A stretch of DNA of 64,000 nucleotides, taken from contig CAWGMG010000017.1 in assembly GCA_963823615.1 (NCBI GenBank), positions 52,730-116,729 of the forward strand, written 5' to 3'. Numbering within the stretch: the first letter of the stretch is position 1; every line of letters starts with the position of its first letter. Source of the stretch: an uncultured Verrucomicrobiae bacterium. GTDB taxonomy: Bacteria; Verrucomicrobiota; Verrucomicrobiia; Chthoniobacterales; Chthoniobacteraceae. Both the position numbers and the translations under genes were made by a program. Shown here piece after piece: positions 1 to 64,000 of the stretch. The notes under the pieces were generated by a model that saw nothing but the letters and a program-made list of their open reading frames with translations, searched no databases and was not told where the DNA came from.

Positions 1-188
1 CATCGACTAAAGCACGCCGACCGCTCACGCTCGGCTCTGAACAGATCGCGGGTAAGAGCCGGGCGCTGCTTCGAGCATGCCTGGTTTTCCCTCGCCTGCG
101 GTGCGCAACCGCCCCACAATCTCCGGATCGCAAGGTCCGTGCGACGCTCGTACGCTTCTTCGGTTCTCCCTCCCCCCTACCCGTCCCC

Positions 189-875
189 ATGAAACGCTCC
201 TCCCTCGCTCTGCGCCCCGTTGCCTTCACCTTGATCGAGCTGCTGACGGTCATCGCCATTATCGCGATCCTCATGGCGCTGCTCTTTCCGATGGTGGTCC
301 TCGTCATGGAAAATGCGCGCAAAGCCAAGGCGCGGCAGGATTGCCTGCATATCGTGCAAAGCGTGGAGGCCTTTCACACGGACTATGGGCAGTACCCGCG
401 GCTCGATCCATCGGCGGCGTCGCCGCTCGCGGAAACGACTGACGAGGCGGCCGGCGACGTGGCCGCCCAGATGGCGATCCGCAACTCGGCGCTCTTCAAT
501 ACACTGCGCGCCATCGATCGGACGCCCAACACGAACAACGCGCAGAACCCGAAGCGGCAGTCTTATTACCCCACGACCATCGCCAGCAACCCCGCCAAAC
601 CGAAAGACGGCTTCCTCGAGACCAGCGACAGCCCGACCGGCAACCAGGGGTCGCTCTACGATCCGTGGGGCTCGGAGTATAACATCGTCATCGACTCCAA
701 CGGCGACAACGTCATCGATACCAAGTATGAAGACTTCAGCCGCGAAAACGCGCCGCGTGTACCGGTCGGCGCCTTCTCGCTCGGCAAAGACAAACTGCCC
801 GGCAAGAACGGCAACTGGAGATTGAAGCAAGGGACCGACTTCTCCGATGATCGCACCTCCTGGATGAGCAACTGA
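189..875 (+). CDS. prepilin-type N-terminal cleavage/methylation domain protein (type II secretion pseudopilin-like)
   Basis: N-terminus MKRSSLALRPVAFTLIELLTVIAIIAILMALLFP has the class III signal motif FTLIELL plus a hydrophobic helix; protein family abundant in Verrucomicrobia/Planctomycetes. Confidence 0.8.
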   Translation: MKRSSLALRPVAFTLIELLTVIAIIAILMALLFPMVVLVMENARKAKARQDCLHIVQSVEAFHTDYGQYPRLDPSAASPLAETTDEAAGDVAAQMAIRNSALFNTLRAIDRTPNTNNAQNPKRQSYYPTTIASNPAKPKDGFLETSDSPTGNQGSLYDPWGSEYNIVIDSNGDNVIDTKYEDFSRENAPRVPVGAFSLGKDKLPGKNGNWRLKQGTDFSDDRTSWMSN

Positions 876-990
876 GATCGCGGCGCAGCCCGCGACGGCG
901 CCGGCGCTCGAGCGCTTCCGCAAACGAGTCTCCAGTTTTCCCTCGCGTGAATTCCCGCGTGGCTTACCATACGCGTTCCGACCCGGCCCC

Positions 991-3046
991 ATGCGACGCC
1001 TCCCCAAATCCGCGCGGCTCCATCATCTTCTCCTCATCGAGGATGAGCCCGTAATTGCGCAGTGGGTGGCGGATTTGCTCGCGGAGTTTCCCGGCGGCCG
1101 CTTCCTGCTCGCCGGCCACGCGGAGTCGCTGCAGGACGGCCTGGCCAAGCTCCAGACGGCGCAGTTCGACATGGTCCTGCTCGATCTCAATCTGCCGGAC
1201 AGCGGCGGCATCGAGACCTTTCTGCGCGTCCACAGCGAGGCGGCGCATCTGCCGATCATCGTGCTGAGCGGGCTCGAGGACGAGGAGCTGGCGACGAAGA
1301 TCGTCCACCTCGGCGCGCAGGAGTATCTCGTCAAGACGCGGCTCGATTCGCAGACGCTCCAGCGCGCGCTGCGTTACGCGATGGAGCGTTTCCACGCCGA
1401 GGCGGAGCTCGCGAATGAGCGCGACCTGCTCCAGACGCTGCTCGAGAACATCCCGGACCGCATCTATTTCAAGGACAAGCAGAGCCGCTTCACCCGCATC
1501 AACCAGGCGCTGAAGCAGCTCTTCCGCCTCTCGCGCGTCGGAAGAGGCGTACGGCAAAACCGACGCGGATTTTTATGGCGAAGAGCACGCGCGCCCCGCG
1601 CTGGAAGACGAGCTCCGGCTCATGCAGACCGGCGAGTCGATCATCAACAAAGTCGAGCGCGAGGTGACGCTGGAGGGGCGCATGTCCTGGTCGCTCACGA
1701 CCAAGCTCCCGCTGCGCGACCGCTCCGGCAAGATCGTCGGCACGTGCGGCATCTCGCGCGACATCACCGAGCTGAAGGAGATGCAGGAGCAGCTCTGGCA
1801 GGAGCGCAATCTCCTCCGGAGCGTCATCGACAACCTGCCCGATCACATTTTCCTCAAGGACATCCACGGGCGCTATCTGCTCGATAACGCCGCCCATCAG
1901 CGGTGGCTCGGGTTCAGCGAGATCGAGCAGGTCGTCGGGAAGACGGTCTACGATTTCTTCCCGGAGGAGCTGGCGCGCCGGCTCGCGGCCGATGACGCGG
2001 ACGTGCTCAACTCGGGGCAGCCGCTGGTCAATCACGAGGAAAAGCTGATGGCGCCGAATGGCGAGGAGCGCTGGGTCGTGACCTCGAAGGTGCCGTGGTA
2101 TGGCGAAGGGACCGACCCGCTCGGCCTCGTCTGCATCGCGCGCGATGTCACGCAGCACAAGGAGGCCGAGGCGAATTTGCGCAAGGTGAACGCCGAGCTG
2201 CGGCACAGCCGGGAGAAGACGCTCGTTGCCATGCAGCGCCTGCAGGTCGCGCACGAGGAGCTGCGCAGCGTGCAGTTGCAGCTCATCGAGGCGGAGAAAA
2301 TGAAATCGATCGGCCGGCTCGCCGCGGGCATCGCGCACGAGGTGAAGAACCCGCTCGCCATCCTCCGCATGGCCATCGATTACCTCGGCACGATCAAAGA
2401 CAAGGACGAGAACGTCCCCGCCGTGCTCGCCGAAATGACCGACGCCGTGCAGCGCGCCGATGTCGTGGTGCGCGGGCTGCTCGATTTCTCCGCGCCGACG
2501 CAGCTCGAGCTCTCGCCGATGGATCTCAACGCGATCATCGAGAGCGCGCTCACGATGGTGAAAGGCGAGATGGTCGGCGATTTCACCCTGCACCGGGAGC
2601 TGACGGCCGGGCTGCCGCTGCTGCCGATCGACGGCGCGAAAATCTCGCAGGTCTTCGTCAATCTCCTGACCAACGCGCTCCACGCGATGCACGGAAAAGG
2701 GATGCTCACCGTGCGCACTTATGCGCGGCAACTGACCGGCGTCGGCGCGAATATTTCCGGCAACCGCTCCGAGACTTTCCGCGTCGGCCAGCAGATCGTC
2801 GTGGCGGAGATCGACGACACAGGCGAGGGCATTCCGGAGGACAAACTGCCGAAGATTTTCGAGCCGTTCTACACGACGAAGCCGACCGGCAAGGGCACCG
2901 GCCTCGGCCTTTCCGTGGTGAAGACGATCATGGACCTGCACGGCGGCACCATCGATATTTTCAATCGTTCCGACGGCACCGGCGTGCGCGTGACGCTCAT
3001 GTTCCGCCCGAGCGGCGCGCCGGCTCCCGGTGAGTTGTCGACATAA
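991..3046 (+). CDS. hybrid response-regulator receiver / PAS / PAS sensor histidine kinase (REC-PAS-PAS-HisKA-HATPase_c), interrupted by apparent 1-nt frameshift near 1535-1545
   Basis: 991-frame: REC domain (LLIEDEP..DMVLLDLNLPDSGG..IIVLSG) then PAS (DRIYFKDKQSRFTRINQALKQLF). The reading frame continues in the 1622-frame (..EEAYGKTDADFYGEEHARPALEDELRLMQTGESIINKVERE). Later motifs: HEVKNPL (H-box) and ATP-binding G-boxes (GTGLGLS). Confidence 0.8.
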
Positions 3047-3078
3047 CGCCGGGGTTCTGCGTTGAATATTCGCCTCAC

Positions 3079-3450
3079 ATGGAATCCAAGACGAAAGTGC
3101 TCATTGTCGACGACGAATCCGGCTTCACCCGGCTGGTGAAGCTGACGCTCGAGCGCTCGGGCAACTACCAGGTGCGCGAGCAAAACGACGGCTCGCAAGC
3201 CTGGCTCACCGCGCGCGAGTTTCGCCCCGACATCATCTTTCTCGACGTCGTCATGCCGAAGGTCGACGGCGGCGAAGTCGCGCAGCAGATCCGCTCCGAC
3301 CCGCTGCTCGAGAACGTGCCGGTCATCTTCCTCACCGCCATCGTCTCGCAGAAAGAGTCGCACCACGAATTCGGCGGCTTCCCGTTCCTGGCCAAGCCGG
3401 TGAGCATCGACACGATCAAGAAAACGATCGCGGAGCATCTGGGGGGGTAG
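3079..3450 (+). CDS. single-domain response regulator (CheY-like receiver)
   Basis: KVLIVDDESGF..DIIFLDVVMPKVDGGEV..PVIFLTA shows the conserved Asp pocket and phospho-acceptor Asp. Confidence 0.85.
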   Translation: MESKTKVLIVDDESGFTRLVKLTLERSGNYQVREQNDGSQAWLTAREFRPDIIFLDVVMPKVDGGEVAQQIRSDPLLENVPVIFLTAIVSQKESHHEFGGFPFLAKPVSIDTIKKTIAEHLGG

Positions 3451-3464
3451 ACCCACCGAACTCT

Positions 3465-3737
3465 ATGAACACGCTGCGAACCTCTCTTTTCCTCCTGCTC
3501 GCGGTGAATCTCGCCGGCGCGCAGGCACCGGACAACGCCAACCCGCCGTCCGCGGCGCCGCCCGCGCAAAAGGAGATGGTGGATTGGATTGCGGCGACCG
3601 ACGCGCAGTGGCAGGCCGCTTTCAAGCGGGACGTCACCGACGTGCATGACGCCGAGGTCCCCAGCCTCAGGCGGCGGAATCTCACCGCTCGGAGGGGCCC
3701 TCGCACGCTTTTTGCCTGTGAATGTCGAAAGTTGTAA
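3465..3737 (+). CDS. hypothetical small secreted protein
   Basis: N-terminal signal-peptide-like MNTLRTSLFLLLAVNLAGAQA; no recognisable domain. Confidence 0.3.
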   Translation: MNTLRTSLFLLLAVNLAGAQAPDNANPPSAAPPAQKEMVDWIAATDAQWQAAFKRDVTDVHDAEVPSLRRRNLTARRGPRTLFACECRKL

Positions 3738-3899
3738 CTTACCCCTTTCCCCTCCCGAAAACCGGGATCTCGCGAATCGCCTGCCAATTTGTTGAGCCAA
3801 ACCAAACACACTACCGCCGGGACTCCAGCTAGCAAACTCCTTTTCACGCAAGCGACCGACATCCGCAAGGGCGTTACCACTCTTCTCGAAACGCGAAAG

Positions 3900-4658
3900 A
3901 TGTGGCTGGTTCCGGGGGATTTGAGCTGGTCGATCATCAGTTCTTTCACGTTGAGCAGTGAGGTCGAATGGAAGGAGTATCCGCTGGCGGAGTCATCCTT
4001 GAGAAATCGGATCAAGCTCCTGGAGGCGCAGGTCCGCGAGCCTACGGAGGTTGCCAGGATTGAGCTTCGCCTCTCAAATCGGCACGTGAACCGCTGGATC
4101 ACAACCAAGCCGGAGGAATGTGCTCGCGTCATCGATGAAATCAATCGTGATTATGCGCCGATCGCCGAACCGAACGAACGCTGCCAGTGGTACCTACTTC
4201 AGAGCGTCTTCCGACGGGAACTCATTCGAGGAAAGACTTCCTCCAAGGCAGTCCGTGATCAATTTGAACTATTCATGAATGACGATTCGGTGCCGCTCAA
4301 CGAGCGGATCGCTATGGTCGGAACAGTGGCGCGTGAGCTCTACACAGAGGGCGACGCGGTTCAGGCGGACAAGTACCTGTCAGATTTCGCTCAAAAGCAT
4401 CCTGAAGCTCTCACATCGCAAGCCTACTTGCACGCCTGGTTTTATGTTTCCTTGTTGGGAATCGGAGACCGGCGGAAGGCAAAGGATATTCTGGTGAAGA
4501 TCGTTCCCGCTGGGCTTGGTGCAGCGCAACTCCCCGCTACGGACCCAGCGTTCGCGATGAGCGACACATATTTTTCGGTCTTGGGATTGACGGACGACGA
4601 ACTTCGGCGACGCGCCTGGCTGGAAATGTCGAAGCGAAAGGCCGGAGCATTAAAATGA
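3900..4658 (+). CDS. hypothetical protein (first gene of low-GC island)
   Basis: ORF 3789..4658 with ATG at 3900; GC visibly lower than flanks; stop TGA overlaps next ATG (ATGA at 4655-4658), suggesting translational coupling. Confidence 0.4.
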   Translation: MWLVPGDLSWSIISSFTLSSEVEWKEYPLAESSLRNRIKLLEAQVREPTEVARIELRLSNRHVNRWITTKPEECARVIDEINRDYAPIAEPNERCQWYLLQSVFRRELIRGKTSSKAVRDQFELFMNDDSVPLNERIAMVGTVARELYTEGDAVQADKYLSDFAQKHPEALTSQAYLHAWFYVSLLGIGDRRKAKDILVKIVPAGLGAAQLPATDPAFAMSDTYFSVLGLTDDELRRRAWLEMSKRKAGALK

Positions 4659-5993
4659 AAGACATCAAACTGTTTCTAATGTTGCTGCTCGTGGCACCTG
4701 CGTCGCTCCTTGGCGGGACGTGGCTCTCCACAAAGACATTGAGTTGTTTCCGACGCAACCCTCCGGCGGCTGGTCCTTGACGCTGCCACCTAAAGGGGCG
4801 GCGGACTTCACGGTCGCATTCAAGCCGCTGAAAGTCAACGGCATCACCTACGTGTACAAGGACAAATCGGCCACGATCAAGATTACGGGTGACAATAAGG
4901 ATGTAATGTGGACAATGAGCAGTAATACGGCGGCAGCACTGCTCAATCCCAATTCGATCGCGGCGACGACCACAGCCGTCGTTACGGGGATCTGGGTGCC
5001 GGAGGGGGCGCGGGGCCGGGAGGCGGATCAGGGCCAAGCAGCATCACGGGTACAGCCACCGTCATCGGTGTCACACTTGACACCAAAGAGTGTGTTACTT
5101 GGCAAATCGATCCCAACGTGCAAAAAACGGACGGCAGTAGCGCCATCACGTACATCGCCACGGTCTACAAAGCCGATGGAACCGTGAAGGAAGATGCGCA
5201 ACTGACCTCGGTAGTCCCAATCGAGGTAAGATCGGAGTTCAATGGGCGTCCGCCACCTCCTTGGATTTCTAAATCGGACAGCCGAGCAAAGGGCGTAGCT
5301 TGGGGCGAAATCGTCTGTCCATTCCCGGCCTCTTCTAACGGAAAACTGCAACTAAGCTATGATGGGAAGACCTCCAATAGTCCATTACTTACGTTTATTC
5401 TTCCAGTGCAGATCTTATTTAAGACGAGCGGGACAATAATAAACGATCCGGAATACGTCGGGTATAAATACGCCGTGGTATATGGGCAGGGCGAGAACCT
5501 CGGGCCGTTGCCTATGGGGAGAGGGCGAGCCGAACACCCATCCTCTTACACCGCTCCGTTGATGGCCATGGCAAAGGTTCCGACTTTGCCAGGAATTAGC
5601 TTTCATTGGGTGCGACTTGTAACCCTAAGATCTTGGTTTTTTCAATTCGATCAGAACGGTAAATGCCAGGTGCTTTTCAGGACTGCTTTGAAGGGTCCTA
5701 CGCCGGACATTAATACGATGGAAGTCGTGCAGAATACGCCGAGTCCGCAGACTGGAAATATCTACATTTGGGATAACCCTGCAACGGACCCTTCTTACCA
5801 GCATCCCCCGGTGGGCGTGTACATTTACGAAAAGAAAAATTTCTACTATGCTGTGTACGACAATATAGCCACCCGGTTGCTTCCGCGGTGTTGTCGCAAA
5901 GCGCGTTCGTCCGTCGGATCGCCGGGACAGCGATCTTTACAAGCGATTATCAAGGCATCCAAAACCTCTTGCAGGTTGGAGAAGTTAGCATGA
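4655..5993 (+). CDS. hypothetical secreted protein, split over three frames (signal peptide 4655-4783; 4720-5187; 5118-5993)
   Basis: Signal peptide MKDIKLFLMLLLVAPASLLGG in frame 2 runs into the 4720 ORF and then the 5118 ORF; consistent with indel errors; low-GC island. Confidence 0.35.
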
Positions 5994-6069
5994 CAGTTAC
6001 CGACGCAGAGGTCAGGGCGCTGATCCCAGGCCAATATCAAATCGAGTATGAGCCGACGGCTAAATAATC

Positions 6070-6732
6070 ATGAATCTCCATAAAACTCCAATCACTGTAT
6101 TGCTTGCGCTTTCACTACTACTAGTTTCCCTAGCGAAATCGCAGTCGGTGATGGATCGGCCGGAGCCACTCGGAGCAGTCGTCAAAAACTGTCCGAACAT
6201 TGTCCTTTCGCGTGTTGTCGATGTCGGATTTGTCGATTTAACAAATTCGGGTGTAAGCGTCTTCGACAAGGTTAGCTTTGAGCGAATCCGAGATATGAAA
6301 GGCTCCAGTCCGTCAAAGTTCGATGCGAAGATCGTTGTACGCGCATACCTGAGCGGTCAAGTTGATGATGAACCGAAAGTGGGGAAAGACTACCTACTGC
6401 TGGGAGCATTCGACGGTGCGAACTCGAGTATTCGGAGCTTGATTGAGAGCACACCCGAAAATATTTCCGAGGTAAAACGTCTTCTTATCGACGCCGCGCC
6501 GCCGACGAGTCCTGTCCCCTCTACTCCCAAGGCAATCACCACTCCTACTCCGGAATCTGTCGAACCGCGCGCGCTTGTCCCGCCGGCTCCGGCGACACAA
6601 GTGCCTGTGACACCCGCGGCAACCCCGCGAGGCGTGTCACCGAGGAAGAACAATCTCGCGTGGCCGATTGCGGTGTTTATAGGGCTGGGCCTGTTGGTCG
6701 CATTCTATTTCCGACGGAGACGAACGTCGTAG
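6070..6732 (+). CDS. hypothetical secreted Pro/Thr-rich protein with C-terminal WP-TM-RRRR tail (PEP-CTERM-like sorting signal?)
   Basis: Signal peptide MNLHKTPITVLLALSLLLVSLAKSQS; linker PTSPVPSTPKAITTPTPESVEP..; C-terminus AWPIAVFIGLGLLVAFYFRRRRTS. Confidence 0.55.
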   Translation: MNLHKTPITVLLALSLLLVSLAKSQSVMDRPEPLGAVVKNCPNIVLSRVVDVGFVDLTNSGVSVFDKVSFERIRDMKGSSPSKFDAKIVVRAYLSGQVDDEPKVGKDYLLLGAFDGANSSIRSLIESTPENISEVKRLLIDAAPPTSPVPSTPKAITTPTPESVEPRALVPPAPATQVPVTPAATPRGVSPRKNNLAWPIAVFIGLGLLVAFYFRRRRTS

Positions 6733-6841
6733 GGGCGCATAGTCAGGAAAGTGGGGAGCAGGAGGCAAACGTTCACACAGCATAAGGGGCGGCATCGGGG
6801 TTCTGGAGGCGAATCGTGACCGTGTCCCAACGGACCTCCGG

Positions 6842-7315
6842 TCATGGCGCCACCCCTGAACGAACGGCGGACATCCTCCGTGCAATGCGCCAGCATCCAA
6901 AGACGCCGGCGGCGACGAGCAGGTAGCCGAGCCAGTCCATACCATAAAAGTCCGACGAGGTGCCGAGGAGGGTGGCGCGGTCCGGATGGCCGGGGATGGC
7001 GCGGACGGTGACGGGCGGCGGCGGTCCGCCATCCACCACTGGGGCGTGGAGCTCGTAGTAGTCGCGCTGCACCTCGAAGTATTTTTCGAGCGGCCCCGCC
7101 CCGCCTTCGTTCCAGCTCACGCGCAGGAGATAGCGCTTCGTGTCGTTGGCATCGCCCCGGCTGTCGACTTTGGCTTCCAGGATCGAGCCGGGGAAGGAGA
7201 CGCCGTGCTGCTCCATTTCCTGCCGGCGCAGCTTGGAATGCAGGCCGAGGGCGATGAAGACGAAGCCGCCGACGATGGCACAGAGGGCGAGCGTGTAGGG
7301 CTGTAGATTTTTCAT
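6842..7315 (-). CDS. hypothetical membrane protein (DUF3592-like topology)
   Basis: Likely start MKNLQPYTLALCAIVGGFVFIALGL (TM), then a beta-rich domain and a C-terminal TM (GYLLVAAGVFGCW). Confidence 0.5.
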   Translation of the reverse strand: MKNLQPYTLALCAIVGGFVFIALGLHSKLRRQEMEQHGVSFPGSILEAKVDSRGDANDTKRYLLRVSWNEGGAGPLEKYFEVQRDYYELHAPVVDGGPPPPVTVRAIPGHPDRATLLGTSSDFYGMDWLGYLLVAAGVFGCWRIARRMSAVRSGVAP

Positions 7316-7596
7316 GCGGGGGTCGCGCCGGCTCACGCAGAAAGCGCGAAATAGTCGCGCCCCGCGGCGGGCCGTCCGCCTTCTGGTATAGGTGGCGGTG
7401 CCGCTTTCCGGCAAGGGCAGGATCACGCCGGCTCCGCGCCGCCGCAGCCACCGCGCACTGCGGCTCCGCGCCCTTTACGCGCTGGAGCGTGCACCGGCCC
7501 TGCGTGCTCAAGCGCGTGCCGCTTGCGCACAAACGATTCCGCATTTTTTGACAATTCTCTGACATCACCTGACGCAGCCTGTGGCAGAGTTTCCTC

Positions 7597-8124
7597 ATGC
7601 GCGCTCCCCAATTTTTCACCCACGGTGTTTGTCTTCTCACATTCGCAGCCATCGGTCTCACAGAGGAGCCCGCACGCGAGGCAAAGGCGACCGGGCGGGA
7701 GGCGCCGCCCGCGCCGGCCGTGAGTGCTCCCAACGCCGCTCTCCTCGACGGATTGAGCGTGGCGGGCACGATGAAGCAGATCATCGGGAGCTTCGACACT
7801 TACGGAAATCCGAGCCCCGGCTGCACCTTCGAGCTCAGCTTCGCGAAGCTGCCGGAGAGGACGATCGACTTTACCCGGCCGGCGGATGCTCGCGGAGCTG
7901 ATCAGGGCCGCGCTTACGTCCCCGTGCGCACCCCCTTGGCCGTCGAGCTCGTGGATGGGAAACAGGGATTCATTCGCTTGGCTTCGCCCAACGACCAAAC
8001 CAAACTGACCATCGAGATCCACGCGAACGAATTCGCCAGGGGCGCCAAAGCGCGCATCTATTTCCTGGAGCTGAGCTACGGGAAGATCAGGTGCATGGCG
8101 GAGGCGGAGGGGGTGCTACAGTGA
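7597..8124 (+). CDS. hypothetical secreted protein
   Basis: Signal-peptide-like N-terminus MRAPQFFTHGVCLLTFAAIG; no recognisable domain. Confidence 0.4.
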   Translation: MRAPQFFTHGVCLLTFAAIGLTEEPAREAKATGREAPPAPAVSAPNAALLDGLSVAGTMKQIIGSFDTYGNPSPGCTFELSFAKLPERTIDFTRPADARGADQGRAYVPVRTPLAVELVDGKQGFIRLASPNDQTKLTIEIHANEFARGAKARIYFLELSYGKIRCMAEAEGVLQ

Positions 8125-8246
8125 GTGGTCCGCTCAGTCCCGTGAGCGGCCCGGGGTGCATGGCGGACACGGAGGGGTCCTTCAGTAGGCGTCGGGTCTA
8201 GGGTCGAAGGGGCCGCCAGCCGGCCCGGCGAAAAGATGGTGGAAGA

Positions 8247-8289
8247 AAAAAGTGAAACATCTTTCCGATAGGGGTTGTGAGATTCGGTG
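8247..8289 (+). repeat. 43-nt module X (aaaagtgaaacatctttccgataggggttgtgagattcggtg); second copy at 19564-19605
   Basis: About 38/43 identity between the two copies; each lies ~300-390 nt upstream of a ctctgagacc repeat start. Confidence 0.7.
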
Positions 8290-8552
8290 CTGGAATGGGA
8301 GGGATGAAACCACCGGCTCTCCTCGATACGATTGGGAAGGCACGCAGGTTTGGAGTCCCGGCTTCAGCCGGCCGGGCGATCGCATCGCGGAGGTTGTCCG
8401 AAGATCCCGGCGCTCTTCGGGTGCCACATCTCGCCGCCCGAAGGCGGGACTCCGAACCTGGCCGCGCTTCGTGGGAGACGCGAAACGTGGCACTTCGTCC
8501 CGAAAGTGCTGCGCCCCGTGGTGCCTCCCGAGCCGCACTCTTTGCGCACTCA

Positions 8553-8585
8553 CTCTGAGACCCCGTTGCAGAATGTGCAACATCC
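8553..8585 (+). repeat. terminal repeat module ctctgagaccccgTTGCAgaatgTGCAAcatcc containing a TTGCA-N5-TGCAA inverted repeat; reverse copy at 50155-50189
   Basis: About 28/33 identity to the rc of 50155-50189 (cctctgagacccctTTGCAaaatgTGCAAaattcc); perfect 5-bp half-sites. Confidence 0.7.
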
Positions 8586-8624
8586 ATCCACGCATCGCTC
8601 GGCGGGCGGCGGGCGGCTATCCAA

Positions 8625-8650
8625 GTCTGACAGGTCTGACAGGTCTGACG
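8625..8650 (+). repeat. 3x tandem 9-mer GTCTGACAG (inverse copy CCGTCAGAC x3 at 35529-35561)
   Basis: gtctgacaggtctgacaggtctgacg; ~410 nt upstream of the ECF sigma gene. Confidence 0.7.
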
Positions 8651-9059
8651 TGGGCAAATTTCGCCAGCCTCCGACTCCAAACCGGTGCAAATCTGTAACA
8701 AATTGTAACGAAACTCCGGATTCCGCCCACCTCGGGCCGTTCAATTGAACATTCGCCGGCCTGAGCTGTCTCACTTTCTGCGCCTTGAGCCCTCCGAAGG
8801 GGCGCTTCATCCCATGACGATTTTCCTCCTCTCTCTCGCGGCTCTTGGCGGGGCGCTTTGGCTTCGTGAACTCGCGGCGGCGCAATGTGCGGCGCTCGTG
8901 CGGGTCCGGGTGCGGCGCGGCCATTTTCGTTCCTTGAAATCATGAGCTCGGCGACCTCGATCTTTCCCCGGCGGAATGGGTGAAGCGTTCTTTCCCTGGG
9001 GCGCGGCGCCCGAAACAGCTTCCCCACCTGCCGTCGCGCCTGTTACGAAGCCGCGCACG

Positions 9060-9641
9060 ATGGAAGACGCCGGCCGCAAGCTCGACGACGCGCTCGTCGC
9101 CCGCACCCAGGCAGGCGACTCGGTGGCGTTCGATGAGCTCGTGGTGAAGTATTCGCCGCGCCTCTACGGCCTCGTCTACAACATGACCTCGAACCACGAG
9201 GACACGAACGACCTGCTGCAGGATGTCTGGGCCAAGGCGTATCGCTCGATCAAGGGCTTCCGCATGCAGTCGAGCTTCTACACGTGGCTGCACTCGATCG
9301 CCGTCAACATGACGATCAACTTCCTGAAGAAGCGCGGCCGCCGGCACTCGGTGAGCCTCGATGACGTCGAGAGCGGGGTGCAGAACGACAAGGAGTTTCT
9401 CGAGCTCACCGCGACCACGAATCCGGTGCGCGAGGCGGATCTCGGCGAGCTGCAAAAGCGGCTGAACGAGGCGATGCTCAAGCTCTCGGTCGATCACCGC
9501 GCGGTCGTCACCATGTTCGACATCCAGGGGATGCCGCACGCGGAGATCGCGAAGATTCTTGAAGGTGTCCGAGGGGACGGTCCGTTCGCGGCTGTTCTAC
9601 GCGCATCGGCAGTTGCAAAATTTCCTGACTGAGTTTCACTA
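9060..9641 (+). CDS. ECF-type RNA polymerase sigma-70 factor (frameshift near C-terminus ~9570)
   Basis: Region 2 (LVVKYSPRLYGLVYNMTSNHEDTNDLLQDVWAKAYRSI) and region 4 (DHRAVVTMFDIQGMPHAEIAKIL). After a 1-nt shift the frame ends ..TVRSRLFYAHRQLQNFLTEFH*. Confidence 0.85.
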
Positions 9642-9659
9642 GCCGACCTGTACCGCCTT

Positions 9660-10131
9660 ATGACTGAAGAACAACTAAGCGCCCTGCTGCGGCTGAAGCG
9701 CCACGAGCAGCCGCCCCCGGGCTATTTCGACGATCTGCTGCGCGCGGTGCATCGCCGCCAGCGCGAGGAGTTGCTCCAGCGCCCGCTGTGGCGCATCGCG
9801 CTCGAGCGGCTGCAGTGTTTCTTCGGCGAGGCAGCTCCTGGCGCCGGTCTCGTACGCCGGCGTGCTGGCGGCGGTGGCCGTGGCGGGGGTGTTCACGATC
9901 CAGTCGATGAATCCCACGAGCGCATTCCCCCGGACAGGGCGAAGTTGCGACGACGGCCGCGATGCCCAGGCCACCGGAGCATCCGGCGGACCGGGCGCTG
10001 ACGCTGCAACAGCGGCATGAGCCGCTCATTTCGCAGCAGCAATTGGACGCGCAGATCGGGTTTGCGTCGAACGCGCCCCGCTATGTCATCGATGCGCGGC
10101 CGGTGAGTTATGAGGCTCCGTCTTCGTTCTA
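9660..10131 (+). CDS. putative anti-sigma factor (frameshifted)
   Basis: Directly downstream of the ECF sigma; N-terminus MTEEQLSALLRLKRHEQPPPGYFDDLL typical of anti-sigma N-domains; a TM segment appears in a shifted frame (LLAPVSYAGVLAAVAVAGVF); stop overlaps the next gene start. Confidence 0.45.
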
Positions 10132-11187
10132 GAGGCGTCTGGCTGGCCGCCGGGCTGGCGGTGGGCGGGGCGACCGTGTGCGCCGAGCCGCCGGGGCCGG
10201 CCAATGTCTTCGACCTGCTGCAAAAACAGGTGCAGCAGGAGATGGACAAGTGCCGCGACGCGGTGGTGCGCATCGAGTCGATGGACGAGCACGGGAAAGT
10301 GGCCGGGACCGGTTTTTTCATCGATCCGAACGGGCTGCTCTACACCTCTTTCACAGTCGCCGGGGAATCGCGCGACATCTTCGCCCGCTGGGACGGCGCA
10401 CAAGTATCCCGCGCGCCGGCTGGCCGCGGATCGCCGCTGCGGCCTCGCCATTTTGAAGGTCGACGCGCAGACCGCGTTCGTGCCGATCGGCCGCTCGGCG
10501 ACGCTCTCGACGGGCTCGCCGTTGATGACGTGCGGCTACCCGATGGACTTCCCGCTCACGCCGAGCTTCGGCCTCCTCGGCGGCTTCGAGCGCAAATACA
10601 TGGACCGCTATTTTGCGACGACCCACTTGCGGGCGAATCTCTCCGTGCAGCGCGGGGAAGGCGGCGCGCCCTTGCTCAATATGCGCGGCGAGGCGGTCGG
10701 CATTTTGATCGCGAGCCTGGATCAAGGCGGCGCTTCGTTTGCGCTGCCGATGGAGGCGGCGGAAAAAGTGCGGCGCGACCTCGCGCGCTTCGGCAGAATC
10801 CGGCAGGCCTGGCTCGGCTTGCAGATGGAGACGGCGGAGCAACCGACGCTCGGCTCGACCGCGCTGGTGCAGGATCTTTTCCCCGATTCGCCCGCGCTGA
10901 AAGCGGGCATCCACGTGGGCGATTCGGTCCTCGAGATCGCCGGCCGCAAGATCGCGAGCCCGGAGGACATGATCGACGCCTCGTTTTTCCTGAGCGTGGA
11001 AGACGCCGCGCCGGTGCGGCTCGCGCGCGACGGCGCGGAGTTGACGGTGCAGGTTACGCCCGTCGACCCGCCGCGGCCGGCGGGGCCGCCGGCGGTCCTC
11101 GGCTCCACGACGCGATCCCGCGCCGGCCAAGCCGTTCGAGCTGGGGAGCGGAAAATAGCGGCTGAAAATCAAGGGAGTTCTCTTTGA
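10110..11187 (+). CDS. HtrA/DegP-like S1C fold protein with PDZ domain; catalytic triad residues substituted (H->F, D->G, S->G), putative pseudo-protease; frameshift ~10405
   Basis: GTGFFIDPNGLLYTSFTV (His position is F), GLAILKVDA (Asp position is G), RGEGGAPLLN versus canonical GNSGGPL (Ser position is G); PDZ motif GIHVGDSVLEIAGRKI. Confidence 0.7.
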
Positions 11188-11220
11188 CATGGAGCGAAAC
11201 GCCCGCCTAGCCTGCGCGCC

Positions 11221-12042
11221 ATGAGGATCCTCGTGAACCATGACGGGCAACAGCTTGGCCCTTACTCCCTGGAAGAAGTGCGCGCCGCGCTGCAGGCCGG
11301 CTCGCTGAATGCCGGCGATCTCGCGTGGGTGGAAGGGACGCCCTCGTGGGTGCCGCTCTCTCGATCGTGAATGCGCCGGACGGCGGCGCAGCTTTCGCCG
11401 CCGCGACCGCGCAGTACGCCTCAGCTGCCGTACCAGCAGGTGGGCGAAACCTCGGGTCTGGCGATCACGAGCCTGGTCCTGGGCATCGTCTGCGTACGTC
11501 CTCTTCTGCATCGGCTTCTTTTTCTCCATCCCCGCGATCATCTGCGGACACATCGCCCGGGCCAATGTACGCAACTCGCAAGGCCGGCTCAAGGGCGACG
11601 GGCTCGCGCTCGCCGGGCTGATTTGCGGTTATGTTCACCTGGCCATCTTTGTGCTGTTTATGGCCTTTGGCGCGGTGACTCCGGCCATCAGCGGAGCCTT
11701 CGAGAAGGGGCGCGAAACCAGCACGATGAACGACGCGAAGCAGATCAGCACGGCGTGCATTCGATACGCGAGCGATCACGACGGGAAGTATCCCGATTCG
11801 CTGGAAGAGCTTGCGGACAAACAGGGGCTCGATCGCAACGGTGCTGCAACGGCCCCGGCGGCGGCTGGTTTCGATTACTTCGGCAAAGGGAAAACCCAGG
11901 CGGGAATCACGCAGCCGGATCGACGACGGCGATCGTGGCGGCGAAGAACGCGAACCGCCAGGGCAAGCGGGTCGTCGGGTACGCCGATGGCCATGCCAGC
12001 CTGGACACGTTTACGCCGGAGGACGCGCAAACTCGGTCCCGA
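11221..12042 (+). CDS. DUF4339(GYF-like)/DUF4190 membrane protein with H-X9-DG-like C-terminus, split over three frames
   Basis: MRILVNHDGQQLGPYSLEEVRAALQAGSLNAGDLAWVEGTPSWVPLS; TM segments FCIGFFFSIPAIICGHIA, LICGYVHLAIFVLF; C-terminus VVGYADGHASLDTF. Confidence 0.5.
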
Positions 12043-12108
12043 ATGAGGATGGCGGCGTCCGCGGAGGAGGCCGCGCCCGATGGATGTGCACGCCTACTTT
12101 TCTTCCCA

Positions 12109-12900
12109 TGAAAATCCCCACCCTCCTCGCCGCCGCGCTCGCCCTTAGCACCGCCTCGCCGCTTCACGCTGCGATCAAGACGGAAGTCATCCCTTACGAA
12201 CAGGGAGGCACCAAGCTGGAAGGCTTCCTCGCGTACGACGACGCCAGTCGCAAAGCCGCGGCCTGGCGTGTTGCTGATCCACGACTGGATGGGCGTGGGC
12301 GACTACGCGAAGAGCCGCGCGAAGCAGTTGGCCGAGCTCGGCTACGTGGCCTTCGCGGCGGACATCTACGGCAAGGGCAACCAGCCCGCGGACCAGAAGG
12401 CCGCGGGCGCGCTCGCCGGCCAATACAAGGGCGACCGCGCGCTCTACCGCGCGCGGCTGAAGGCCGGGTACGATCAGCTCGCGGCGCGGAAGGAAGTCGC
12501 GCCGGGAGAGATCGCCGCGATCGGCTATTGCTTCGGCGGCACCGGCGTGCTGGAGCTCGCGCGGAGCGGTGCGAACCTCAAGGGCGTGGTCACTTTCCAC
12601 GGCGGTCTCGCCACGCCGACGCCCGAGGACGCGAAGAACATCAAGTGCCCCGTGCTCGTGCTGCACGGCGCGGACGATCCATTCGTGAAGCCGGCGGAGG
12701 TCGCGGCCTTCAAGGAGGAGATGGAGAAGGCGCACGTGAAATACGAGTTCGTCGCCTACCCCGGCGCCGTCCATTCCTTCACCCGCCCCGATGCGGGCAA
12801 CGACAACAGCAAAGGCGCCGCCTACAACGAAGCCGCCGACAAGCAATCGTGGGCGGCGATGCAGAAGTTCTTCAAGGAGATCTTCGGAGCGAAAGGGTGA
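12109..12900 (+). CDS. dienelactone hydrolase family protein (frameshift ~12262)
   Basis: Signal peptide MKIPTLLAAALALSTASPLHA; DLH motifs GVLLIHDWMGVGDYAK..IGYCFGG..VLVLHGADDPFV..AYPGAVHSF. Confidence 0.8.
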
Positions 12901-13400
12901 GCACCGCCGGCGCCCGGGCGGAAGAGCCGACCGAGTACGAAGCGGCGCCGCTGTGGCGCCGCTTTTCCGCATTTGCGGTCGACTACGCGCTGGTCATCCT
13001 GATCGTCGCGATTCCTTTCGTCCTCGTCTCCGGGAACCAGGCGCTGTTTCTCCTGCTCGTCACGCTCAACTTCGCCACGGCGCTGAGCTACCGCTTGTTC
13101 GGCGACGGAATTTTCCAAGGCGCCGCCTTGGGCAAACGGCTCTTCGGCATCTACGTGGTCGACGCGAAAACAAGGCAGCCCTGCTCGAAGAAACAGGCGC
13201 TGCTGCGTATGATCTACCAGTGGGTCCCGGTGTTTGCCGTCGTCGACGGCATCGTCTTGATTTGCGATGGCCTGCAGCGTTGGGGCGACCGAATCGCGGG
13301 CACTTACGTCCTGCTTCGCCATCCAAAACCACCTCCGCTGCCCAAGCAATTGCGCCCCGTCGACTTTGCGGCGATCCGGGCCTCGCTCAAGAAACCGTAG
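12897..13400 (+). CDS. RDD family membrane protein
   Basis: GTG start overlapping the upstream stop; RRFSAFAVDYALVILI..; Arg-Asp-Asp spacing and two TM helices. Confidence 0.65.
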   Translation: MSTAGARAEEPTEYEAAPLWRRFSAFAVDYALVILIVAIPFVLVSGNQALFLLLVTLNFATALSYRLFGDGIFQGAALGKRLFGIYVVDAKTRQPCSKKQALLRMIYQWVPVFAVVDGIVLICDGLQRWGDRIAGTYVLLRHPKPPPLPKQLRPVDFAAIRASLKKP

Positions 13401-13430
13401 CGCACGCGATCCGCGCCGCGCATCTTTCAG

Positions 13431-14694
13431 TTGAACCCACCGCCCATTCCGGGCATTGATAGCTGCACCCCACGGCCCGTGACCCCTCCTGCCCCCAGAA
13501 CGAGAAGCCATCTCGTCGCGTTTTCCCTCGCGTTCGCGATCGCGGCGACGTGCCTCACGCTGGCGCTCTCGGCGAGCGGCCGGCTCGAGCAACACTACAT
13601 CCACGCCCTGGCGCCGGAGGTCGCGGTGGAGGAGACGAAGGCGAAGCTCCTCGGCGTCGTCCTCCAGCGCGTGGCCTTTGCGCAGCCGGATCTCCTCGTC
13701 CTCTACGGCAGCTCCGAGCTGGTGAAGCCGATGGAGAACCGGCCGAGCGATTTCTTCGCGGATTACCCGACCGGGCTTCACCGTCTTCCCCGTCGGCAAG
13801 CCGGGCGCGACCTCGCTCACGGTGGCGCAGAAGCTCGGCGGCGTCGGCGGGACGCTGCGCGGGAAGAAGCTCGCGATCTCGCTCTCGCCCGGCTGGTTCT
13901 TCACCGAGGTCTTCGATCCCAAATACTACGAGGGGAATTTCTCCGAGAACCAGGTGATGCAGCTCGTCTATGGCAACGAGCTGAGCTGGGATCTGCGCCG
14001 GGATCTCGCGCGGCGCATGGTCGAATACCCGCGCACCCTCGACAACCGCCCGCTGCTCGATTTCTCGCTGCGCTGCCTCGCGTCGGAATCGGCGGTGGAT
14101 CATTTGCTCTTCTACGTCTCGCAGCCGCTCGGCCAGCTCAACCGCGCCATCTGCCTGGCGCAGGACCATCTCGAGGTGGCCATCCATATCCTGGAGGAGT
14201 ACGACACGCTCAAGGCGCGGCCGCGGCTGGAGCGCCGGGTCGTCTGGAACGACGTGCTGAAGCGGGCGGTGCGCTTCTCCAACAAGAACGCGGTGCAGAA
14301 CAAGCGCAACGAAGTGGTGCGCCGGCACCTGCCGCGGGCGTCGCGCGATCTCGCGTTCCGCAGCACGCTCGCCGCGGCGAAGGAGTGGACCGATTTCGAG
14401 CTGATGCTGCGGGTGCTGAAGGAGCTGGGCGCGAAGCCGCTGATCATGAGCATGCCGGTCGAGGACATCCGGCTGGAGGTCTACGGCATCTCGCCGGAGA
14501 CGCGCACGGCCTACAACGAGCGCCTCGTCGGCCTCACCGCCCGCTATCAATTTCCGCTCGTCGACTTTCACGAGTACCAGCGCGACCCATCCTTTCTGGT
14601 CGATTTCCTCGATCACTTGAGTGCCTCCGGCTGGCTTTACTATAACAAGGCGCTGGACGATTATTTCCACGACCGCCTGACGCAGGCGAACTGA
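13431..14694 (+). CDS. dltD: DltD-like protein (frameshift ~13785)
   Basis: N-terminal TM anchor; LVLYGSSELVKP (GSSE motif) in the 13431-frame continues in the 13822-frame; DltD-like C-terminal region (..LIMSMPVEDIRLEVYGISPETR..). Confidence 0.65.
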
Positions 14695-14707
14695 GCCCCC
14701 AATTTTT

Positions 14708-14953
14708 ATGACTGAAAACTCCGATAAGATCATGGACGTCCTCGCCAACGTCGCCGAAACCGATGAGGTCCGCACCAACCCCGACCTGGCGCTCTACGAC
14801 CTGCAAATCCTCGACTCGATGAAGACCGTCGAGCTGATGGTGGCGCTCTCGAGCGAAGTCGGGGTCAACGTCTCGCCGGCGGAATTCGAGCGCGAAAGCT
14901 GGGCCACCCCGGCCAAGCTCGTCGCCGATGTCCTGCACCGAATGGAGGCCTGA
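14708..14953 (+). CDS. dltC: D-alanyl/acyl carrier protein (DltC-like)
   Basis: 81 aa; LQILDSMKTVELMVALSSEV contains the phosphopantetheine-attachment Ser motif (DSM). Confidence 0.65.
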   Translation: MTENSDKIMDVLANVAETDEVRTNPDLALYDLQILDSMKTVELMVALSSEVGVNVSPAEFERESWATPAKLVADVLHRMEA

Positions 14954-14958
14954 TTCCT

Positions 14959-15111
14959 ATGCAAAAACGTGTCCTGACCTGGATGGAAGCGCACCCGAAG
15001 ACGCGGACGGTGCTGCTCACGCTCTACTATCTCGGCGTGATCGCGGGCCTCGTGGCGCTGTACGGCCGCGGGGATTTCTCGACGCCGGCGTTTGTGTATC
15101 AGGAGTTCTGA
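14959..15111 (+). CDS. dltX: DltX-like small membrane protein
   Basis: 50 aa, MQKRVLTWMEAHPKTRTVLLTLYYLGVIAGLVALYGRGDFSTPAFVYQEF; single TM plus C-terminal F-x-Y-x-x-F motif typical of DltX. Confidence 0.55.
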   Translation: MQKRVLTWMEAHPKTRTVLLTLYYLGVIAGLVALYGRGDFSTPAFVYQEF

Positions 15112-15518
15112 GGTGAGTGCTGGCCGCCTGGCGTCTGGCGCGGCAGTGCGTCGGAACGTGCCTGGCTTGTTGAAAGGTATCGCCATTGGGGTTGCGTCAA
15201 TGCTTCGTGCTCGGTGCGCCATTGTCGCCGGGCGGGCATCCGCGAACGCGTGCATCGCCGAAGGACAGGCGCGATGGATTGCGCGCTCATTCCGACGGAG
15301 ACGGACGTTCGAGGAAGTAGTCCACTTGCGCAGCAGGATGACCCGACAATTCTGCGTGACCAGTGGAGTCCCGGCAGCGGGCGATGAGTTCGCGCGCGGA
15401 CCGGTCGTGCAGGGCAGGACGATCTGGATCCGGCGCGACCGTTTCATCCACTGGGAAACCGCGCGCTGAGCGCAAGCTGTTGCTTCCCCTGGCGCCGAGC
15501 TTGGTGTATTCCACCCGG

Positions 15519-16774
15519 ATGCAGCTTCTTCCCGGTTTTCGTGAGTTCCCGCCCGCCGAGTGCGCGCGGCGCAATTACATCCTCTCGCGCTGGCGCGAGG
15601 TCGCGCGGCGCTACGGCTTCGTCGAGTTCGATGGCCCGATGCTGGAGCCGATCGAGCTCTACCAGAAAAAGAGCGGCGGCGAGCTCGTCGGGCAGCTCTT
15701 CGATTTCGTCGACAAGGGGAAGCGCCACGTCGCGCTGCGGCCCGGAGATGACGCCGACGCTCGCGCGCATGGTGGCGGCGCGGCACCGCGATTATCGCAA
15801 GCCGATGAAGTGGTTTTGCGTGCCGCCGTTCTTTCGCTACGAGAAACAGCAGCGCGGCCGGCTGCGCGAATTCTGGCAGTTGAATTGCGATCTCTTCGGC
15901 GACAACTCGCCCGCGCGCCGACGCGGAGATGCTCGCCGTCGTCATCGACATGCTGCGCGTGCTTCGGCTTCGGCGCCGCAGGACTTCGTCGTCCGCCTGA
16001 GCGACCGCGACGCGTGGGCGCGTTTCGCGGCGAAGCACGGCGTCGCGGCCGAGAAACTGCCCGAACTGCTCGCGGTGGTGGACAAGCTGGAGCGCACGAC
16101 GGCCTGAGGAGAGCGCGGAGAGGCTCGCCCCGTTCGGCCTGAGCCTGGACGAGGTGCGCGAGTTCATCGCGAATCCCGGTGATGAAACGCAGAAGCTCGA
16201 CGGCATTCGCGCCGACCTGCGCGCGCGCGGGCTGGAGGAATACGTGGAGGTCGATCTCACAATCGTGCGCGGGCTGGCTTACTACACCGGGCTCGTGTTC
16301 GAGGTGTTCGACCGCGCAAAAAACGAGCGCGCGCTCGCCGGCGGCGGCCGCTACGACCAGCTCATCTCCGTGATGAGCGAAGGCAAGGTCGACCTCCCCG
16401 CGCTCGGCTTCGGCATGGGCGACGTGGTGCTCGGCAACTTCATCGACGACCACCCCGGCGCGGCGGAGAAGATGAAGCAATGGATCGCCTCGCAACACGC
16501 CGCGGATGTCTTCGTCATCATCGCCAAAGAGGAGCGCCGGCCCGACGCGCTCGCGCTCGTGCAGACGCTGCGCGAAGCCGGCCAGCGCGTCGATTACGAG
16601 CTCGGCGCCGCGAAAGTCGGCAAGCAATTCCAGACCGCCGAGCACCTCGGCGCGCGCTTCGCGGTCGTCATCGGCGACGAATGGCCGCAGGTGAAGGTGA
16701 AGACGCTCGCGACGCGCGAGGAGCGGGTGGTGGGGGTGGGGGAGGTGGCGGGGGTGGTGGCGGGCGGGGAGTGA
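15519..16774 (+). CDS. hisS: histidine--tRNA ligase, fragmented across at least 3 frames by indels
   Basis: [38 protein letters not shown] | ..[53 protein letters not shown] | ..[30 protein letters not shown].. plus C-terminal anticodon-binding domain. Confidence 0.85.
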
Positions 16775-16779
16775 GTGAA

Positions 16780-16924
16780 CAGAGACAATCAGACAATCAG
16801 ACAATCAGACAATCAGAGTTCCTAGCAGACGCGCGTCGGAACGATGGGGTGAGTTCGGAATGAACGTCACGTGCGCTGCACTCGTGCGGCGCCCCATTCT
16901 GATTGTCTGATTGTCCGATTGTCT
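16780..16924. repeat. inverted arrays of octamer CAGACAAT (4x, 16780-16817) and ATTGTC(T/C)G (3x, 16899-16924) flanking ~80 nt; long hairpin/cruciform potential
   Basis: cagagacaatcagacaatcagacaatcagacaatcagag ... ctgattgtctgattgtccgattgtct; lies between the hisS stop and the trx start. Confidence 0.7.
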
Positions 16925-16942
16925 TCCGCCTCCCCCCCGCCC

Positions 16943-17440
16943 ATGCGCCTCCTCCTCCTCGCCACCGCCGGCGCGCTGCTCTGTCTCGTGCACGCGCGAC
17001 TCCAGCGGCCCTGAAAGCGCGCCTGCCGATCGGTCAGCCGCTCGACCTCAAGTTCACCGCCGTCGATCAGCGGAAAGTCGATGTCGCCGAGATGAAGGGC
17101 AAGGTGGTCCTGATCGACTTCTGGGCGACCTGGTGCCCGCCGTGCGTGGAGGAGGTTCCGCGGATCAAAGCCGCGTACGAAAAGCTCCATGCCCAAGGGC
17201 TTCGAGATCGTCGGCATCAGCCTCGATTCCGACCTGGCGCAACTCAACGCCTTCACGACCGCCCACAAGATGGAGTGGCCGGAATACTTCGACGGCAAAG
17301 GCCCTGAGAACCAGTTCTTCGTGAAGTTCGGCCTCCGGTCCATCCCCGCGATGTGGTTGATCGATAAGGACGGCAACTTGCAGGACACAGACGCGCGGGA
17401 GGACCTCGCCGGCAAGATTGAGAAGCTGCTGGCGAAGTAA
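16943..17440 (+). CDS. TlpA-like thioredoxin-fold thiol:disulfide oxidoreductase (two frameshifts)
   Basis: Signal MRLLLLATAGALLCLVHA; VVLIDFWATWCPPCVEEVP (CxxC); C-terminus GFEIVGISLDSD..GLRSIPAMWLIDKDGNL. Confidence 0.7.
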
Positions 17441-17550
17441 CGAAAAGGGGTATTTTGCTTTGCCTGCAACCAGCCCGCTGGCGACGAACTTCTTTCCGGG
17501 CCCCTGTAGCCGGCCTTGCCCGCGGCGGGCGGGCTGCTTACGTTCCCTGC

Positions 17551-17934
17551 ATGAAGAAGCTCCTCCTCTCACTCCTCGCCATCCTCTCCACCGCCATGCT
17601 CGCCTCCGCCGCCGACTCGCAAAACGTCACGCCCGATCAGGCGGAGAAGTTGTTGAAAGAGAAGAAGGACATCGTGGTGCTCGACGTGCGGACGCCGGAG
17701 GAATTCAAGGAAGGGCACATCGCCGGGGCAAAGAACGTCGACTTCCAATCGGATGATTTCAAGAAGCAGGTCGCGGCGCTCGACAAGTCGAAGACGTACC
17801 TCCTCCACTGCGCCGCCGGCGGCCGGAGCACGCGGGCGCTCAAGGTGCTCGACGAGGACAAGTTCAGCCACATCTATCACCTGAACGGCGGCTTCAACGC
17901 GTGGAAGGAAGCGGGCAAGCCGGTGGCGAAATAA
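17551..17934 (+). CDS. rhodanese-like domain protein (periplasmic)
   Basis: Signal MKKLLLSLLAILSTAMLASA; VVLDVRTPEEFKEGHIAGAKNVD..LLHCAAGGRSTRA with active-site Cys. Confidence 0.8.
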   Translation: MKKLLLSLLAILSTAMLASAADSQNVTPDQAEKLLKEKKDIVVLDVRTPEEFKEGHIAGAKNVDFQSDDFKKQVAALDKSKTYLLHCAAGGRSTRALKVLDEDKFSHIYHLNGGFNAWKEAGKPVAK

Positions 17935-17964
17935 GCCTCGCATCCCCTGCCCCGCTCCCGCGTT

Positions 17965-18450
17965 ATGCCAGGCTCCGAGGAAATCACGCCCGCCGAACGC
18001 CGCTTCGTGCAAGCCGCCGATGCGCTGCGCGAGCCGAACCCGTGGACCAACAACGAGTGGCTCTGCCGGCCCGATCTCGTCGCGGCGGAGAAACTCCTGC
18101 TGGTGCGCGCGAACATGGCGCCGGGACACTGCCACCCGTTCCACTTTCACCCGCATCGCGAGGAGATCATCCACGTCGTCTACGGGCGCGCGGAGCAGTG
18201 GGTCGGCGACGAATACCGCATCCTCTCAGCCGGCGAGATCGCGCACATTCCCGCCGGCGCGATTCACGGCACATACAACCCTTTCGCCGAGCCGCTGGTC
18301 TTCCTCGCGATCCTCTCGCCCGCGAAATTGCCCGACGACCTCGCCGCCGCGCTCGACCCGCACGATGTCGGGACCGAGGAGCCGTGGGCCACGCTGCGCG
18401 CCTCGCGCGGGTTGGTGCGGTGCCAGTGGGGCGCCGGGCAGGAGGCGTAG
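17965..18450 (+). CDS. cupin domain protein
   Basis: HCHPFHFHPHREEIIHVVYG..IPAGAIHG shows a cupin His cluster. Confidence 0.65.
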   Translation: MPGSEEITPAERRFVQAADALREPNPWTNNEWLCRPDLVAAEKLLLVRANMAPGHCHPFHFHPHREEIIHVVYGRAEQWVGDEYRILSAGEIAHIPAGAIHGTYNPFAEPLVFLAILSPAKLPDDLAAALDPHDVGTEEPWATLRASRGLVRCQWGAGQEA

Positions 18451-18534
18451 CGCGAGCAGAAGCGGCAACGCTCGTCTTGACTGAGCGCCTCGCGCGGATT
18501 TCTTCACCTTCCTTCCCGGCGTATCATTGCCCAG

Positions 18535-19350
18535 TCAGCGATCCCACGAGTCGTTGAGCGGTTCGCCGACGTGACAGATCGGGCCGGTTGGAGGAGGTCG
18601 AGGCATCAGGCGTCGGAGTTCGCCCCGCCAATCTTCTTTCCAATTCGACAGCCGTTCTCCAAGCGTCGGATCGAAGCGGAGATACATATCGAAACGATCC
18701 ATGTCATCGGCCAGCGTGCGAATGAGAAGACGATCGGGAGCGACGAATCGCATCTCCGAGCCTTCGGACAACTCGATTCCCAGCTCTCGTTTGAAAGCAC
18801 CTTCCAGCGCCTTCGCATCGTGGAAGGAGGCGAGCGGCGATTGGGGGTGAATGGTCAAAGTGCGCTCGACGAATGGGCCGAGGAAGCGCTCGCTCACAAA
18901 ATAAAGAGTGTGGCCCGACTGACAACGCACAGGGCCGCAGCCCGAGAGAGTGCCGATGTAACGGGCGGCGTCGCTCACCGGAACATTCGTCAGGCTGATG
19001 GTGATGCGCGCGTCGGGATCGACCGGCGGCGGCACGCCGGCGAGCCCTCGGCCGGCCGCACCTGGCGATCTGCGAACAAAGCACGGCGGAGGATCAGGTT
19101 GTGTCCAGAGGGCGAAGTGCAAGTGCGCCGTTTCCGGGCGGTTCGCCAAGCCTTGATTCAACACGGCAATCGCCTCCGGCAGAGTGGCCTCGCGCAGCTT
19201 GAGTTTCGGGAGCACCGGGAGGCCGAGGCAGTGTTGAACTTTTGCGTCGATCGGGCCGGCCGTCGTAGGGGTGGCGACTCGAATCAGCGGGATCGCGACG
19301 CCGAGCGCCACGATGGCTAAAAACAGAGGTTGGACGAGGAAGCGCCGCAT
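18535..19350 (-). CDS. hypothetical secreted protein
   Basis: Signal MRRFLVQPLFLAIVALGVAIPLI; no known domain recognised. Confidence 0.45.
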   Translation of the reverse strand: MRRFLVQPLFLAIVALGVAIPLIRVATPTTAGPIDAKVQHCLGLPVLPKLKLREATLPEAIAVLNQGLANRPETAHLHFALWTQPDPPPCFVRRSPGAAGRGLAGVPPPVDPDARITISLTNVPVSDAARYIGTLSGCGPVRCQSGHTLYFVSERFLGPFVERTLTIHPQSPLASFHDAKALEGAFKRELGIELSEGSEMRFVAPDRLLIRTLADDMDRFDMYLRFDPTLGERLSNWKEDWRGELRRLMPRPPPTGPICHVGEPLNDSWDR

Positions 19351-19956
19351 GGCTGGGGATAGCCAGGAAAAGCCTACTTTCGCGAGGCGAATTGAGCCAG
19401 CCCAAATAACCCTTCGTGCGGCTTCCGAAGCGGCAGAGAACCGGCCGCAGGCAAGGTGCGGTTACCTGCATGAGGACCGCCGCGTGCGGGTGGCGGCTGA
19501 TGGCAGGGCTGCGAAGACCGCGCCCGCTCAGGCGTGACCCTGATTGCGAGCCGCCGGACGAAATAAAAGTGAAACACTTTTCCAATAGGAGTTGTGAGAA
19601 TCGGTGATTGAATCTTGGGGTGCTCACCGTGCCCTCATCCTCCCGGCAGGCTCAGAACCTCTGGCCCACCGCGGCAGCTGCGCAGTCGCCAAAGGCCCCT
19701 GAGCTTGCCGGCTGGGGAGTGCGTGCGCGGCCGCGCGGCCATGAATGCCGGGGGCCGAACCAGGGCCACGATCGATCGCAAACCGCTCCTGCCCGCGCAA
19801 GCGGCGGAGCACGCCAAACTCCACGCTGCTTCACGTGGTCCGCACAGTCCTCTGTGCGGTCGCCGCTTTCCGGGAAGATCGTCAGTGGCCGCGTTCGTTG
19901 TCTCTCGTTTGAAGCGGCTTCCCATAAAGCCGCGAAAGTCACGCTCGCCCACGCTT

Positions 19957-20590
19957 CCTCTGAGACCGATTCCCGAAATTCCCGAAATGCGCCCCCCACC
20001 ACTCAGCCGACGGCGTAAACTGTGCAAGCCTTCCCGAAACTCACCGCGCCTGCGTTTTTCCTCTGAGACCGATTCCCGTAATTCCCGAAATGCACCCACT
20101 CCCACCCGCTCAGCCGCGGCGAAAACCGTGCAATCCTTCCCGAAACTCCGCCGCGCCCGCGCTTTTCCTCTGAGACCGTTTCCCGTAATTCCCGAAATGC
20201 ACCCACTCCCACCCGCTCAGCCGCGGCGAAAACCGTGCAATCCTTCCCGAAACTCCGCCGCGCCCCGCGTTTCTCCTCTGAGACCGATTCCCGTAATTCC
20301 CGAAATGCACCCACTCCCACCACTCAGCCGGTGGCGAAAACCGTGCAATCCTTCCCGAAACTCCGCCGCGCCCCGCGTTTCTCCTCTGAGACCGATTCCC
20401 GTAATTCCCGAAATTCACCCGCTCCCACCACTCAGCCGGCGGCGAAAACCGTGCAATCCTTCCCGAAAATCCGCCGCGCCCGCGTTTTTCCTCTGAGACC
20501 GATTCCCGAAATTCCCGAAATTCACCCACTCCCACCATTCAGCCGGCGGCGAAAACCGTGCAATCCTTCCCGAAACTCGCCGGGCCAAAC
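19957..20590 (+). repeat. tandem array, 6 units of ~103-109 bp (unit starts ~19957, 20060, 20167, 20275, 20383, 20490)
   Basis: Unit cctctgagaccgattcccgtaattcccgaaatgcacccactcccacc..gcgaaaaccgtgcaatccttcccgaaactccgccgcgcc.. repeated with few substitutions; unit lengths are not multiples of 3. Confidence 0.9.
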
Positions 20591-20717
20591 CCGGTTGCCA
20601 ACCGCCTGTGATGCGGTAAAGTGCCCGCGCCCTTCAAGACACGCTTTCCTTCGACGTATTTTGCTAAGGCGCAACGCGTTCCCCGATTGACCTTCTGTAG
20701 AAAACACCCAGTCCCCC

Positions 20718-22352
20718 GTGTTCTCCAAAGCCTCCTTCTTTCTCGTCGGTTTCCTCGCGCTGGCCGGTCTGGCGCGGGCGGATGAGCCGCTGCATGTGCG
20801 CGTCGATCAGCTCATCGAAAAGCAGGCCGAGGGGCAGCCGATCGCGCCGCTCGCCGGCGACGCGGAGTTCCTGCGGCGGGTCTATCTCGATTTCGCCGGA
20901 GACCTTCCCACCGCGGCGGAGGCGCGCGCTTTCCTCGATGACCAGGCGCCGGACAAACGCGAGCAATTGCTCACGAAACTCCAGGCGGCCCCGCGCTTCG
21001 CGGAGCGACTGGCCGATGCGCTGAATGTGATGCTGATGGAGCGCCGCGGTGAGGACGCCGCGTGGCGCAAGTATCTCCAGGATTCGTGCACAGCGGGCAA
21101 GCCGTGGGATGTGATGGCAAAGGAGATGCTCGCCCCGGATTACGCAAATTCCGAGCTGAAGGGCGCCGGCTATTTCACCGTGCGCCGGCTGGAGAAGGTC
21201 GGGCAGCAGACAACGGATTATCCCGGCCTGACGCGCGATGCGGGGCGGATGTTTCTCGGCGTCGATCTCCAGTGCTGCCAGTGCCACAATCACCTCACGG
21301 TCAAGAGCTACAAGCAGGTCGATTTCAATGGGCTGTTCGTCGCCTTTCAAAACATCAAGCTCGAGGGCGCGGAGGGCAAGGCCATGAAGGTCCGCGAAGC
21401 GCCGCTGATGGCGAAGTACGATTTCGTCTCGGTGCTGACCAAAGTCGCCGGCCAGACCGGGCCGCGCATCCCCTTCGGCGAGGAGATCGAGATTCCCGAT
21501 CCGAAGTCCGACGACTACTGGGAAGTGAAGCCCGACCCGAAGAAGAAGGAGGTCGGAGTGGCGAAGTTCAGCCCGCTGAAGGAGATCGCCCAGCGCATCG
21601 CGACGAAGGAAAATCCGTGGTTCGTGAAGAACATCGCCAATCGCATGTGGTGGCTGCTCATGGGCCGCGGCATCGTGGAGCCGCTGGATTTGCATAACCC
21701 TGCCAATCCGCCCTCGCATCCCGAGTTGCTCGATCTCCTCGCCCAGGAAATGGCCGCGCACGATCTCAGCCTGCAATGGCTGCTCAAGGAGCTGTCGCTC
21801 ACGAAGACTTATCAAAGGACGAGCGTTCTGCCGGAGCCGGAGGCCCTGAGCTTGTCGAAGGGGGGCAAGGCGCCGCCGGAAAACCTGTTCCTGGTCGCCA
21901 AGGAGCGCCCGCTCTCGTCGGAGCAATTGGTCCGCGCGTTCCTGCGCGCCACCGGCGAGTACGACGCGGCGGCCGTGGCCGATGCGCCGAAGGGCCACGC
22001 GCTGGCGGATTTCGACAAGGCGTTTCGCGGCGCGTTTGCCAATGCACCCAAGGAGCCGGAGTTGACGGTGAACCCGACGCTCAAGTCCGCGCTTTTCCTG
22101 CGCAACAGCGACCTCGTTCTCTCCACCGTCAAGCCCGAGCATGGCAACCTCGTCGAACGGCTCGTCGCGGTCACTGACCCGAAGGCGCTCGCCGAGGAGC
22201 TGTATCTAACCATCCTCACGCGCCTGCCCACCGCGGAGGAAACGGCGGAGGTCAGCGTGTGGATCGAAAAGCATGCGTCCGATCGCCCGAAGGCGGTGGG
22301 TCATTATGCATGGGCTCTGCTGAGCTCTGAAGAATTTTTCTCCAATCATTAA
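20718..22352 (+). CDS. DUF1549/DUF1553 (PSCyt-type) domain protein
   Basis: Signal MFSKASFFLVGFLALAGLARA; CCQCHNHLT motif; typical partner of DUF1501 in PVC genomes. Confidence 0.85.
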   Translation: MFSKASFFLVGFLALAGLARADEPLHVRVDQLIEKQAEGQPIAPLAGDAEFLRRVYLDFAGDLPTAAEARAFLDDQAPDKREQLLTKLQAAPRFAERLADALNVMLMERRGEDAAWRKYLQDSCTAGKPWDVMAKEMLAPDYANSELKGAGYFTVRRLEKVGQQTTDYPGLTRDAGRMFLGVDLQCCQCHNHLTVKSYKQVDFNGLFVAFQNIKLEGAEGKAMKVREAPLMAKYDFVSVLTKVAGQTGPRIPFGEEIEIPDPKSDDYWEVKPDPKKKEVGVAKFSPLKEIAQRIATKENPWFVKNIANRMWWLLMGRGIVEPLDLHNPANPPSHPELLDLLAQEMAAHDLSLQWLLKELSLTKTYQRTSVLPEPEALSLSKGGKAPPENLFLVAKERPLSSEQLVRAFLRATGEYDAAAVADAPKGHALADFDKAFRGAFANAPKEPELTVNPTLKSALFLRNSDLVLSTVKPEHGNLVERLVAVTDPKALAEELYLTILTRLPTAEETAEVSVWIEKHASDRPKAVGHYAWALLSSEEFFSNH

Positions 22353-22370
22353 ACTCAATCGGTCCAGCCT

Positions 22371-23654
22371 ATGTCGAATCCTCTCTGCACTCCACAGGAC
22401 CACATCCTCTCGCGCCGGCGCTTCCTCGGTCTCGGCGCGGGCGCGATGGCGGCCGGCGCGTTTGGCGGCCTCCTCTCCGCCCGGGCCGGCGAAGCGCTGA
22501 AGAAGAAGGAAAAGCAGGTCCTCTTCGTCTGGCTCGATGGCGGGATGAGCCAGCTCGAAAGCTGGGACCCGAAGCCGAACACGAAGTTTGGCGGCCCCTT
22601 CCGCACCATCCCGACGAACGTGACCGGCGTGCATTTGTCGGAGCTGATGCCGCGTCTCGCGAAGCAGATGGACAAGCTCTGTGTCGTGCGCAGCGTGAGC
22701 ACGCAGGACAACGCCCACTCCTCCGGCATCGAGCGCATCCAGCGCGGCGACCCGAAGACCCGCGGCGTCCCCTACCCTTACTTCGGCTCCGCCGTGGCGA
22801 AGCTCCTCGGGCCGTGCGAAAGCCATCTGCCGCCATATGTCTGGATCAAGCCCGGCGGCGGCGGTTTCCGCCCGGAAGACGGCGGTTTTCTCGGGCCGAA
22901 ATACGGCTCGCTCGCCTTTGGCGACGGACTTCCGCCGGATGATCTGCTGCGCAATCCGACGCTGACCGCGGAGGAGGACGACGAGCGCAACGAGCTCCGC
23001 GCGAAGCTGAACGAGCGCTTCGTCGCGCGCCGGCCGACGAACTATACCGAGGCGAACAGCCACGTCTTCGACACCGCGCGCGAGCTCATGAAACGCGCCG
23101 ACATTTTCGACCAATCCAAGGTCTCGGCCAAGGACCAGGAGCGCTACGGCCAACACGACCTCGGCCGGCACATGCTCTGCGCGCGCCGCATGCTGGAGTC
23201 GGGCGTCCGCTTTGTGAAAGTCACCAGCTACGGCTGGGACACGCACGGCGACAACTTCAACGCGCACGCCTCGCTGATGCCGAAGTTCGACCAATCGTTC
23301 AGCTCCATTCTCGAGGACCTCGCCGCGACCGGGCAGCTCGACCATACGCTCGTTATTGCGATGAGCGAATTTGGCCGCACGCCGCAGGTCAATGGGCACG
23401 CGGGCCGCGACCATTGGCCGGAAGCGTGGTCGATCGCGATGGCGGGTTGCGGCATTAGCAAAGGCGTCGTCGTCGGCGCCACGAACGAGACGGGGACCTA
23501 TGTGAAGGACAGCGGCTATGACATCGGCAGCCTCTTCCACACCTGGTTTAACGCGCTCGGGATCGACTCCGTGAAGGAGGAATACGACAACAAAGGCCAG
23601 CCGCTCCCCATCGCGCACGAAGATATGAAACCCATCAAGGAGGCCCTCGCGTGA
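22371..23654 (+). CDS. DUF1501 family protein with twin-arginine signal
   Basis: RRRFLGLGAGAMAAGAF (TAT motif); FVWLDGGMSQLESWDPKP..; sulfatase-like fold family. Confidence 0.85.
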   Translation: MSNPLCTPQDHILSRRRFLGLGAGAMAAGAFGGLLSARAGEALKKKEKQVLFVWLDGGMSQLESWDPKPNTKFGGPFRTIPTNVTGVHLSELMPRLAKQMDKLCVVRSVSTQDNAHSSGIERIQRGDPKTRGVPYPYFGSAVAKLLGPCESHLPPYVWIKPGGGGFRPEDGGFLGPKYGSLAFGDGLPPDDLLRNPTLTAEEDDERNELRAKLNERFVARRPTNYTEANSHVFDTARELMKRADIFDQSKVSAKDQERYGQHDLGRHMLCARRMLESGVRFVKVTSYGWDTHGDNFNAHASLMPKFDQSFSSILEDLAATGQLDHTLVIAMSEFGRTPQVNGHAGRDHWPEAWSIAMAGCGISKGVVVGATNETGTYVKDSGYDIGSLFHTWFNALGIDSVKEEYDNKGQPLPIAHEDMKPIKEALA

Positions 23655-24745
23655 ACGCCCTCAAGCCACTCCACGTCGCGCCCGGCGCCTGCCAGCTCAC
23701 GTGCGCCCGCTTCAGTCCCGATGGCGCGATGGTCGCCGCCGGCGCGGTCGATGGCGGCGTCCAGCGCTGGAAGCTCGAGAACAAAAAGCTCGAGCCGCTC
23801 CCGCCGCTCACCGGCCATCAGGGCTACCTCAGCAGCCTCGCGTTTCACCCGAAAGAGCCGTGGCTTTTCACCGCCGATTCGTGGGGCCGGCTGCGCTGCC
23901 AGACCTTCACCGAGGACGCGCCGCCGGTCCTCTGGGAAAACGCCGCGGCGCACGACGGCTGGCTGCGGCAGATCGCGCTTTCGCCCGATGGCGCGCAGCT
24001 CGCCACCTGCGGGCGCGATCAAGCGGTCCGCGTCTGGACGGCGCAAGGCAAGCCGGTCGCGGAGTTCAAGCACGACGACGACGTCTTCGTGCTCACCTTC
24101 ACGCCCGATGGCCAGGCGATCGTCTTCGGCGATCAGCACGGCCACGTGCTGCAATGGGACCTCACGACGAAGAAAATCACCCGCACTTTCGACGCGACCT
24201 CCATGTACAAGATGGACCGCATGCAGGATTTGTGCGGCCTGCGCGTGCTCACTTTCTCGAACGACGGCAAGCTCCTCCTGGTCGCCGGCTGCACGCCGAA
24301 CAGCGGCGCGACGACGCAAAGCGTGCCGACGTGTCTCGCGTTCGATTTCGCGACCGGCAAACTCAAGCACACGTTCAATTACGGCACGCCCAAGGACGGT
24401 GCGATCGAGGACGCGCTGGTCCATCCGAATGGCTACGTGCTGGCCGCAACGAGCGGCAACCCCGGCACCGGCCGCGTGCTCCGGTTCAAGGCCGAGGAGA
24501 AAACCGCCTTCGACGACACGATCTCGCTCGCCAATTGCCAGGCCGTCTCGCTCCACCCCGACGGACAGCATTTCATCGTCGTCTCGACCAACTCCGGCAG
24601 CGGCAACGGCCGGCCGAAAACGGCGGACGGCAGCTACCCGACGAACATCTCCCCAGTGAACCTCTTCTTCCTCCCGGAAGAAGCGAAGGCCGTGGAAAAA
24701 GGCCCGAACCTCGACGCGGTGATCGACGCGAAGCTGCCGAAATAG
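23651..24745 (+). CDS. WD40/beta-propeller repeat protein
   Basis: Repeated ..DG..LA.G..DG.V..W.. units; GTG start overlaps the DUF1501 stop (operon). Confidence 0.7.
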   Translation: MNALKPLHVAPGACQLTCARFSPDGAMVAAGAVDGGVQRWKLENKKLEPLPPLTGHQGYLSSLAFHPKEPWLFTADSWGRLRCQTFTEDAPPVLWENAAAHDGWLRQIALSPDGAQLATCGRDQAVRVWTAQGKPVAEFKHDDDVFVLTFTPDGQAIVFGDQHGHVLQWDLTTKKITRTFDATSMYKMDRMQDLCGLRVLTFSNDGKLLLVAGCTPNSGATTQSVPTCLAFDFATGKLKHTFNYGTPKDGAIEDALVHPNGYVLAATSGNPGTGRVLRFKAEEKTAFDDTISLANCQAVSLHPDGQHFIVVSTNSGSGNGRPKTADGSYPTNISPVNLFFLPEEAKAVEKGPNLDAVIDAKLPK

Positions 24746-24828
24746 CTTCCGCCGAAGGCTGTCCGTCCCTGGCACCGACAGCGCGGTGCGCTCCGTTAGC
24801 GAGCCCCGGCACGACGATCGGTGCTACT

Positions 24829-24882
24829 CCCAGCCCCTCCCTCCAAACCGGACGGCGGTTTTCCCGCATCCCGCTTTCCAGT
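24829..24882 (-). mobile_element. group II intron domain V/VI-like remnant (~55 nt)
   Basis: cccagcccctccctccaaaccggacggcggttttcccgcatcccgctttccag aligns to 50471-50522 of the intact intron (..caaaccggacaggcggttttcccgcatccggctttccgag). Confidence 0.5.
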
Positions 24883-24964
24883 CAGCACGCCTCGACGACA
24901 GATTCCCTCGACGCGACCGGCGAACCGTAAGCGATCGAACCCATGGGCGCTTCCCGCGATGATT

Positions 24965-25396
24965 TCACAAGTATCCGCGCACGCCGCATCTCTTCGGCTC
25001 GCGCGGGACGGACGATGACAAGCACTTGGGCCGGCGCGCGTCGCAGGCTTTCATCGCCGATCCGTCGCTCATCGTGGAGGAGAAGATCGATGGCACCAAT
25101 GTGTGATGGCCGCCTTTCTCCAAAGGCTCGCGACCCTCCACCTGCGCCAGAAAAAACCGTTCGCCGATCAGCGGGCCGGCCACGGCCAGCACCGCCGGCA
25201 GACGACACACCGCCTGCACCTTGGGGTCGAGATCCAACCACGAATGGCGCCAGTCCAGACCGCGCGGCACCGGCCATTGGTCCGAAGGTTTCACGCCCGC
25301 CTCGAACGCCGCGCGCAGCTCGTCCAGCCATCCCGCCGGGATCGCGCCCCGGAGCAGAGCGAAGCCGTCTCGCTGGAGTTGGGGGAAGTCAGTCAT
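24965..25396 (-). pseudogene. phytanoyl-CoA dioxygenase (PhyH) family, N-terminal fragment only
   Basis: MTDFPQLQRDGFALLRGAIPAGWLDELRAAFE.. is PhyH-like; the ORF ends after ~90 conserved aa and no C-terminal His/Asp motifs appear in any frame. Confidence 0.4.
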
Positions 25397-25536
25397 GGAA
25401 GTCCGCGTTCATGGGACCATTGAAGACAAGGGCCGGAGCGGAAAGCAATCGGCCGCGGGCCGCCGGGTCTCCGCGCGTTTTGCCTTCAAGCTCGGCGTTC
25501 CGGTGTGACACGGCCGCGGGAATCCGCCGCTTCGAG

Positions 25537-28500
25537 CTACCGGCGCGGTGCAGGCCGGAGCGACAGCGATTCGTTCTCGGAGCGCAGCTCGACGGCGTCC
25601 GGTGGCGGCACGGTCCTCCGATCATACGGCCAAGGCGTGGAAAACAACACGGAGGGTGTGGGCAGGAAGCGCGGCGGCTGCGAGGGCGGGTAGGACTGAT
25701 AGAACGGCGTCGCCGCGCGGAACGGGCGGACGCGGTCGCGCTCGCCTCTGGGATAATCCATGGAGCTCGGCTGATAGCTTCTCGTTTCCGGCGTGCACGA
25801 GCGAATCACCATGTTCAGCAGGATGACGCCGAAGAAGATCCAGCGTCCGATGGACAGGGGACCCATGGATTTGCCGCCCCCCGGCTGGCGAATCCAGCTC
25901 GACCGGTACCGCTCGCCGGCGAGCTGCGCCATCAGCCCGACGGCCCGCCGGGTCACCGGCTTGAGCAGCCCGCCGTGCAGATAATTGGCGGTGGGGGATT
26001 GGTTGAGCCGAGCGATGCGGTTGCGCAACTCCGCGGGCCGGCCCGCGGCGGGCGTCCGGTGGACCGAGAGCCCGGCATTCACGACCTCGCGCAGCGCATC
26101 GTAGAACGCGCCGTCGCCGCCGAATTGCGCCGCGCTGGCGAAGCTTGCCGCGTCGTCGAAACGCTGCGCCAGGAGCGCGTCGGAGGCCATCCACAGCTGG
26201 TGGTGGCGCGTCGTGTGATCCGGCGGTTCGGCGAGCGCGCGCCGGCTGGCGGCCACGCCTTCCGGCACGCGTCCCAGTCGCCGGAGCACGACCGCCACGT
26301 TCAACAAAATCCACGGCGGAATCGACGGGCGCCGCTCCCACTCGCGGAACCAGGCGGCCGCTTCCTTGTTCTGATTGAGCTGCACCAGGATCGCGCCGGC
26401 CTGGCCCCAGAGCTCCGTGTCGGCGCGCAGGGCCGGGCCGGAGGCACGCAGCAGCCACCGCAGCTCGTCGAGTTTGCGGTGCTTCGCGAGGCGCTCGAGG
26501 TAGGCGAGGTGCGCGCGCTGGCCGACGGGCGTGGTGAACCCCAGGAACGCCAGCGCGCGATAGGTGCGCGTGCCGCCGCGCTCGCCGACGAGTTCGCCGA
26601 AGAGCCCACCCGCCGCGGGCGAGGCGCCTTCCTCGGTCAGCCACGAGGCCAGCCGCTTTTCGAGCTCCTGCCGCTGGCCGGCGGCGAGGAGCGCCTGCCC
26701 GGCCGCCGCGACCGCGGAGCCGTCTTCGTCGCGAGTGAGGCAGAGCTGCCGCATCGTTTCGAGCGCCTCCGGGAACTCGCGCCGGGCGAGGTGGAGCCGG
26801 ACCTCGCCACCGACGGTCGTGGCGCCGGGGAGGTGCAACTTCATGCGCGCGAGCACTTCCGCGGCCTCGTCGAAGCGCCCGGCCTTGAGGTGCTGCTCGA
26901 AGAGATTGTGCGAGGCGAAGCCGTAGGAGGGATCGAGCTCCATCGCGCGGCGCAGAAACGGGAGCGCCTCCTCCGCGCGATTCGCACGCAGCAGCAGGCT
27001 GGCGCGCCAGCCCAGGGGAATGGCGCTTTGGGGAGCGAGCCGGCAGAGTTGTTCCGTCGCCTCGAGCGCCCCGGGGAAGTTCTCCAACTGCGACTCCCAC
27101 TCGACCAGCCGATGCCAGCCCCAGGTGAAATCCGGCTCGTCGCGCAGCAGCGCGCGCATCGCGGTGACGGCGCCGTGGAGATCGCCCCGCTCGGCGTCGA
27201 CCCAGACCCGGCGGCCGCGCAAGGCGACGGGAAGCTGGTCCGCGGGCCATGCCGCCGGAGCGCAGGCCGCGGCCGCCTCCTCCCAGCGGCCGGCGCCGGC
27301 CAGCAGCAACGCGCGGCCGTCGTGGGCATCGCCAAACCGCGGATTTAGCGCCAGCGCGCGATCGATGGCCCCGAGGCGTGCCGGGAGATCGGTGACGGGA
27401 AGGCATTCCGCGAGGCGCAGCCAGGATTGCGGCTCGGCGGGCCGCAGCTCCGTGAGCGAACGGGCGCATTGCAACGCGCGGCCCTCCAAGCCTGGGCGTT
27501 GCGAGAAGCGGCGCAGCAGATCCCAGCCGGCCTCGTGCCCCGGCTCCAGCCGCAGCGCGCGCTCGGCGGCTTCCGCGGCGGCCTCGGCACGGCCGCGTTT
27601 GTCGAGCAGCGCCGCCAGGTGCGTGTGATTCTCGGGATCGAGCGGCGCCGCGGCGATCGCCACCTCGAGCACGCGCTGCGCCTCGTCGAGATCATCCCCG
27701 CGCTCGTGGGCGGTCGCAAGCGCGCGGGCTGCTTCGCCGCAGGCCGGCTGCAGGACGAGCGCGCGGCGCAGCGGCCGGATCTGCTCCACGCGTTCGCCGC
27801 GCGCCACGTGGACGCGGGCCAGGTTCAGCCAGAGCGGCACGAGCAGCGGGAAACGCTCGGTCGCCTCGGTCGCGAGGGTCAGCGCCTCGTCGAGCTGCCC
27901 CATGGCGGTGAGCTGTTGCACCGTCGCCGACCACGCGTGCCACAGGTCGGGACGCGCGGCGAGCGCCTCGCGCAGTCCGGCCAGCAGCTCCGGCGGCTCG
28001 AGAATCGGGAAGGCCAGATTGCGATAAGAGAGCAGGCCGTCGCCCAGCACCACCTGGCGAATGAGCTCCTGGCGAATGAAGGCGATCGACTCCCGGCGCT
28101 CGCCAAAGCTCTCGCTCGCCGTCAGCAGCTCAACCATGGCCGGCGTGTGATCGACCGAGAGCCGCAGCCCTTCGCGCGCCGCCTCCCGCGCCGCGGGGAG
28201 ATCGCCCGCGAGCCGCGCGAGCAGCGCGCGGATGGCGCAGTTGATCGGTTCGCTTCGCTCCAGGGCCTCGGCCCGCGCCAACTGTTCGCGCGCCTCCGGC
28301 AGGTGCCGCTGATCGGCCAGCGTGAGCGCCAGTTCGCGCCGCGCCCAAGCGTCGTCCGGATTCATCGCCAACAGCGCCTCGACCGACTCCTGCAGCGCCG
28401 CCGCGCCGCTCGCCCGCGCCGATTCCACCGCCAGCCGGCGCAACCCCAGGTGATGCGGGAAGCGCTCGATCTGCGCGGCCAGGTGCGCGTTGGCGGCTTC

Positions 28501-30867
28501 GCGTCCCGCGGTCTCCGCGGTCAGGCGCCCCACGCAGTTGTGCGCATCCATCGCCAGCGGCTCGGCGGCCAGCACCTCGCCCCAGAGCGCGAGCGCCTCG
28601 CGCAGATCGCAGCGATAATCGGCCAGCGTGGCGGCGGCCCGCAGCCACGCGGCGCCCGCGGATCGCTCCTTCGCCTGGGCCAGCAATCCGGCGGCGCGGT
28701 CAAAATCGCCGAAGCGGCCAAACGCGTCGGCCGCGAACAGCAGCAGATCTCCATCCGCGGGGCGCAAGGTGAGCGCGTGTTCGAGCCGCGCAAAGGCCTC
28801 GGGGTGCCGGTCGAGCACGCTCAGCGCCCAGAAAAGCACCCGCGCCGGTTGGGCGGAGAGCGCCGCGTTTTGCTCGAAGCGCTGCGTGAGCAACTCCACC
28901 ACGCGGTCGGCCTCGCGCAGATGCCGCGCGGCCATGAGATACGCCCTGGCGAAACCGTCCACCTTGTCGCGCAGGCAGGCCGCGTGCCGGTAAAGCTGCG
29001 TGGCCACGGCGAACTCCCGGCCCGCCCAGCGCAGATCGCCGAGCGCCGCGAGATTGGCAGCGTCCAGCGCCTGCGCGCGCACGCTGCGCGTCAGCCAGCG
29101 CAAGGCACGGCCCTGTTCGCGCGCGTCCTTCGCCAGGTGCTGCCCCCATTCCCGCCAGAAGGCCGGCTCCGGCCCCTGCGCGAGCTCCCGCAGAAACGCC
29201 TCGGCTTCCGGCGCGTGCCCGAGCTCGCGGAGGAGGGCAAGCTTCGGATACTGCAGGTGGCCCGCCGTGGGGAAGCGCTCCAGCAGCGCCTCGAGCGCCC
29301 GCAAGCCGCGCGCGTGATCCGCATCGTACGCAGCCAGCACCCGCTCCGCCTCGAGCGCGAGCCGATGGCCGGGCGAGCCGGTGTGCAATTCACCGAGCAC
29401 CCGTTCCGCGTCGGCCCGCCGATGCTCATGCAGCGCGCGGCGCACCTGGAAATAGCGGTCGTATTCGGCGGCGTCCGGCAACTCCAGCCCCTCCAGTCGC
29501 GCCGCGTCCGCCACCGGCAGCAGCACCATGCCGCGCGGGCCGCTGGAGGCGTAACGCTCCAGCAGCAGCTCCGCAAAAGCCTCGCCATTCGTTCGCTCAA
29601 ACGGATCGCGGATGAGCAAAGTCCCGCGGGCGCGGTCGTACCCGATGACGGCCTGGAGGTGCGCGCTTTGCGTCTCCAGCGTCACCATGGTGAAGGGCAG
29701 GCCGCGATCGAGCAGCGCGAGCGCCGCGTCCCAGGTGACGCGAAATTCGCGCACGGCCCAGCCGTTCTGCTGGAGCCATGCGCGCTCTTCGTGATCCGGC
29801 GTGCCGTCGTAGCAGATGAGGCGCGCCAGCGAGAGGTGATCGATGGGCGCCCCGAGGAAGATGCTGAGCGCGCTGAGCGTCGCCGGCGCGCACGTCATGT
29901 GATGCTGGCGCACAAAGGGGACGGGCAACAGCACACGGCCCGTCTGCGCGGGCGCGCCATTCGCCGCGGTCAGGCGCTCGTGGAGCCTGGCGAAGAAGGG
30001 CGTCCCCGCCTTGGCCGCCGCTTCCGCCGCCGCTGCCACGTCGCCACAGGCATAGTGCGCATCGGACATGCGCCCGTGCCACCACGCGCTGACCTCCTGT
30101 TCCATGAGCGGCGAGAGATCGGCGCAAAGCTGGTAACTTTTCAGCGCGCCGGGGTGGTCGCCGAGCTCCGCCTGCAGGGTCGCCAGGGTTGCGGCGAAGA
30201 CGGCGCATTCCGTGTGCTGGAGCGCCTCCTGGAGCAGCGCCACCGCGTCGTGATCGCGTCCGAGCAGCGGGAGCACCTCGGCGGCGGCGCAGACCGCGCC
30301 ACGAAACCACGGTTGCAAACGCAGGCCCTCCTCGGCCGCGGCCAGCGCCTGCGGGTAGCGGTCGCGCGCCTTCAGCAACTCGGAGCGCAGCACCCACGGC
30401 CACGGGCGGGGCTCCGCATGGATCTCCCCCGCGCGGTCGAGATGTCGCTCGGCCTCGTCAAAATCACGAAACAGGGTGAGCACGGCGCACCGGGCCAGCT
30501 CCAGGTCCGCGCGCTCCTCGTCGGTCGCATTGGGGAACGCCGGCCGGAGCTCGAGAAAATCCCAGGCGCCGCGTGGCCCGCGCTCCCGCAGCAAAGCGTA
30601 CGCCCGGAAGTACGCCGCCGCGGCGCTCGTGCGATCCTCGCGCCATGCGCGCTGGTGCAGCCGCCGCGCCGTCCGCGGCGCGCCGATGTTCGAAGCCAGA
30701 CGGCCGGCGACCAGGGCGGCGGCCGTGCCCGACCACGCCTCCAGCGGCGCGACCTCCAAAGCGCGCCGGTGCGCCTGCAGGAGAAGCCCTCGATCGTAGA
30801 GCGCTTCCACCGCAGCCACATCCGCCATCGAAACCGTCACACACGCGCGCGCTGGGGAAGCAAGCAT
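25537..30867 (-). CDS. giant TPR-repeat protein with embedded papain-fold C39-like peptidase domain and C-terminal TM segment
   Basis: Dozens of TPR-like helical repeats; peptidase region VPFVRQHHMTCAPATLSALSIF..TQSAHLQAVIGYD (Cys..His); C-terminal WIFFGVILLNMVI. Confidence 0.65.
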   Translation of the reverse strand: MLASPARACVTVSMADVAAVEALYDRGLLLQAHRRALEVAPLEAWSGTAAALVAGRLASNIGAPRTARRLHQRAWREDRTSAAAAYFRAYALLRERGPRGAWDFLELRPAFPNATDEERADLELARCAVLTLFRDFDEAERHLDRAGEIHAEPRPWPWVLRSELLKARDRYPQALAAAEEGLRLQPWFRGAVCAAAEVLPLLGRDHDAVALLQEALQHTECAVFAATLATLQAELGDHPGALKSYQLCADLSPLMEQEVSAWWHGRMSDAHYACGDVAAAAEAAAKAGTPFFARLHERLTAANGAPAQTGRVLLPVPFVRQHHMTCAPATLSALSIFLGAPIDHLSLARLICYDGTPDHEERAWLQQNGWAVREFRVTWDAALALLDRGLPFTMVTLETQSAHLQAVIGYDRARGTLLIRDPFERTNGEAFAELLLERYASSGPRGMVLLPVADAARLEGLELPDAAEYDRYFQVRRALHEHRRADAERVLGELHTGSPGHRLALEAERVLAAYDADHARGLRALEALLERFPTAGHLQYPKLALLRELGHAPEAEAFLRELAQGPEPAFWREWGQHLAKDAREQGRALRWLTRSVRAQALDAANLAALGDLRWAGREFAVATQLYRHAACLRDKVDGFARAYLMAARHLREADRVVELLTQRFEQNAALSAQPARVLFWALSVLDRHPEAFARLEHALTLRPADGDLLLFAADAFGRFGDFDRAAGLLAQAKERSAGAAWLRAAATLADYRCDLREALALWGEVLAAEPLAMDAHNCVGRLTAETAGREAANAHLAAQIERFPHHLGLRRLAVESARASGAAALQESVEALLAMNPDDAWARRELALTLADQRHLPEAREQLARAEALERSEPINCAIRALLARLAGDLPAAREAAREGLRLSVDHTPAMVELLTASESFGERRESIAFIRQELIRQVVLGDGLLSYRNLAFPILEPPELLAGLREALAARPDLWHAWSATVQQLTAMGQLDEALTLATEATERFPLLVPLWLNLARVHVARGERVEQIRPLRRALVLQPACGEAARALATAHERGDDLDEAQRVLEVAIAAAPLDPENHTHLAALLDKRGRAEAAAEAAERALRLEPGHEAGWDLLRRFSQRPGLEGRALQCARSLTELRPAEPQSWLRLAECLPVTDLPARLGAIDRALALNPRFGDAHDGRALLLAGAGRWEEAAAACAPAAWPADQLPVALRGRRVWVDAERGDLHGAVTAMRALLRDEPDFTWGWHRLVEWESQLENFPGALEATEQLCRLAPQSAIPLGWRASLLLRANRAEEALPFLRRAMELDPSYGFASHNLFEQHLKAGRFDEAAEVLARMKLHLPGATTVGGEVRLHLARREFPEALETMRQLCLTRDEDGSAVAAAGQALLAAGQRQELEKRLASWLTEEGASPAAGGLFGELVGERGGTRTYRALAFLGFTTPVGQRAHLAYLERLAKHRKLDELRWLLRASGPALRADTELWGQAGAILVQLNQNKEAAAWFREWERRPSIPPWILLNVAVVLRRLGRVPEGVAASRRALAEPPDHTTRHHQLWMASDALLAQRFDDAASFASAAQFGGDGAFYDALREVVNAGLSVHRTPAAGRPAELRNRIARLNQSPTANYLHGGLLKPVTRRAVGLMAQLAGERYRSSWIRQPGGGKSMGPLSIGRWIFFGVILLNMVIRSCTPETRSYQPSSMDYPRGERDRVRPFRAATPFYQSYPPSQPPRFLPTPSVLFSTPWPYDRRTVPPPDAVELRSENESLSLRPAPRR

Positions 30868-30997
30868 CCGCTATGAGAGCATAAAAGCTCTTCCGCGCAA
30901 CGTGTGTCTGGGCGTTGGCGGATCGAGCGTTTTCTCCGCTGCGGCGAGTGAGAGTGCTCAACTCGCGCGCCGGTATTCCTGGCTGGCTAATGGCCTG

Positions 30998-33004
30998 TTA
31001 CACCTTTTTCTCCAGCCCCGCGGCGGTGGCGCGAGCGCCTTCCTTGGCGATCTTTTCCAGGGTCTCCACGCCTTGCGGCGCTTCGCTGATTTCGAAGCCG
31101 CCCTTTTCCGCGACGAGCATGCTCAGCAATGTTTGCAGCAAACTCGATTTCTCGCCCTGGCCGTCCGCGCCGGCAATGAACAGGCGCTCCGGCACGAGCG
31201 GTTGCTTGGAGTTGGCGAGGCGCTCCGAGAGATCGCGCAGCGCGTAGAGGCGGGGATCGCCGTACGCTTTGATCTTCTGGAGCGAGACGGTCGCCTCGGC
31301 CATGCCGACTTGCGTGATTTTCGAGGACTCGCCTTCGCCTTCCAGCTTGAGCGCGCGCGCCCGGCCTTCCGCGATGGTGATGTCGCGCTTGGCCACGCGT
31401 TGCGCCTCGGCCAGCAAGGCGTCGGCGCGGTTGCCCGCCACGTCGATCTCGATGCGCGATTGCGTGAGCTCGGCTTGTTTGCCGGCGGTTGCGCGCGCTT
31501 CTTCCAGCGCCTTCAGGTGGACCGCCGCCTCCTGCTGCTTCGCATAGGTTTCGCGCTGCTCTTCCGCCAGCCGGCGCGTGCGGAGTTGATCGAACAATTT
31601 CTCGATCGGGTCATTCGCCGGATCTTTGACGGACGATTCGGGCCGGCCGATTAACACGGCGACGCAATTTATATCGAATTCCTGGAAACGCCGTCCGAGC
31701 TCGACGGTCGCCAGGCGCTGGATCTCTTCGCGTTTGGTGAGTAGATCGAGCATGCGCGAGCTTTGCGCCACGTCGCGGAAGTACGCAGTTAGGATCGGGT
31801 CGAGCGTTTGCGTGATCAGCCGTTTGACATCGCCGAAGCGCTGCACGACCGACGGCGCTTTTTGATAGTCGATATGCAGCACCAGCGAGAGCGGGAGCAG
31901 CGGCTCATAGCCGTCCGCGGTGATGATCTCGATCGTAGCCAGCGCGTCGTCATACTGATGACTCTCGCTTTGCCCGGTGATCCAGCGCAGGACGAAGTTC
32001 ACCGTCGGCACGAGCTCGATCTTAACGGCATAAGGATTGAGCGCATACTTGCCGGGCGTCAGCGCGCGTTTCCACACGCCTTTTTCGCCGGTGCTCACTT
32101 GCTCGCCATAGCGGAAGCCTTCGCCCGTCGTGTCGGTGCCGAGCGAACCGTAGTAAGAGACGACCACGCCGACATAGCCAATCGGGATCAGCGTCTTGGT
32201 GCCGAACTCGACGGTGGCAAACCAGCGGTTAATGAAGAACGTGCCGTCCGTCAGCACCTGGAGCTGCCGGCCGCGGCAACCGCCATGCGCCAGGAAGGTC
32301 TCTGGGTTCTGGAAGTAATTGTGATCCATCGCGATTTCCGGGGCGATGATTTCGCCGGCGGGAATCGTCGGGCCATCATGCACCGAGACGACACCGATGC
32401 GGTCGACCATCACGCCGTCCTTATCCGGCCCGGTGGTGATGACGACCGGCCGATAGCCGTTGACCGCCGACAGCTCCGACTGCCATTTCTGATAAGTGGA
32501 GTTTTCCTCCATACTATAGATTTGGGTCTCGGTTAACACGACGAACAGCGAGGTGTTAATGGCATAAACACCTTCGCGCAGGATGGCGCGCTGGCGGCCG
32601 CGCTGCCCGCCATTGGCGAGGAAGGTTTCCGCTTCCTGGAAGTAGTTGCAGTCGACCGTGCGGCCGAGCGTTTGCGTCGGCTCGAGCGGAGCGCCACCGC
32701 GCGCATAGACATAACCGATCCGGCCTTCCGCGACGGTGATCAGCGCGGTGCGATGAATCCTATACTGCCACGGGAAGAGGCCGAAATGCAGGCCGCCGCG
32801 GAGCAGCCGCGCCTGGAAGCCGGCCTCGCCCTGGGAGGCGATGATGCGGCCTTCGGCGAGCGACCCTCGAGAGCTCCAGAGCTTCTCGATGACGCCGACG
32901 CGGCTGTGTGGAATATAGACGACGCCGAGGACCCGAGGCAAAAAGAAGGCCAGGGCGGCGAGGGCGGCGATGAGGATTGCCCACAAGATTTGCGAGGTGG
33001 ACAT
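30998..33004 (-). CDS. flotillin / SPFH (band 7) family protein
   Basis: N-terminal TM, SPFH domain, then long Ala/Glu-rich coiled coil (..AEEQRETYAKQQEAAVHLKALEEARATAGKQAELTQSRIEIDVAGNRA..). Confidence 0.85.
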   Translation of the reverse strand: MSTSQILWAILIAALAALAFFLPRVLGVVYIPHSRVGVIEKLWSSRGSLAEGRIIASQGEAGFQARLLRGGLHFGLFPWQYRIHRTALITVAEGRIGYVYARGGAPLEPTQTLGRTVDCNYFQEAETFLANGGQRGRQRAILREGVYAINTSLFVVLTETQIYSMEENSTYQKWQSELSAVNGYRPVVITTGPDKDGVMVDRIGVVSVHDGPTIPAGEIIAPEIAMDHNYFQNPETFLAHGGCRGRQLQVLTDGTFFINRWFATVEFGTKTLIPIGYVGVVVSYYGSLGTDTTGEGFRYGEQVSTGEKGVWKRALTPGKYALNPYAVKIELVPTVNFVLRWITGQSESHQYDDALATIEIITADGYEPLLPLSLVLHIDYQKAPSVVQRFGDVKRLITQTLDPILTAYFRDVAQSSRMLDLLTKREEIQRLATVELGRRFQEFDINCVAVLIGRPESSVKDPANDPIEKLFDQLRTRRLAEEQRETYAKQQEAAVHLKALEEARATAGKQAELTQSRIEIDVAGNRADALLAEAQRVAKRDITIAEGRARALKLEGEGESSKITQVGMAEATVSLQKIKAYGDPRLYALRDLSERLANSKQPLVPERLFIAGADGQGEKSSLLQTLLSMLVAEKGGFEISEAPQGVETLEKIAKEGARATAAGLEKKV

Positions 33005-33325
33005 AGTTGGTGGTTCTAATTAGCTAACTGTTTGTTTGGTAACCGGCAGGGTGGAGCTCAGGCTCACGATGAGTGAGAGAGCCGCGTCACCGTTGGCATC
33101 ACGGCAGCGCGTCCGGGGGCCGGTGAGCCCCGAGAGGGTTTTCAGTCAGCGCGCGACCGGCGCGTGAAATGCGGCGAGCGCCGCGGGCATGAAAAGGGTG
33201 GAATCAAAGACAGCCGATCGGGCCATCTCACACGCGAACATGGAATCGTTCACAAGAGAAGCCTGCGGCGGGGAAACAAACATGTCAAGCGGGATCGGGA
33301 TGAGTGCGCACCGCCCGCATTCGGA

Positions 33326-35476
33326 TCACTTCCCGCCAAAGAACCGCTTGAAGGACTTGAAGATGCTCTCGACCACCGGCTTGGCGCGCGGCGTGTCGTC
33401 GCCGGCGAGGACGCTGCCGCTGTGTTTGCCGCACTCGCCCTTGGGCACGCACGAGGCGGGGAGGTCGATGAAGTAGCTGGTCCCGGCGCGCTCGCACCCG
33501 GTGGTCGCGAGGCCGTTGCTGACGGCGCAGACGGCGAGGTGTTGCAGCGGCATGGTGGGGAGCAGCAGTTCGGCTGGGTACCGCTTCGGCGCGGCGGCCA
33601 TCACATCGACCCAAATGGGCAGCGCGAGCGCGGAGCCGTACCCTTTGGCGATGATCGTCTTCGGGGCGTCGAGACCGACCCAGACGCCGCACGTGAGCGA
33701 GCTCGTGTAGCCGATGAACCACGCGTCCTTGAAGTCGTTCGTCGTCCCGGTCTTGCCGGCGGCGGCCCCCGGCTTGGTCCAGCCGAGCGTCTTCGCGGTG
33801 GAGGCGGTGCCGCGTTCCATGACCTTCATCAGGCTGCTCGTGATGAGCCAGCTCACGCCCGGGTCGAGTGCGTTCGTCTTCTCGTGCGAGGCTTGGTAAA
33901 GCGTGTCGCCGGCCGCGTCGTCGATGCGCTCGACGATGAAACTCTGCCGCCGCACTCCGGCATTCGGCAGGATGGTGTAGGCGGCGGTCATCGCCGTCAG
34001 GTTCGCCTCGAAGGTGCCGAGAAAGACCGCGGGCTGTTTCGGGATTTCGCCCAGGCCGACGGTCGCGGCGAGTTTGGTCACGTCGTCGAGACCGGCCATC
34101 TGCCCCACGCGGACGCTCATCGTGTTGCGGGATTGAATGAGCCCCTCCTCCGCATGCAGAATGCCCTTGTTGGTGCCGTCGGAGTTGTCGGGCGTCCAGT
34201 TCGGCGCGCCGCGGACTTCGCCCGGCCGGATCGGTCCGTCGTCGACGTAGCCGCCGGGGAGGAGGCCGTGGCGATACGCGGCGGCGTAGACAAACGGCTT
34301 GAAGGTCGAGCCGACCTGGCGCCCGCCCTGGAGCGCGCGATTGAATTTGCTCTCGGCGTAACTCCGCCCGCCGACGAGCGCGCGGATCGCGCCGTGCCGG
34401 TTGTCGATGACCACCGCCGCGCCCTGTAAATACGGGGTTTTCGCCTCGTCCTCGCGCTGCTGGTCGGTGAAGTCGGCGCGCCGCGGATGGTTGTAGCCCG
34501 GTCGCGCCTCGACCTTCTTCAGCTCCGCCTCGACGGCCTGCTCCGCGGCCTTTTGCAAGGTGGGATCGATCGTGGTGTAGACCTTGAGCCCGCCCTGCGC
34601 GCGCTGGTCGTCGGAGAGGATCGTGTTGAGATCGCGGACGACGGCGGCCATCGCGTAGTTGTCCTGCGCCTGCAGCGGGTGGCGCTTGGAAATGAGGAGC
34701 TTGGCCTCCTTTGCCGTGGCGGCCTGCGCGGCGGTGATGCGCTTGAGGCTGACCATGCGGTCGAGCACGCTGTCGCGCGCGCGCGTGGCGCGTTCCGGAT
34801 AGAGGATGGGCGAGGAAAAGGTCGGCGCGCGGATGATGCCGGCGATCATCGCGGCCTCGCCCAGCGTCAGGTCCTTCGCGGACTTGCGGAAATAAGCGCG
34901 GCTCGCCGCCTCGATCCCGTACACGCCGGTGCCGAAGTAGATGCGATTGACGTAGAACTCGAGGATCTCGTCCTTCTTGAACCGCTGCTCGATCCGCATC
35001 GCCATGAACGCCTCGAGCAGCTTGCGATGCAGGCTCTTGCGCTGGCCGATGTTCTCAAACGAGTTGCGCGCCAACTGCTGCGTGAGCGTGCTCGCCCCCT
35101 GCGCCGCCGAGCCGGCGGTGAGGTTGCGCAAGACCGCGCGCGCGATGCCGAGCGGGTCGATGCCGCGATGCGAGTAGAAGCGCGTATCCTCCCGCGCGAG
35201 CAGCGCCTCGGTGAAGTTCTTCGAGACTTCGCTGAGCGGCACGTAGATGCGATTTTCGCCCTGGAGCCGACTGTATTCCCGGCCGTCCATGTCGTAGACG
35301 GTCGAGCGCGAGGGCATCTCCTTCACCGCCTGGAGGTCGAACGTCGAGGCGAGGATCGCGTAGACGACGCAGACCGTCCCGACGACGAGAAACACGACGA
35401 GCGCCGTCCACAAAAGCACGCGCCGCAGCCAGGAGCGGGGTGGCGGAGCTTTGCGGTTGGGTGTGGGTCTGGGCAC
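33326..35476 (-). CDS. class A penicillin-binding protein (PBP1A; transglycosylase + transpeptidase)
   Basis: GT51 motifs REDTRFYSHRGIDPLGIARA, STLTQQLARN, RKLLEAFMAMRIEQRFKKDEILEFYVNRIYFG; transpeptidase STFKPF. Confidence 0.9.
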   Translation of the reverse strand: MPRPTPNRKAPPPRSWLRRVLLWTALVVFLVVGTVCVVYAILASTFDLQAVKEMPSRSTVYDMDGREYSRLQGENRIYVPLSEVSKNFTEALLAREDTRFYSHRGIDPLGIARAVLRNLTAGSAAQGASTLTQQLARNSFENIGQRKSLHRKLLEAFMAMRIEQRFKKDEILEFYVNRIYFGTGVYGIEAASRAYFRKSAKDLTLGEAAMIAGIIRAPTFSSPILYPERATRARDSVLDRMVSLKRITAAQAATAKEAKLLISKRHPLQAQDNYAMAAVVRDLNTILSDDQRAQGGLKVYTTIDPTLQKAAEQAVEAELKKVEARPGYNHPRRADFTDQQREDEAKTPYLQGAAVVIDNRHGAIRALVGGRSYAESKFNRALQGGRQVGSTFKPFVYAAAYRHGLLPGGYVDDGPIRPGEVRGAPNWTPDNSDGTNKGILHAEEGLIQSRNTMSVRVGQMAGLDDVTKLAATVGLGEIPKQPAVFLGTFEANLTAMTAAYTILPNAGVRRQSFIVERIDDAAGDTLYQASHEKTNALDPGVSWLITSSLMKVMERGTASTAKTLGWTKPGAAAGKTGTTNDFKDAWFIGYTSSLTCGVWVGLDAPKTIIAKGYGSALALPIWVDVMAAAPKRYPAELLLPTMPLQHLAVCAVSNGLATTGCERAGTSYFIDLPASCVPKGECGKHSGSVLAGDDTPRAKPVVESIFKSFKRFFGGK

Positions 35477-35528
35477 GGGTGGGTCTGTTTTGCAGGGCGG
35501 CGCCGCGCTGGTCGAGCGAAGAGACGGC

Positions 35529-35561
35529 CGTCGGACCCGTCAGACCCGTCAGACCCGTCGG
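35529..35561. repeat. 3x tandem 9-mer CCGTCAGAC (rc GTCTGACGG), in the intergenic region upstream of the PBP1A start
   Basis: cggacccgtcagacccgtcagacccgtcggac; same motif family as 8625-8650. Confidence 0.65.
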
Positions 35562-35566
35562 ACTCC

Positions 35567-36232
35567 TCAGAGCAAGTCCGGGCGCACGCGGCGCGTTTTC
35601 TCCAGCGCCTGCCGGCGGCGCCATTCGGCGATCGCCGCATGGTTGCCGGACATCAGGATGTCCGGGACGCGCCAGCCGCGAAATTCCACCGGGCGCGTGT
35701 AGTGCGGCGCTTCGAGCGAGCCGGCGGCGAACGACTCCTCCCGGTTCGACAGCTCGTTCCCAAGCACTCCGGGGATGAGCCGCACCACGCAATCGACGAA
35801 GATGAGCGCCGCGATCGCGCCATTCGTCAGGACGTAGTCGCCGATGGAAATCTCGTCATCGACCAGATGCTCGAGCACCCGCTGGTCGATCCCTTCATAG
35901 TGCCCGCAAAGGATGACCAAGTGTGTTTCGGACACGAACTGTTGGGCCAGCGCATGCGAGAGCGTCCGCCCGCCCGGCGACATGAGCACCACGCGGCTCG
36001 CCGGCGTCCGCAGCGCCTCGACCGCGGCGAAGATCGGCTCGCATTTCATCACCATCCCCTGCCCGCCGCCGTACGGCGTGTCGTCGGTGGTGCGGTGCTT
36101 GTCCGTCGCCCAGTCGCGGATGTTATGCGAGTGAAACTCCACGAGCCCCGCCGCCTGCGCGCGCTTCATCATACTCTCCTCGAGCGCGGACTCGGTGATC
36201 TTCGGGAAGAGGCTGAGGATGTCGATACGCAT
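35567..36232 (-). CDS. trmD: tRNA (guanine37-N1)-methyltransferase
   Basis: MRIDILSLFPKI..ILCGHYEGIDQRV..SIGDYVLTNGAIAALIFVD. Confidence 0.9.
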   Translation of the reverse strand: MRIDILSLFPKITESALEESMMKRAQAAGLVEFHSHNIRDWATDKHRTTDDTPYGGGQGMVMKCEPIFAAVEALRTPASRVVLMSPGGRTLSHALAQQFVSETHLVILCGHYEGIDQRVLEHLVDDEISIGDYVLTNGAIAALIFVDCVVRLIPGVLGNELSNREESFAAGSLEAPHYTRPVEFRGWRVPDILMSGNHAAIAEWRRRQALEKTRRVRPDLL

Positions 36233-36238
36233 CGGCCG

Positions 36239-37789
36239 TTATTTCCCCGGCATCGGTTCCAGGAAAAAGACGGCTTTCAGCTTGTCGCTCATCTTTTCCG
36301 GCGTCACCAAGTCCAGCCCATTGCTGTCGTTCACCACCAAGTGGAAACGGTAGTGATTCTCCGCCGAGAGGGAGTTTCCCTGCGTCCCCGCCAGGGGTTG
36401 TTGCACGAAGAAGAGGCAGTCACCGTTGATCCCTTTCACCGTGTGCAACCGAAATTTTTCGTGCCGGAGGTAAAAGCCTGGCTTGGCGACCGACTCGAAG
36501 GCGATCGTCCCAAAAAGTGTTCCCCGACCGACTTTGAACTGACCCTTCGCGGGCTCATACTTGGCGATCGCCGGATCGGTCTCACCGAGGACGATGCATT
36601 CCGCGCCGCCCCTGGCGGTTGCGATGCGAATGGTCTTGCCGATGAAGGGCGCCGACAAGGCCTGGAAGTCGACCACGAGCGAAGGGTCCACTTTCTTTGG
36701 GAGCAGGTCCGCTTTGGTCACGGTATACATCACGTAGTTGGCTCGCCCGGTGTCGTCTTTCAGGGTGCTCCGGATCGGCAGGCCGCCGTGGTAAGCCGGG
36801 GTGAGGGCGGCCGCCTTTTTGATCTTATCCACGTATTCCTGACTGTCCGGCGCCTCCTCCACGGGCTGCTGCTCCTTCGCCTTCCCGGTGTCCCACCATT
36901 TATCCGCGGCGGCCGGCAGGTAGGACTTCCAGGCCGGCGAGGTGTCGAACAGGAACTCGCCCGTGGGTGCGAGACAGGAAATCCAAATGCTGTTGAGATC
37001 GAAACGGTCGTGACTGACCACGGCGATCACGTCGCCTTCTTTGAGGGTGATCCGCGCTTTGCTGGCGGTGTCGCGCGTGACGCGCGGGAGAATCTCCTTG
37101 TTGTTGAGGTAGACCGACAAGCCGTTGTTGCCCGAGGCGTAGATGTCCGCCTTGTCGACCGGGCGGGCGAAAGGCGCAATCGTCATGCCGGTTTTCACCG
37201 CCGCCGGAGCGACCGCTGGAGCGACCGCCGAGGGGGCCGGGGCGGGCTCCGGTGACGCTGCGGCGGCCTCCGCGCTGAACGCATTGATGCGGGCTCGCAC
37301 CACCTGGGCCTCGTCGAGTTTCAACCCGCGCGTCAGCTCCTTCTCGAGCGCCCGCAGGCTGGCGAGGTACGAGGCATCGAGTGGCGCCAGCGCGGTCGAG
37401 CGGATCTTCGTCAGCCGCGCCGCCTCGGCTCGCCAGAAAGCGCGCAGCTTCACCACGCCGGCGTGAAGCCCCAGCTCATCCTGGGCCGGCACGTTATTCT
37501 CTGCCAAGAAGCGTTTGCTTTCGGTTTGATACGCCAGCGTCTCATCGAGCTCGCCTTGAGCCACCGCCTTCTTCATCGCCGTTTCCAGGGTCAACCGATA
37601 CGAGTCGTTGAGCCGCTGGAGACCCGCCAGCAGGGGCGCATCGAGCTTCTCGCTCACCTCCTTCGCGTGCGCCGTCTCGAGGCGTTCCAAGCTGGGAGCC
37701 GCAGCGCCGGCCGGTGTCTCGGCGGAAAGCGGCAGCGCGGTCAAAAAGAGCGCAACGAAGAGGCGCGAAAGCAGCGGGGGAAAGTGCAT
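36239..37789 (-). CDS. hypothetical secreted protein
   Basis: Likely start MHFPPLLSRLFVALFLTALPLSA (signal); 6-nt gap to trmD (operon); no confident domain. Confidence 0.55.
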   Translation of the reverse strand: MHFPPLLSRLFVALFLTALPLSAETPAGAAAPSLERLETAHAKEVSEKLDAPLLAGLQRLNDSYRLTLETAMKKAVAQGELDETLAYQTESKRFLAENNVPAQDELGLHAGVVKLRAFWRAEAARLTKIRSTALAPLDASYLASLRALEKELTRGLKLDEAQVVRARINAFSAEAAAASPEPAPAPSAVAPAVAPAAVKTGMTIAPFARPVDKADIYASGNNGLSVYLNNKEILPRVTRDTASKARITLKEGDVIAVVSHDRFDLNSIWISCLAPTGEFLFDTSPAWKSYLPAAADKWWDTGKAKEQQPVEEAPDSQEYVDKIKKAAALTPAYHGGLPIRSTLKDDTGRANYVMYTVTKADLLPKKVDPSLVVDFQALSAPFIGKTIRIATARGGAECIVLGETDPAIAKYEPAKGQFKVGRGTLFGTIAFESVAKPGFYLRHEKFRLHTVKGINGDCLFFVQQPLAGTQGNSLSAENHYRFHLVVNDSNGLDLVTPEKMSDKLKAVFFLEPMPGK

Positions 37790-37866
37790 GGCGTGAGGCC
37801 GGGAAGTTGAACACCGTACGCGCCCAACGCGAGACGTTTCCGGCGGCTTGATCTCTGAGCGCAGGC

Positions 37867-39069
37867 TCAGAACGTCTCCTTGACCTTCCCGCGCGGCGCG
37901 GTGCGCATCTCCTCTTTCGCCGCTTCCACTTTCTCCGCATTCTGGTTGCAGAGCAGCAGGCCGCTGAGCCCGGCGGGCTGATAATAGCGCAGGATGAACT
38001 TCTTTTTCTCCAGCGACCCTTCCAGCTCGAAACGGCTCGGCGGCTTCCCGAAGTCGCCGACGAAGTTGAAATGCAGATCGAGCGCGCGCGCCTCGGCGCT
38101 CGGCACGTACTCGTACTTCAGCCGCTTCTTGCCGGTCATGTTGATGCCCGCGAGCCGGCCTTGCGCCATGGCGGCTTCCCAGTACTCGAACCGCCGGATC
38201 CCGCCGAAAATCCTGCACGGGTAGGCCGCCACGTCGCCGGCCGCGTAGATCCCTTTTTCGTCAGTCTCGAGGTGCTCATTGACCGGCGTGCCGTACGGAT
38301 AGGCGAGCGGCGTCCCCTGCACCAGCGCGAGATTCGGCTCGCACCCGATGGCGACGATCGCGAGCTCGGCGGGAAAACGCTGGCCGCTCTTCGTCTGGAT
38401 GTTCTTGAGGACGGTGCGCCCCTCGAAGCCGTTCACCGTTTCGCCAAGCTGCAGCTTTACGCCGCGCTCGGCGAATTGCTTGGTGATGAACTCGCCCGTC
38501 GCGGGGTCGACCTTCTTGTCCCAGAGCGTCTTGCCGCGGTGCAGCAGCGTGAGCTTGATCCGCGGCCGCGTGATGAGAAGCGTCGCCGCCTCCGCCGCCA
38601 GAAATCCGCCGCCGACGATGACGACATCGCGCTCGAGATCGAGCATCTCGCGCAGCGCCAGCACGTCGCGCATCGTGCGCAGATAGATGACATTGCCGAG
38701 GTTGTTCCCGGCGACGGTCGGCTTGCGGGCGCGCGCGCCCATGGCGAGGCACGCCTTGCGAAACTCGACCGCCTGCCCATTCCCGAGCACCGCCAGCCGG
38801 CGCTCGATGTTGAACTGGGTGACGAACGTGTCGAGCCGCAGATCGACGCGGTTTTTCTCAAACCACGCCGCGTCGTGTTGCAGCAGCTTCTCCGGGACGA
38901 GCGGCTTGCCGTCCAGGCCGTGCTGGAAGAGAAGCGGCCGATGGTAAGGGGCGTAGCCCTCGTTCCCCACGAGCATGATGCTCCCTTTCGGGTCGTGCTC
39001 GCGGATGCCTTCGCACACGCTGGCACCAGCCACGCCTGCGCCGACAATCAGGTAATCACGCCGAATCAT
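37867..39069 (-). CDS. FAD-dependent pyridine nucleotide-disulfide oxidoreductase (AIF/ferredoxin-reductase-like)
   Basis: YLIVGAGVAGASVCEGI (FAD GxGxxG), VVIVGGGFLAAEAA (NAD GxGxxA), YAAGDVAAY. Confidence 0.8.
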   Translation of the reverse strand: MIRRDYLIVGAGVAGASVCEGIREHDPKGSIMLVGNEGYAPYHRPLLFQHGLDGKPLVPEKLLQHDAAWFEKNRVDLRLDTFVTQFNIERRLAVLGNGQAVEFRKACLAMGARARKPTVAGNNLGNVIYLRTMRDVLALREMLDLERDVVIVGGGFLAAEAATLLITRPRIKLTLLHRGKTLWDKKVDPATGEFITKQFAERGVKLQLGETVNGFEGRTVLKNIQTKSGQRFPAELAIVAIGCEPNLALVQGTPLAYPYGTPVNEHLETDEKGIYAAGDVAAYPCRIFGGIRRFEYWEAAMAQGRLAGINMTGKKRLKYEYVPSAEARALDLHFNFVGDFGKPPSRFELEGSLEKKKFILRYYQPAGLSGLLLCNQNAEKVEAAKEEMRTAPRGKVKETF

Positions 39070-39184
39070 ATTTGGGGGGTACAAGGAACATCGTGTCAGA
39101 ACTTCGCGCCGGGTGGAGAAAAAAAAGGACGAGCGCGGGAAAGCCGTGCGGTTGACGCGCGTCACAAGGGAATCGAACGCGGAG

Positions 39185-39284
39185 CCATCCTCTTTCTCAT
39201 CATCCTCATCTTCATCCCCATCAGTCTTCTCTCATTCTGGCAGAGTCAGGAGAGCTGTGGGCTGGGGATGAAGATGATGATCTA
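39185..39284 (-). other. conserved ~100-nt leader-like element, copy 1 (copy 2 at 60080-60179), immediately 5' of a minus-strand gene
   Basis: catcctcttYctcWtcatcMYcatcttcatcccMatc ... aggagag(c/a)tgtgggctggggatga(a/t)gatga is shared by both copies; perfect 15-bp stem tcatcttcatcccca/tggggatgaagatga; minus-strand Met-rich micro-ORF MGMKMRMMRKRM. Confidence 0.5.
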
Positions 39285-39431
39285 ACCAAACAACGAACAT
39301 CTTTTCGACGATCTTCGCGCACACCCTGACGGCGCGCGCCCGCGGGCGGTGGCGCGGAGCAGCGCGAAGCGCACCCCAATCGGCTCCTGAGCCTTGCGAA
39401 GCGCCGGGCTTCCGCTACGGTCCACCTTCCT

Positions 39432-39885
39432 ATGGATTTCCAGGCCCGCATCGACGAAGACCTCAAGAGCGCGATGAAAGCGCGCGAAACGGAGCGGCTC
39501 GGCGTGCTGCGGATGCTCAAGAGTTCGCTCAAGCTGGCCTCGATCGAGCAAGGCGGCGCGGAGGCCCGGCTCGATGACGCCGCCGCGCTGGCGGTCGTGC
39601 GCAAGGAGTTGAAGAAGCGCCAGGACTCGATCGAGGGCTTCGAAAAAGGGAATCGTCCCGAGCTCGCGGCGAAAGAAAAAGCCGAGGCGGAATTTCTGCA
39701 AGTCTACCTGCCGCAAGGCGATGAGCGCCGAGGAACTGGCGGCGCTCGTCGACGCCGCGATCGCCGAAGCCGGCGCGACCTCGAAAGCGCAGATGGGCGC
39801 CGTCATGAAGCTGGCCACGCAAAAAGCCGCCGGCCGCGCCGATGGCAAAGCGCTCAGTGCCGCCGTCGCCGCCAAGCTCCGCTGA
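39432..39885 (+). CDS. GatB/YqeY domain protein (frameshift ~39715)
   Basis: MDFQARIDEDLKSAMKARETERLGVLRMLKSSLK..; C-terminus ..MGAVMKLATQKAAGRADGKALSAAVAAKLR in a shifted frame. Confidence 0.7.
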
Positions 39886-39925
39886 CTGCCGTCTTCACTT
39901 CGTCATTCGTCATTCGTCATTCCCC

Positions 39926-40642
39926 ATGGTCTCCGCCCTCATCGTCGCCGCCGGCAGCTCCCGCCGCATGGGCTTCGACAAGCTCTTCGCGCCGCTCGCG
40001 GGCAAGCCCGTGCTGTGGCATTCCATCAAGGCTTTCAGCGACGCGGCGGAGATCCACGAGATCATCGTCGTGACGAAGGAAGACCAGGTCCCGGAGGTGC
40101 AGGCGCTGGTCGCGAAAGGGAAATTCGCCAAGGTGACGAAGGTGCTCCCCGGCGGCGACGAGCGGCACGAATCGGTCTGGATCGGCTTGCAGCAAATCGA
40201 GAGCAAGGGGAGCGAATTCGTCGCCATCCACGATGGCGCGCGGCCGCTCGTGACGCCGGAATTGATCAGCCGCTGCATCGCCCGCGCGCGCGAAGTCGGC
40301 GCCGCCGGCGTCGCTTCGCCGATCCCCGATACGGTCAAGCGCGCCACGCCCGAGGAGATGGTCACCGAGAGCGTCGATCGCTCGGGGCTCTGGGCGATGC
40401 AGACGCCGCAAATCTTCGCGAGCGGGCTCATCATGCAGGCCTACGCGGCCATCATGTCGAAGCACGAGATGGTGACCGACGAGATCTCCGCGGTCCAGAA
40501 GCTCGGCAAGCGCATCGCGCTCCTGCGCAACGACGACTGGAACTTCAAAATCACCTTCCCGCAGGATTTCGAGCTGGCCGAACACGTCCTCTCGCTGCGC
40601 AGCAAACGATCCTTGAATCCCCCCGTGCCGGCGGCGCCGTGA
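39926..40642 (+). CDS. ispD: 2-C-methyl-D-erythritol 4-phosphate cytidylyltransferase
   Basis: MVSALIVAAGSSRRMGFDKLF..VAIHDGARPLV..WAMQTPQIF. Confidence 0.85.
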   Translation: MVSALIVAAGSSRRMGFDKLFAPLAGKPVLWHSIKAFSDAAEIHEIIVVTKEDQVPEVQALVAKGKFAKVTKVLPGGDERHESVWIGLQQIESKGSEFVAIHDGARPLVTPELISRCIARAREVGAAGVASPIPDTVKRATPEEMVTESVDRSGLWAMQTPQIFASGLIMQAYAAIMSKHEMVTDEISAVQKLGKRIALLRNDDWNFKITFPQDFELAEHVLSLRSKRSLNPPVPAAP

Positions 40643-40714
40643 AGGCTCTGTTATTCGGCGCTCCCTAACAAAACCCCCGCCCGCCGCTTACTGTTACTGC
40701 TTACAACTTCCTGA

Positions 40715-41983
40715 ATGACCGCCTACCGTCTCACCCGCCTGCCCAACGGCATCCGCATCGCCTCGTACGAGATGCCGCACATGCGCAGTGTGACGACGGG
40801 AATCTGGGTCGGCATCGGCGGGCGGCACGAGAAGCTGGCGGAATGCGGCATGTCGCATTTCATCGAGCATCTGCTCTTCAAGGGGACCGCGCGGCGCAGC
40901 GCCCGGCAGATCACCGAGTCGGTCGAAGGGCTGGGCGGCTATCTCAACGCCTACACCACCGAGGACCACACCTGCTACTACTCGCGCGCCGCCGCGCGGC
41001 ATCTGCCGCGGCTCGCCGATGTCCTCTGCGACATGTTCGTGAACTCGGAGTTCGCGGCGGACGAGATCGACCGCGAGCGCGAAGTCATCCGCGAAGAAAT
41101 CCTGTCGTACCGCGATCAGCCGGAGCAGCACGCCTCGGACTTGCTCACGGAGACGATGTGGCCGCGGCACCCGCTCGGCCGCCCGCTCACCGGCACGCTG
41201 GAGTCGATCAGCCGCTTTCGCCGGCCGGAGCTGAAGCGCTTCGTGCACGAGCATTACAACGGCACGAACACCATCGTCGCCGTCGCGGGACCGGTGAGCC
41301 ATGAAGAAGTCGTGCGGCTTTTTGCCCCGACGCTCGGCAAGCTCCCGGCGGGAAAGAAGCCGCCCTTCACGCACATCCGCGCCACCACGCGCAACAACGT
41401 GAGCGTCAAAGCGTTCCCGCAGGAGACGGAGCAGATGCACCTCGCGATGGGTTTCCACGCCTTTGGCCGGCGCGACGATCGCCGCTACGCGCTGCGGCTG
41501 CTCAGCGTGCTGCTCGGCGAAAACATGAGCTCGCGCCTCTTCCAGACGCTGCGCGAACGCCACGGCTACTGCTACTCCGTGCAGACGAGCATCGTCACGC
41601 TCGACGACACCGGCGCCATCCAAATCTGCGCCGGCCTCGACCCGACCAAGCTGCGCAAGGCGCTCGGCATGATCTTGAAAGAGCTCGAGCGCATCTGCCA
41701 CGCCAAGCCCTCCGCGCGCGAGCTGAAGAAAGCGCGCGACTACACCATCGGCCAGACCTCGATGGGCCTCGAGAGCACGACCAACCAGATGATGTGGATG
41801 GGCGAATCGCTCCTCGGCTACGGCAAGATCCTCGACCCCGGCGAGCTGGAGAAAAAAGTCATGGCCGTCGAGCCCGAGCACGTGCAGGACGTCGCCTGCC
41901 ACTGCCTCAGCCGCGGCCGCCTCGGCGTGGCGGTCGTCGGGCCGGTGAAGCAGGACGAAGTGACCGCGTGGCTGCACGCGTAG
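40715..41983 (+). CDS. M16 family zinc metallopeptidase (pitrilysin-like)
   Basis: Inverted zinc-binding motif HFIEHLLFKGT (HxxEH) ... EDHTCYY. Confidence 0.85.
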   Translation: MTAYRLTRLPNGIRIASYEMPHMRSVTTGIWVGIGGRHEKLAECGMSHFIEHLLFKGTARRSARQITESVEGLGGYLNAYTTEDHTCYYSRAAARHLPRLADVLCDMFVNSEFAADEIDREREVIREEILSYRDQPEQHASDLLTETMWPRHPLGRPLTGTLESISRFRRPELKRFVHEHYNGTNTIVAVAGPVSHEEVVRLFAPTLGKLPAGKKPPFTHIRATTRNNVSVKAFPQETEQMHLAMGFHAFGRRDDRRYALRLLSVLLGENMSSRLFQTLRERHGYCYSVQTSIVTLDDTGAIQICAGLDPTKLRKALGMILKELERICHAKPSARELKKARDYTIGQTSMGLESTTNQMMWMGESLLGYGKILDPGELEKKVMAVEPEHVQDVACHCLSRGRLGVAVVGPVKQDEVTAWLHA

Positions 41984-42017
41984 CAAACGCCGCGGACCTT
42001 CGCCTGAAAAGTTCGGG

Positions 42018-42984
42018 TTATTTCCCACCCGCGGCTTTCTGGGATCGCAGGGTCAAGCAAACCTCGCTGGTCGCCAGTTCGGTGGAGAGGGTGTCGGTCC
42101 AGGAGCCATCGGGCTGTTGTTGCGCGAGCAGGTTCTCACGGGCGGCGGCTTGCCAGCGAGGCCAGGTCTCGCCGCCGACCATGCGCAACGCCTGACCCGC
42201 GTAGTAGTGCCCGTGGAAGTAAAAGGCGCTCTTCTGCGGCTCGGCGCCGGGGTGCCGGCAGGTAGGCCATGAGGTAGTCGGTGGCGCGGGCGGTGTCTGG
42301 CCGGCGGGCGGGGTCGGTCCACGCGCTGGTGGCCAGGGCCGCGGCGCAGGCGGCGGCGGAGCGCGGGAAGGCGCTCGTGCCGGGGGCCGTGTAACCGAAT
42401 CCGCCATCGGCGTTCTGGCACGTTTGGAGGAAGCCGACGCCGCTGCCGAAGGTCGCGGCCGGCACCGCGAGGCCGGCGTTGCGCGCGGCGGCGAGGGCCA
42501 TCAGCTCACAACTCGTGACGGAGGTGTCGCTGTCGCCGGGAGCGGGAGCGTAGCGCCAGCCGCCGGCGATCCCCTGGCTCTTCACAATGAGCTCGACGGC
42601 TTTCGCCAGTTTCTCCCGCACGTCGGACTGCGGGTTGGCTTGCAGGTAAGTGGCGAGAAAGAGCGTGGCGTACCCGTGGTCGTACATCGAGCCCTTGCGT
42701 TCGCCGTGCCCGGCGAAATAGCCCTGCTCATTTTGCGTTGAGAGGAGGAAGGTGGCGGCCTGCTTCACGCGGCCGGCGTTTGCCTCATCGCCCATGAGCG
42801 CCAGTCCCGAGAGGCTGGTCACGCCGACGCTCCCGCGGAACTGGCCCGTGCCGACGGAGCCGTCCTCCTGTTGCTGCGCGGCGAGGTAGGCGAGACCGCG
42901 GGTGACGGCCAGCGCGGCTTTGTCCTGGTCGGCGGCGTGCGCCAGGGGCGAGAGGGTGAGAGCGAGGATGAAGAGATGTTTCAT
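42018..42984 (-). CDS. prenyltransferase/squalene-oxidase repeat protein (frameshift ~42270)
   Basis: Signal MKHLFILALTLSPLAHA; repeated ..Q..DGS/GGW.. alpha-alpha toroid repeats (QQQEDGSVG, QNEQGYFAG, QGIAGGWRY, QNADGGFGY, QQQPDGSW). Confidence 0.6.
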
Positions 42985-43031
42985 GGCGGGTTTGGGTTGA
43001 GGTATCGCTATCGTCTAACTGGGAGCCGTGA

Positions 43032-46000
43032 TCACTCATCCGCGAGCGCACGGATTTGCGCTACCTTGGCCCTAGCTAACTCGAGTCGCCTCGGCTTCGC
43101 CAGGTCCTTGGGTAGCTTGCTGAAACTCACGTGCGCGAATGGCGCGACGGCCGGGTTGGTCGTGGCGGCCAGGAAGGCGGTGAAGGCTTTCCACTCGGCA
43201 TCGGTCGGATCGCCGACGCTGCTTTCGAAGTAGGCTGTGTCGTGCTTGGTCCGCGCTTCGATCTGGATGACGGAGCGCAGTTCATTTTGCGCGGCGCGGC
43301 GTTGCGCGGGGGTGAGGCTGAAAGCGACGCCGCCGGTGAGGGTGTTGATGAGGGACTTTCGGCCGCTGTGCAACTCGGTGACGCGGCGCAGCGCGCGCGC
43401 ATAGTGTTCCAGCGCCGCCGAGAAATCACCGGGCGTGCCGAGCCGGCGCAGGACGGAGGCGGCCAGCAGTTTCTCCGAGCCGTTGGTTAGATACTCGGCT
43501 ACCGCGGGCGACGCGGCGGGGTCGCCGATTTGCGCCAACGCGAGGAGCGCCGTGCGTTGCGCCTCGACGTTTTGTTCCCGCAAGCCTTGCTCGACGAGCG
43601 GGCGGTGCGGCTTGCTCTTGGCGAGTCCGAGGACGCGGTAGCCAATAATGCGCTGCACATCCAAGTCGCTCTGCGCCATCTGCACGCCGAGCGGGACGAA
43701 GCCGGCGTCCATGAATGGCCCCGCGGCCTCGACGACGGCGTTGAGCGTGTCGATATCGGAGACTTTGTTCCAGTTGTCGAGCGCGACGCGGAGCACCGTC
43801 TGGGCGCTCTCCGAGTCGATCATATTGTCGCGGGCGCTGCGGAGACGCTTCGCTAATTCAGGACCGGCGAGGCTCGCGGCTTCCAGCATGAGATCGGTCG
43901 GGAGGACCTTCTTCGGATCGAGCGCGCGCTTCTGCGCCGTCTTCGTGGAGAGCGCGTCGGAGCCCTTCGCGAGGTGAGTGAGACACGACGCGAGGATGCG
44001 CGGCCACTCGGGCGATTCCCAATACGGCAGCACTCCTTTCGCCGGTTCACCGTGCGGATTTGCCAGCACGACGATGACCCGGCCCGCGCCGTAGCTGCCG
44101 CGGACAATGGCCGGATGCCCGCCCGCCGTCGCCAATACCTCGGCGCCTTCTTTCACCGGCGATTGATCCACCTGCAACGCCGAGCCGGCACGCGCCCAGT
44201 CGACCTTGGAAAAGAAGCCGCTGTTCACCGCCTCGAGCGGCATTCCCGCGGGATCGATCGCAAGGTTGCCGGGTTTGGTAACGTGCACGGGCAGCACCTC
44301 GGCCAGCGCGGTATTGCGATCGGCTCCTTGCGACAAGTTGAACCAGCCGCCCATCACCAGGAGACCGCCGCCAGCGCGCACAAAATCGGCAATCATCGTC
44401 CGTCGCGCCACGCCGAGGTCCGCCGCCTGGACGTTGTCTAAGACGATGACATCATTTTCAAATAGCTGATCGTATGTTTCAGGAAAGTCCTCCATCGAAC
44501 CGGCCGGCCCAAGCCGGAAGCCGACCCGATCCACCCACGATTGCGAGTAGTTCCCGCCGCCGGCCAGTTGCAGCGCGATGTCGACCGGGTTCAGCCAGGC
44601 GAACGCTCCGCGCGCATGGTGAACATCGACGATGCCGTTGCGGTGAAGCTCCAGATTCGCGGGGCGCACGAAGTTCTTCAGATGCGCCAGCGCCTCGGCG
44701 TCGGCATTGTATTCACGATCGAAGTCCGCGTGCGGCGGCTTCGCGCTGGCCGCGGCGGCGCCGGTGCCGATGCCAGCGGCGGCTTTGTCGGCGGCGAGCT
44801 TGGCGTCGTGTTCTTTCTTCAGCGCCACATTAGCCAACTCCCTGGTCGCGTCCTCGACCGGCGTGGTCAATGGATAAAGCGGTTGGGTCGGCGATTCGAA
44901 TTCCAACGCCACGATGCTCCACATCTTAACCGTCGGAATGGTGATGGTCGCCGTGCCGGCATCGACCGTGGCCTCGAGCAATTCGTGGCCTTCGGTCAGG
45001 TCCGGCGAGACATGGAAGGCGCGAGTTAGCTTGGCGCCGGCGGGAAGGTTTGCATGCACGACGACCTTCTCGAGCGCGGTCGGGGGCGGCTGCACGCGTT
45101 GGGCGAAGTTGCGGTAGCCGGGCAGGTTCAGCACGTTCAGCAAGACCTGCTGGCGGCCATCGGGCAGCTTGCGCAGCCATGCGCTTTGGTCCCACCAGAG
45201 CGCGGTATTTGCGGCGGCGCCGGCCGGCGGCGTGACTTGAAAATGATCCGCGGCTTTGGCGATGAGGGCGGTGTCATCCCAGACGAACGCGGAGTAACGG
45301 GTGAGAAATTTCGGCAGTGGACCGAACGCATAATCGCCAGGCGAGGTTAAATAAGTATAGCGCTGGCCCGCGGCGAGGCCGCAGAGGACATTCCACGTCA
45401 CGTCCTGTTTACTCCCCATATCGAAAGTGATGAAGAGCGGGAGTCCGCCAATGCGCTTCTCGTAATTGGCCTCGCGGCAAAGCCCCTCATAGAAATTGCG
45501 CATGGAGCCGTCGGTCCAGCGGCTGTGGCCGCGGACGGATTCATCCATGATCAGGCCGTGGTCGCGCGCGATCTCGTGAAAATCGCTCTGGTCCGGCGGC
45601 AGGAACATCGGCGAGCCGCAGTTGGCAAACGCTGAGTTATAGCCATGCACAAAACCGGGCCGCTGCGCGTTGATGCGGTCGATACAGCGGCGCTGGTTTT
45701 CGACAAAATGCCCGTCCCAGCGGACGCCGTCCCAGCCGAACATCTCCGCGCTCCGCACGAGCTCATCGGCGCCGAAGTCGACGGCGGGATCGTAATTAAA
45801 GCGTGTCCAGAGGCTGGCCCAGTGCCGCCAGCCGCCGTCGCTCGGGCGGTTGAAGTTATAGTCATTTTCCAGCATCCGCTCGAGCAGGAACGTGCTGAAT
45901 TTCTCCGTTGCCGGCCCGGTCGCGAAGGAGTGGCCGAAAAACTCCGGATGCCGCTGGTAAGTGAGAAACCCGGCGATCCCCGCGCCGCACGCCTTGCCAT

Positions 46001-47210
46001 ACGTGATCGCCTTCACTCCGTGGCGGTGGGCGGTGGCGATCTGCAATTTCATGCCGCTCACGCTGCCGGGATATTGCGTCTGCCCGGAGACAAACTCCTC
46101 GGTCTTCGGAGTTAAGTCGGAGTAATCGCACGGCGCCCAGGCGAAGCACTCGAAGTAGTTCGCGTATTGCTTTTGGTTGCCGGCCATCACGGCCTCCGCC
46201 TTTTCGGGCGTTAGCTCACGCGTGCTTTGGCCGACGTTCCGACCGGTGATCCCGACGCGATAGACGTTCGCGCTCACACCGAAATACTCGCTGGAGGAAT
46301 GAATGACCTCGTTTGCGCTACCAATCAAAGAGCAACGCAGCTCATGGCCAAACTCGTCAGCGCCCAGCTTAAATGAAAAGGCGATTTCTTTCTTTTCGCC
46401 CGCCATAAGTTGAACGCTTGATGTATAGACTTCCTTCGCGCTGTCCAACTCCGTGATGACCTCCGCGCGGAACGTCAACACCCCACCCGCCGCGCCGGCC
46501 AGCAGCTCGGCTTTCGCACTCACTTGCTCGTTCGGCACGTAGTGGACCTTGTCGACGCTGACCCTCCCCACCGCCACCGGCGCCGGCCGGAGCAGCGTCA
46601 GCTCCACGCGATCGCACGCCACGCGCAGATCGCTTGGCGTAAAGGAGTCCGCGCTCTTGGCCCCCTCGAGCAACTCGGAAAGCTCGTCGCGCGAGGCGTC
46701 GGCTTTCTTCTTTTTGCCGCTCGTGCTCTCGTCGATATCGACCGCGGCGGCGACCCCTTTCTCCGCCTCGCCGGGGCTGGCGCGCATCTGATCGAAACCG
46801 CTCTTGCCCGCCGCATCCAGCGTGATGGAAACCTTGCCGCCCGGATGGAAAAACCGAAGCGGGAACGGGTGAAAACCGGGCTGCGAGTCGAGCTGCGCCT
46901 GGTCGATCACCCGCTCCGCGCCGTCCGCCTTGAACGTGATCGCCAGCGTGTGCAGCAGCGAGGCGGGCACCGCTTCCACCCACGCGGTGGCCAGGTAGTC
47001 ACCTGCGGGCAGTGCATGGCCAAAGTCGAACACGCGCCCGCCCGCCGGCAGCAGGGCGATGACGCAGCGCTTGCCCGAAGCGCGGCTGTCCGCGTACGCC
47101 GTCGCGGCCTTCGGCTTGAAGTCCTCCGCTTCGAGAATCTGCGCTTTCTCCGCGGCAGCGAGGCGCCCGCTGGTGGCGCTCAGCATCAGCAAAACGGCGA
47201 GCGCGCGCAT
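43032..47210 (-). CDS. large secreted multidomain protein (glycoside-hydrolase-like region, GATase1/ThuA-like domain, C-terminal HEAT repeats)
   Basis: Signal MRALAVLLMLSATSGRLAAA; VIVLDNVQAADLG..AGGGLLVMGGW (class-I amidotransferase-like); HEAT-like ..LLALAQIGDPAASPAVAEYL.. Confidence 0.55.
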   Translation of the reverse strand: MRALAVLLMLSATSGRLAAAEKAQILEAEDFKPKAATAYADSRASGKRCVIALLPAGGRVFDFGHALPAGDYLATAWVEAVPASLLHTLAITFKADGAERVIDQAQLDSQPGFHPFPLRFFHPGGKVSITLDAAGKSGFDQMRASPGEAEKGVAAAVDIDESTSGKKKKADASRDELSELLEGAKSADSFTPSDLRVACDRVELTLLRPAPVAVGRVSVDKVHYVPNEQVSAKAELLAGAAGGVLTFRAEVITELDSAKEVYTSSVQLMAGEKKEIAFSFKLGADEFGHELRCSLIGSANEVIHSSSEYFGVSANVYRVGITGRNVGQSTRELTPEKAEAVMAGNQKQYANYFECFAWAPCDYSDLTPKTEEFVSGQTQYPGSVSGMKLQIATAHRHGVKAITYGKACGAGIAGFLTYQRHPEFFGHSFATGPATEKFSTFLLERMLENDYNFNRPSDGGWRHWASLWTRFNYDPAVDFGADELVRSAEMFGWDGVRWDGHFVENQRRCIDRINAQRPGFVHGYNSAFANCGSPMFLPPDQSDFHEIARDHGLIMDESVRGHSRWTDGSMRNFYEGLCREANYEKRIGGLPLFITFDMGSKQDVTWNVLCGLAAGQRYTYLTSPGDYAFGPLPKFLTRYSAFVWDDTALIAKAADHFQVTPPAGAAANTALWWDQSAWLRKLPDGRQQVLLNVLNLPGYRNFAQRVQPPPTALEKVVVHANLPAGAKLTRAFHVSPDLTEGHELLEATVDAGTATITIPTVKMWSIVALEFESPTQPLYPLTTPVEDATRELANVALKKEHDAKLAADKAAAGIGTGAAAASAKPPHADFDREYNADAEALAHLKNFVRPANLELHRNGIVDVHHARGAFAWLNPVDIALQLAGGGNYSQSWVDRVGFRLGPAGSMEDFPETYDQLFENDVIVLDNVQAADLGVARRTMIADFVRAGGGLLVMGGWFNLSQGADRNTALAEVLPVHVTKPGNLAIDPAGMPLEAVNSGFFSKVDWARAGSALQVDQSPVKEGAEVLATAGGHPAIVRGSYGAGRVIVVLANPHGEPAKGVLPYWESPEWPRILASCLTHLAKGSDALSTKTAQKRALDPKKVLPTDLMLEAASLAGPELAKRLRSARDNMIDSESAQTVLRVALDNWNKVSDIDTLNAVVEAAGPFMDAGFVPLGVQMAQSDLDVQRIIGYRVLGLAKSKPHRPLVEQGLREQNVEAQRTALLALAQIGDPAASPAVAEYLTNGSEKLLAASVLRRLGTPGDFSAALEHYARALRRVTELHSGRKSLINTLTGGVAFSLTPAQRRAAQNELRSVIQIEARTKHDTAYFESSVGDPTDAEWKAFTAFLAATTNPAVAPFAHVSFSKLPKDLAKPRRLELARAKVAQIRALADE

Positions 47211-47330
47211 CGAAAACGCGATGCTTCGAGACAAGGATGATGCGTGAAAACCAGGGGGCGTGGTCATGGATAGATAGGCGGCGGGCTGCGTTTATCTTAG
47301 CCGTATCTCTGCAAGACGCGCGCCTCTCCG

Positions 47331-47483
47331 GATGGGTAGCACAGGCGTCCCGCCTGTTCGGCTCGGCGTCCCGCCGAGTCGTCGACACGGCGCGTAGCAT
47401 TCACCAAATGGTGAGGACGAGCGCTTCGCGAGCCGCCGGGCGGGACGCCCGCCGGAACAGGCGGGACGCCTGTGCTACCCATC
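47331..47483. repeat. 153-bp nested palindromic element (29-bp perfect inverted repeat arms plus inner inverted repeats)
   Basis: gatgggtagcacaggcgtcccgcctgttc ... gaacaggcgggacgcctgtgctacccatc; inner ggcgtcccgcc/ggcgggacgcc and caccaaatggtg. Confidence 0.75.
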
Positions 47484-47559
47484 GTAGAGCCACGCGCGTT
47501 TTGCATAGTGCTTGGAAAAGCATGTCGAGCGTCAGAGCCGGCGGACTGGGCGAGCCTCC

Positions 47560-50067
47560 TCACATCTCTTCCGACTCCAGATCGACCAGGATTTCGCGCG
47601 GCTTGGCGCCTTCGCCGGGGCCGACGTAGCCGCGCATTTCCATGATGTCGAGGATGCGCGCGGCGCGCGTGTAGCCGAGCCGCAGCCGGCGCTGGAAGAG
47701 CGAGGTCGAGGCCTTCTTTTCCTGGCGCATGACCTCGTAGCATTTCTCCACGAGCTCCTCGTCCTCGGCGCTGACTTCCTCCTCTTCGTCCTCGCCGTCG
47801 CCTTCGAGCTTCTGATGGATGGCGCTCTCGAACTGCGGCTCGCCTTGCGCGGAAGCGTGCTCGACGACGCGGCGGACTTCGTCGTCGGAGACGAGCACGC
47901 CTTGCGCGCGGACCATGCGCGAGGTGCCCGGCGGCCGGTAGAGCATGTCGCCCATGCCGAGGAGCCGCTCGGCGCCGTTTTCATCGAGAATGACGCGCGA
48001 ATCGAGCGCCGACGCGACCTGGAAGGCGATGCGGCACGGGACGTTCGCCTTGATGACGCCGGTGATGACATCGGCGCGCGGCGTCTGCGTGGCGATGATC
48101 ATGTGGATGCCGGCGGCGCGCGCCTTTTGCGTGATGCGCGCGATGGCGCTCTCCACGTCGGCCGGCGCGGTCTGCATGAGGTCCGCCAACTCGTCGACGA
48201 TGATGACGATGTACGGCATCTGGTCGGGGACGATGAGGTCCATCTCGCGCGAGTTGCGCTGCTTGCCCATGTTCGTCACGCGCTCCTCGGAGGTGAGCGT
48301 CTCGGGGTCGACCGGCGCGGGTTCCACCGCCGGCGCGAGCGGGTCGAGCAGCGAGTCGTCGAAAAGCGCGGCCTGGCCCTTCTCGGCATCGAGCTCCTTT
48401 TGCGTCTTCGTCTTCGGCCGCGCGTTGAAGCCGCCGATATTGCGCACGCCCGTCTTGGCGAAAATGGCGTAGCGCTTTTCCATTTCATCGACCGCCCACT
48501 TCAGCGCGAGCAGCACCTTCTTCGGATCGGTGACGACCGGCACCACGAGGTGCGGCAGCGTATTGTACATCTGCATTTCGACCACCTTCGGGTCGATCAT
48601 GATGAAGCGCAGATCCTTCGGCGTGAACCGGTAGAGAATGGAGGAGATGATCGAGTTGATGCAGACGCTCTTGCCCGAGCCGGTGGTGCCGGCGACCAGG
48701 CCGTGCGGCATCGCGGCGAGATCGGCGATGATCGTCTTGCCGTAGACGTCCTTGCCGAGCGCGATCGGGATTTTGCACTTGGTCGAGTGAAATTCCTCGC
48801 TCTCCAGCAGCTCGCGAAAGGCGACCTTCTGCTTCTTGCAGGTTGGCGATCTCGATGCCGACGGTGTCCTTGCCGGGGATCGGCGCGAGGATGTTGATCC
48901 GCTCGGCGCGGGTGGCGCGCGCGATGTCGCGCTCGAGCGCGGTGATGCGATCGACGCGGACGCCCTTCGCCGGGTAGACCTCGTAGCGCGTGATGGTCGG
49001 GCCGCGCGTGATGTCGCCCGCGCGAGACCTCGATGCCAAACTGCGCGAGCGTCTCGATGATGACGACCTGCAGCGCCTTCAGCTCCTCCGGGATCGGCCG
49101 CCTGCCGGCTCGCGAGATCGAGCGGGTCGAGCAGATCGAACGACGGCATGCACGTAGTTCTCGCAGTCGACGCTCGCGAGGGTCGGGCGTCTCCTCGGGC
49201 TTCTCGCGCTTGATCCGCGGGAGCGGCGGCACGCTGGCATCGAAGATGACCGGCTCCGGCCGCGCCGGCTCGAGCGGGCTCCGCCGGTGCGTCGACCGGC
49301 GCGGGGATGACGAGCGTCTCCGCCTCGGCCTCGGGCGAACCGACGCGCACGGTGTTTTTCTTGAGCCGCTCCTTCGCTTCCTTCGCCGTCGGCGGCGTCA
49401 GCGCGCGCAGCTTCAGCGCCTCCTCCCTCGCCTTCGCCGCCGCGCGGGCTTCGCGCCAGGCGTGGACGCGCTCCGGCACGCTGCCGGCATACGCCAGGCT
49501 GCGCCGCAGGAGCGACACGGGCTGCAAGCCGGTCAGCAGCACGAGGCTGATGACGTAGAGCAGCGTGCAAATGATGAGCCCGCCGATGTGGCCGACGACC
49601 GCGTGCAGGAAATCGCCCGCGATCCATTTCCCGAGCCACCCGCCCTCGCCCGGCAGCCCGAGCCGGCGCGCATCGAGCACCGACCACGGCAGCAGATGGA
49701 GCAGGCAGGCGCCCGCGACGACGAAGACCGCCGCCCAGACCGCGCGCATGGAGAGCCGGAGGCTCGGCGAGAGCAGCTTGGCCCCGCCGCACCCGAGCAG
49801 GATCGCGGTGAAGAGATAAGAGGCCGCCCCGAGCAGCGAATACGACAGGCAGGCCATGATGGCCCCGAACGGCCCGATGAAGTTGCTGGAAACCCGCGCC
49901 GACCGCGCCACCGAGGCGAGCGGGAACCACGTGGGGACATCGTTCGGGGCGTAAGAGACGAGCGAGAGGAAGAGGAGGGTCCCGATGCCGAGCAGCACCA
50001 GGGCGACGACTTCGCTGTAGATGTGGTGCTCGCGGATGCGGGCGAGAGAGGTCTTGGAGGTCGCCAT
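47560..50067 (-). CDS. ftsK: DNA translocase FtsK/SpoIIIE (multiple internal frameshifts ~48480-49060)
   Basis: N-terminal TMs MATSKTSLARIREHHIYSEVVALVLLGIGTLLFL..; Walker A LVAGTTGSGKSVCIN; ..MIIATQTPRADVITG..; gamma domain RRLRLGYTRAARILDIME; middle part spread over 3 frames. Confidence 0.85.
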   Translation of the reverse strand: MATSKTSLARIREHHIYSEVVALVLLGIGTLLFLSLVSYAPNDVPTWFPLASVARSARVSSNFIGPFGAIMACLSYSLLGAASYLFTAILLGCGGAKLLSPSLRLSMRAVWAAVFVVAGACLLHLLPWSVLDARRLGLPGEGGWLGKWIAGDFLHAVVGHIGGLIICTLLYVISLVLLTGLQPVSLLRRSLAYAGSVPERVHAWREARAAAKAREEALKLRALTPPTAKEAKERLKKNTVRVGSPEAEAETLVIPAPVDAPAEPARAGAAGAGHLRCQRAAAPADQAREARGDARPSRASTARTTCMPSFDLLDPLDLASRQAADPGGAEGAAGRHHRDARAVWHRGLARATSRAARPSRATRSTRRRASASIASPRSSATSRAPPAPSGSTSSRRSPARTPSASRSPTCKKQKVAFRELLESEEFHSTKCKIPIALGKDVYGKTIIADLAAMPHGLVAGTTGSGKSVCINSIISSILYRFTPKDLRFIMIDPKVVEMQMYNTLPHLVVPVVTDPKKVLLALKWAVDEMEKRYAIFAKTGVRNIGGFNARPKTKTQKELDAEKGQAALFDDSLLDPLAPAVEPAPVDPETLTSEERVTNMGKQRNSREMDLIVPDQMPYIVIIVDELADLMQTAPADVESAIARITQKARAAGIHMIIATQTPRADVITGVIKANVPCRIAFQVASALDSRVILDENGAERLLGMGDMLYRPPGTSRMVRAQGVLVSDDEVRRVVEHASAQGEPQFESAIHQKLEGDGEDEEEEVSAEDEELVEKCYEVMRQEKKASTSLFQRRLRLGYTRAARILDIMEMRGYVGPGEGAKPREILVDLESEEM

Positions 50068-50180
50068 ACGTGTCTTCGGCGGGGAGTTATTCACAATTGT
50101 GAGCGAGGTTGGCGAGCAGGAAGCGCGAGACAGAAATGCCGCCGGCGGCTGAGGGGAATTTTGCACATTTTGCAAAGGGG

Positions 50181-50414
50181 TCTCAGAGGAAGAGCGGGCG
50201 CCGTGGCGCCGGAGGCCCTGAGCGTGGCGAAGGTGCCGCAGGCCCTGAGCCGGTCGAAGGGTTTCGGGAAGGTTTGCGCAGTTTCGCGGGACGCTGGACG
50301 AGGCATTTCGGGAATTTCGGGAATCGCGCTCAGAGTAAGTGAAGGAGCCGGCGAGAGGAGGCTGAGGCGAGGTTTCGGGAAGGAATGCGCAGTTTTCACG
50401 GGAGTGGCTGGGCG
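50181..50414 (-). repeat. tandem repeat array (same family as 19957-20590, inverse orientation), part 1: ~2 units ending at the intron 3' junction
   Basis: rc units ..cgaaatgcctcgYccagc..gaaaactgcgcattccttcccgaaac..; terminal palindrome module at 50155-50189. Confidence 0.85.
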
Positions 50415-52498
50415 AGGCATTTCGGTAGAGTAGGCGGGAAGCGACGGATTGAGAGGCACACGGCCAATGACCGTCTGCTTCCCGCCCCTCATCAAACCGG
50501 ACAGGCGGTTTTCCCGCATCCGGCTTTCCGAGTTCCATTCTCGAAAAGCGCTGTCTCATGTGCATGGGGTCGGCATTTTGTAGAGCCCGTATTGCGTGAA
50601 GAGTTCCCGATTTGCCCAGCGTTTGTATTTGCCACAGGGATTGCCGTGCTTGCGCCATAACCACTGCCGGAGGCGGTGGGCCACGAAGGTATTCAGTTGC
50701 CCGAAGCTCCGATGGTACTGGGCGAGGGCAAAGAAATTGCCCCAGCCACGGGTCACTTGGTTGATTTCACGCACGACTTCCTCGGTCGCTCTCCACACGG
50801 AGCGCGCGTGGGTTAGCTCGCGCACCCGGTCGCGGAGCGCCTGCCCCTCGGCGGGCTCGGGGCCTTGAGCTTGTCGAAACGGCTCCGCTTCCGGGCTGGG
50901 CTCGATGTGCACGTACGCCGTCTTCTTCTTGGATTGTTGCCAGCGGAAGCTGAAGCCGAGGAACTCAAAACCGCTTTCACGGCTCTGGAGCACTTCGGTT
51001 TTCTTCTCGTTGAGGGCCAGGCCGCGGCTTTGCAGCCAGCGGGCCAGCCGCTCCTTCATGCCCGCTCCTTGCCCGGTTCCGCAGAGGATGACCAGATCGT
51101 CCGCAAAGCGGACCATCCACGGCTTTTGCCGGCACTGTTCATTGACCCCTTCATCCAGCGGATGCAGGTAAATGTTGGCCAGCAGGGGCGAGATGACGCC
51201 TCCCTGCGGTGCGCCGCAGGGGTTGGCCTTCATCTTCCGCCCGCCGCCTTTCTCCTCCTCCATCACCGGGGCGCGCAGCCATCCTTTGATGAGCTGGAGG
51301 ATCGTCCCGTCCCTCACCCGCCGCGCCACCAGCCGCAGCAGTTTCCCGTGCGGGATCGTGTCGAAGTACTGCGCCAGATCGGCGTCCACTACCGAGGAGG
51401 CGGAGGGGACAAGGGAGGTTGCAGGGCGGGCGAGCCCTTCGGTGCGGCCACTGCGCAGCCCCTGCCGGATCGCCTCCACCGCCCCGTGCGCTCCACGCCC
51501 GGGCCGATAGCCGAAGGAGAGCGGATGGAAGTCCGCCTCGAAAATCGGCATCAGCACCAAGGACACGGCCATCTGCACCACGCGATCCTTCACCGTCGGG
51601 ATGCCCAACCGGCGCACCCCTCCATCGGGCTTCGCGATCTCCGCCCGGAGCACTGGCGCCGGCCGGTACGTCTTGGCGCGCAACTCCTCCCGCAGCGCCT
51701 CCAGCCACGCCACTTCCTTTTCCTGATCTGCCGCAAGGTCCGCAATCTCCACTCCAGCAACCCCCGCGACCCCGCCATGGGCCTTCACGCGCCGCCACGC
51801 TGTCTCCAGCACATCGGCGCGCTGCACCTCTCCATACAGACTCCAGAACCGGGAGCCCGGACTGGACTTCGCTTTCCGATACAGCGTGATTTGCAACTGC
51901 CGAACCTTTTTGGGTGCTGGTAGCTCCTGCGAGCCGTCACCACGGCTCGCCCGGGACCCTGCCGCCACTTGTCCCGTGCGCCGCCGCCTCGGTCCTTCGT
52001 TGCGCTTCACTTCTGCGGAACAAGTGGCGTCCCTTTGCTCCCCCATGTTTTCTCCGAACCAGAGGTCCAGCATGGGATCAACGCTACTACGAACGCCTCC
52101 GACTTCTGCCGTGGCCGCACGGCCTCCCTCTTTCGGAGAGGTTGGGCCGCTTGTTGAGTCAGGTTTACTCGCCATGGCAGATCTCCCCGTTTACCCGCAC
52201 ATCACTTCGCGACATGTCGTCCACGCCGACCCCGCCGGTCTAATATCCCCACCCGCGACGGTTGGTCTGGGTGCGGACTCTTCGGCCTTCGCCCAAATTC
52301 CAGGGGCTCGGCTGCCGGGAGTATCCTTTCGAGGCTCATTTATGTGGTTCATATGGTTATTACGACCTGCCGGTTCGACTCCATGCCTGCTCCCCACCCC
52401 GCCTCGCGGCGACGCAGTTGGCACGGTCTTCGGTGCTGAACCGTCTAAGTGCACCGGCGGGACTTGCACCCGCGTTGATGTGCGCTTTGCGGGCGCAC
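50415..52498 (-). mobile_element. group II intron (2084 nt) with intact RT/maturase ORF
   Basis: 5' end GUGCGCCCG (rc of 52490-52498); domain V aaGCCGGAugCGGgaaaaCCGccugUCCGGuu (rc of 50481-50516); domain VI GGGCGGGAAGC..GCUUCCCGCC then ..uacucuac 3' end at 50415; IEP ORF lies between. Confidence 0.85.
50556..52175 (-). CDS. group II intron-encoded reverse transcriptase/maturase (true start probably at an internal Met, ~52046-52073)
   Basis: RT0-RT7 motifs: ..VLETAWRRVKAHGGVAGVAGV.., IAKPDGGVRRLGIPTVKDRVVQ, FADDLVIL (YADD variant); maturase/X domain; C-terminus GNPCGKYKRWANREL. Confidence 0.85.
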   Translation of the reverse strand: MASKPDSTSGPTSPKEGGRAATAEVGGVRSSVDPMLDLWFGENMGEQRDATCSAEVKRNEGPRRRRTGQVAAGSRASRGDGSQELPAPKKVRQLQITLYRKAKSSPGSRFWSLYGEVQRADVLETAWRRVKAHGGVAGVAGVEIADLAADQEKEVAWLEALREELRAKTYRPAPVLRAEIAKPDGGVRRLGIPTVKDRVVQMAVSLVLMPIFEADFHPLSFGYRPGRGAHGAVEAIRQGLRSGRTEGLARPATSLVPSASSVVDADLAQYFDTIPHGKLLRLVARRVRDGTILQLIKGWLRAPVMEEEKGGGRKMKANPCGAPQGGVISPLLANIYLHPLDEGVNEQCRQKPWMVRFADDLVILCGTGQGAGMKERLARWLQSRGLALNEKKTEVLQSRESGFEFLGFSFRWQQSKKKTAYVHIEPSPEAEPFRQAQGPEPAEGQALRDRVRELTHARSVWRATEEVVREINQVTRGWGNFFALAQYHRSFGQLNTFVAHRLRQWLWRKHGNPCGKYKRWANRELFTQYGLYKMPTPCT

Positions 52499-53210
52499 GG
52501 AATTACGGGAATCGGTCTCAGAGTAAATGAGGGAGCCGGGTGAGCCGGAGGCCCTGAACCTGTCGAAGGGTTTCGGGAAGGAACGCGCAGTTTTCGCGGG
52601 ACGCGTGGGCGTGAATTTCGGTAATTTCGGGAATCGCGTTCAGAGTAAATGAGGGAGCCGGTGAGCCGGAGGCCCTGAGCCTGTCGAAGGGTTTCGGGAA
52701 GGATTGCGCAGTTTCGCGGGACGCGTGGGCGTGAATTTCGGTAATTTCGGGAATCGCGTTCAGAGTAAATGAGGGAGCCGGTGAGCCGGAGGCCCTGAGC
52801 CTGTCGAAGGGTTTCGGGAAGGTTTGCGCAGTTTTCGCGGGACGCGTGGGCGTGAATTTCGGTAATTTCGGGAATCGGGCTCAGAGTAAATGAGGGAGCC
52901 GGTGAGCCGGAGGCCGTGAGCCTGTCGAAGGGTTTCGGGAAGGTTTGCGCAGTTTTCGCCGGTTCCGGTCGTCCCATTCTTCCCCTGCTTCCCGTCCCCG
53001 CGCCCGGTCCGCGACCAATTTCGGTAATTATGGGAATCACCCTCAGAGCGAATGAGCAGATACGGAGGGTAGTTTCGGAACAGATTGCGCAGTTTCGCGG
53101 GAAAGATGGCAGCGCGAGTTTCGGTAAGTGTGGGAATCGCCCTGAGAGTGAATGAAGGACGCGGAGTGGCATTTCGGGAAGGATTGCGCGGTTTCGCGAG
53201 ACGGCGGCCC
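52499..53210 (-). repeat. tandem repeat array part 2: ~4 near-identical 120-121 bp units (starts 52499, ~52613, ~52733, ~52854) then ~2-3 degenerate units
   Basis: Unit gaatttcggtaatttcgggaatcgcgttcagagtaaatgagggagccggtgagccggaggccctgagcctgtcgaagggtttcgggaagg(a/t)ttgcgcagttt(t)cgcgggacgcgtgggcgt. Confidence 0.9.
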
Positions 53211-53685
53211 GCGGATGCGGGAATGTGGCAAGCGGTTCGACCGATCGTGCGGCACAAGCGGTGCCCTCCCGGGAACGCCAATCTCGCGATTGGCGCAGCT
53301 GGCGGTTCACGCAGCTGGCGGTTCAAGGAGTCGGGGCGCCCTCGCCCCGAGTTTCTGGCCCGCGCCGCGCTGCGGGCCGCGGCGGCCGCGACTCGCCAGC
53401 GGAAGATTGGCGTTCCGAGGGGGCGCCTTGCGCAGCGCGCGCCCGACCCGCGGCGGCAGTGACACCGCTGGGTCGGAGACGGGGGTGAAGTGGCGAGCGG
53501 CCCAATGCGCATTCCGCCATGCTACCACAGGTTCTCGAATTCTGTGTTCCATACACGAAGATGTTGTGAGCGCCTGCGTGGGAGCCAATTTTTGCCTACT
53601 CGAGACTCGCGTCATCGTCGTGTTCCACAACTACTCTCACGTTTTCGACATTTTCGGCAAGCGGCTCCGTGAAGGGCCCCACAAA

Positions 53686-53773
53686 GGGTGGAACCGCCAA
53701 GACGCCAAGGCGCCAGGAAAAGCTGATGGATCGTGGTCTTCCTTGGCGTCTTGGCGTCCTGGCGGTTCCACCC
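53686..53773. repeat. ~32-bp imperfect inverted repeat (about 29/32 pairing) with 23-nt loop; strong hairpin
   Basis: gggtggaaccgccaagacgccaaggcgccagg ... ccttggcgtcttggcgtcctggcggttccaccc. Confidence 0.7.
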
Positions 53774-53962
53774 TTTTGATTCCGGCTCTGTCGGGGTTAG
53801 GCATCTCGGTGCAGCGACCTGAACAGCCAACGAAATGACTCGAATTGAAACGAATGGTTTGCAGCCTTCCGTATTCGATTCAATTCGGCGTGATTCGTTG
53901 GCCCTCGCGCTTGCCTTCACTGGCAGACTCAGGCTCAATCCCAGCCACCTCCGGGACCGCTC

Positions 53963-56928
53963 ATGGCATATCGTTTCGATGTCGCATTCTCCTTCGCCGG
54001 CCCTCACCGCGAGAAGGTGCGGGCCATCGCCGAGCTTGTCGCGGCGAAGCTCGGGAAGAAGCGCGTTTTCTTCGACGAGTGGTACCGAGCGGAAATCCTC
54101 GGGGGGAATATGCGCGTGCTGCTCCAGCGTATCTATGGAGAGAAAAGTCTCATGGTTGTCGCGGATCTTTCGCAAGACTACGCCGATCGGCCTTGGAGTC
54201 AGGGCGAAAGCGAGGCCATCGATGCTCTGCGGATGCGAATCGACTCGGCGCGCGACGAGACCGCGCGCCTGCGGGTGTTCATCGTGCGCTTCGGTCCCGG
54301 CGAGGTGCCTGGCGTCTTGGAAAACACCGGCTGGCTCGATGGCGCAGCCCTCTCCGTGGAAGAAATCGCCGGCGCGATTTTGGAGCGACTCGACCTGCTC
54401 AATGAACGCATGGGCGAAAGCGCCACCCCTGCCCCGCCACCGCCGGTCCCCTTGGCTCCCTCTCTTCCAGCGTCCCCCTCTTCCGCTCCGCCGATCCTCT
54501 TCTTTCACCCCGCTACCAACGACGCCCTCTACTCCCGGCGCGAGCGCGAGTTGGACTGGCTCGACGAGTGCGCGAAAAATCCCGCAATCCGCATCGCCAC
54601 CGTCACCGGCGTCGGTGGGCTGGGGAAGACCTCGCTCGTCGGGCATTGGATCGAGAAGGCGCGCGGCTGGCAGCATCGCGCCTTTCACGGCGTGTTCTTC
54701 TACAGCTTCTATTCCGATCGCGACCCGAAGCATTTCTTCGCGGCGTTCCTCCAATTCGTCTGCGAGCAGGAGAAGATCGAGGCCCTTCCTCCGGATCGTC
54801 CGCTCCATCATCTTGCGGCCGCAGCGGTGCGCAAGTGGTGCTACCTCGTGGTGCTCGATCGGCTCGAGGTGCTCCAGCACGACGAAAGCGATCCGCACTA
54901 CGGCTGGATCAACGACGGCGCGCTCAATGAATTCGTCGCGCGCGCCGGGGCGGCGGGGCCTTCGCTGCTCGTGCTCACCAGCCGCTTCCCCTTCCCGGAA
55001 GTCACGCGCGAGCATCCCGAGGCCGCCCGCGCGTGCGAGCTGCCCCTGCTTACCGACGACGAAGGCGCCGACCTGCTCGCCCATTGCGGTCTCGACGGCG
55101 GGCGGGAGAAGCTGCGCGGCTACAGCCATCAATTTGGCGGGCATCCGCTCGCGCTGCGGCTCTTTGCCGGCGCGTGCCTCGCGCAGCCCTTCGATGAACC
55201 GGAGACGGTGAGCCGGCACTTGCTCGCGGCAGGTGCGGAGGCGGGCGAAGAGGACGCGCATCGCCGGCAGTTCCGCAAGCTGCTGCTCTGGCTGCAAAAG
55301 AAACTCCCCGTAGAAAAGCGCCGACTGCTCCAGCTCGTCGCGCTCTTTCGCGAGCCGGTGCCCACAGCCACGCTCGCCGCGCTCGCCACGGGGCTCGATG
55401 CGATGAAGGCGGACTTCGGCGATTGCGACGCTGCGCGTCTCCTTTTCCTCCTTGATGCCCTGGTGCGTGATCAGTTTACTCCAGCGCGAGGAAGCGCCCG
55501 GCAGCGACACCGCCCGCTGGGCGGCGCATCCCATTGTGCGCGAGGTCTTCCGCGTCGAGGCACTGGCGTCTGGCGACACGGTCGCGCAGCAGTTTGCCGG
55601 GATCGTCGCGGGAAAGGGGGCGGGCCGCGCGCCCCGGAGCGTGGCGGAATTGCAGCCGATTCTGGAGGCGATCGAGTTGCTCCTCGCTGCGGGGGATTTC
55701 AAGTCGGCCGATGAGGTGTATCGCGGGCGGTTGGAGAATGGTGACGTATTCAAATGGATTCCCGCCCCGCATGAGGGGCTGCATTGCGCGCGGGGATTCA
55801 TCGAGCCGCAGGAACGTCGCGCAACGCTGGAGCAATTGGTCGGGCGGGAAGCGACAGCGCGCTACTTCAACGCTGTGGCGGGTCTTGGAAGCATTGTTGG
55901 CGAAATGGACCGGGTGGAGAGCCTGTATATTGAAATGCGCTACCTCTACACGGTCGAGTGCAATTGGAACGCCATCTCCGGTAGTTTCCAAAGCCTCGCG
56001 GCGGTTCAAACACTTCGCGGGATGCTGCGAGAGGCGGTCGCGCGCGCGAACGAGGCTCTCGCTTTTTGCGGGATCCAAGCAGTGAGGACATCTTGGAACG
56101 TCCCGCCCCTCCATCCAACGGACAAGCTGAACATTTTGATCGATAAAGATTTAAACTGCACTTCCCTCGCATACCGGGCAAACGCGCTTTCACTCGCGGG
56201 GGAATTGCCCGCCGCCGGTCGTGACTTTGCTTCGTCCGATACGCTCCAGCGCTTGGGTCACCGCGAAAACGTCGCACTTCACTCGCTCCGGGGCATCCAG
56301 TGGTGCCGCCATTGTCTGCGCCTCGGCGAGGCGGACGGCGCCCGCCGCCTCGCTGAGGCAAATTGGAGCGATCTGCGCGCGGAATCAATGGACCGCCGAC
56401 CTCGCCGCGTGCGACCTCCTCCTCGGTGAACTCGATTTCGCAGCGGGCGACCGCGATTCCGCCGAACAACGAATCGGCGCGGCCGTGCGGATCTTTCGCG
56501 AGGCCCGGCAGGGGATGGACCTCCCTGACGCGCTGCTCGCGCAGGCGCGGCTGCGGGGGAGCATTGAGGATTGCGAAGAGGCGCTGCGGCTCGCGGCCCG
56601 GAGCGGCTTTGCGCTGAAGCAGTGCGACGCCCTGAATCTCCGCGCCCGTCTCCGGCGTGAGGCCGGCCAGCCCGCCGACGCCGCCAAGGATGCCCGCGAC
56701 GCGCTCGATATCGCCGAGCGGTGCGGCTACTACTGGGGCCGGCATGAAGCCTTGCGCCAGCTTCGCGATGTCGCGAAGGCGCTCGGGAATCGCGCGGATG
56801 AGAGGCATTGGGACGAAGCCGAAAAGGCGCTGGCTGCGCGCATGAAGCCGGAGGTCGAAGAGGCGCTGCGGATCAATCGCGAGCACGATGCGGAAATGGA
56901 GCGGCTTTACGGAAGGCCGAAGCCGTAG
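53963..56928 (+). CDS. TIR - NB-ARC (STAND P-loop NTPase) - TPR protein, NLR-like; split over 3 frames (shifts ~55440 and ~56250)
   Basis: TIR: FDVAFSFAGPHREKVRAIAELVAAKL..VFFDEW..SLMVVADLSQDYADRPWSQGESEAI (conserved Glu present). P-loop IATVTGVGGLGKTSLV; hhhhD LVVLDRLE; LLVLTSRF; C-terminal TPR-like repeats to ..ERLYGRPKP. Confidence 0.7.
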
Positions 56929-57223
56929 CATAGGCAACCCTGGACCAAATGCGGACCGGTCGCTGCAATGGCGCCCACTCTATGTCAACAATTTGGGTTC
57001 GGCCATCGGCGCATCCAGGTAGCCCTGCCCGCGCCGGCACGGGCGACGTGACGATTCACGTGCTGTAACTCCGGAGCTTGGCGCCGCTCGCTTCCGCACC
57101 AACGCCCGGGAGGGGTGCGCCAGGCGGTGGAAAGGGCGGAGTTGTCATCGCGCACGGGGCGGCTCAGACTCATCGCGGTTCCCTGGGGGCACATCGGGGT
57201 CAGGCGACATTTCTTGACAGACC

Positions 57224-57229
57224 GGGCGG
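57224..57229 (+). promoter_or_regulatory. TTGACA -35-like hexamer ~30 nt upstream of transposase ATG (duplicated at 58809-58814)
   Basis: gggcacatcggggtcaggcgacatttcTTGACAgaccgggcgggttttcgtgaaatcgtcgcATG; whole ~75-nt block duplicated at 58775-58846. Confidence 0.35.
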
Positions 57230-57248
57230 GTTTTCGTGAAATCGTCGC

Positions 57249-58337
57249 ATGCCTCGCAGCTTGCGCATCCAGTACCCCGGCGCGTTTTATCACGTCATGG
57301 CGCGGGGCAATGGACGGGCGGATATCTTTCGCGGCGATGCGGACCGGACGCTTTTTCTCCGCACGCTCGGCGAAGCCTGTGGGCGGACCGGCTGGCGCGT
57401 GCACGCCTGGGTGCTGATGCGCAATCACTACCATGTGGTGCTGGAAACGCCGGAGCCGAATCTGGTCGAGGGGATGCAGTGGCTGCAGAATGCTTACACG
57501 CGGCGCTTCAACACGCGGCACCGCGGCTGGGGCCGGTTATTCGGCGACCGCTACAAGGCGGTGCCCGTGGAGGGGGAAGGGTACTACTACGAGACGCTGC
57601 TGAAATCGCGGGCGCATCACGCGCGCAGTCCGAATACCGTGGAGGGGGAAGGGTACTACTACGAGACGCTGCTGGATTACGTCCACCTGAACCCGGCGCG
57701 CGCGGGGTTGATTCCGATGGCCAGCGGCGGAAGTCTGCGCGACTACCCGTGGAGCAGCGTGGCGGCCGGATACGCGCTGCCGCCGGGGCGCCGGGCGAAA
57801 TGGCTCGCGGTGGAGGACGGCCTGGCGAGCTTTGGCTGCGGCGATACGGCGGCTGGCCGCCGCAGTTTTGTCGCGCGGCTCGATGTGCGCGCTCTGGAGG
57901 AGCCGCGAGCCAAGACGGGCTTGCCGGCGCTCGATCCGGAGCGTGACCGGCGGAGGAGCACGCTGGCGGACGGCTGGTACTGGGGGAGCCAAGCCTTCGC
58001 GGAGCGTCTGCTGGCGCTGGGGGAAGCAGTGATCGGACGTCCCGGGCACCGATCCGCGCGGAGTACGCAGGAGAAGCGCGCGCATGGCGAACTGGTCGCC
58101 CGCGAGCTACTCGAGGAAGGGCTCCGCCGGGCGAAGCTGACCCGTGAAGAGCTCCCCGCTCTTCCTGGGAGCGATCTGCGCAAAGTGGCGCTCGCCAGCG
58201 CGATCTGGGAGCAAACCATTGTGAGCATGGCATGGCTGGCGGAGCATCTGGCGATGCGGAGCGCGGCCAATGCGAGCCAGCAAATTCGCCGCTACCGGCT
58301 GGCCCAGGCCAAGCCGCTGTCAAGAAATGTCGCCTGA
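57249..58337 (+). CDS. IS200/IS605-family Y1 (HUH) transposase, RAYT-like N-domain fused to DnaA-C-terminal-like HTH domain
   Basis: AFYHVMARGNGRADIF..HAWVLMRNHYHVVLETPEPNLVEGMQWLQNAYTRRFN (HuH = HYH; catalytic Tyr in NAYTRRFN); C-terminus SDLRKVALASAIWEQTIVSMAWLAEHLAMRSAANASQQIRRYR resembles DnaA domain IV; internal 36-bp perfect direct repeat 57567-57602 / 57639-57674. Confidence 0.75.
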   Translation: MPRSLRIQYPGAFYHVMARGNGRADIFRGDADRTLFLRTLGEACGRTGWRVHAWVLMRNHYHVVLETPEPNLVEGMQWLQNAYTRRFNTRHRGWGRLFGDRYKAVPVEGEGYYYETLLKSRAHHARSPNTVEGEGYYYETLLDYVHLNPARAGLIPMASGGSLRDYPWSSVAAGYALPPGRRAKWLAVEDGLASFGCGDTAAGRRSFVARLDVRALEEPRAKTGLPALDPERDRRRSTLADGWYWGSQAFAERLLALGEAVIGRPGHRSARSTQEKRAHGELVARELLEEGLRRAKLTREELPALPGSDLRKVALASAIWEQTIVSMAWLAEHLAMRSAANASQQIRRYRLAQAKPLSRNVA

Positions 58338-58481
58338 CCCCTATGTTTAAGTGACCCCTATGTTTAAGTTCCCATCTCGCTATTTAAAACACCCGATGTC
58401 TGGCTCGTCGCCGGCGTCGCTTATGGTATCGCGACAGGTGAGAACGACGCTTTTACGGGCGAGGCATTATCAAAGCCATTT

Positions 58482-58673
58482 TTGCTGCCTTCGATCCCTG
58501 GAATAGCAGCCCCAGCTCAGAATGCGACGCCCCCAGAGACTCCACGATCAAGCCTATCGGCAGTCGGAACACCCGCTTCCATCGTTAAAGACCAAACGCG
58601 TAAGTGGCCGTGGGTGGTTGGAATACTCGGCTTGCTATCGCTCTTCGCGCTGGCTCTGAGACGCCGCGCCTAG
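58482..58673 (+). CDS. small secreted protein with PEP-CTERM-like tail (WPW-TM-RRR)
   Basis: ..KWPWVVGILGLLSLFALALRRRA*; lies in a locally AT-richer stretch. Confidence 0.3.
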   Translation: MLPSIPGIAAPAQNATPPETPRSSLSAVGTPASIVKDQTRKWPWVVGILGLLSLFALALRRRA

Positions 58674-58715
58674 CGTCGGCACGCACCCGGCCGGCCGTTT
58701 CCATATTACTGGGGG

Positions 58716-58797
58716 GCACATGGGGGTCAGCACATGGGGGTCAGCACATGGGGGTCAGCACATGGGGGTCAGCACATGGGTCAGCACATGGGGGTCA
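58716..58797 (+). repeat. tandem 14-bp repeat cacatgggggtcag x~6, an amplification of a unit present once at 57199-57212
   Basis: cacatgggggtcagcacatgggggtcagcacatgggggtcagcacatgggggtcagcacatgggtcagcacatgggggtcag. Confidence 0.85.
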
Positions 58798-58843
58798 GGC
58801 GACATTTCTTGACAGGCCGGGTGGGTTTTCGTGAAATCGTCGC

Positions 58844-58905
58844 ATGCCTCGCAGCTTGCGCATCCAGTACGCCGGCGCGTTTTATCACGTCATGGCGCGG
58901 GGCAC
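58844..58905 (+). pseudogene. truncated duplicate of the transposase 5' end (first ~20 codons plus promoter block)
   Basis: MPRSLRIQYAGAFYHVMARG identical/near-identical to 57249-57308, then diverges into the antisense 3' end of the HK gene. Confidence 0.6.
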
Positions 58906-58949
58906 TGCCTCGACACCTACTCGTAAACTCAGCCGCGGGCGCGCCCGGT

Positions 58950-60065
58950 CTACACGGCCGCGGCTGCGTACGGCGGCAACCGGAACCAGAAACACGCGCC
59001 GCCCGTCGGGCTGGGCCGGTAGCCGATCGTGCCGCCCCAGCGCTCGACGGTGATGCGGCAGAAGTAGAGGCCGAGGCCGGCTTTGCCGCGGATGCCGCCG
59101 GCGCTGGGCGCGAGCTTTTTGAAGAGATGCGGGAGCGCGGACTCGGGGACGCCGCGGCCGGAATCCATGACGGCGGCTTCGATCAGCTCGCCTTCGCGGC
59201 GCAGTTGGATGACGAGCTCGGTGCGCGGCGGGACGTGGCGCAGGGCGTTTTCGAGGAGGTTGGCGAAGATGCGCTCGAGGCGGGTCGTCTCGGCGGCGAC
59301 GAGGCAGGGGGCGCCGAGCGAGGGGTCGACGACGAGCCGCGTGGTGATCTCGTGGCGCCGGCAGGCGATGGTGACCTGGTCGAGCGCGGATTGCGCGACG
59401 GCGCGCAGGTCGGGCGCGGTCTCGGGCGTGAGGGTGAGCGATTCCAGCGCGGCGGCCTCGGCGGAGAAGACCTCGAGGATTTGCTGGATGAGGGTCCGCT
59501 GGCGGCGCGCCGCGTCGCCGGCCATCTCGACCATGCGCGTGATGCCGGGCGAGAGCGCCTGGGTTTGCAGAATGTCGAGCAGCCCGCTCATGCCGGCGAG
59601 CGGGTTCGCGAGGTCGTGAACGATGCAATGGACGAGCACTTCTTTTTTCTCGATCTCGCGGGCGAGCGCCTCGTGCTCGAGCACGGCGTGGCGCGCGGGA
59701 TTGAGGATCAGGAACTGGCGCGTGTGCTCTTCGTCGACGCGGTTGACGAGGAGGAATTGCTCGCCGTCGCGGGCGAGCGCCACGGCGGCGAAGTGCGAGC
59801 TGGAAAGCGCCGTCTCGGTCCAGATGCCGGAGTGGATGGTGCCATCGCGCCCGGCGGTCCAGAAGGCCTCCGCTTCCTCCATGAACTGGCTGAGGAAATG
59901 GGAGCGCTTTCCGACGACGAAGACCTGCGGGACCAGGGTGCTGGTGACGAGCGGCTCGCACCAGAGCGGCACGGGATAGAGCGCCTCGAACAGGCCGGCG
60001 GCGGTGCGGCGAAAGGCCATGCTCTCCAGCGCGGAGAGGAGTTGCTCGAGGGTGGAGGGCGTCAT
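58950..60065 (-). CDS. sensor histidine kinase (cytoplasmic sensory domain - HisKA - HATPase_c)
   Basis: H-box VHCIVHDLANPLAGMSG; N-box RIFANLLENALRH; G-boxes DSGRGVP and GLGLYFCRITVERWGG. Confidence 0.85.
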   Translation of the reverse strand: MTPSTLEQLLSALESMAFRRTAAGLFEALYPVPLWCEPLVTSTLVPQVFVVGKRSHFLSQFMEEAEAFWTAGRDGTIHSGIWTETALSSSHFAAVALARDGEQFLLVNRVDEEHTRQFLILNPARHAVLEHEALAREIEKKEVLVHCIVHDLANPLAGMSGLLDILQTQALSPGITRMVEMAGDAARRQRTLIQQILEVFSAEAAALESLTLTPETAPDLRAVAQSALDQVTIACRRHEITTRLVVDPSLGAPCLVAAETTRLERIFANLLENALRHVPPRTELVIQLRREGELIEAAVMDSGRGVPESALPHLFKKLAPSAGGIRGKAGLGLYFCRITVERWGGTIGYRPSPTGGACFWFRLPPYAAAAV

Positions 60066-60079
60066 TGGGGGTGGTGGCT

Positions 60080-60179
60080 CATCCTCTTCCTCTTCATCAC
60101 CATCTTCATCCCAATCGTTCTGTTTTCATTCATCCGGGTGGGAGCAAGGAGAGATGTGGGCTGGGGATGATGATGAACC
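60080..60179 (-). other. conserved ~100-nt leader-like element, copy 2; abuts the HK start codon; minus-strand micro-ORF ..IGMKMVMKRKRMSHHPQ* whose stop overlaps the HK ATG (ATGA)
   Basis: See copy 1 at 39185-39284; a third partial copy of the purine-rich arm (atgaagatgatgaggatgg) at 60376-60394 on the + strand. Confidence 0.5.
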
Positions 60180-60219
60180 GGAATTATGCAATTGGCGCGC
60201 GCGCGATGCCCGTAACACA

Positions 60220-60338
60220 GGCTTCCAGCCTGTGCGGCTCGCGGGCTTCCAGCCCGTCGAAGGAACTCACCGGTCGCTGAGTCCGGCGGCGGCGGCTTCG
60301 GCAGGCTGGAAGCCCGCCGGACGCACAGGCTGGAAGCC
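60220..60338. promoter_or_regulatory. four copies of 11-bp near-palindrome GGCTTCCAGCC (2 direct at 60220 and 60244; 2 inverted at 60304 and 60328) upstream of the HK gene
   Basis: caggcttccagcctg .. gggcttccagccc .. aggctggaagccc .. aggctggaagccc. Confidence 0.45.
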
Positions 60339-60429
60339 CGGGTTACGATGGCGCCGCGTCCCTCGATTTGCATACATGAAGATGATGAGGATGGCTTCGT
60401 GTTCACGCGCAATGTGATCCGTCGCGGCA

Positions 60430-60945
60430 TCAGGGGCGGGGCCGCACCAGTTGCGCGGCGGGCTTGGCCAGCGTCAGCTCCGCGAGCGCCTGAAAACCGG
60501 TGGGGACTTGCGCGCCGGTCTTCGCGCTGGTCCGGAAAGACGCCAGACCCTCGGGCACGGCAAGCTCCGCCTCGGAGCCTTCCACGAACAGATCGCATTT
60601 ATTGAAGAGGACGATCGACGGGACTTTTCCCATGGTCTCCTCGATCCGCCGGCGCAGCCCGAGCGCGACCTCGAGCGTGCCGTGCCGCGTGATGTCGACG
60701 ACGTAAACCAGGCCGTGGGCGCCGGCGAGGTATGAGAGTTGCACCGAGTGAAAGGCGTCCTCTCCCGCGAGATCCCAAAGGATGAGCGAGACCCCGCCAG
60801 CGCTGGTTTCAACGACGGCGGTGTCGATCTTGACGCCGACCGTGGTGAGGTAGCGATCCGTGAAGACCCCTTTGCAAAAGCGATGCACGAGGCTCGTCTT
60901 GCCGACGGCGAACGCTCCGATCATGCATATTTTTCGCTGTTCCAT
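60430..60945 (-). CDS. Ras-like small GTPase
   Basis: G1 GAFAVGKTS, G3 WDLAGE, G4 NKCDL, G5 SAK. Confidence 0.8.
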   Translation of the reverse strand: MEQRKICMIGAFAVGKTSLVHRFCKGVFTDRYLTTVGVKIDTAVVETSAGGVSLILWDLAGEDAFHSVQLSYLAGAHGLVYVVDITRHGTLEVALGLRRRIEETMGKVPSIVLFNKCDLFVEGSEAELAVPEGLASFRTSAKTGAQVPTGFQALAELTLAKPAAQLVRPRP

Positions 60946-60951
60946 GGGCCG

Positions 60952-62025
60952 TCATAAATCGCCGCGGCGGCGCACAATGTCGCGGTCCAGCGAATGGAAT
61001 TCCGCGAGCCGCAGGTGGAGCTTCTCCTCCGGCAGCGCGAGCTGCCGCGCCAGGTCCACCGGGTCATCGGAGAGCGGGTCGCGCATTCCGTCGACATAGA
61101 AATGCGAGCCGTCGACGCGCGTCTGCATGACGACAATCCCCGGGCGGCTCCGCAGCGCCTGCTCGAGCCGCCCCCAGCGGTGGTGATTCCATAGGGTGAA
61201 CGCGGCCCACCACAGGAGGAGTGCGGCGACCACACCGCCGACGATGTGAAACGGCGTGATGCCGCCCTTCTTTTTCGGCGGCTGCTCCTGCCGCTGCTCC
61301 TGGAGGCAGCCTTTCATCAGCTCGGCGCAGGAGCGGAAGCTCTCGGGCGACGTCTCCTGCTGCGCGAGCGCCTTCAGGTGATCCTGGTGAATCGCGGCGA
61401 CAGTTTCATGGATGACCTCGCGGTACTGCTGCGGCGGATTGCCGCGAATCTCCGCCGCGAGCACCGCTTCCGGACCTGATTCGATCCAGAGCGTGGCGTC
61501 GTCGATCGTTACCGAGCCGATCTCTTTTTCCGTGGTGCGAAAAGCGTCGCGCATGAAGTCCTGGATCGCGGTCAGCATGGCCGAGATCGCCTGGCTGTTC
61601 TCCGCCTTCGCGGGATCGAGCGCGACGTGCTGCAAGAGGAGGCCGCTCTTTTTCTCGATGAGAAAGACCTGCTCGACGCGGTAGACCAGCGTGCGAATGA
61701 GGACGACCTCGGCGAGCGTTTTGCCGGTGCGCTTCGCCTCCAGCCGCCAGCGGATGCTCTGCGGCGAGAGGCTGTGCTCGACGGTCTCGTTGAGCGACTG
61801 GATCATCTTCTCCAGCGCGTGCGCGATGGAGCGGCGCACGATGCCGCCGATGATGGGGAAGAGCGACTCGGTGAGGATGCCGGGGTTCAGCTCGATCGAG
61901 TGCCGGATCGTGCGCTCAGTCACCGGGGTCATCGCCCGCACGAGCTTCTCGTCGACGTACGCCTCGTCCAGGCCGCCCGGCAGCGGACTGGCGGCGGGCT
62001 CGGGAACGGCTCCGGGTTGGGTCAT
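60952..62025 (-). CDS. hypothetical membrane protein (operon partner of the small GTPase)
   Basis: Central TM ITPFHIVGGVVAALLLWWAAFTLW; 6-nt gap to the GTPase gene; no confident domain. Confidence 0.5.
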   Translation of the reverse strand: MTQPGAVPEPAASPLPGGLDEAYVDEKLVRAMTPVTERTIRHSIELNPGILTESLFPIIGGIVRRSIAHALEKMIQSLNETVEHSLSPQSIRWRLEAKRTGKTLAEVVLIRTLVYRVEQVFLIEKKSGLLLQHVALDPAKAENSQAISAMLTAIQDFMRDAFRTTEKEIGSVTIDDATLWIESGPEAVLAAEIRGNPPQQYREVIHETVAAIHQDHLKALAQQETSPESFRSCAELMKGCLQEQRQEQPPKKKGGITPFHIVGGVVAALLLWWAAFTLWNHHRWGRLEQALRSRPGIVVMQTRVDGSHFYVDGMRDPLSDDPVDLARQLALPEEKLHLRLAEFHSLDRDIVRRRGDL

Positions 62026-62041
62026 GAAAAAACCGGCGTGC

Positions 62042-62602
62042 TTAGGCGGACGGCTGCGATGGGCGGCGCAGGCGGCCCGCCATCTCGGTGAAGAGCTCGC
62101 TCAGCGCATCGCGCTCCGCGACCACGCCGGTGAGTTGGCGGAGTCGCTCGTCGAGCCGGGCCGCCAGCGCCTCGCGCTCCTGGCGCGCCGTGTCGTGCGC
62201 GGCCTGATGCTGCGCCGCGTGCTCGCGCAACTGCGTCTCCAATTCACGGGCGCGCGCCTCGGAGCGCTCGTTGGCCTCGGCGAGCTGACGCGTGAGGTTC
62301 TCCACCGTCGCGCGCAGCGCCTGGGTCGCCTGCGCCTCCGCGGCGCGCGCCGTTCGCTCGGCCTCCAGCTGCTCGCCGAGTTGCCGGAGCAGCGCCGAGG
62401 ATTGCTCGGCCAGATTCCGGAAACGGTCTTCGATCTCCTGCCGCAGCCGCTCATGGTCGCCGGCGGCCTGCCGCTCCAGCAGGGCAAACCGATGGTCGTA
62501 TTCGCGCATCTGCCCGCCGAACAGAATGTCGCGGATCTGGTCGACATTCCCCTCGGGTCGAGAGTGGTCTCCAGGACTGGGATTGATCGGAAGCATGTTC
62601 AT
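62042..62602 (-). CDS. coiled-coil protein (first gene of GTPase operon)
   Basis: Likely start MNMLPINPSP..; long Ala/Glu/Arg/Gln-rich heptad region (..LRQLGEQLEAERTARAAEAQATQALRATVENLTRQLAEANERSEARARELETQLREH..). Confidence 0.45.
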   Translation of the reverse strand: MNMLPINPSPGDHSRPEGNVDQIRDILFGGQMREYDHRFALLERQAAGDHERLRQEIEDRFRNLAEQSSALLRQLGEQLEAERTARAAEAQATQALRATVENLTRQLAEANERSEARARELETQLREHAAQHQAAHDTARQEREALAARLDERLRQLTGVVAERDALSELFTEMAGRLRRPSQPSA

Positions 62603-62785
62603 GGTGGAGCGATTTAGCGGAATGCGGCGGAGAAGCTCAAGATATATGGGCGTCCAGCAGCGAATCGCGGCCCGCGGAGTTCGTCGTTCCGCCTCCAGGC
62701 ACCGAAAGGCGGGACGACGAACCTCATTGGGCACTCCATTACTCCGCGCCTTGTCACCGCGTCCCGTCTCCCTCACTCTCCCGCC

Positions 62786-63978
62786 ATGCAAAAAAAGCGC
62801 GTCCTCATCCTCTCCACCAGCGCGGGCGCGGGCCATGTGCGGGCCGGCGCGGCGCTGGAGAAGGCGTTCGCGGCGGATGACCGCGTGGAGAAGGTGGTCC
62901 ACGAGGACGCGCTGAAGTACACGAACAAGCTCTTCCGCGACTTCTACTCGACGCTCTATATCAAGCTCGTGCACAACGCGCCGGGGCTGCTCGGCTACTT
63001 CTACAGGGCGAGCGATGAGCCGTGGAAAAACGAGACGGTCGCGCCAGCAGTTCGACCGGCTGAACACGCGCGCGCTCATCAAGTTCATCCGCGAGTTCGA
63101 TCCGGACATCACCGTCTGCACGCACTTCATGCCGGCGGGGATCATCTCGCACCTCATCGAGACCGAGGATCTGCGCGGCGCAGCTCTCGATCGTCGTCAC
63201 CGATTTCGACTGCCACGCGATGTGGCTTTCGCGCATTTTTCACCGCTACTTCGTGGCGATCGAGGAGACGAAGGTCGCACCTCGAGGCGCTCGGTCTGCC
63301 GGGCGATCGCATCACGGTTTCCGGCATCCCGATCGACCCGGTCTTCGCGGAGCCGGTGGATCGCGCGGCGGTGCGGCAGAGCTTCGGCCTGCAACCGGAT
63401 CTGCCGACGCTGCTGCTCTCCGCGGGCGCGCTCGGCGTCGCGCCGGCGGAGCTCATCGTGCAGCGGCTCGAGGAAGGACTGCACCGGGACGTGCAGACGA
63501 TCGTCGTCTGCGGGCGCGAACGAGGAGCTGCGCGAGCAGGTGCTGAAACAGGTCGAGGGGACATCCGCGCTTCTGCGTGCTCGGCTTCACCGACCGCATG
63601 CCGAGCTCATGAAAATCAGCGATCTTGTTCATCGGCAAACCCGGCGGCCTGACGACTTCCGAAGCGCTGGCCTGCGGGCTGCCGCTGGCCATCATCCAGC
63701 CGATTCCCGGGCAGGAGGAGCGCAACAGCGATCACCTGCTGGAGGAAGGGATCGCGATCAAATGCAACGAGCTGACGACGCTCGCCTACAAGATCGACCG
63801 GCTGCTCGGCGACCCGGCGCGGCTGGCCGCGATGCGGCGCAACGCGCCTCGCCCTGGGCCGCCCGCACGCGGCGCGCACGGTGGTGGAGACGCTGCTCGA
63901 CCGACGATCTCCCCGCGCTCGTCCTGACGACGAGCAGCGCGAGGCGATGACGCAGATCGCCGCGCCGCTGAAGGCATG
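62786..63978 (+). CDS. diacylglycerol glycosyltransferase of the MGDG-synthase/UgtP (GT28) family; at least 4 frameshifts
   Basis: MQKKRVLILSTSAGAGHVRAGAALEKAF; ..FDPDITVCTHFMPAG..; ..VSGIPIDPVFAEP..; ..VVCGRNEELREQ..; ..KPGGLTTSEALACGLPLAIIQPIPGQEERNSDHLLEEGIAI. Confidence 0.7.
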
Positions 63979-64000
63979 AGCGCGCGAGCCGTTCCTCTGG

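Follow-up and report, generated by a model that had tools for sequence, protein, structure and literature searches.

A lineage-restricted, modular intergenic repeat family with a conserved AT-rich head in Chthoniobacteraceae-like Verrucomicrobia

What is the interval at 8247-8585 of this 64,000-nucleotide stretch (the window), in which a 43-nt module, X, is followed some 300 nt later by a short module carrying a perfect TTGCA-N5-TGCAA inverted repeat? An earlier note had read it as a "zero-unit" version of the repeat arrays found elsewhere in the window, possibly a structured ncRNA gene or the seed from which arrays expand, with the palindrome as the operator of a dimeric transcription factor. 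We find instead that 8247-8585 is a portion of one member, spanning about 8226-8717, of a modular, non-coding, intergenic repeat family that is restricted to Chthoniobacteraceae-like Verrucomicrobia and has not been described before. The Chthoniobacteraceae are abundant soil bacteria from which, to our knowledge, hardly any regulatory DNA has been characterised, and a literature search on Verrucomicrobia promoter motifs and Chthoniobacter repeats returned nothing relevant.

Module X does occur at two sites in the window, as had been claimed: it lies exactly at 8248-8289, and the second copy, at 19565-19606, is identical to it at 37 of 42 positions, far beyond chance (none is expected in shuffled sequence). 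No further copy emerged from an nhmmer profile search of the window, in which these two scored E 2e-17 and 2e-19 and the next best match E about 10. Although the module is real, its extent had been drawn too short, as it is the core of a conserved 75-80-nt AT-rich block (about 8226-8306 and 19545-19622; GC 0.46-0.48 versus 0.65) that terminates at an ATG (8304) or a GTG (19620). Outside the window we found five copies in the Chthoniobacteraceae MAG SMAG_U4275, one in the MAG MFD01213.bin.2.184, two in JGI metagenome contigs and one in a Logan contig, giving 10 copies and an orthologous 11th; the sample thus comprises about 11 loci, and both scans of large collections used exact patterns, which miss diverged copies. 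The alignment of 10 copies, from at least five genomes or metagenomes, has 40 invariant columns. Between the window and the orthologous locus L017, X is identical at 54 of 55 positions, compared with 81.5% of third codon positions in the adjacent gene, 84% of the body that follows X and 87% of the native upstream region. Judged by these alignments, module X is under constraint; its conservation could partly reflect gene conversion among copies. The protein encoded after the ATG at 8304-8306 is not conserved, Pfam gave no match for the ORFs that follow the ATG or GTG, and a coding role was rejected from an alignment of orthologs read by eye (6 non-synonymous versus 2 synonymous changes). At locus L004 a genuine terS-like gene starts at the ATG that aligns with that of X, and a divergent xis/AlpA-like ORF has a half-X (TTTGTGAAAATCCGTGCTTGCATGGTGGGATG) ahead of its ATG.

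Both window copies of X have the repeat start CTCTGAGACC behind them, 305 nt (8553) and 393 nt (19958) from the start of X, and the second copy leads into an array, 5.9 copies of 107 nt at 19955-20586, both as previously reported. The first locus (A) is not limited to X plus a terminal module, however: it also holds a B-box, a pre-A box, a micro-array, a C-box and a B'-box (Table 1). What had been taken for a terminal module is the A-box with which units of a second type, Q, begin; Q units also form tandem arrays elsewhere. The 8247-8585 locus is not a zero-unit scaffold but a Q-type member holding a single unit, flanked on either side by additional modules. The second locus (B, 19545-20586) carries P units, each composed of an A-box (CTCTGAGACCGATTCCCGWAATTCCCGAAAT), a variable stretch and a B-box (GCGAAAACCGTGCAATCCTTCCCGAAAC), and has a degenerate B-box in its body at about 19909-19939. 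The interval between X and the module is unalignable between the two loci; that of locus A contains a REP-like inverted repeat (8345-8372 / 8433-8460).

A third array (50154-53210) lies on the minus strand upstream of ftsK and is split by a group II intron, inserted in sense orientation within a P A-box (GATTCCCGTAATTCC^CGAAATGCC); if the A-box strand were transcribed, this orientation would be the expected one. The last box of the array is of the Q type (an A-box running from 50188 to 50154), with the ftsK ATG (50069) some 85 nt beyond it, and it is the reverse copy of the terminal module that had been placed at the end of the array: 8545-8583 is 85% complementary to 50158-50196. The nhmmer profile gave no significant X for this array within the window, and a stretch at about 53650 on the minus strand that looks X-like by eye was not significant.

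The inverted repeat is perfect, as claimed, and TTGCA-N5-TGCAA occurs exactly twice in the window (8566-8580 and 50161-50175) versus 0.02 expected. Its arms are not conserved across members, which argues against a palindromic operator for a dimeric factor: L001 has TGTGCA as its left arm, twice, L015 combines a left arm of TGGCA with a right arm of TGCAT, and L002 shares that right arm. In L002 the same A-to-T change appears in both 9-mers (TTTGCATAA TGTGCATAA), and from this parallel change we conclude that the unit is a tandem direct 9-mer pair. By this comparison of members, the conserved feature of Q is the two tandem 9-mers, not the palindrome.

Table 1. Features of the three loci in the window (positions are those of the whole stretch).
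Feature	Position	Strand	Remarks
X head, A/T-rich stretch	8226-8247	+	CGGCGAAAAGATGGTGGAAGAA; most other copies GGGCGAAAATTTTGTGAAAGAAAAAGG (alignment of 10 copies)
Module X core, type 1	8248-8289	+	AAAAGTGAAACATCTTTCCGATAGGGGTTGTGAGATTCGGTG
Type-1-specific X 3' end	8290-8306	+	CTGGAATGGGAGGGATG; ends at conserved ATG 8304-8306
Variable body	8307-8479	+	Homologous to L001 body
Degenerate B-box	8480-8506	+	GCGAAACGTGGCACTTCGTCCCGAAAG; compared with P-unit B-boxes and L001
Pre-A ("D") box, ahead of Q A-boxes	8517-8552	+	GGTGCCTCCCGAGCCGCACTCTTTGCGCACTCA; alignment
Q-type A-box (earlier "terminal module")	8553-8587	+	CTCTGAGACC plus two tandem 9-mers
Micro-array of a 9-mer	8625-8649	+	(GTCTGACAG) x2.8; absent in ortholog L015
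C-box, near-palindrome	8652-8666	+	GGGCAAATTTCGCCA
B'-box tail	8677-8717	+	CCAAACCGGTGCAAATC plus tandem words TGTAACAAAT TGTAACGAAAC, then TCC
Native ECF-type promoter, outside the element	8745-8771	+	TTGAAC-17-GTCT; downstream operon
Conserved 43-aa small ORF, outside the element	8814-8945	+	Precedes and overlaps ECF sigma gene (8976-9632)
Module X, type 2	19545-19622	+	Ends ...GGTGATTGAATCTTGGGGTG; 98% identical to orthologous L017 copy
Body of locus B	19623-19954	+	84% identical to L017, 72 gapped positions
P-type array	19955-20586	+	5.9 x 107 nt, 93% matches
Native sigma-70-type promoter, outside the element	20595-20622	+	TTGCCA-16-TAAAGT; DUF1549/DUF1553 gene, start 20718
Third array, downstream part	50154-50424	-	Rest of split unit, one P unit (A-box 50335), final Q A-box
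Group II intron	50425-52498	-	RT/maturase ORF 50556-52175
Third array, upstream part	52499-53210	-	Six P A-boxes: 53148, 53048, 52886, 52765, 52645, 52523

X loci beyond the window carry A/B-box units as well. Of nine X loci that could be evaluated across the window and the other genomes, eight have such units behind X at a distance of 263-778 nt, in agreement with the proposal that X and the arrays share a scaffold with conserved ends. Arrays contain 1 to about 8 P or Q units, and a coding role was rejected for them too, as unit lengths of 103-108 nt break the reading frame; a C-box after the last A-box and the B' tail are present not only in locus A but also in L001, L002, L003 and L015. The two X subtypes are each paired with one unit type: type-1 X is found with Q units in all four cases (locus A, L001, L002, L005) and type-2 X with P units in all four (locus B, L003, L006, L007; one-sided Fisher p about 0.014). 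In each of nine independent loci the element is co-oriented with the next gene, these being an ECF sigma operon, DUF1549 (twice), ftsK, a 3-keto-disaccharide hydrolase, parA, a terS-like gene, enolase and a 536-aa ORF.

Comparison of orthologous loci shows that arrays expand, as had been suspected, and contract in place: the window has 6 units at the DUF1549 locus versus 1 in L017, whose protein is 93% identical, and 1 Q unit at the ECF-sigma locus versus at least 2 in L015, where homology to locus A begins at 8520. X is not present at six orthologous ECF loci. The promoters lie just downstream of the element, outside it, and persist in more distant relatives that lack it: that of the ECF operon is kept in L009 and also in L015, and that of the DUF1549/DUF1553 gene is conserved in L018 and L019, which have no element and whose homology to the window begins at 20580. 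L018, L019 and L009 are empty sites, with the right junction at about 20580; no target-site duplication was identified because synteny of the left flank is broken. A AAACCGGTTGCAA-like motif marks the right junction of the element.

On the reading that we favour, tentatively and at somewhat under an even chance, this is a composite intergenic repeat of the BOX/NIME kind, new in itself, that would influence transcription in cis. A member begins with an AT-rich module X head, in one of two subtypes, and continues through a variable body that collects REP-like hairpins into a variable number of tandem units, each pairing a B-box with an A-box, which consists of the constant anchor CTCTGAGACC and two tandem 9-mers; in some members a C/B' tail closes the element. 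The whole sits directly 5' of a gene's own promoter, pointing at that gene, and is gained or lost between relatives as a block, while unit number changes, presumably by unequal recombination or slippage. Its putative role would be to act in cis on transcription of the downstream gene, possibly as a portable auxiliary promoter or upstream regulatory cassette: module X would contribute an UP-like A/T tract and, some 20 nt ahead of a start codon, an extended -10-like TGTGAGAWT, and the Q A-box a promoter-like CTGAGA-17-CAWAAT site, its spacer and -10 overlaid by the direct-repeat 9-mers as candidate protein-binding words. Overall the family looks like a portable cis-regulatory cassette of this putative function, and less like an RNA gene or a palindromic operator.

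The A/T-rich stretch of the X head resembles, to the eye, an UP element consensus, and TGTGAGATT (8276-8284) in the X core looks like an extended -10 element. A -35 cannot be recognised in X, its sigma-70 score is poor, and a consensus scan finds no promoter in it. The Q A-box of locus A holds CTGAGA (8555-8560), 17 nt and CAACAT (8578-8583), and CTGAGA-17-CAWAAT matches the sigma-70 hexamers at 4+4 of 12 positions. In a simple sigma-70 weight-matrix scan, Q A-boxes were the best or second-best sense site in Q-bearing leaders, with scores of 6-11 versus 12-13 for the native promoters, and noise on the antisense strand reached scores like those of Q. P-type A-boxes do not have the key A at -11 (CGAAAT), and native promoters in the lineage are canonical. 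The roughly 75 contiguous near-invariant bases of X are more than a promoter normally constrains. By eye, X failed as a sigma-54, sigma-28, sigma-32, ECF or SigB/F-type promoter on spacing or key bases, and the idea that TTGTGA serves generally as a promoter word was rejected, as the window contains it 16 times, the number expected by chance. The genes concerned have their own promoters already, so the element may regulate otherwise, or be selfish.

Among the closest known systems are pneumococcal BOX elements: they are arranged as boxA - boxB(n) - boxC, and boxA and boxC can stimulate downstream genes (PMC3049150). Like BOX, the present family is composite, intergenic and multi-copy, with conserved ends and tandem middle modules that vary in number (0 to several in BOX), including between strains at one locus (here 6 versus 1 and 1 versus at least 2, at orthologous loci). 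Unlike BOX, which has terminal inverted repeats resembling ISSpn2 and a tight stem-loop fold (PMC3049150), it has no shared terminal inverted repeat or consensus fold; it is much longer (0.5-1.2 kb, with units of 100-160 nt containing two internal boxes) and strictly oriented toward the downstream gene, and the difference in phylum and base composition means that homology is not expected. In Neisserial NIME arrays, dRS3 repeats alternate with RS blocks, length is dynamic between strains, and the arrays are targets for mobile DNA (PMC1797815). The present family similarly alternates short conserved boxes with more variable 50-150-bp blocks beside ordinary genes, and has received mobile DNA, here a group II intron in an A-box. 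However, dRS3 is a 20-bp inverted repeat (ATTCCC-N8-GGGAAT), whereas the present boxes carry direct 9-mer pairs; NIME arrays have no X-like conserved head and no reported strict orientation, and they draw on many RS families, whereas units within a present array are 93-96% alike.

Correia elements generate functional promoters, according to work cited in PMC3049150. The resemblance is that both are multi-copy and non-coding, lie 5' of unrelated genes and are able, putatively in the present case, to add promoter activity: sequences like a -10 and a -35 are present in X and Q, and in L004 X directly adjoins real start codons. The present element differs in having no terminal inverted repeat, and X in having no -35. 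REP/BIME sequences are palindromic units, usually 3' of genes. Like them, the present elements are mosaic extragenic repeats, with REP-like hairpins in their bodies, but X and the A/B boxes lack palindromic symmetry, are repeated directly and lie on the 5' side of genes.

A less probable account, though the strongest of the rivals, is that the family is selfish non-autonomous mobile or duplicative DNA of a MITE/BOX-like kind, without host function, that owes its position and orientation to a preference for inserting upstream of promoters and whose arrays grow by slippage. Presence/absence polymorphism at two orthologous loci, several copies within genomes, unstable unit number, fast-evolving bodies and inter-box spacers, and metagenome contigs that break in X or in arrays (L007, L008, L015, L017) all fit such an origin, and the window encodes an IS200-like, RAYT-type Y1 transposase with flanking repeat arrays (57249-58337). 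The repeats around that transposase, however, are unrelated in sequence to X, P and Q, and no transposase adjoins any copy. Nor did an inverted-repeat search of three full elements find terminal inverted repeats common to the loci. The inserted orthologous X is far better conserved than synonymous sites, and selection for mobility is therefore an insufficient explanation unless gene conversion is frequent; an orientation of 9/9 is also difficult to reconcile with selfish spread. A phage or plasmid origin was rejected, with no matches in viral contigs, INPHARED phages or PLSDB plasmids.

We regard it as unlikely that the element is transcribed from X and that its unstructured words bind an RNA-binding protein, making it a long regulatory 5' leader or a CsrB-like sponge RNA. 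As RNA, the repeated words would be UUCCCGAAA, three per P unit, and UKUGCAAAA, two per Q unit; locus B has 18 or more copies of one 9-mer, the conserved boxes are predicted to be single-stranded, no terminator-like site lies between X and the gene, and the strict strandedness (9/9) and the sense-oriented intron agree with transcription. There is no terminator at the array end, however, as a discrete sponge would need; no protein partner is known, and X has no promoter consensus. On a more novel reading that we consider slightly less likely still, X-headed arrays would be a new kind of bacterial regulatory locus: transcription starting at the conserved head would run through unstructured repeated words whose number varies, and these would sequester or attract a binding protein of their own, specific for RNA or DNA, with the dosage of regulation tuned by array length and two co-evolving systems, X1-Q and X2-P. 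Each word set consists of a constant anchor, either CTCTGAGACC or GAAAACCGTGCAATCC, and, after it, two locus-specific 9-10-mers (TTCCCGAAA, TKTGCAAAA, TGTAACRAA, GTATCRWAA, GTYCGGAAA).

Improbable, in our estimation, is a role as DNA-level protein-binding arrays for recombination, partition or packaging, in which X would be an att-, pac- or parS-like platform and the 9-mer pairs iteron-like. About 75 contiguous invariant bases would suit a multi-protein platform, the tandem direct words recall iterons, X in L004 lies between xis-like and terminase genes (the usual att/pac position), two loci precede parA and ftsK, and X contains GTGAAACA, half of canonical parS. Only that half is present, however; DNA-binding arrays do not need gene co-orientation, yet it is 9/9; neither 50,697 phage records nor viral contigs yielded a match; and the words have diverged between orthologs (window, TGTAACAAAT TGTAAC; L015, TGTAACATAA TGTATC).

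The original proposal, a structured ncRNA gene of about 340 nt with the palindrome as the operator of a dimeric factor, is largely refuted and very improbable: although the palindrome is perfect in both window copies beyond chance expectation and 8230-8600 folds with z = -3.6, the fold signal stems from the REP-like inverted repeat, the sole strong hairpin, in a body that is not alignable between loci A and B, it is the direct 9-mer register and not the arms that is conserved across the family, and X and the units have neither covariation nor a consensus structure (RNAalifold gave -6 kcal/mol with 0 compensatory pairs for 10 X copies and -1.6 kcal/mol for 10 P units) nor a relevant family in Rfam, which at gathering and permissive E-value thresholds returned only the group II intron and chance miRNA-like matches. 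Single-copy folds of the X 3' end scored z between -1.8 and +1.3 against shuffles. A hairpin sequestering the G-rich/ATG end of X with a downstream C/U-rich tract, plausible by eye in L002, gave no consistent signal; type-specific X-unit base pairing was rejected with RNAduplex against shuffles (|z| < 2.5), and an 8-nt X2/P complementarity is broken in L006. A CRISPR array was rejected too: the AT-rich head is present, but the inter-box segments recur from unit to unit, so there are no unique spacers.

The family offers a concrete, testable object, namely a 75-80-nt head under what appears to be purifying selection and two strictly paired head/unit subtypes, with array lengths that vary among close relatives and a location just 5' of the conserved native promoters of housekeeping genes (eno, ftsK, parA and an envelope-stress ECF operon). 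If it modulates transcription, as in the cis-acting BOX/NIME-like reading that we prefer, a portable cassette would add a regulatory input tuned by repeat number; if it is selfish, it would represent a new route, not based on terminal inverted repeats, by which non-coding DNA reaches promoter-upstream sites in a fixed orientation. In practice, the repeats break short-read assemblies, and several contigs end inside them.

The element is a non-coding repeat: a conserved head (module X), a variable body, tandem units of two types, P and Q, and sometimes a tail of C- and B'-boxes. The earlier note had described two copies of X in the window, each followed by the repeat start CTCTGAGACC, and a terminal module whose reverse copy ends the third array; all of these hold, the last with 85% complementarity (8545-8583 versus 50158-50196). 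A profile built from both window copies found no third X in the window. Outside it, an exact degenerate pattern matched five copies in one Chthoniobacteraceae MAG (L001-L005), one (L006) in a MAG labelled Actinomycetota yet carrying Verrucomicrobia-type genes, two in JGI metagenome contigs (L007, L008) and none in the viral contigs scanned; the family sample is about 11 loci, and the collections were scanned with exact patterns. Genes in the window, which is 65% G+C, are Verrucomicrobia-typical (DUF1549/DUF1553 and DUF1501 proteins), and the nearest named homologues of its ECF sigma factor are from Chthoniobacteraceae. From its module X, P array and DUF1549/DUF1501-type gene content, the bin label of the L006 contig (CAWCZF010000004.1, 542 kb, "uncultured Actinomycetota") looks wrong.

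The aligned X block is 75-80 nt long with 40 invariant columns, AT-rich (GC 0.46-0.48) and limited at its 3' end by ATG or GTG; its consensus is (GGGCGAAAATTTTGTGAAAG)AAAAAGTGAAACACTTTTCCAATAGGGGTTGTGAGAWTCGGTGnTnnAATnnnGGG(A/G)TG. There are two types, ending in GGTGCTGGAATGGGAGGGATGA (type 1) and GGTGATTGAATCTTGGGGTGAAC (type 2); the window genome and the MAG each have both. Without exception, type 1 leads to Q units (locus A, before the ECF sigma operon; L001, L002, L005) and type 2 to P units (locus B, before a DUF1549 gene; L003, L006, L007). That X and the arrays form one scaffold, as the earlier note proposed, agrees with the A/B-box units found 263-778 nt downstream of X in 8 of 9 evaluable loci; the sole exception is L004, where the ATG of X begins a real gene. 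All nine independent loci are oriented toward the next gene, with 85-150 nt between the element's 3' end and the start codon.

A P unit comprises an A-box (CTCTGAGACCGATTCCCGWAATTCCCGAAAT(T/G)CAC) and a B-box (GCGAAAAC(C/T)G(T/C)GCAATCCTTCCCGAAAC), each followed by a variable stretch. The "terminal module" is in fact the A-box of Q (CTCTGAGACCCCTTTGCAAAATGTGCAAAATTCAG), a unit that forms tandem arrays itself (three units in L005, at least two in L001, two in L015, a relative at the ECF locus). The A-boxes of P and Q have the anchor and the next TTCA in common; only the pair of 9-mers (18 nt) sets them apart. The palindrome TTGCA-N5-TGCAA does occur twice in the window against 0.02 expected, but its arms vary among ten Q copies and both 9-mers of L002 are altered in parallel (TTTGCATAA TGTGCATAA); the conserved feature is therefore the tandem direct repeat, and TGCA, being self-complementary, gives rise to the palindrome. 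Nor is locus A a zero-unit form: it has a Q A-box plus degenerate B-box, pre-A, C- and B'-boxes, seen again in L001, L002, L003 and L015. B'-boxes likewise hold a locus-specific 9-10-mer pair (TGTAACAAAT TGTAACGAAAC, GTATCATAAT GTATCGAAAG or GTTCGGAAA GTCCGGAAA).

Features of the window that belong to or adjoin the element
Feature	Position	Strand	Remark
Module X, exact	8248-8289
Module X, second copy	19565-19606		37/42 identical
Repeat start	8553; 19958
Degenerate B-box, locus A	8480-8506
Pre-A box, locus A	8517-8552
9-mer run, locus A	8625-8649		(GTCTGACAG)x2.8
C-box, locus A	8652-8666
B'-box, locus A	8677-8717
ECF-type promoter	8745-8771		TTGAAC-17-GTCT; conserved, also in L009, L015
Small ORF, 43 aa, hydrophobic	8814-8945		conserved, also in L009, L015
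Array, locus B	19955-20586		5.9 x 107 nt
ftsK	47560-50069	-
Group II intron	50425-52498	-	complete; interrupts third array, sense orientation
Intron RNA match	50425-50528		Rfam RF00029
RT/maturase ORF of intron	50556-52175
583-aa protein gene	53963-55714	+	diverges from third array

The ECF operon (sigma, anti-sigma, HtrA-like protease, with the small ORF directly upstream and overlapping) is kept in many relatives. L015, 89% identical in DNA to the window there, has C-box, B'-box, small ORF and ECF-type promoter as in the window, and two Q units versus one; X is absent from L009 (90% protein identity) and five more relatives, and L009 without it retains the promoter (AATTGAACAT-N-GTCT) and small ORF. 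At the DUF1549 locus, the L017 contig (93% protein identity) begins within a type-2 X and has a homologous body and one P unit versus six, whereas in L018 and L019 (85-89%) the element is absent and homology to the window runs from 20580 on. Just after this point lies the native promoter (TTGCCA/TTGCAA, 16 nt, TAAAGT/TACAGT/TAAACT), canonical and conserved in all four. The native promoters are kept in element-free relatives, so the element is extra DNA added in front of them, and the differing orthologous counts show that unit number is unstable.

Such a history might be that of a purely selfish repeat, a reading we consider unlikely though credible. X itself is 54/55 (98%) identical between the window and L017, versus 92% for the whole coding sequence, 81.5% for third codon positions, 84% for the body (72 gapped positions) and 87% for the native upstream region; by a binomial estimate, the probability of at least 54/55 matches at 81.5% is ~2e-4. 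X is under constraint, provided that gene conversion among copies is not frequent. The Q, C and B' modules, ~80% identical between the window and L015 (sigma gene third positions, 93%), evolve faster than X. Single-base insertions in the window relative to L015, at ~8962 (sigma 5' end) and ~9558 (region 4), truncate the N-terminus of the ECF sigma factor and shift its C-terminal frame, leaving a partial Pfam region 4 match; given such indels, small unit-length differences (107 versus 108 nt) may include assembly error.

The third array (minus strand, ~53210 to 50154) ends ~85 nt before the ftsK start (50069) and has seven P-type A-boxes, then one Q-type; a profile search gave no significant match to X upstream. 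The 5' end of the intron within it, GTGCG, is at 52498, and joining its flanks yields a perfect A-box, GATTCCCGTAATTCC^CGAAATGCC. The insertion splits a P-type A-box at its second 9-mer (TTCC^CGAAA), and the repeat unit may be the intron's homing target. In ftsK, the N-terminus and motor domain share a frame and the middle (DITRGPTITRYEVYPAKG..., ORF 48485-49039) is in another, implying two frame changes (pseudogene or assembly indel errors); together with the sigma insertions, this suggests long-read homopolymer errors. The 583-aa protein has weak TIR and NACHT/AAA (STAND-like) Pfam matches, and is possibly an antiphage defence protein.

In architecture the element matches pneumococcal BOX, with its conserved ends and tandem middle modules that vary in number between strains (PMC3049150), and it resembles neisserial NIMEs, in which conserved boxes alternate with variable blocks in dynamic arrays (PMC1797815). 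It differs from both, however: it shows neither terminal inverted repeats nor a fold, its boxes carry direct and not inverted repeats, and it has a conserved head. It is a kind of composite intergenic repeat outside either family. We rejected a CRISPR array (inter-box segments recur from unit to unit), coding sequence (the units have lengths that do not preserve the reading frame, and past the ATG/GTG most differences between orthologs, counted by eye, are non-synonymous) and a MITE of the kind with terminal inverted repeats (no such pair was shared between loci). Viral contigs, INPHARED phages and PLSDB plasmids gave no match indicating phage or plasmid origin.

We tentatively favor a cis-regulatory cassette: strict strandedness, the promoter-adjacent position and the AT-rich head suggest that it acts on transcription or by means of it. 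The L004 copy of X has an xis/AlpA-like gene on one side and the divergent terS-like/terL genes on the other; its conserved ATG is the terS-like start and a half-X precedes the xis-like start, so its 3' half would be a start-proximal expression signal there. That region (3341-6186) is prophage-like, with a PIN-domain gene, xis/AlpA-like ORF, X in the divergent control region, terS-like ORF and large terminase (phrog_2). The TGTGAGAWT of X, ~20 nt before the ATG/GTG, could be an extended -10 (it fits TGnTATAAT at TG, A-11, A-9 and T-7), with an UP-element-like A/T tract at the expected distance; X has no -35. The Q A-box (CTGAGA-17-CAWAAT), the best or second-best sense-strand sigma-70-like site in Q-bearing leaders, could also be a promoter, with its two 9-mers lying over the spacer and -10 in the manner of an operator. 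The sense-oriented intron, too, is as expected if the array strand is transcribed. Several points speak against this reading: native promoters of the lineage are canonical and outscore these sites, A-11 is missing from P A-boxes, background scores reach into the same range, and ~75 nearly invariant bases exceed a promoter's requirement.

A transcribed repeat RNA that binds protein might also be envisaged, which we judge improbable, and an array of sites acting at the DNA level, with the direct 9-mers as its sites, seems more doubtful still. The earlier note's structured ncRNA with an operator is very improbable: compensatory pairs number 0, consensus energy is negligible, per-copy z-scores are near zero, no Rfam family matches the element, and the z of -3.6 for 8230-8600 is traced to the variable body's REP-like inverted repeat.

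At the right junction of the element (20580-20600), the -35 region of the native DUF1549 promoter (CCAAACCGGTTGCAA) looks similar to B- and B'-boxes, (G/C)AAAACCGTGCAATCC (8677-8693 included); the likeness might point to recombination at this site or to where the B-box came from. Short tandem 8-9-mers seem a recurrent trait of this genome: (CCGTCAGAC)x4.9 at 35528-35571 reads, on the opposite strand, as the GTCTGAC(A/G)G 9-mer of the run at locus A, and octamer arrays (AGACAATC)x4.4 (16783-16817) and, in reverse complement, (TCTGATTG)x3.4 (16898-16924) form an inverted pair ~80 nt apart, with an identical array in L003 (2409-2442) at the 3' end of a parA ORF (1631-2482). An IS200-like Y1 transposase (RAYT-like, 57249-58337) between 124-nt direct repeats (57189-57312 and 58784-58907, 96%), with short tandem arrays nearby ((TGACCCCTATGTTTAAG)x2, (GCACATGGGGGTCA)x6), may be a REPIN-RAYT system (57189-58907). 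GC-rich REP-like palindromes of several families (47331-47509, 53683-53776, 60211-60347, 8125-8149) are common to the window and the Chthoniobacteraceae MAG, the first being ~90% identical to L004 7837-7999 and the last 96% identical to L004 136-160.

Follow-up and report, generated by a model that had tools for sequence, protein, structure and literature searches.

In the stretch of DNA analysed here (64 kb, hereafter the window), three consecutive plus-strand genes encode an ECF (RpoE-like) sigma factor (8942..9642), an anti-sigma-like single-pass membrane protein of ~157 residues (9660..10132), and a protein of ~349 residues (10110..11158) comprising a putative signal peptide, an N-terminal helix, an S1C protease-like domain and one PDZ domain; this last protein is an HtrA homologue that has lost its catalytic triad, and we refer to it as the dead HtrA. 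The sigma factor has its core from the ATG at 9060 and a probable N-terminal extension from an ATG at 8942, the intact form being 232 residues long in a relative with undisturbed reading frames (locus L091). Pfam searches identified Sigma70_r2 (1e-16), Sigma70_r4_2 (2e-13) and Sigma70_ECF (1e-5) in this protein, and it passed the NCBIfam sigma70-ECF model TIGR02937 (113 bits against a cut-off of 42.9); its best NCBIfam match, to RpoE, scored 131 bits, below the cut-off of 236. With sigma-2 and sigma-4 regions only, it has the composition of an ECF factor, and its orthologues (78 of 80 loci) are 68–93% identical with dN/dS values of 0.01–0.07. Upstream of the operon lies an ECF-type promoter-like motif, TTGAAC-N16-TGTCT (8745..8771, plus strand), a consensus match; at least 32 of 75 orthologous loci have the motif ahead of their sigma gene, most often ~11 nt before an ATG. 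Its -35/-10 elements resemble those of the sigma-E-type promoters of E. coli, and the motif, conserved in sequence, is a candidate promoter through which the operon may be autoregulated. Following the motif is a mini-ORF of 43 residues (8814..8945, plus strand; MTIFLLSLAALGGALWLRELAAAQCAALVRVRVRRGHFRSLKS), hydrophobic and then Arg-rich, whose stop codon shares the sequence ATGA with the more upstream of the two start codons of the sigma gene. Similar hydrophobic, Arg/Pro-rich ORFs of 33–43 residues follow the promoter motif in ~13 orthologous loci; a Pfam search with the mini-ORF gave no match, and it is a possible member of the sigma/anti-sigma/HtrA module.

Homologues of the dead HtrA were found in three clades, Chthoniobacterales, Opitutae and a third, Methylacidiphilales-like clade, the names of the latter two resting on the organism names attached to the search matches. 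The same-strand order of sigma, anti-sigma and dead HtrA was seen in all 80 genome loci with enough flank, save one in which the anti-sigma gene went undetected, in six of six distant loci checked, and in the third-clade metagenome loci with enough flank (one call being doubtful); the anti-sigma gene is directly 3' of the sigma gene in 78 of the 80. In the window the anti-sigma stop codon (10130–10132) overlaps the ATG of the HtrA-like gene (10110) by 23 nt; about half of the loci have an overlap of 23 or 29 nt, and such overlaps are seen again in distant clades. An earlier, sequence-only reading of this DNA had placed the HtrA-like gene behind ECF sigma and anti-sigma-like genes with overlapping stop and start codons, and that arrangement stands. 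These comparisons show the dead HtrA gene to be the fixed third gene of what is predicted to be an RpoE-like ECF sigma operon in the Verrucomicrobiota (three lineages sampled).

Comparison of the reading frames with L091, whose HtrA-like gene is intact and 88% identical, revealed two 1-nt insertions in the window's gene (near 10394 and near 11110) and moved its end, previously put at 11187, to a TAG at 11156–11158; the deposited call for this gene in the window's genome (P0004) is a truncated product of 244 residues. The sigma gene has frameshifts near 8960–8980 and near 9556, and the anti-sigma gene, which we reconstructed from three frames, has them near 9832 and at 9915–9960. As the neighbouring genes also carry 1-nt insertions of the same kind relative to L091, we regard the frameshifts as assembly-wide errors.

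Pfam searches matched the HtrA-like protein to Trypsin_2 over residues 66–199 (E-value 4e-14) and to PDZ_2 over residues 236–316 (2.5e-10), with PDZ_6 and PDZ also matching; the corresponding features are a protease-like (chymotrypsin-fold) domain at 10302..10749 and a PDZ domain at 10795..11067, both on the plus strand. A phmmer search against the PDB identified MucD/DegP-like proteins (2.6e-27), M. tuberculosis HtrA (6e-23) and DegS (1e-19), and the MucD structure 8k2y (1.5e-25 by phmmer) was among the best matches both by sequence and, in Foldseek, by structure. The AF2 model used was built on a 150-sequence alignment, replacing a 25-sequence version in which the protease domain had a pLDDT of 57, and it has a pLDDT above 90 across residues 30–324, the PDZ domain included. 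Foldseek searches with this model matched DegQ, DegP, MucD and DegS (E-value 1e-26, TM 0.81–0.83), e.g., DegQ 3stj_A with an E-value of 1e-26, a TM of 0.81 and an rmsd of 3.0 A. Pfam, phmmer and the structural model thus agree with the earlier claim that an S1C fold and a PDZ domain are kept. The carboxylate-binding loop of the PDZ domain is intact (R232..W235-L-G237-L): R232, W235 and G237 are invariant in the Chthoniobacterales (A1), and across clades G237 never varies and W235 hardly does, the loop of the third clade reading (R/K)HGWVGV. The L1 loop residues G183, G186 and P188 are likewise invariant or nearly so between clades. By inspection, the N-terminus (MRLRLRSRGVWLAAGLAVGGATVCAEPP) resembles a cleavable Sec signal, with A-x-A-type sites in the orthologues. 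The protein scored below the cut-offs of the NCBIfam HtrA models, namely degP_htrA_DO TIGR02037 (132 bits versus 416), DegS (82–83 versus 408–423), DegQ (65 versus 756) and DegP (54 versus 720).

In alignments without gaps to MucD and M. tuberculosis HtrA, the protein has Thr82 (ACA, 10353..10355) at the catalytic His position; the catalytic Asp position is Gly112 (GGC, 10441..10443), and the catalytic Ser position is Gly185 (GGC, 10660..10662), where GEGGAP is found versus GNSGGP; all three codons are on the plus strand. The sequence-only reading had given the triad as F/G/G, which was right for the Asp and Ser positions and one residue early for the His: Phe81 (10350–10352) aligns with the residue preceding the catalytic His, true HtrAs showing the same register, and was rejected in favour of Thr82 on the same alignments. 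We inspected these positions in 120 close homologues, 118 from the Opitutae and 120 from the third clade, and found an intact triad in none of these ~358. The His position is T or S in the family, with Y, W or F just before it, and the Asp position is Gly in all those of the 120 closest homologues whose sequence covers the column, Asn in the Opitutae, and Gly in the third clade. The Ser position is Gly in ~115 of the 120 close homologues and in 118 of 118 Opitutae; third-clade sequences have Val or Ile there, and one has Met. The three positions together read S/N/G in 117 of the 118 Opitutae and x/G/V or I in the third clade (n = 120); a few scattered homologues have a Ser at the nucleophile position without the His and Asp. 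In a search of 1.8 billion representatives, the triad was absent in almost all of the best ~60 matches with the three positions aligned, and true H/D/S HtrAs were first seen at ~200 bits and below.

L091, with its intact frames, has the same residues as the window at the three triad positions, and these are not base-call errors. The dN/dS values are 0.04–0.29, indicating purifying selection. It had been claimed that the triad changes are substitutions and not indels, and that the protein is a likely pseudo-protease and not a DegS-like site-1 protease. The first claim is borne out by the same residues in L091 and family-wide; the second is strongly supported by the lack of H/D/S in the window and in all of the homologues inspected, by the purifying selection, and by the retention of the fold and the PDZ loop. 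Together these alignments show that the gene encodes a genuine HtrA-family protein whose inactivation, as predicted from its Thr/Gly/Gly triad positions, is ancient. Of the features that define HtrA/S1C proteins, homology to the protease fold and at least one C-terminal PDZ domain are both present and the His-Asp-Ser triad is not; the protein is a homologue of the S1C family and, as judged from its residues, not a peptidase member of it. With nucleophile, general base and Asp all absent, cleavage of an anti-sigma factor in the manner of DegS or AlgW would not be expected of it.

In the anti-sigma-like protein a conserved N-terminal part on the cytoplasmic side is followed by a TM segment, and the periplasmic part consists of a variable linker and a C-terminal peptide that is again conserved. 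Pfam and NCBIfam searches with the window's protein gave no match, the zf-HC2 segment being absent; it is homologous from end to end (BLASTP 7e-10) with the L085 protein, a distant orthologue that has a zf-HC2 anti-sigma motif (32 bits versus a cut-off of 22). Its position and topology also fit, and we infer that it is a putative anti-sigma factor. A 626-residue protein, P0149, was considered as a possible natural anti-sigma/pseudo-HtrA fusion, which would have been Rosetta-stone evidence, and rejected as most likely an indel artefact; its middle is Arg-rich and out-of-frame-looking, and its two genes overlap in different frames.

The C-terminal 17–18-mer is the best-conserved periplasmic part of the anti-sigma (79 sequences), reading RYVIDARPVSYEPSxSF-COOH. 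In the window it is the 18-mer PRYVIDARPVSYEAPSSF-COOH (10076..10129, plus strand), a candidate PDZ or cleft ligand, the candidate ligand peptide of this protein being PRYVIDARPVSYEPSFSF. Of the 79 sequences, 71 end in F, five in Y and three in L. A second clade has a related tail, ..YV.......YD...AF-COOH, with a terminal F in 65 of 66 loci, and the tails of other clades have VLF, VAF, VQF, LAF, LVY and LPF ends; in the Opitutae a YVIE-like motif stands ~50 residues ahead of the C-terminus, the aromatic end being all that is shared. Some dual-coding constraint comes from the overlap between the tail codons and the first codons of the HtrA gene in about half of the loci, and the tail motif is also kept at loci without such an overlap (L012, L014 and L016). 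The tail resembles the YxF ends of outer-membrane proteins (OMPs), which are bound by DegS-type PDZ domains.

The dead HtrA probably regulates envelope-stress signalling without cutting. As to how, we propose, with about as much reason to believe it as to doubt it, that it is a periplasmic, non-catalytic binding partner of the anti-sigma's C-terminal peptide. It would hold this peptide with the terminal Phe-carboxylate seated in the intact PDZ carboxylate-binding loop and the upstream YVID stretch possibly in the dead, highly conserved active-site cleft (VQRGEGGAPLLN), in effect a DegS/DegP-substrate complex frozen ahead of cleavage, and it would take the place of RseB/MucB in the gene order and perhaps also in function. 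With the tail held, the dead HtrA would govern whether a real protease can reach the anti-sigma, and a possible signal would be competition from exposed OMP C-termini (phi-x-Phe-COOH) of unassembled outer-membrane proteins; the dead HtrA might either shield the anti-sigma or present it for cleavage. The earlier suggestion of a PDZ-based envelope-stress sensor or regulator is accordingly plausible, if circumstantial, and gains from the synteny, the translational coupling and the OMP-like Phe-COOH tail. When the window's protein was fused via the natural linker to the anti-sigma tail and modelled with AF2 (as a monomer chain, the tail being without alignment depth), the HtrA part was well folded and the tail, with a pLDDT of 28–54, was not confidently placed. 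Because the YVIE-like motif of the Opitutae lies ~50 residues from the C-terminus, one fixed PDZ-plus-cleft geometry cannot hold for all clades.

A more specific version, which we offer tentatively and consider on balance improbable, is that the DegS logic is reversed in the Verrucomicrobiota: the PDZ domain, perhaps with the dead cleft, would cap an OMP-like C-terminal degron or ligand on the anti-sigma, the phi-x-Phe ends of unassembled OMPs would displace the cap and lay the tail bare, and a tail-specific or other protease would then free the sigma factor. It is put forward just as tentatively that the anti-sigma ligand is ..Y-[DE]-x3-4-F-COOH, capped by a fossilised site-1 protease from the overlapping next gene. 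If true, this would be a competitive-displacement envelope-stress sensor made from a pseudoenzyme.

In our judgment it is unlikely that the dead HtrA is instead a holdase or chaperone and a regulon member only, binding unfolded envelope proteins as protease-dead DegP does and leaving the anti-sigma alone, and equally unlikely that co-transcription with the sigma gene merely secures its induction by envelope stress. Cage formation by DegP and DegQ uses two PDZ domains, and the dead HtrA is short and has a single one. The conserved HtrA fold, L1 loop and PDZ peptide-binding loop would suit a chaperone, AF2 left the anti-sigma tail undocked, and degP is in the sigma-E regulon and mucD in the algU operon (PMC8103513, PMC13608001); however, a chaperone would not account for the Phe-COOH peptide, OMP-like and carried by a variable linker, that the anti-sigma keeps in at least two deep clades, nor for the invariant adjacency to the anti-sigma gene and the frequent 23-nt overlap in the three sampled clades. 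We think it quite unlikely that the dead HtrA is a MamO-like activator or adaptor that brings in a protease for site-1 cleavage of the anti-sigma, either an active HtrA paralogue or a tail-specific enzyme, or switches it on allosterically, possibly via mixed trimers. The synteny and the anti-sigma tail apply equally to such a role, MamO, itself a dead HtrA homologue, activates MamE-dependent proteolysis (PMC4794232), and the degenerate protease domains of DEG7 can mediate trimerisation (PMC3194040), but an active HtrA gene is absent from the operon and from the whole 64-kb window, in which the active HtrA motif G[ND]SGG was found in no frame.

It seems very improbable that the protein is still a hydrolase by way of non-canonical residues, e.g., His173, Glu184 or Asp108. 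H173, R175, N177 and D108 do not vary within the Chthoniobacterales, where position 184 has Glu or Gln, but the Opitutae homologues, with the sequence ..YLRTTIPANPGEGG.., have no H173. At the nucleophile position the three clades examined have Gly, Val or Ile (the scattered Ser sequences being those without His and Asp), and the near-invariant positions across clades are mostly Gly, Pro and structural residues. We give almost no credence to the gene being an artefact or a decaying pseudogene, with frameshifts and odd residues from sequencing error or genome-specific gene death, as its two frameshifts and the truncated deposited product might suggest, given that the adjoining genes carry similar insertions, that the intact orthologue L091 shares the triad-position residues, and that the family is conserved under purifying selection.

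The public labels "S1C family serine protease" and "serine protease Do" are very probably wrong for the whole Verrucomicrobiota family. The module looks like the phylum's main RpoE-like envelope-stress circuit (the sigma factor is 68–93% identical within the order, with dN/dS of at most 0.07), and it is one without an obvious site-1 protease, having a dead homologue instead, and with an anti-sigma whose tail imitates the classical pathway's signal peptide. As a non-catalytic partner of this tail, the dead HtrA would offer a natural case of a pseudoprotease in bacterial signalling and give a hypothesis for how regulated anti-sigma proteolysis can turn into pure binding in evolution, or arise from it. 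This is not a new kind of system, dead HtrA homologues and sigma/anti-sigma/HtrA operons both having been described before; our literature search identified no described dead HtrA in a sigma operon and no Verrucomicrobia ECF modules, which is no proof of novelty, and the main text of the ECF reclassification paper does not mention HtrA, PDZ or Verrucomicrobia.

The E. coli rpoE-rseA-rseB(-rseC) operon shares with this module the succession of an RpoE-like sigma factor, a single-pass anti-sigma and then a gene for a periplasmic protein. The third E. coli gene product has the RseB fold, whereas here it is an HtrA homologue with no RseB/MucB match in Pfam or NCBIfam; its gene has the RseB/MucB position immediately 3' of the anti-sigma gene, both in the window and in practically every orthologous locus, and its fold is that of HtrA. 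RseB binds the periplasmic domain of RseA and blocks DegS, and the PDZ domains of DegS and AlgW bind C-terminal YxF-type peptides (PMC8103513 and, in part, established knowledge). Common to the DegS pathway and the present module are a PDZ-bearing HtrA-fold protein and phi-x-Phe-COOH peptides (PMC8103513). DegS, however, has an N-terminal membrane anchor, whereas the protein here is catalytically dead with a predicted signal peptide, and the YxF C-termini of the E. coli pathway are on OMPs, whereas here a YxF-like end is on the anti-sigma itself, instead or in addition.

In P. aeruginosa, too, an HtrA/DegP-type gene accompanies ECF sigma and anti-sigma genes, being co-transcribed with them in the autoregulated algU-mucA-mucB-mucC-mucD operon (PMC13608001). 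MucD keeps its triad, has two PDZ domains and depends on protease activity for its regulatory role (PMC13608001), whereas the dead HtrA has lost the triad and has a single PDZ domain. The algU operon also has mucB and mucC, while here there are no such equivalents and the HtrA gene comes straight after the anti-sigma gene, often overlapping it. In M. tuberculosis (sigE / rseA-htrA-tatB), anti-sigma and HtrA genes share one operon beside an ECF sigma gene (PMC10027907). Being in such an operon does not by itself demonstrate that a protein is a regulator: mucD and the htrA of M. tuberculosis are similarly placed, and their products act on other substrates (PMC13608001, PMC10027907). M. tuberculosis HtrA is essential, active and membrane-anchored and acts on a cell-wall amidase, whereas the protein here is predicted to be inactive and secreted.

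MamO of magnetotactic bacteria, which also has a transporter-like C-terminal domain that is not in the window's protein, acts in biomineralisation, whereas the dead HtrA belongs to a sigma operon. The two have in common the HtrA fold, a degenerate active site and non-catalytic roles, which for MamO include activating a partner protease (PMC4794232); the likeness is a general one between degenerate HtrAs, the window's protein scoring 29 bits against the NCBIfam MamO cut-off of 800 and sharing neither specific MamO family membership nor the metal-binding di-His motif. In the second protease domain of plant DEG7, too, catalysis was lost and protein-protein interaction gained (PMC3194040), but that domain is eukaryotic, internal to an active enzyme and without a link to a sigma factor, whereas here we find a stand-alone protein in a sigma operon.

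The window has a GC content of ~0.64 and numerous single-nucleotide indels throughout, and across 9000-11200 every gene of the operon carrying the HtrA-like gene is frameshifted. When we set a three-frame translation of 8976-11250 against L091, a metagenomic relative with 88% nucleotide identity and all three genes intact, extra single bases were apparent near 9556 (sigma), 9832 (anti-sigma), and 10394 and 11110 (HtrA-like gene), a pattern better matched by indel errors in the assembly than by pseudogenes. After indel correction, the operon contains an ECF sigma gene at 8942/9060-9642 (core from 9060), an anti-sigma-like gene at 9660-10132 encoding a single-pass membrane protein of ~157 residues, and the HtrA-like gene at 10110-11158 (~349 residues). 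The overlap of the anti-sigma stop with the HtrA-like start, noted in an earlier sequence-only reading, spans 23 nt including the HtrA-like ATG; the gene end placed there at 11187 proved to be a wrong-frame stop past the second frameshift, and the C-terminus agreeing with L091 (..PAKPFELGSGK*, versus ..QPFELGGK*) ends at 11158. Downstream lie genes for a GYF_2-domain protein (11211-11360; DUF4190 comes next in L091) and for a dienelactone-hydrolase-like protein (12268-12900), in an order identical to that of L091.

A consensus match to a promoter-like motif, TTGAAC-N16-TGTCT, was located at 8745-8771, and the same motif precedes the sigma operon in at least 32 of 75 orthologous loci (e.g., L003, L012, L014, L017 and L021), usually with an ATG ~11 nt past the -10-like element that opens either a mini-ORF or an N-terminal extension of sigma. 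The motif and its spacing fit an autoregulated ECF promoter and suggest very short leaders, i.e., near-leaderless transcripts. The mini-ORF of the window (8814-8945, 43 codons) encodes a hydrophobic helix followed by an Arg-rich tail, its stop overlaps the upstream ATG of the sigma gene (ATGA), and it had no family match; similar ORFs of 33-43 residues occur in ~13 orthologous loci, and the module may thus have a fourth member. The sigma extension of ~40 residues (8942-9059) is apparently conserved in orthologues (MSFASALP..LWPAP..FPS..P.TKPRTMQD) and is interrupted in the window by a frameshift near 8960-8980. At 8625-8649, a short way upstream of the promoter motif, is a tandem repeat, GTCTGACAG x2.8. 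Other short perfect or near-perfect repeats are AGACAATC x4.4 at 16783-16817 and a 14-bp unit x6.1 at 58716-58798, and larger arrays lie at 19955-20586 (~107 bp x5.9) and 52501-52959 (~121 bp x3.8; plus 53019-53198); words such as ATTTCGGGAAT/TCTGAGA recur in both arrays, oppositely oriented, so these are possibly one repeat family on both strands. GC reaches 0.72-0.74 at 26001-30000, versus ~0.64 in the remaining window.

The HtrA-like protein matched Pfam Trypsin_2 (4e-14) and PDZ_2 (2.5e-10), and phmmer searches of PDB sequences identified DegP-like/MucD proteins (2.6e-27 and 1.5e-25), M. tuberculosis HtrA (6e-23) and DegS (1e-19); it nevertheless scored far under all curated NCBIfam cut-offs, e.g., 132 bits versus 416 for degP_htrA_DO. 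AF2 gave a poor model with a 25-sequence alignment and a confident HtrA part with 150 sequences (pLDDT >90 over residues 30-324, pTM 0.82), which superposed on the protease-plus-PDZ1 portions of DegQ, DegP, MucD, DegS and M. tuberculosis HtrA (Foldseek E 1e-26 to 1e-22, TM up to 0.83), bearing out the S1C fold and PDZ domain previously proposed. In ungapped alignments 'LLYTSFTVAG' lies opposite 'YILTNNHVVA' and 'YIVTNAHVIS', a register shared by true HtrAs, so that the His position is Thr82, with Phe81 opposite the preceding residue. Likewise, 'AADRRCGLAILK' pairs with 'GADPRSDVAVLK', which makes Gly112 the Asp position, and 'RGEGGAPLLN' pairs with 'PGNSGGPLLN', which makes Gly185 the Ser position. 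None of the triad is therefore present, as had been claimed with the correct Asp and Ser positions, but the His position had been assigned one residue off, to Phe81.

These substitutions are also found in the intact L091 gene. The 120 best database matches show 50-85% identity and come from Chthoniobacter and other Verrucomicrobiota. In these, Tyr, Trp or Phe occupies position 81 and Thr or Ser, rarely Gly, position 82; all sequences that cover the Asp position have Gly there, and the Ser position is Gly in ~115, Ala in two, Ser in two and Cys in one; none has an intact triad. When 1.8 billion representatives were searched with a profile, 1,710 proteins were recovered at E ≤1e-30; the top ~60 with these positions aligned almost all lacked the triad, and true H/D/S HtrAs appeared only from ~200 bits downward. 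In a second clade (source names Puniceicoccus, Coraliomargarita, Lentimonas and Opitutales), 117 of 118 sequences read Ser/Asn/Gly, and a third (Methylacidiphilales and Verrucomicrobiota MAGs, many freshwater-metagenome-like as judged by accession) has x/Gly/(Val or Ile), with an intact triad in 0 of 120. The glycines and proline of loop L1 persist in all three clades, as does the loop of the PDZ domain that binds carboxylates (R/K-x-G-W-x-G-V/L); conservation is highest in the cleft loop VQRGEGGAPLLN. Pairwise dN/dS for the gene is 0.04-0.29. The substitutions are genuine rather than base-call errors, and the pseudo-protease reading is strongly supported: the gene is not in decay and encodes a long-standing pseudoenzyme maintained by selection. 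A subgroup of related degenerate homologues from the profile search (P0169, P0185, P0217, P0244, P0254 and P0268) keeps Ser (PGQSGSP/PGESGAP) but lacks His and Asp; at least one member (P0185, locus L085) lies in the same sigma/anti-sigma context, with a zf-HC2 motif in the anti-sigma.

Scanning one genome per species identified relatives in 176 genomes, and the best 80, all Chthoniobacterales/'Spartobacteria'-type Verrucomicrobiota including C. flavus Ellin428, were analysed. With the window proteins as tblastn queries, sigma and anti-sigma were each recovered in 78 of 80 loci, immediately upstream and on the strand of the HtrA-like gene; three of the four missing matches were due to contig ends (L013, L064), and the fourth was an undetected anti-sigma at L047. 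Sigma (68-93% identity, dN/dS 0.01-0.07) is by far better conserved than either the anti-sigma (29-55%) or the dead HtrA (43-59%), and the genes for the latter two overlap by 23 or 29 nt in about half of the loci. Six loci of distant representatives all read ECF sigma, a 160-195-residue protein, then dead HtrA, with the 23-nt overlap in three; the middle protein of L085 aligned end to end with the window anti-sigma-like protein (7e-10). In the third clade, 66 of 80 metagenome loci had sufficient upstream sequence, of which 65 had the middle gene (one ORF call doubtful), and sigma was present wherever the flank extended that far. The neighbours differ from those in the window and L091 in more distant clades, where a polyprenyl synthase gene precedes the module and an FBP aldolase gene follows it. 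P0149, a 626-residue metagenome protein, resembles a fusion of the anti-sigma N-terminus to a dead HtrA; since the overlapping genes are in different frames, we rejected it as most likely an indel-made read-through, a kind of gene call by which surveys of domain architecture could be misled.

An alignment of 79 anti-sigma sequences showed a conserved cytoplasmic N-terminus (LLRLKRYEQPPPGYFD..HRRQR.ELL), a TM segment, a nearly unconserved linker of ~60 residues, and a C-terminal peptide, PRYVIDARPVSYEPSxSF-COOH, in which conservation is again sharp; it ends in Phe in 71, Tyr in five and Leu in three. This motif is kept without gene overlap (e.g., L012, L014 and L016), and is therefore more than a dual-coding effect. 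The third-clade tail is ..(R/H/P)(Y/L)(Y/F)V.......YD(S/A)..AF-COOH, with a final Phe in 65 of 66 loci; other distant loci end in VLF, VAF, VQF, LAF, LVY or LPF, and in Opitutae a YVIE-like motif lies farther from the C-terminus. An unconserved linker leading to a conserved phi-x-Phe end looks like a PDZ ligand; OMP ends of this type are ligands of the DegS and AlgW PDZ domains (PMC8103513; also PDB entry titles).

The analysis thus establishes that the secreted, PDZ-bearing protein has the HtrA fold but lacks the catalytic residues, that its gene is constantly linked to genes for an RpoE-like sigma and a membrane anti-sigma-like protein, and that the latter protein carries a conserved Phe-COOH peptide. 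We propose that the PDZ domain would bind the anti-sigma tail, perhaps also contacted by the dead cleft through VQRGEGGAPLLN, and that binding would govern protease access to the anti-sigma, the dead HtrA acting as protector or presenter and OMP C-termini as possible competitors. A sensor/regulator role is plausible, and to this specific form of it, a binding regulator governing proteolysis through the tail, we give even credence. In an AF2 model of the protein fused through its natural linker to the tail, as a monomer chain with no alignment depth for the tail, tail pLDDT was 28-54, too low for a confident placement. The protein could instead be a stress-induced holdase and a mere regulon member, for which degP and mucD offer parallels, or an activator of an active protease, as paralleled by MamO (PMC4794232). 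With Gly, Val or Ile in place of the nucleophile, and with H173 not kept across clades, residual catalysis by non-canonical residues is unlikely. An artefact is excluded for practical purposes by homologue conservation, the intact L091 and the dN/dS values.

Active HtrA genes accompany ECF sigma and anti-sigma genes in algU-mucABCD (PMC13608001) and in M. tuberculosis rseA-htrA-tatB beside sigE (PMC10027907), and dead HtrA homologues are already known in MamO and the second protease domain of DEG7 (PMC3194040). In the literature searched, whose coverage is incomplete, neither a dead HtrA serving as a fixed anti-sigma partner nor an anti-sigma Phe-COOH tail was described; the conserved tail, as seen in these alignments, is a new observation, and the finding offers a sharp, cheap experimental test. 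Lacking the defining triad and falling under all curated cut-offs, the dead HtrA is not a member of the HtrA peptidases, although it is homologous to DegS, DegP and MucD. Its fold sets it apart from RseB, of which it is not a member, yet in gene position, and perhaps in role, it is most like RseB/MucB, of which it would be a functional analogue made from a fossil DegS/DegP.

Follow-up and report, generated by a model that had tools for sequence, protein, structure and literature searches.

The genes dltD, dltC and dltX, which lie on the plus strand within positions 13431-15111 of the 64-kb stretch of DNA analysed here (hereafter, the window), probably belong to the canonical Dlt pathway of a Chthoniobacteraceae-like soil verrucomicrobium whose dltA and dltB are unlinked and located elsewhere. 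The family identity and the motifs of the DltD, DltC and DltX proteins are confirmed, and the coordinates of the three genes agree with those of the initial annotation. In the sequence as given, the two pieces of dltD are found in two different frames, and the removal of a single base near 13773-13776 restores the continuity of the gene. The features of the locus, with the evidence used to assign each of them, are as follows:

13431-13775, plus strand: N-terminal piece of dltD (frame of 13431; Pfam DltD profile positions 6-51)
13773-13776, plus strand: one-base insertion shifting the dltD frame (comparison with loci L001 and L088 and with homologues)
13774-14694, plus strand: C-terminal piece of dltD, with the SGNH-like domain (PF04914, PDB DltD matches, invariant columns)
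14708-14953, plus strand: dltC, encoding an 81-aa D-alanyl carrier protein (NF003464, TIGR01688, PDB matches)
14959-15111, plus strand: dltX, encoding a 50-aa membrane microprotein (PF12459, tblastn, C-terminal motif)

The first product had been described as a DltD-like protein with a transmembrane anchor and a GSSE motif, and profile searches, solved structures and hydropathy all agree with this description. The profile comparison proposed in the initial annotation for DltD and DltX gave, in the case of DltD, a match of PF04914 to the 290-aa ORF at 13822-14694 with E = 1.3e-33 over profile positions 70-348. Beyond the stretch that corresponds to profile positions 6-51, the ORF in the frame of 13431 continues as an Arg/Ala-rich translation without any match. 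When one base is removed, the rebuilt protein comprises 420 aa, and alignment with 400-aa homologues indicates that the true start is likely the GTG at 13479, giving a product of approximately 404 aa. This frame-corrected protein scored 159.4 bits with the NCBIfam model TIGR04092 (LTA_DltD; cut-off 150) and matched the solved DltD structures 6pfx, 6o93 and 3bma with E = 1e-12 to 2e-8. The membrane anchor is LVAFSLAFAIAATCLTLAL, with a Kyte-Doolittle hydropathy of 2.3, and the SGNH block-I motif GSSE is located at 13707-13718, within the N-terminal piece. The C-terminal piece is closed by the invariant block DFLDHLS..GWLYYNKALDD, which holds the candidate catalytic His. In the comparison with the solved structures, GSSEL was aligned to GSSEL of 6pfx and 6o93, and HLS..GW to HLGWKGW of 6pfx. 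Both GSSE and DFLDHLS..GW are kept unchanged in nine homologues, and a catalytic role is predicted for them. The identity between the window DltD and the DltD proteins of Bacillales is only 24-28%.

The description of the second product as a DltC-like carrier with a DSM motif was upheld by two equivalog-level DltC models, both of which it passes: NF003464 with 81.4 bits (cut-off 68) and TIGR01688 with 77.7 bits (cut-off 52.35). All eight of its PDB matches are D-alanyl carrier proteins in which LDSM is aligned to LDSM, the best of them being the apo-D-alanyl carrier protein 1dv5 (E = 4.6e-15), and the predicted phosphopantetheine-attachment serine is Ser37 (DSM, 14813-14821). The third product, previously reported as a 50-aa DltX-like peptide ending in FVYQEF, consists of one hydrophobic helix followed by this C-terminal motif (15091-15108), which includes Tyr47. 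Its match to PF12459 is a marginal pass, with 25.2 bits against a cut-off of 25 (a margin of 0.2 bits), and a PDB sequence search with DltX returned no match. DltX peptides of full operons used as tblastn queries recover the window dltX with E = 1e-18 and 1e-14, and the window peptide is 64-98% identical to those of relatives and full operons. The C-terminus has the form F[VI]Y[QNT]xF in 60 of the 60 loci compared, Bacillus included, and the DltX assignment is retained. FXYXXF is an acyl-shuttle motif, in which the Tyr carries D-Ala between DltB and DltD (PMC12148441).

Directly 3' of dltX, a small ORF was observed on the plus strand (15092-15469), whose counterpart is a 102-aa ORF of locus L088 with an N-terminal hydrophobic segment and a GC3 of 0.81. 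The window ORF is only 52% identical to this counterpart and is broken by indels. Because a counterpart is absent 3' of dltX in L001 and L002, this ORF probably does not belong to the dlt module. Downstream of dltX, no signal over background was obtained in scans for promoters and terminators or by RNA folding.

At positions 13773-13776, the window reads ACCGGGCTTC, compared with ACCGGCTTC in L001 and ACCGGGTTC in L088 (aligned at the insertion as ACC-GGCTTC for L001 and ACCGGG-TTC for L088), and the sequence DYPT(G/D)F.VFPVG is uninterrupted at this site in eight of eight aligned homologues. L088 is an independently assembled contig of 7.5 kb that is syntenic with the window and encodes a DltD 94% identical to that of the window. 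It carries, in this order, genes for a Trypsin/PDZ protease, a GYF/DUF4190 protein, a dienelactone hydrolase (DLH), an RDD protein, DltD, DltC, DltX, the 102-aa ORF and HisS. These nine genes are all intact in L088, whereas five of them are split by indels over two to three frames in the window, namely hisS, dltD and the genes for the Trypsin/PDZ protease, the GYF/DUF4190 protein and the dienelactone hydrolase. Over 7.6 kb, 59 indel events separate the window from L088, and the one-base events comprise 26 insertions and seven deletions in the window. Single-base indels pervade window positions 9100-16800, for instance at 10396, 11113, 13776, 15744, 15909, 15962, 15975 and 16098. The hisS gene, which encodes an essential tRNA synthetase, is divided among three frames, and a thioredoxin-like gene is likewise split, between two. 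Two breaks in an essential tRNA synthetase have no plausible biological explanation, so that the extra base in dltD very probably stems from an error of assembly or sequencing, and unpolished long-read data are a possible cause of the indels. No lesion besides the insertion at 13773-13776 was detected in dltD, dltC and dltX. An ORF-based reading of window positions 9100-16800 requires frame correction. The possibility that dltD is read through a programmed frameshift was rejected, as the site is continuous in all eight homologues and similar one-base insertions break unrelated neighbours.

Selection on the three genes was estimated from the same relatives. Relative to L088 and L001, dN/dS values were 0.15-0.22 for dltD, 0.04-0.10 for dltC and 0.07-0.11 for dltX, and they ranged from 0.12 to 0.41 relative to the more distant L002. 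All told, the values for dltC spanned 0.04-0.12. These ratios, together with the invariance of the catalytic and shuttle motifs, indicate that dltD, dltC and dltX are under purifying selection, as part of a working system rather than one in decay.

The initial annotation had pointed out that DltA and DltB are missing nearby, and this was borne out across the whole 64-kb window. A tblastn search with verrucomicrobial DltA and DltB proteins (from L004 and L005) gave nothing better than E = 0.02 in the window, and the same search recovered DltC and DltX at the expected places. Pfam scans of 30 further large ORFs of the window detected no AMP-binding or MBOAT domain, the genes found being ordinary chromosomal ones (PBP1A, TrmD, IspD, FtsK and others). 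Outside the window, no DltB on the contigs of P0121 (which has an identical DltC), L001 or L002 was present among the best 120 of 6,439 DltB matches, a weak indication, as dltB may be carried by other contigs. No genome was found to carry both a DCX-only and an AB-only locus, no DltB could be assigned to any near relative of the window through the NCBI accession numbers of the DltD, DltC and DltB proteins of TPA MAGs, and the scan of metagenomes yielded no contigs belonging to the L001 sample. We infer that dltA and dltB are located elsewhere in this genome.

DltD homologues of approximately 400 aa are numerous in MAGs of Chthoniobacteraceae and other Verrucomicrobiota, where they are named DltD by the source pipelines. 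Most Chthoniobacterales/Udaeobacter loci carry a complete D-C-X-A-B operon. This arrangement was found in many GTDB species representatives of Chthoniobacteraceae and Candidatus Udaeobacter and in approximately 35 metagenome loci; it is present in full in L004, L005, L007, L008, L011, L013, L029, L032 and L087, whose DltD proteins are 51-60% identical to that of the window. In L087, the operon additionally contains an ORF between dltX and dltA and a second dltD after dltB. The order D-C-X, which had been taken as reversed relative to the Gram-positive operon, is therefore the head of the usual verrucomicrobial D-C-X-A-B. Similarly, the locus does not represent the distinct partial system that had been suggested but one of the several ways in which an ordinary operon of five genes has been fragmented, and two related MAGs keep dltB on another contig. 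In GCA_038207335.1, D-C-X-A is found on JBBQZX010000018 (L089) and dltB alone on JBBQZX010000007 (L010), and in GCA_043777315.1, D-C-X-A is found on JAYVPW010000115 (L091) and dltB alone on JAYVPW010000124 (L009). The interpretation given in the initial annotation is supported in part, and the module is not regarded as an orphan.

The fragmentation states observed among the loci are diverse. A lone dltB occurs in the conserved synteny RibD, T2SSF, HSP20, HSP20, dltB, PHP (L086 and L093), and PHP is likewise found beside the complete operon of L005 and L087, which indicates that dltB kept its position and that the other genes moved away. Loci with D-C-X-B and without dltA are represented by L030, L157 and L165, and an A-B-D-D-D arrangement without dltC or dltX by L014. 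L106, on a contig of 313 kb, has dltA and dltB only, and its flanks of 8-10 kb are free of dltD, dltC and dltX. The loci with only D-C-X are those of the window, L088, L001 and L002; among them, the DltD of L001 is approximately 82% identical to that of the window and the DltD of L002 approximately 60%, and the flanks of L001 and L002 are unrelated. The complete operons closest to the window in their D, C and X components are L087, L099, L103 and L112 (58-60% identity for DltD and up to 87% for DltC), and in these operons dltX and dltA are separated by a spacer of 140-800 bp, which in L087 contains the small ORF. The AB-only locus L106 belongs to this same subclade, with a DltB 83% identical to that of L112. 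The break behind the arrangement of the window most likely took place at the loosened X-A junction of this subclade. G+C content gave no discrimination between the lineages.

Loci of the dlt type bearing DltB were also found in records labelled Planctomycetota, Anaerolineae/Chloroflexia (Chloroflexota) and Gemmatimonadota, the phylum assignments outside Verrucomicrobiota being the taxon labels of the MAG records. In each of the phyla sampled, the majority of complete operons retain the X-A-B core, and dltC and dltD shift around it, the order being X-A-B-C-D in Bacillus, D-X-A-B-C in Planctomycetota and C-D-X-A-B in Anaerolineae. The verrucomicrobial DltB proteins are 43-47% identical to Bacillales DltB over their full length, and the DltA proteins of the relatives are 42-50% identical to Bacillales DltA. 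A DltB is also encoded by the isolate 'Verrucomicrobiota bacterium sgz303538'.

Two further features of the dlt genes of the relatives were observed. Extra DltD paralogues, 36-38% identical to the window DltD, follow dltB in several loci, with three in tandem in L014 (11492-15446) and one each in L087 (15677-16900), L099 and L103. Their presence hints that several acceptors could be served by a single set of DltA, DltB, DltC and DltX. In addition, DltB occurs in a short form of approximately 400 aa and in a long form of 490-560 aa with a C-terminal extension of approximately 90-150 residues, the long form being present in the subclade closest to the window in D, C and X (DltB coordinates: L005, 13213-14682; L087, 14082-15569; L106, 10001-11566).

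Other explanations of the locus have to be weighed against a canonical pathway with unlinked dltA and dltB. The module could be a true orphan in which the canonical dltA and dltB have been lost, with DltD, DltC and DltX served by another ligase and another MBOAT protein or acyltransferase and placing an acyl group other than D-alanine on an envelope polymer. If true, such an orphan cassette would modify an envelope polymer of this verrucomicrobium in a new, carrier-protein-dependent manner, and it would be in agreement with the occurrence of DCX-only loci in three or more lineages that differ in their flanks, still under purifying selection, as well as with the lack of a DltB from DCX-only contigs among the best 120 of the 6,439 DltB matches. 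However, the window DltD, DltC and DltX are ordinary orthologues (53-87% identity) of the proteins of complete operons, with unaltered motifs, and related genomes in which a gene is seemingly missing carry that gene on another contig. Moreover, AB-only and B-only loci exist that need D, C and X elsewhere, and DltX and DltD work with DltB in the characterised pathway (PMC12148441). Taken with these points, an orphan module is considered unlikely.

The cargo could also differ, if an unlinked DltA-like ligase loaded an amino acid or acid other than D-alanine and the product was not a D-alanyl ester. Nothing direct speaks for this, although the acceptor must differ from the teichoic acids of Firmicutes and the DltA proteins of the relatives share only 42-50% identity with those of Bacillales; the passing of equivalog-level DltC models by DltC and the full-length identity of 43-47% between the DltB proteins of the relatives and those of Bacillales make a different cargo quite improbable. 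The interruption of dltD in the sequence as given and the absence of dltA and dltB from the window are, in turn, what a decaying remnant might display, in which the dltD frameshift would be real and the module would be in the course of being lost after the loss of dltA and dltB. However, the essential hisS is spread over three frames and four other neighbours are broken, all of them intact in L088 with its 94% DltD identity, and the excess of one-base insertions over deletions (26 versus 7) looks like a systematic error. With no further lesion in dltD, dltC or dltX and dN/dS values of 0.04-0.22, there is very little to recommend decay as an explanation.

Under the preferred reading, a canonical Dlt pathway with dltA and dltB unlinked, an ancestral dltD-C-X-A-B operon would have broken between dltX and dltA in this lineage. 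DltA would adenylate D-alanine and load it as a thioester onto the phosphopantetheine arm of DltC at Ser37, and the MBOAT protein DltB would pass the D-alanine across the inner membrane to Tyr47 of DltX (in FVYQEF), at the outer face. From there, DltX would hand it to the GSSE catalytic serine of DltD, the membrane-anchored SGNH protein, which would transfer it, on the periplasmic face, to a hydroxyl group of an envelope polymer as an ester. By analogy, the acyl group transferred would be D-alanine. No teichoic acids are known in these diderms, and the acceptor must therefore differ from that of Firmicutes; possible candidates are LPS, a lipid or another glycopolymer. This is in keeping with the non-teichoic-acid polymer put forward in the initial annotation, a classical teichoic acid being counted unlikely in a diderm. 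The steps are proposed by homology with the characterised Firmicute pathway (PMC12148441).

The closest known system is DltXABCD of Firmicutes (Bacillus, Staphylococcus, Streptococcus), which is built from the same families: an SGNH DltD with GSSE and an N-terminal anchor, a DltC with DSM, and a DltX with a C-terminal FXYXXF. The likeness extends to the verrucomicrobial relatives in which dltA and dltB directly follow dltX. In contrast, the order is X-A-B-C-D in Firmicutes and D-C-X-A-B in Verrucomicrobiota, the operon of the window is broken after dltX, and its host is a diderm of the Verrucomicrobiota in which no teichoic acid is known, which calls for another acceptor. In another diderm, Vibrio cholerae, AlmEFG aminoacylates an envelope lipid in a carrier-protein-dependent way, using a DltA-like ligase and a DltC-like carrier. 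However, AlmG is an enzyme of the lipid A acyltransferase family acting at the cytoplasmic side, and AlmEFG has no MBOAT protein, DltX or DltD. Dlt-type pathways in diderms are also represented by the dra locus of Bordetella and by the dlt genes of Dickeya and Pectobacterium, which are contiguous and belong to Proteobacteria, whereas the locus described here is split and belongs to Verrucomicrobiota. MBOAT-SGNH acetylation, exemplified by AlgI/AlgJ/AlgX as well as by the PatA/PatB pairs, offers a further comparison. In PatA/PatB-type pairs, the acyl-Tyr of FXYXXF is handed to the SGNH serine, the donor is acyl-CoA, no carrier protein takes part and the motif is fused to the MBOAT protein (PMC12148441). 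The chemical logic is thus shared with Dlt, but in the window DltX is encoded on its own and is accompanied by a DltC carrier, a combination that distinguishes Dlt proper. An MBOAT-SGNH acetyltransferase pair of the PatAB/AlgIJ type was ruled out as an identity of the locus by the presence of a separate DltX and a DltC-type carrier protein. For Dickeya and Pectobacterium, the dlt genes are thought, in a passage of PMC5541007 that refers to Pandin et al. 2016, to modify LPS or another component of the outer envelope and to lower the negative charge of the surface.

Several features of the window outside the dlt locus were also recorded. A 107-bp unit is repeated in 5.9 tandem copies (93% matches) in an intergenic region at 19955-20586, and a diverged core copy of this unit is found upstream of ftsK at 50303-50331 on the minus strand. 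An ORF encoding an IS200-like Y1 transposase is located at 57240-58334, and a REP/RAYT-type relation between the 107-bp repeat and this transposase is possible. Adjoining ftsK, the minus-strand ORF at 50559-52190 encodes a reverse transcriptase/maturase of a group II intron (RVT_1 and GIIM domains). An ORF of 1777 aa on the minus strand (25540-30870) encodes many TPR repeats and a Peptidase_C39-like domain, and the G+C content of this stretch is unusually high (72-74%, compared with approximately 65%). Conversely, the region 4001-6000 has a G+C content of 53.7%, compared with approximately 65% elsewhere, and no convincing long ORF; it is possibly foreign or non-coding DNA.

The finding described here is that of a known pathway in a little-studied phylum, and its local peculiarity is the unlinked position of dltA and dltB. 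The DCXA/B, DCXB/A and DCX/AB splits observed in Chthoniobacterales mean that the five genes need no co-transcription, and a partial locus is a poor ground for inferring that the pathway is absent. No literature naming dltA, dltB and Verrucomicrobia together was found, and abundant Verrucomicrobiota of soils (Chthoniobacter, Udaeobacter) commonly carry complete and well-conserved dlt operons. Given this lack of literature on dlt in Verrucomicrobia, together with the fact that we know of no teichoic acids in this group, what gets D-alanylated in these diderms is a concrete and testable question.

Follow-up and report, generated by a model that had tools for sequence, protein, structure and literature searches.

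A mosaic tandem-repeat family and a group II intron with a predicted homing site in it, from an uncultured Chthoniobacteraceae bacterium

The MIRU/VNTR loci of Mycobacterium consist of intergenic, head-to-tail units of 40-120 bp that are oriented like the neighbouring genes; MIRUs sit in operons, often with short ORFs overlapping the flanking stop and start codons. Rickettsia palindromic elements (RPEs), of 100-150 nt, insert in frame in genes, and class C group II introns insert behind terminators or in integron attC sites. To our knowledge, interspersed repeats are almost undescribed in Verrucomicrobiota, and we know of no intron that homes into BOX elements. The latter, described in Streptococcus pneumoniae, can be co-transcribed with adjacent genes and were judged parasitic rather than host-functional by Croucher et al. 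2011 (PMC3049150). REP elements serve as preferred insertion targets of REP-specific IS elements (PMC1525189). An initial annotation of the DNA studied here considered a repeat family of this sort unusual in a compact bacterial genome, which is overstated, as BOX, BIME/REP, and MIRU repeats are well known in bacteria. The window, i.e. the whole stretch of 64,000 nucleotides (64 kb) that was analysed, stems from a contig of an uncultured Verrucomicrobiae bacterium of the Chthoniobacteraceae and carries two arrays of this family. The first array (array 1) and its surroundings contain the following features (window coordinates):

19560..19625, + strand: E1 element (AAAAGTGAAACACTTTTCCAATAGGAGTTGTGAGAATCGGTGATTGAAT), conserved, ~65 nt, preceding the array 1 units
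19955..20590, + strand: array 1, composed of six units (~107 bp; range 100-108 bp) in head-to-tail order (TRF, nhmmer, identity matrix), with the unit order block A (CTCTGAGACCGATTCCCGWAATTCCCGAAAT), C-rich spacer, block B (GCGAAAACCGTGCAATCCTTCCCGAAAC), short spacer
20595..20622, + strand: promoter of sigma-70 type (TTGCCA-N16-TAAAGT) for PSCyt2/PSD1, located between array 1 and that gene (promoter scan)
20718..22352, + strand: PSCyt2/PSD1 (DUF1549/DUF1553) gene, downstream of array 1 (Pfam, orthologues)
21836..21862, + strand: 27-nt module (GCCGGAGGCCCTGAGCTTGTCGAAGGG), in frame within the PSD1 gene, to which it adds PEALSLSKG (motif search, alignments)
22371-23654: DUF1501 gene, next after the PSCyt2/PSD1 gene (Pfam)

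The six head-to-tail units initially annotated at 19957-20590 were recovered by Tandem Repeats Finder (TRF) as a 107-bp unit repeated 5.9 times at 19955-20586 (93% matches, score 1025). The 9-mer TTCCCGAAA, present three times per unit with two copies abutting in block A, occurs 26 times in the 64-kb window versus 0.63 expected, all copies being located within the two arrays and none elsewhere; copies with one mismatch are weakly enriched outside the arrays (16 versus ~8 expected). According to the identity matrix, the central units of array 1 are 93-96% identical and the edge units 83-87%. Each unit contains private substitutions (unit sequences, identity matrix), which argues against a simple artefact of collapsed reads.

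The number of units upstream of the PSCyt2/PSD1 gene differs between orthologous loci, as is the case for minisatellites and VNTRs, namely six in the window, one in L072, and none in L077 and L073 (95%, 89%, and 85% protein identity to the window, respectively; 80% identity at 4-fold sites for L072, the contig of which terminates in E1). In L077 and L073, a YjbQ gene is found upstream of the PSCyt2/PSD1 gene in place of the units. The sigma-70-type promoter was present in all four orthologues, between the array position and the gene (TTGCAA-N16-TAAACT, TACAGT, or TAAAGT in the relatives). As this downstream promoter is conserved in relatives with one unit or none, array 1 is dispensable for PSCyt2/PSD1. 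In the single comparison of a filled with an empty site that was available, the left flank of array 1 is not homologous to the empty sites of the relatives. Array 1 is thus recent, lies upstream of the real promoter, and is found where the gene order is interrupted. The PSCyt2 promoter has a -35 region (AAACCGGTTGCAATCC) similar to block B, but block B comes without a -10 element.

The same family had also been reported in inverse orientation elsewhere in the window; indeed, nhmmer retrieved it on the opposite strand, from ~50153 to 53203. Searches with either consensus returned all units of both arrays and no other convincing match in the window. This second array (array 2) is located upstream of ftsK:

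47560..50067, - strand: ftsK, downstream of array 2 and on the same strand as the units (Pfam FtsK_4TM, FtsK_SpoIIIE, FtsK_gamma)
50153..50424, - strand: proximal part of array 2, with the 3' part of unit U6, U7, and a terminal variant unit (sequence, TRF)
50153-50188, - strand: terminal variant unit of array 2 (CTCTGAGACCCCTTTGCAAAATGTGCAAAATTCCCC)
50425..52498, - strand: group II intron of 2,074 nt, in block A of unit U6, between TTCC and CGAAAT
50556..52175, - strand: intron-encoded reverse transcriptase (RT)/maturase (Pfam RVT_1, GIIM; NCBIfam TIGR04416, 341 bits)
52499..53203, - strand: distal part of array 2, with a partial U0, U1, U2, U3-U5, and the 5' part of U6 (sequence, nhmmer, identity matrix)
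53507..53584, - strand: 80-nt block, ~300 nt upstream of array 2 (blastn, sequences)
57249-58337: RAYT-like Y1 transposase gene, 4 kb from array 2, flanked by its own repeats (GCACATGGGGGTCA, six copies)

The larger second array that had been delimited at 50181-53210 does contain repeats, but 2,074 bp of it belong to the group II intron and the repeats themselves take up ~950 bp, i.e. about nine units of 100-162 bp on the - strand. A 121-bp unit repeated 3.8 times was found at 52501-52959 (96% identity; TRF), so that both arrays (5.9 x 107 bp and 3.8 x 121 bp) consist of head-to-tail intergenic units of the size of minisatellite units (tens to ~100 bp). Units U3-U5 are 94-97% alike, U2 has a long G-rich spacer, the 5' part of U6 terminates in ...GATTCCCGTAATTCC, and U7 contains two tandem 27-nt modules (TRF period 27 at 50208-50260). 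The edge units of array 2 are 51-73% alike (identity matrix), versus 93-97% for the central units across both arrays. A higher similarity of central than of edge units is the usual signature of unequal recombination and is hard for read collapse to yield.

Two relatives, L075 (82%) and L074 (80%), each have ~5-6 units upstream of ftsK as well; these are diverged and oriented as in the window. One of them, which has a long G-rich spacer, is the positional homologue of U2 of the window, the number and order of the units being different. The family is thus old at the ftsK locus and undergoes continual turnover there. At 4-fold sites of ftsK, the genomes of the window, L074, and L075 are 76-79% identical; the nearest named relatives of the window FtsK are from Chthoniobacter species (57-60% identity). 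The 80-nt block is 86-88% conserved at the ftsK loci of two relatives and includes an extended -10-like TGgTAGCAT; it may be a candidate promoter feeding array 2, the intron, and ftsK.

The intron in U6 begins with GUGCGCCCG (GTGCGCCCG at its 5' end) and terminates in ...CUAC. Its domains V-VI match Rfam RF00029 at 50425-50528 (47.3 bits versus a gathering score of 40), and this domain V is the sole Rfam match in the window. Excision of the intron joins ...GATTCCCGTAATTCC to CGAAATGCC..., giving an intact unit. The features expected of a group II intron, namely a 5' GUGYG, domains V and VI, an RT-maturase ORF, and a restored target, are all present. In the RT/maturase, no endonuclease domain was found by Pfam and NCBIfam searches. 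Compared with its relatives, this protein has three in-frame insertions (51945-51992, 51393-51437, and 50845-50883), the first two of which are one element in opposite orientations. Furthermore, a loop with the sequence GGAATT(A), spanning intron nt 198-204, complements the final 6-7 nt of the 5' exon.

Five more intron copies (L040 and L067-L070) have different flanks and a junction identical to that of the window copy (...CTCTGAANGCGATTCCCATAATTCC, the intron from GTGCGCCCG to CTAC, and CGAAATTC...), L040, which came from a metagenome scan, showing the 3' junction alone; the target reads ...GATTCCCRTAATTCC, intron, CGAAAT.... In L067-L070, which were found via relatives of the RT protein, the RT is 78-87% identical to the window RT and the intron DNA 88-93%, the RT of L040 being outside this comparison. 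A more distant intron, L071 (RT 70% identical), occupies an unrelated target. The six independent copies point to block A as the specific homing site for one group II intron lineage, and homing to block A would provide the intron with a multicopy, harmless target. As the intron recognises one strand, its orientation is uninformative alone about transcription; a spreading intron lineage would need sense transcription of its host sites at some level. Several of the intron contigs are only ~2-2.7 kb long, which, together with the end of the L072 contig in E1, is consistent with assemblies breaking at repeats.

When 15 non-identical units, drawn from six loci, were aligned, two conserved blocks emerged, namely block A (CTCTGAG-N3-GATTCCCGWAATTCCCGAAAT) and block B (GCGAAAACNGNGCAATCCTTCCCGAAAC), at a distance of ~5 to ~40 nt from each other. 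The stretch from block B to the next block A is 22 nt long in array 1 and 45 nt in array 2, the two being mutually unrelated. A 25-27-nt module (CCTTCGACAGGCTCAGGGCCTCCGG) is carried by the array 2 units and is absent from those of array 1. In L005, block B is reiterated alone. A variant block A, in which TTGCAAAAT twice replaces TTCCCGAAA twice, occurs at 50153-50188, at 8553-8585, and in L074. The sequence AATTCCCGAAATT is an imperfect palindrome (10/13). Blocks A and B, variant A, the 27-nt module, and the B-only repeats are thus separable modules in different combinations, and these varied arrangements indicate that the family is a mosaic of modules with no single fixed unit.

The modules also make up a third locus of the window. 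The initial annotation spoke of several loci, which is right for the two arrays, the remainder being this one degenerate, non-tandem locus at ~8246-8585:

8246..8585, + strand: third, degenerate, non-tandem locus, upstream of an ECF sigma-factor gene (sequence, E1 match)
8246-8297: E1 copy of the third locus
8480-8507: block B variant of the third locus (GCGAAACGTGGCACTTCGTCCCGAAAGT)
8553-8585: variant block A of the third locus (CTCTGAGACCCCGTTGCAGAATGTGCAACATCC)
8976-9632: ECF sigma-factor gene, downstream of the third locus (Pfam)

Besides the copies upstream of array 1 and at 8246-8297, E1 was found in L003 (2440-2500) and L072 (1-45), with pairwise scores that far exceed those of shuffles; E1 itself matched neither a sigma-70 promoter nor an Rfam family. 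The 27-nt module at 21836..21862 is the same one that each array 2 unit carries once. This insertion is missing from the six closest homologues of the PSD1 gene, including the 95%-identical one, in both protein and DNA alignments. A related 27-nt module occurs in frame within two ORFs; L002 was dropped as a third such case, its module being probably upstream of the true DHQ synthase start. The in-gene 27-nt module, the mosaic units, the copy-number polymorphism, and the intron with its homing site had all escaped the initial annotation.

The repeats of the window match no Rfam family at the gathering score, so that the Rfam search that had been proposed leaves the family undescribed there; searches of both arrays and three related loci with a permissive E-value gave sub-threshold chance matches only. 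Single units folded with z-scores of -1.2 to +0.8 relative to shuffles on both strands, and of +0.3 to +0.8 on the sense strand. Covarying structure, which had been suggested as a check with RNAalifold, did not appear among 15 diverse units from six loci: the sense strand gave zero pairs, the antisense strand a single weak hairpin of 6 bp whose covariation term was close to 0. Neither a folding energy better than that of shuffled sequences nor compensatory changes, as expected of a structured ncRNA, were thus found. Of the kinds of family first proposed, satellite-like and REP-like remain appropriate descriptions, and ncRNA-like does not. A CRISPR array, already discounted initially, was also rejected here; its repeats would be ~23-55 bp long with unique spacers, whereas the units are 100-162 bp long and their variable parts, the would-be spacers, are near-identical (93-97%) in adjacent units.

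Coding repeats were rejected as well, as the unit lengths (100, 103, 107, 108, 114, 120-122, 147, and 162 bp) shift the frame and spacer indels are not multiples of three. The claim that unit lengths are never multiples of three does not hold, since 108 (twice) and 120 bp occur, but the conclusion of non-coding repeats does, the frame not being kept across units or across arrays. A mechanical ORF (19615-20496) traverses array 1, and an ORF that enters it (19608-20018) has no Pfam match. Promoter and terminator scans revealed no sigma-70 promoter or intrinsic terminator consensus within the units. For block B, a sigma-54 promoter (GG-N10-GC) would suit the array 1 units, but most array 2 units have no GG, and this candidate also fails on the variable spacing in L003 and L001, as judged by eye. 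An ECF-type promoter (GAAAC...CGT) was discarded because of inconsistent spacing across the arrays. The repeat motif also resembles the NBS (ATTTCCCGGGAAAT); a Noc/ParB-like site was rejected, as the units have direct and not inverted repeats. As to mobile elements, none of the hallmarks of a MITE (terminal inverted repeats, target-site duplications, or a mobilising enzyme) was identified, and the sole inverted match is a weak one between E1 and block A (14/18 bases). REP/BIME elements proper were rejected, as the units are head-to-tail and non-palindromic and unrelated repeats surround the nearby RAYT-like gene.

Blocks A and B are ~90% conserved, versus 76-79% at the 4-fold sites of ftsK. 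The latter figure weakens the case for strong purifying selection on the blocks, and their modest excess could reflect either constraint or ascertainment, as units were found through their blocks. The units face the start of the downstream gene at seven out of nine independent loci (arrays 1 and 2, 8246-8585, L003, L004 (PolX), L068, and L069, the genes of L003, L068, and L069 being called by eye from the N-terminal sequence alone); in L005 and L067, they face a convergent gene from its 3' side. A transcription-linked role or an insertion preference would explain this bias more easily than pure neutrality. The sense strand of the units contains 39-42% C and 19-21% G, versus 32% each in the genome.

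A scan of 185,579 species, represented by one genome each, with a 21-base block A pattern retrieved nothing but four contigs from a single Chthoniobacteraceae MAG and a further one, L003. The latter is labelled Actinomycetota and shares E1 and repeat units with the window; E1 and 4-5 tandem units are situated upstream of an ORF that opens with a signal-peptide-like sequence and matched no Pfam family. In a scan of metagenomes, an 18-base pattern from block B yielded 61 loci, only two of which (L024 and L040) are true members. A viral, plasmid, or phage origin was dismissed, as collections of such sequences contained no true matches; a 16-base pattern from block B had 38 matches in viruses, which turned out to be unrelated coding sequence. 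In every carrier that allowed a comparison, a shared gene is ~82-92% identical to the window DNA, indicating that the family is limited to roughly one genus-level clade of Chthoniobacteraceae. A literature search returned nothing relevant on the motif or on Chthoniobacter repeats.

Taken together, the repeats are best explained, with moderate confidence, as a mosaic minisatellite akin to BOX, BIME, and MIRU repeats, either selfish or neutral, that provides a multicopy homing site for a group II intron. The modular unit is composed of blocks A and B, with spacers free in length and content that can include other small modules. Arrays grow, shrink, and homogenise as unequal recombination or replication slippage would predict, and the family would behave as selfish or neutral DNA and not as a host-encoded function. 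Ectopic recombination between copies may be one plausible route to new intergenic sites, as the PSCyt2 array coincides with a gene-order break. Any constraint on the blocks would concern linear recognition sequences for a protein rather than RNA structure, and the intron would use the repeat as a multicopy safe harbour. The persistence of arrays upstream of ftsK in three lineages was counted against a neutral reading, as were the 7/9 orientation bias and the ~90% block conservation versus 76-79% at 4-fold sites. These features, together with blocks that are conserved in sequence and not in structure and that somewhat exceed the synonymous-site level of identity, would suit cis-regulatory arrays, in which a putative DNA-binding protein bound to the TTCCCGAAA sites controls or insulates ftsK, PSCyt2, and the ECF sigma gene. 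Such a function is unlikely, as close relatives with the same promoter have one unit or none at the PSCyt2 locus, the A-to-B spacing is not fixed and helical phasing therefore not kept, the exact 9-mer is found nowhere else in the 64 kb with only weak enrichment of one-mismatch copies, and the downstream genes share no obvious functional link. More speculative, and doubtful, is a combined scheme with blocks as protein recognition sites and arrays as a copy-number-dependent regulatory or titration device or an RNA sponge (three UUCCCGAAA per unit), the intron having co-evolved to ride on array transcription.

Transcription is also central to the idea that the arrays act as leader or decoy RNA, i.e. 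as long, C-rich, unstructured 5' leaders that load Rho (rut-like) or serve as a sponge for a UUCCCGAAA-binding protein. This would accord with the C-rich sense strand (39-42% C, 19-21% G), which is predicted to be no more structured than shuffles (z +0.3 to +0.8), with the need of the intron lineage for sense transcription given at least six such sites colonised, and with the conserved promoter-like block upstream of the ftsK array. It is distinctly unlikely, given that the units contain no promoter or terminator consensus, that binding of Rho or of a protein cannot be deduced from composition alone, and that array 1 is not in the PSCyt2 leader, since the PSCyt2 promoter lies downstream of it. 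Dispersal of the family to several unrelated intergenic sites per genome, the in-frame occurrence of a related 27-nt module in two ORFs, and the RAYT-like Y1 transposase gene 4 kb from array 2 could also fit a non-autonomous MITE-like or REP-like element, moved in trans via blocks A and B and with tandem growth as a secondary event. However, the RAYT-like gene has its own, unrelated flanking repeats (GCACATGGGGGTCA, six copies), the units have no hairpins of the type used by Y1 transposases, neither terminal inverted repeats nor target-site duplications could be defined, and the single filled-versus-empty comparison has a non-homologous left flank, which makes such a mobilisation improbable. 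An assembly artefact or a protein-coding repeat, which the error-proneness of short-read assemblies at tandem repeats and the mechanical ORF across array 1 (19615-20496) might suggest, is hardly credible in view of the individual substitutions per unit, the presence of the family in tandem in independent assemblies (4-5 units in L003 and about six in L075), the frame-shifting lengths of 100-162 bp, and the ORF at 19608-20018 without Pfam match. Overall, the evidence favours selfish or neutral DNA over a regulatory role.

The repeat family may serve as a ready-made VNTR marker for this uncultured Chthoniobacteraceae clade. It is also the probable reason for breaks in the assemblies of these genomes, as several contigs terminate in or beside repeats and copies of the intron end up as isolated contigs of ~2 kb. 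In addition, the intron is a clean natural case of a group II lineage that has specialised on non-coding sites present in many copies, and its six or more independent insertions could be used to study target recognition. If the blocks upstream of ftsK were indeed to bind a protein, this would represent a new regulatory input to cell division in Verrucomicrobiota.

By analogy, the closest known counterpart of the family is the pneumococcal BOX element (PMC3049150), as both are small, modular, intergenic repeats of a narrow clade with an internal module in tandem and in variable copy number. In contrast, BOX modules are extensively structured and no structure was found in the window units, so that the two are set apart by structure and not by sequence comparison; host phylum and base composition are unrelated too. 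REP/BIME elements (PMC3333891, PMC2817692) are likewise mosaic repeats, abundant between genes and able to cluster in tandem, and the REP-targeting IS elements (PMC1525189) are a precedent for a mobile element specialised on an interspersed repeat. However, REPs are imperfect palindromes of 20-40 nt in alternating orientation, whereas the window units are ~100-120 bp long, head-to-tail, and non-palindromic, and the RAYT-like gene of the window is flanked by another repeat. As in MIRUs, copy number varies between close relatives, although the window repeats show no such ORF coupling to the flanking genes. The intron resembles class C introns in its RT without detected endonuclease domain and in its use of harmless, reiterated, non-coding sites in one fixed orientation, but it targets a specific 20-25-nt tandem-repeat sequence and not a hairpin motif, and the resemblance is one of habit and not a class assignment for the window intron. 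The likeness to RPEs concerns the 27-nt and ~45-nt modules only, which have intergenic copies as well as in-frame genic copies that leave the genes unbroken; unlike RPEs, these modules are 27-48 nt long and not obviously palindromic, with three or four cases. The sequence family thus appears new to Rfam and the literature and the pairing of intron and repeat a new example, while the kind of element is well known.

A conserved element of approximately 65 nt, E1 (AAAAGTGAAACAYYTTTCCRATAGGRGTTGTGAGAWTCGGTG...), invariably located 5' of the non-coding tandem repeat units, was retrieved at the following positions:

19560-19625 and 8246-8297, window
2440-2500, contig L003 (CAWCZF010000004.1, 542 kb)
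1-45, L072 (PSCyt2/PSD1 orthologue locus)

E1 matched neither an Rfam family nor a sigma-70 promoter; a stretch of it displayed weak complementarity (14 of 18 bases) to block A of the repeat unit. Contig L003, labelled 'uncultured Actinomycetota', carried E1 together with four to five tandem units that were 77-80% identical to those of array 1; either its label or its binning may be in error. At the position of array 1, the PSCyt2 locus L077 (89% orthologue) contained a different insertion of approximately 190 nt (2030-2215), which was GC-rich and MITE-like, with long inverted repeats.

An intergenic block of 80 nt, located 5' of the ftsK arrays, was 86-88% conserved across three genomes:

53507-53584 (minus strand), window
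444-523, L075 (ftsK locus of a relative)
4905-4984, L074 (ftsK locus of a relative)

This block includes an extended -10-like motif, TGgTAGCAT, and may represent the promoter of a long ftsK leader. A long near-perfect palindrome (...GGAACCGCCAGGACGCCAAGACGCCAAGG...CCTTGGCGTCTTGGCGGTTCC...; 53681-53778) separated the ftsK side from a divergent gene (53963-55714) with weak matches to TIR and NACHT-like ATPase domains. In Rfam, this palindrome gave only miRNA-precursor matches, all of them sub-threshold and due to the hairpin alone. Directly 3' of ftsK, the window (47300-47506) contained a further interspersed, GC-rich repeat with ACAGGCGTCCCGCCTGT-type hairpins and GGGACGCC motifs, which was 83% identical to a region (2100-2276) of L005, a contig of a Chthoniobacteraceae MAG.

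The window further encoded a RAYT-like transposase with repeats of its own:

57249-58337 (plus strand), RAYT-like Y1 (IS200-like) transposase gene
58335-58369 and 58716-58860, regions listed with this gene

The gene matched Pfam PF01797 (4e-9) and, under the family cut-off, NCBIfam REP_Tyr_transpos (3e-12). Its 3' side carried six tandem copies of GCACATGGGGGTCA, and after them a duplicate of the sequence that precedes the gene, together with its initial codons. The repeats at this gene were unrelated to the TTCCCGAAA family of arrays 1 and 2.

Finally, short insertions were found within coding sequences. A module of 25-27 nt, found as CCTTCGACAGGCTCAGGGCCTCCGG and as its reverse complement, was present both in the intergenic repeats and in two genes:

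21836-21862 (plus strand), PSCyt2/PSD1 gene
50845-50883 (minus strand), ORF of the intron reverse transcriptase (RT)
array 2, once per unit
other contigs, L001 7445, L005 2607, L069 2261, L072 71 and 121

The RT ORF harbored two more in-frame insertions, both missing from the relatives of the intron:

51945-51992 (minus strand), 48 nt
51393-51437 (minus strand), 45 nt

These were one element in opposite orientations (alignment score of 15, versus 1.6 +/- 3.2 for shuffles), and the ORF remained open despite them. A related intron (RT identity of 70%) occurred twice, directly head-to-tail, in L071 (2740-6617), where the second copy had entered precisely at the 3' terminus of the first. The target there bore no relation to the repeat family. 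In the PSCyt2/PSD1 gene, the 25-27-nt module was in frame and added the peptide PEALSLSKG, which was missing from all six closest homologues. The module behaved like the Rickettsia palindromic elements, although the latter are much longer.
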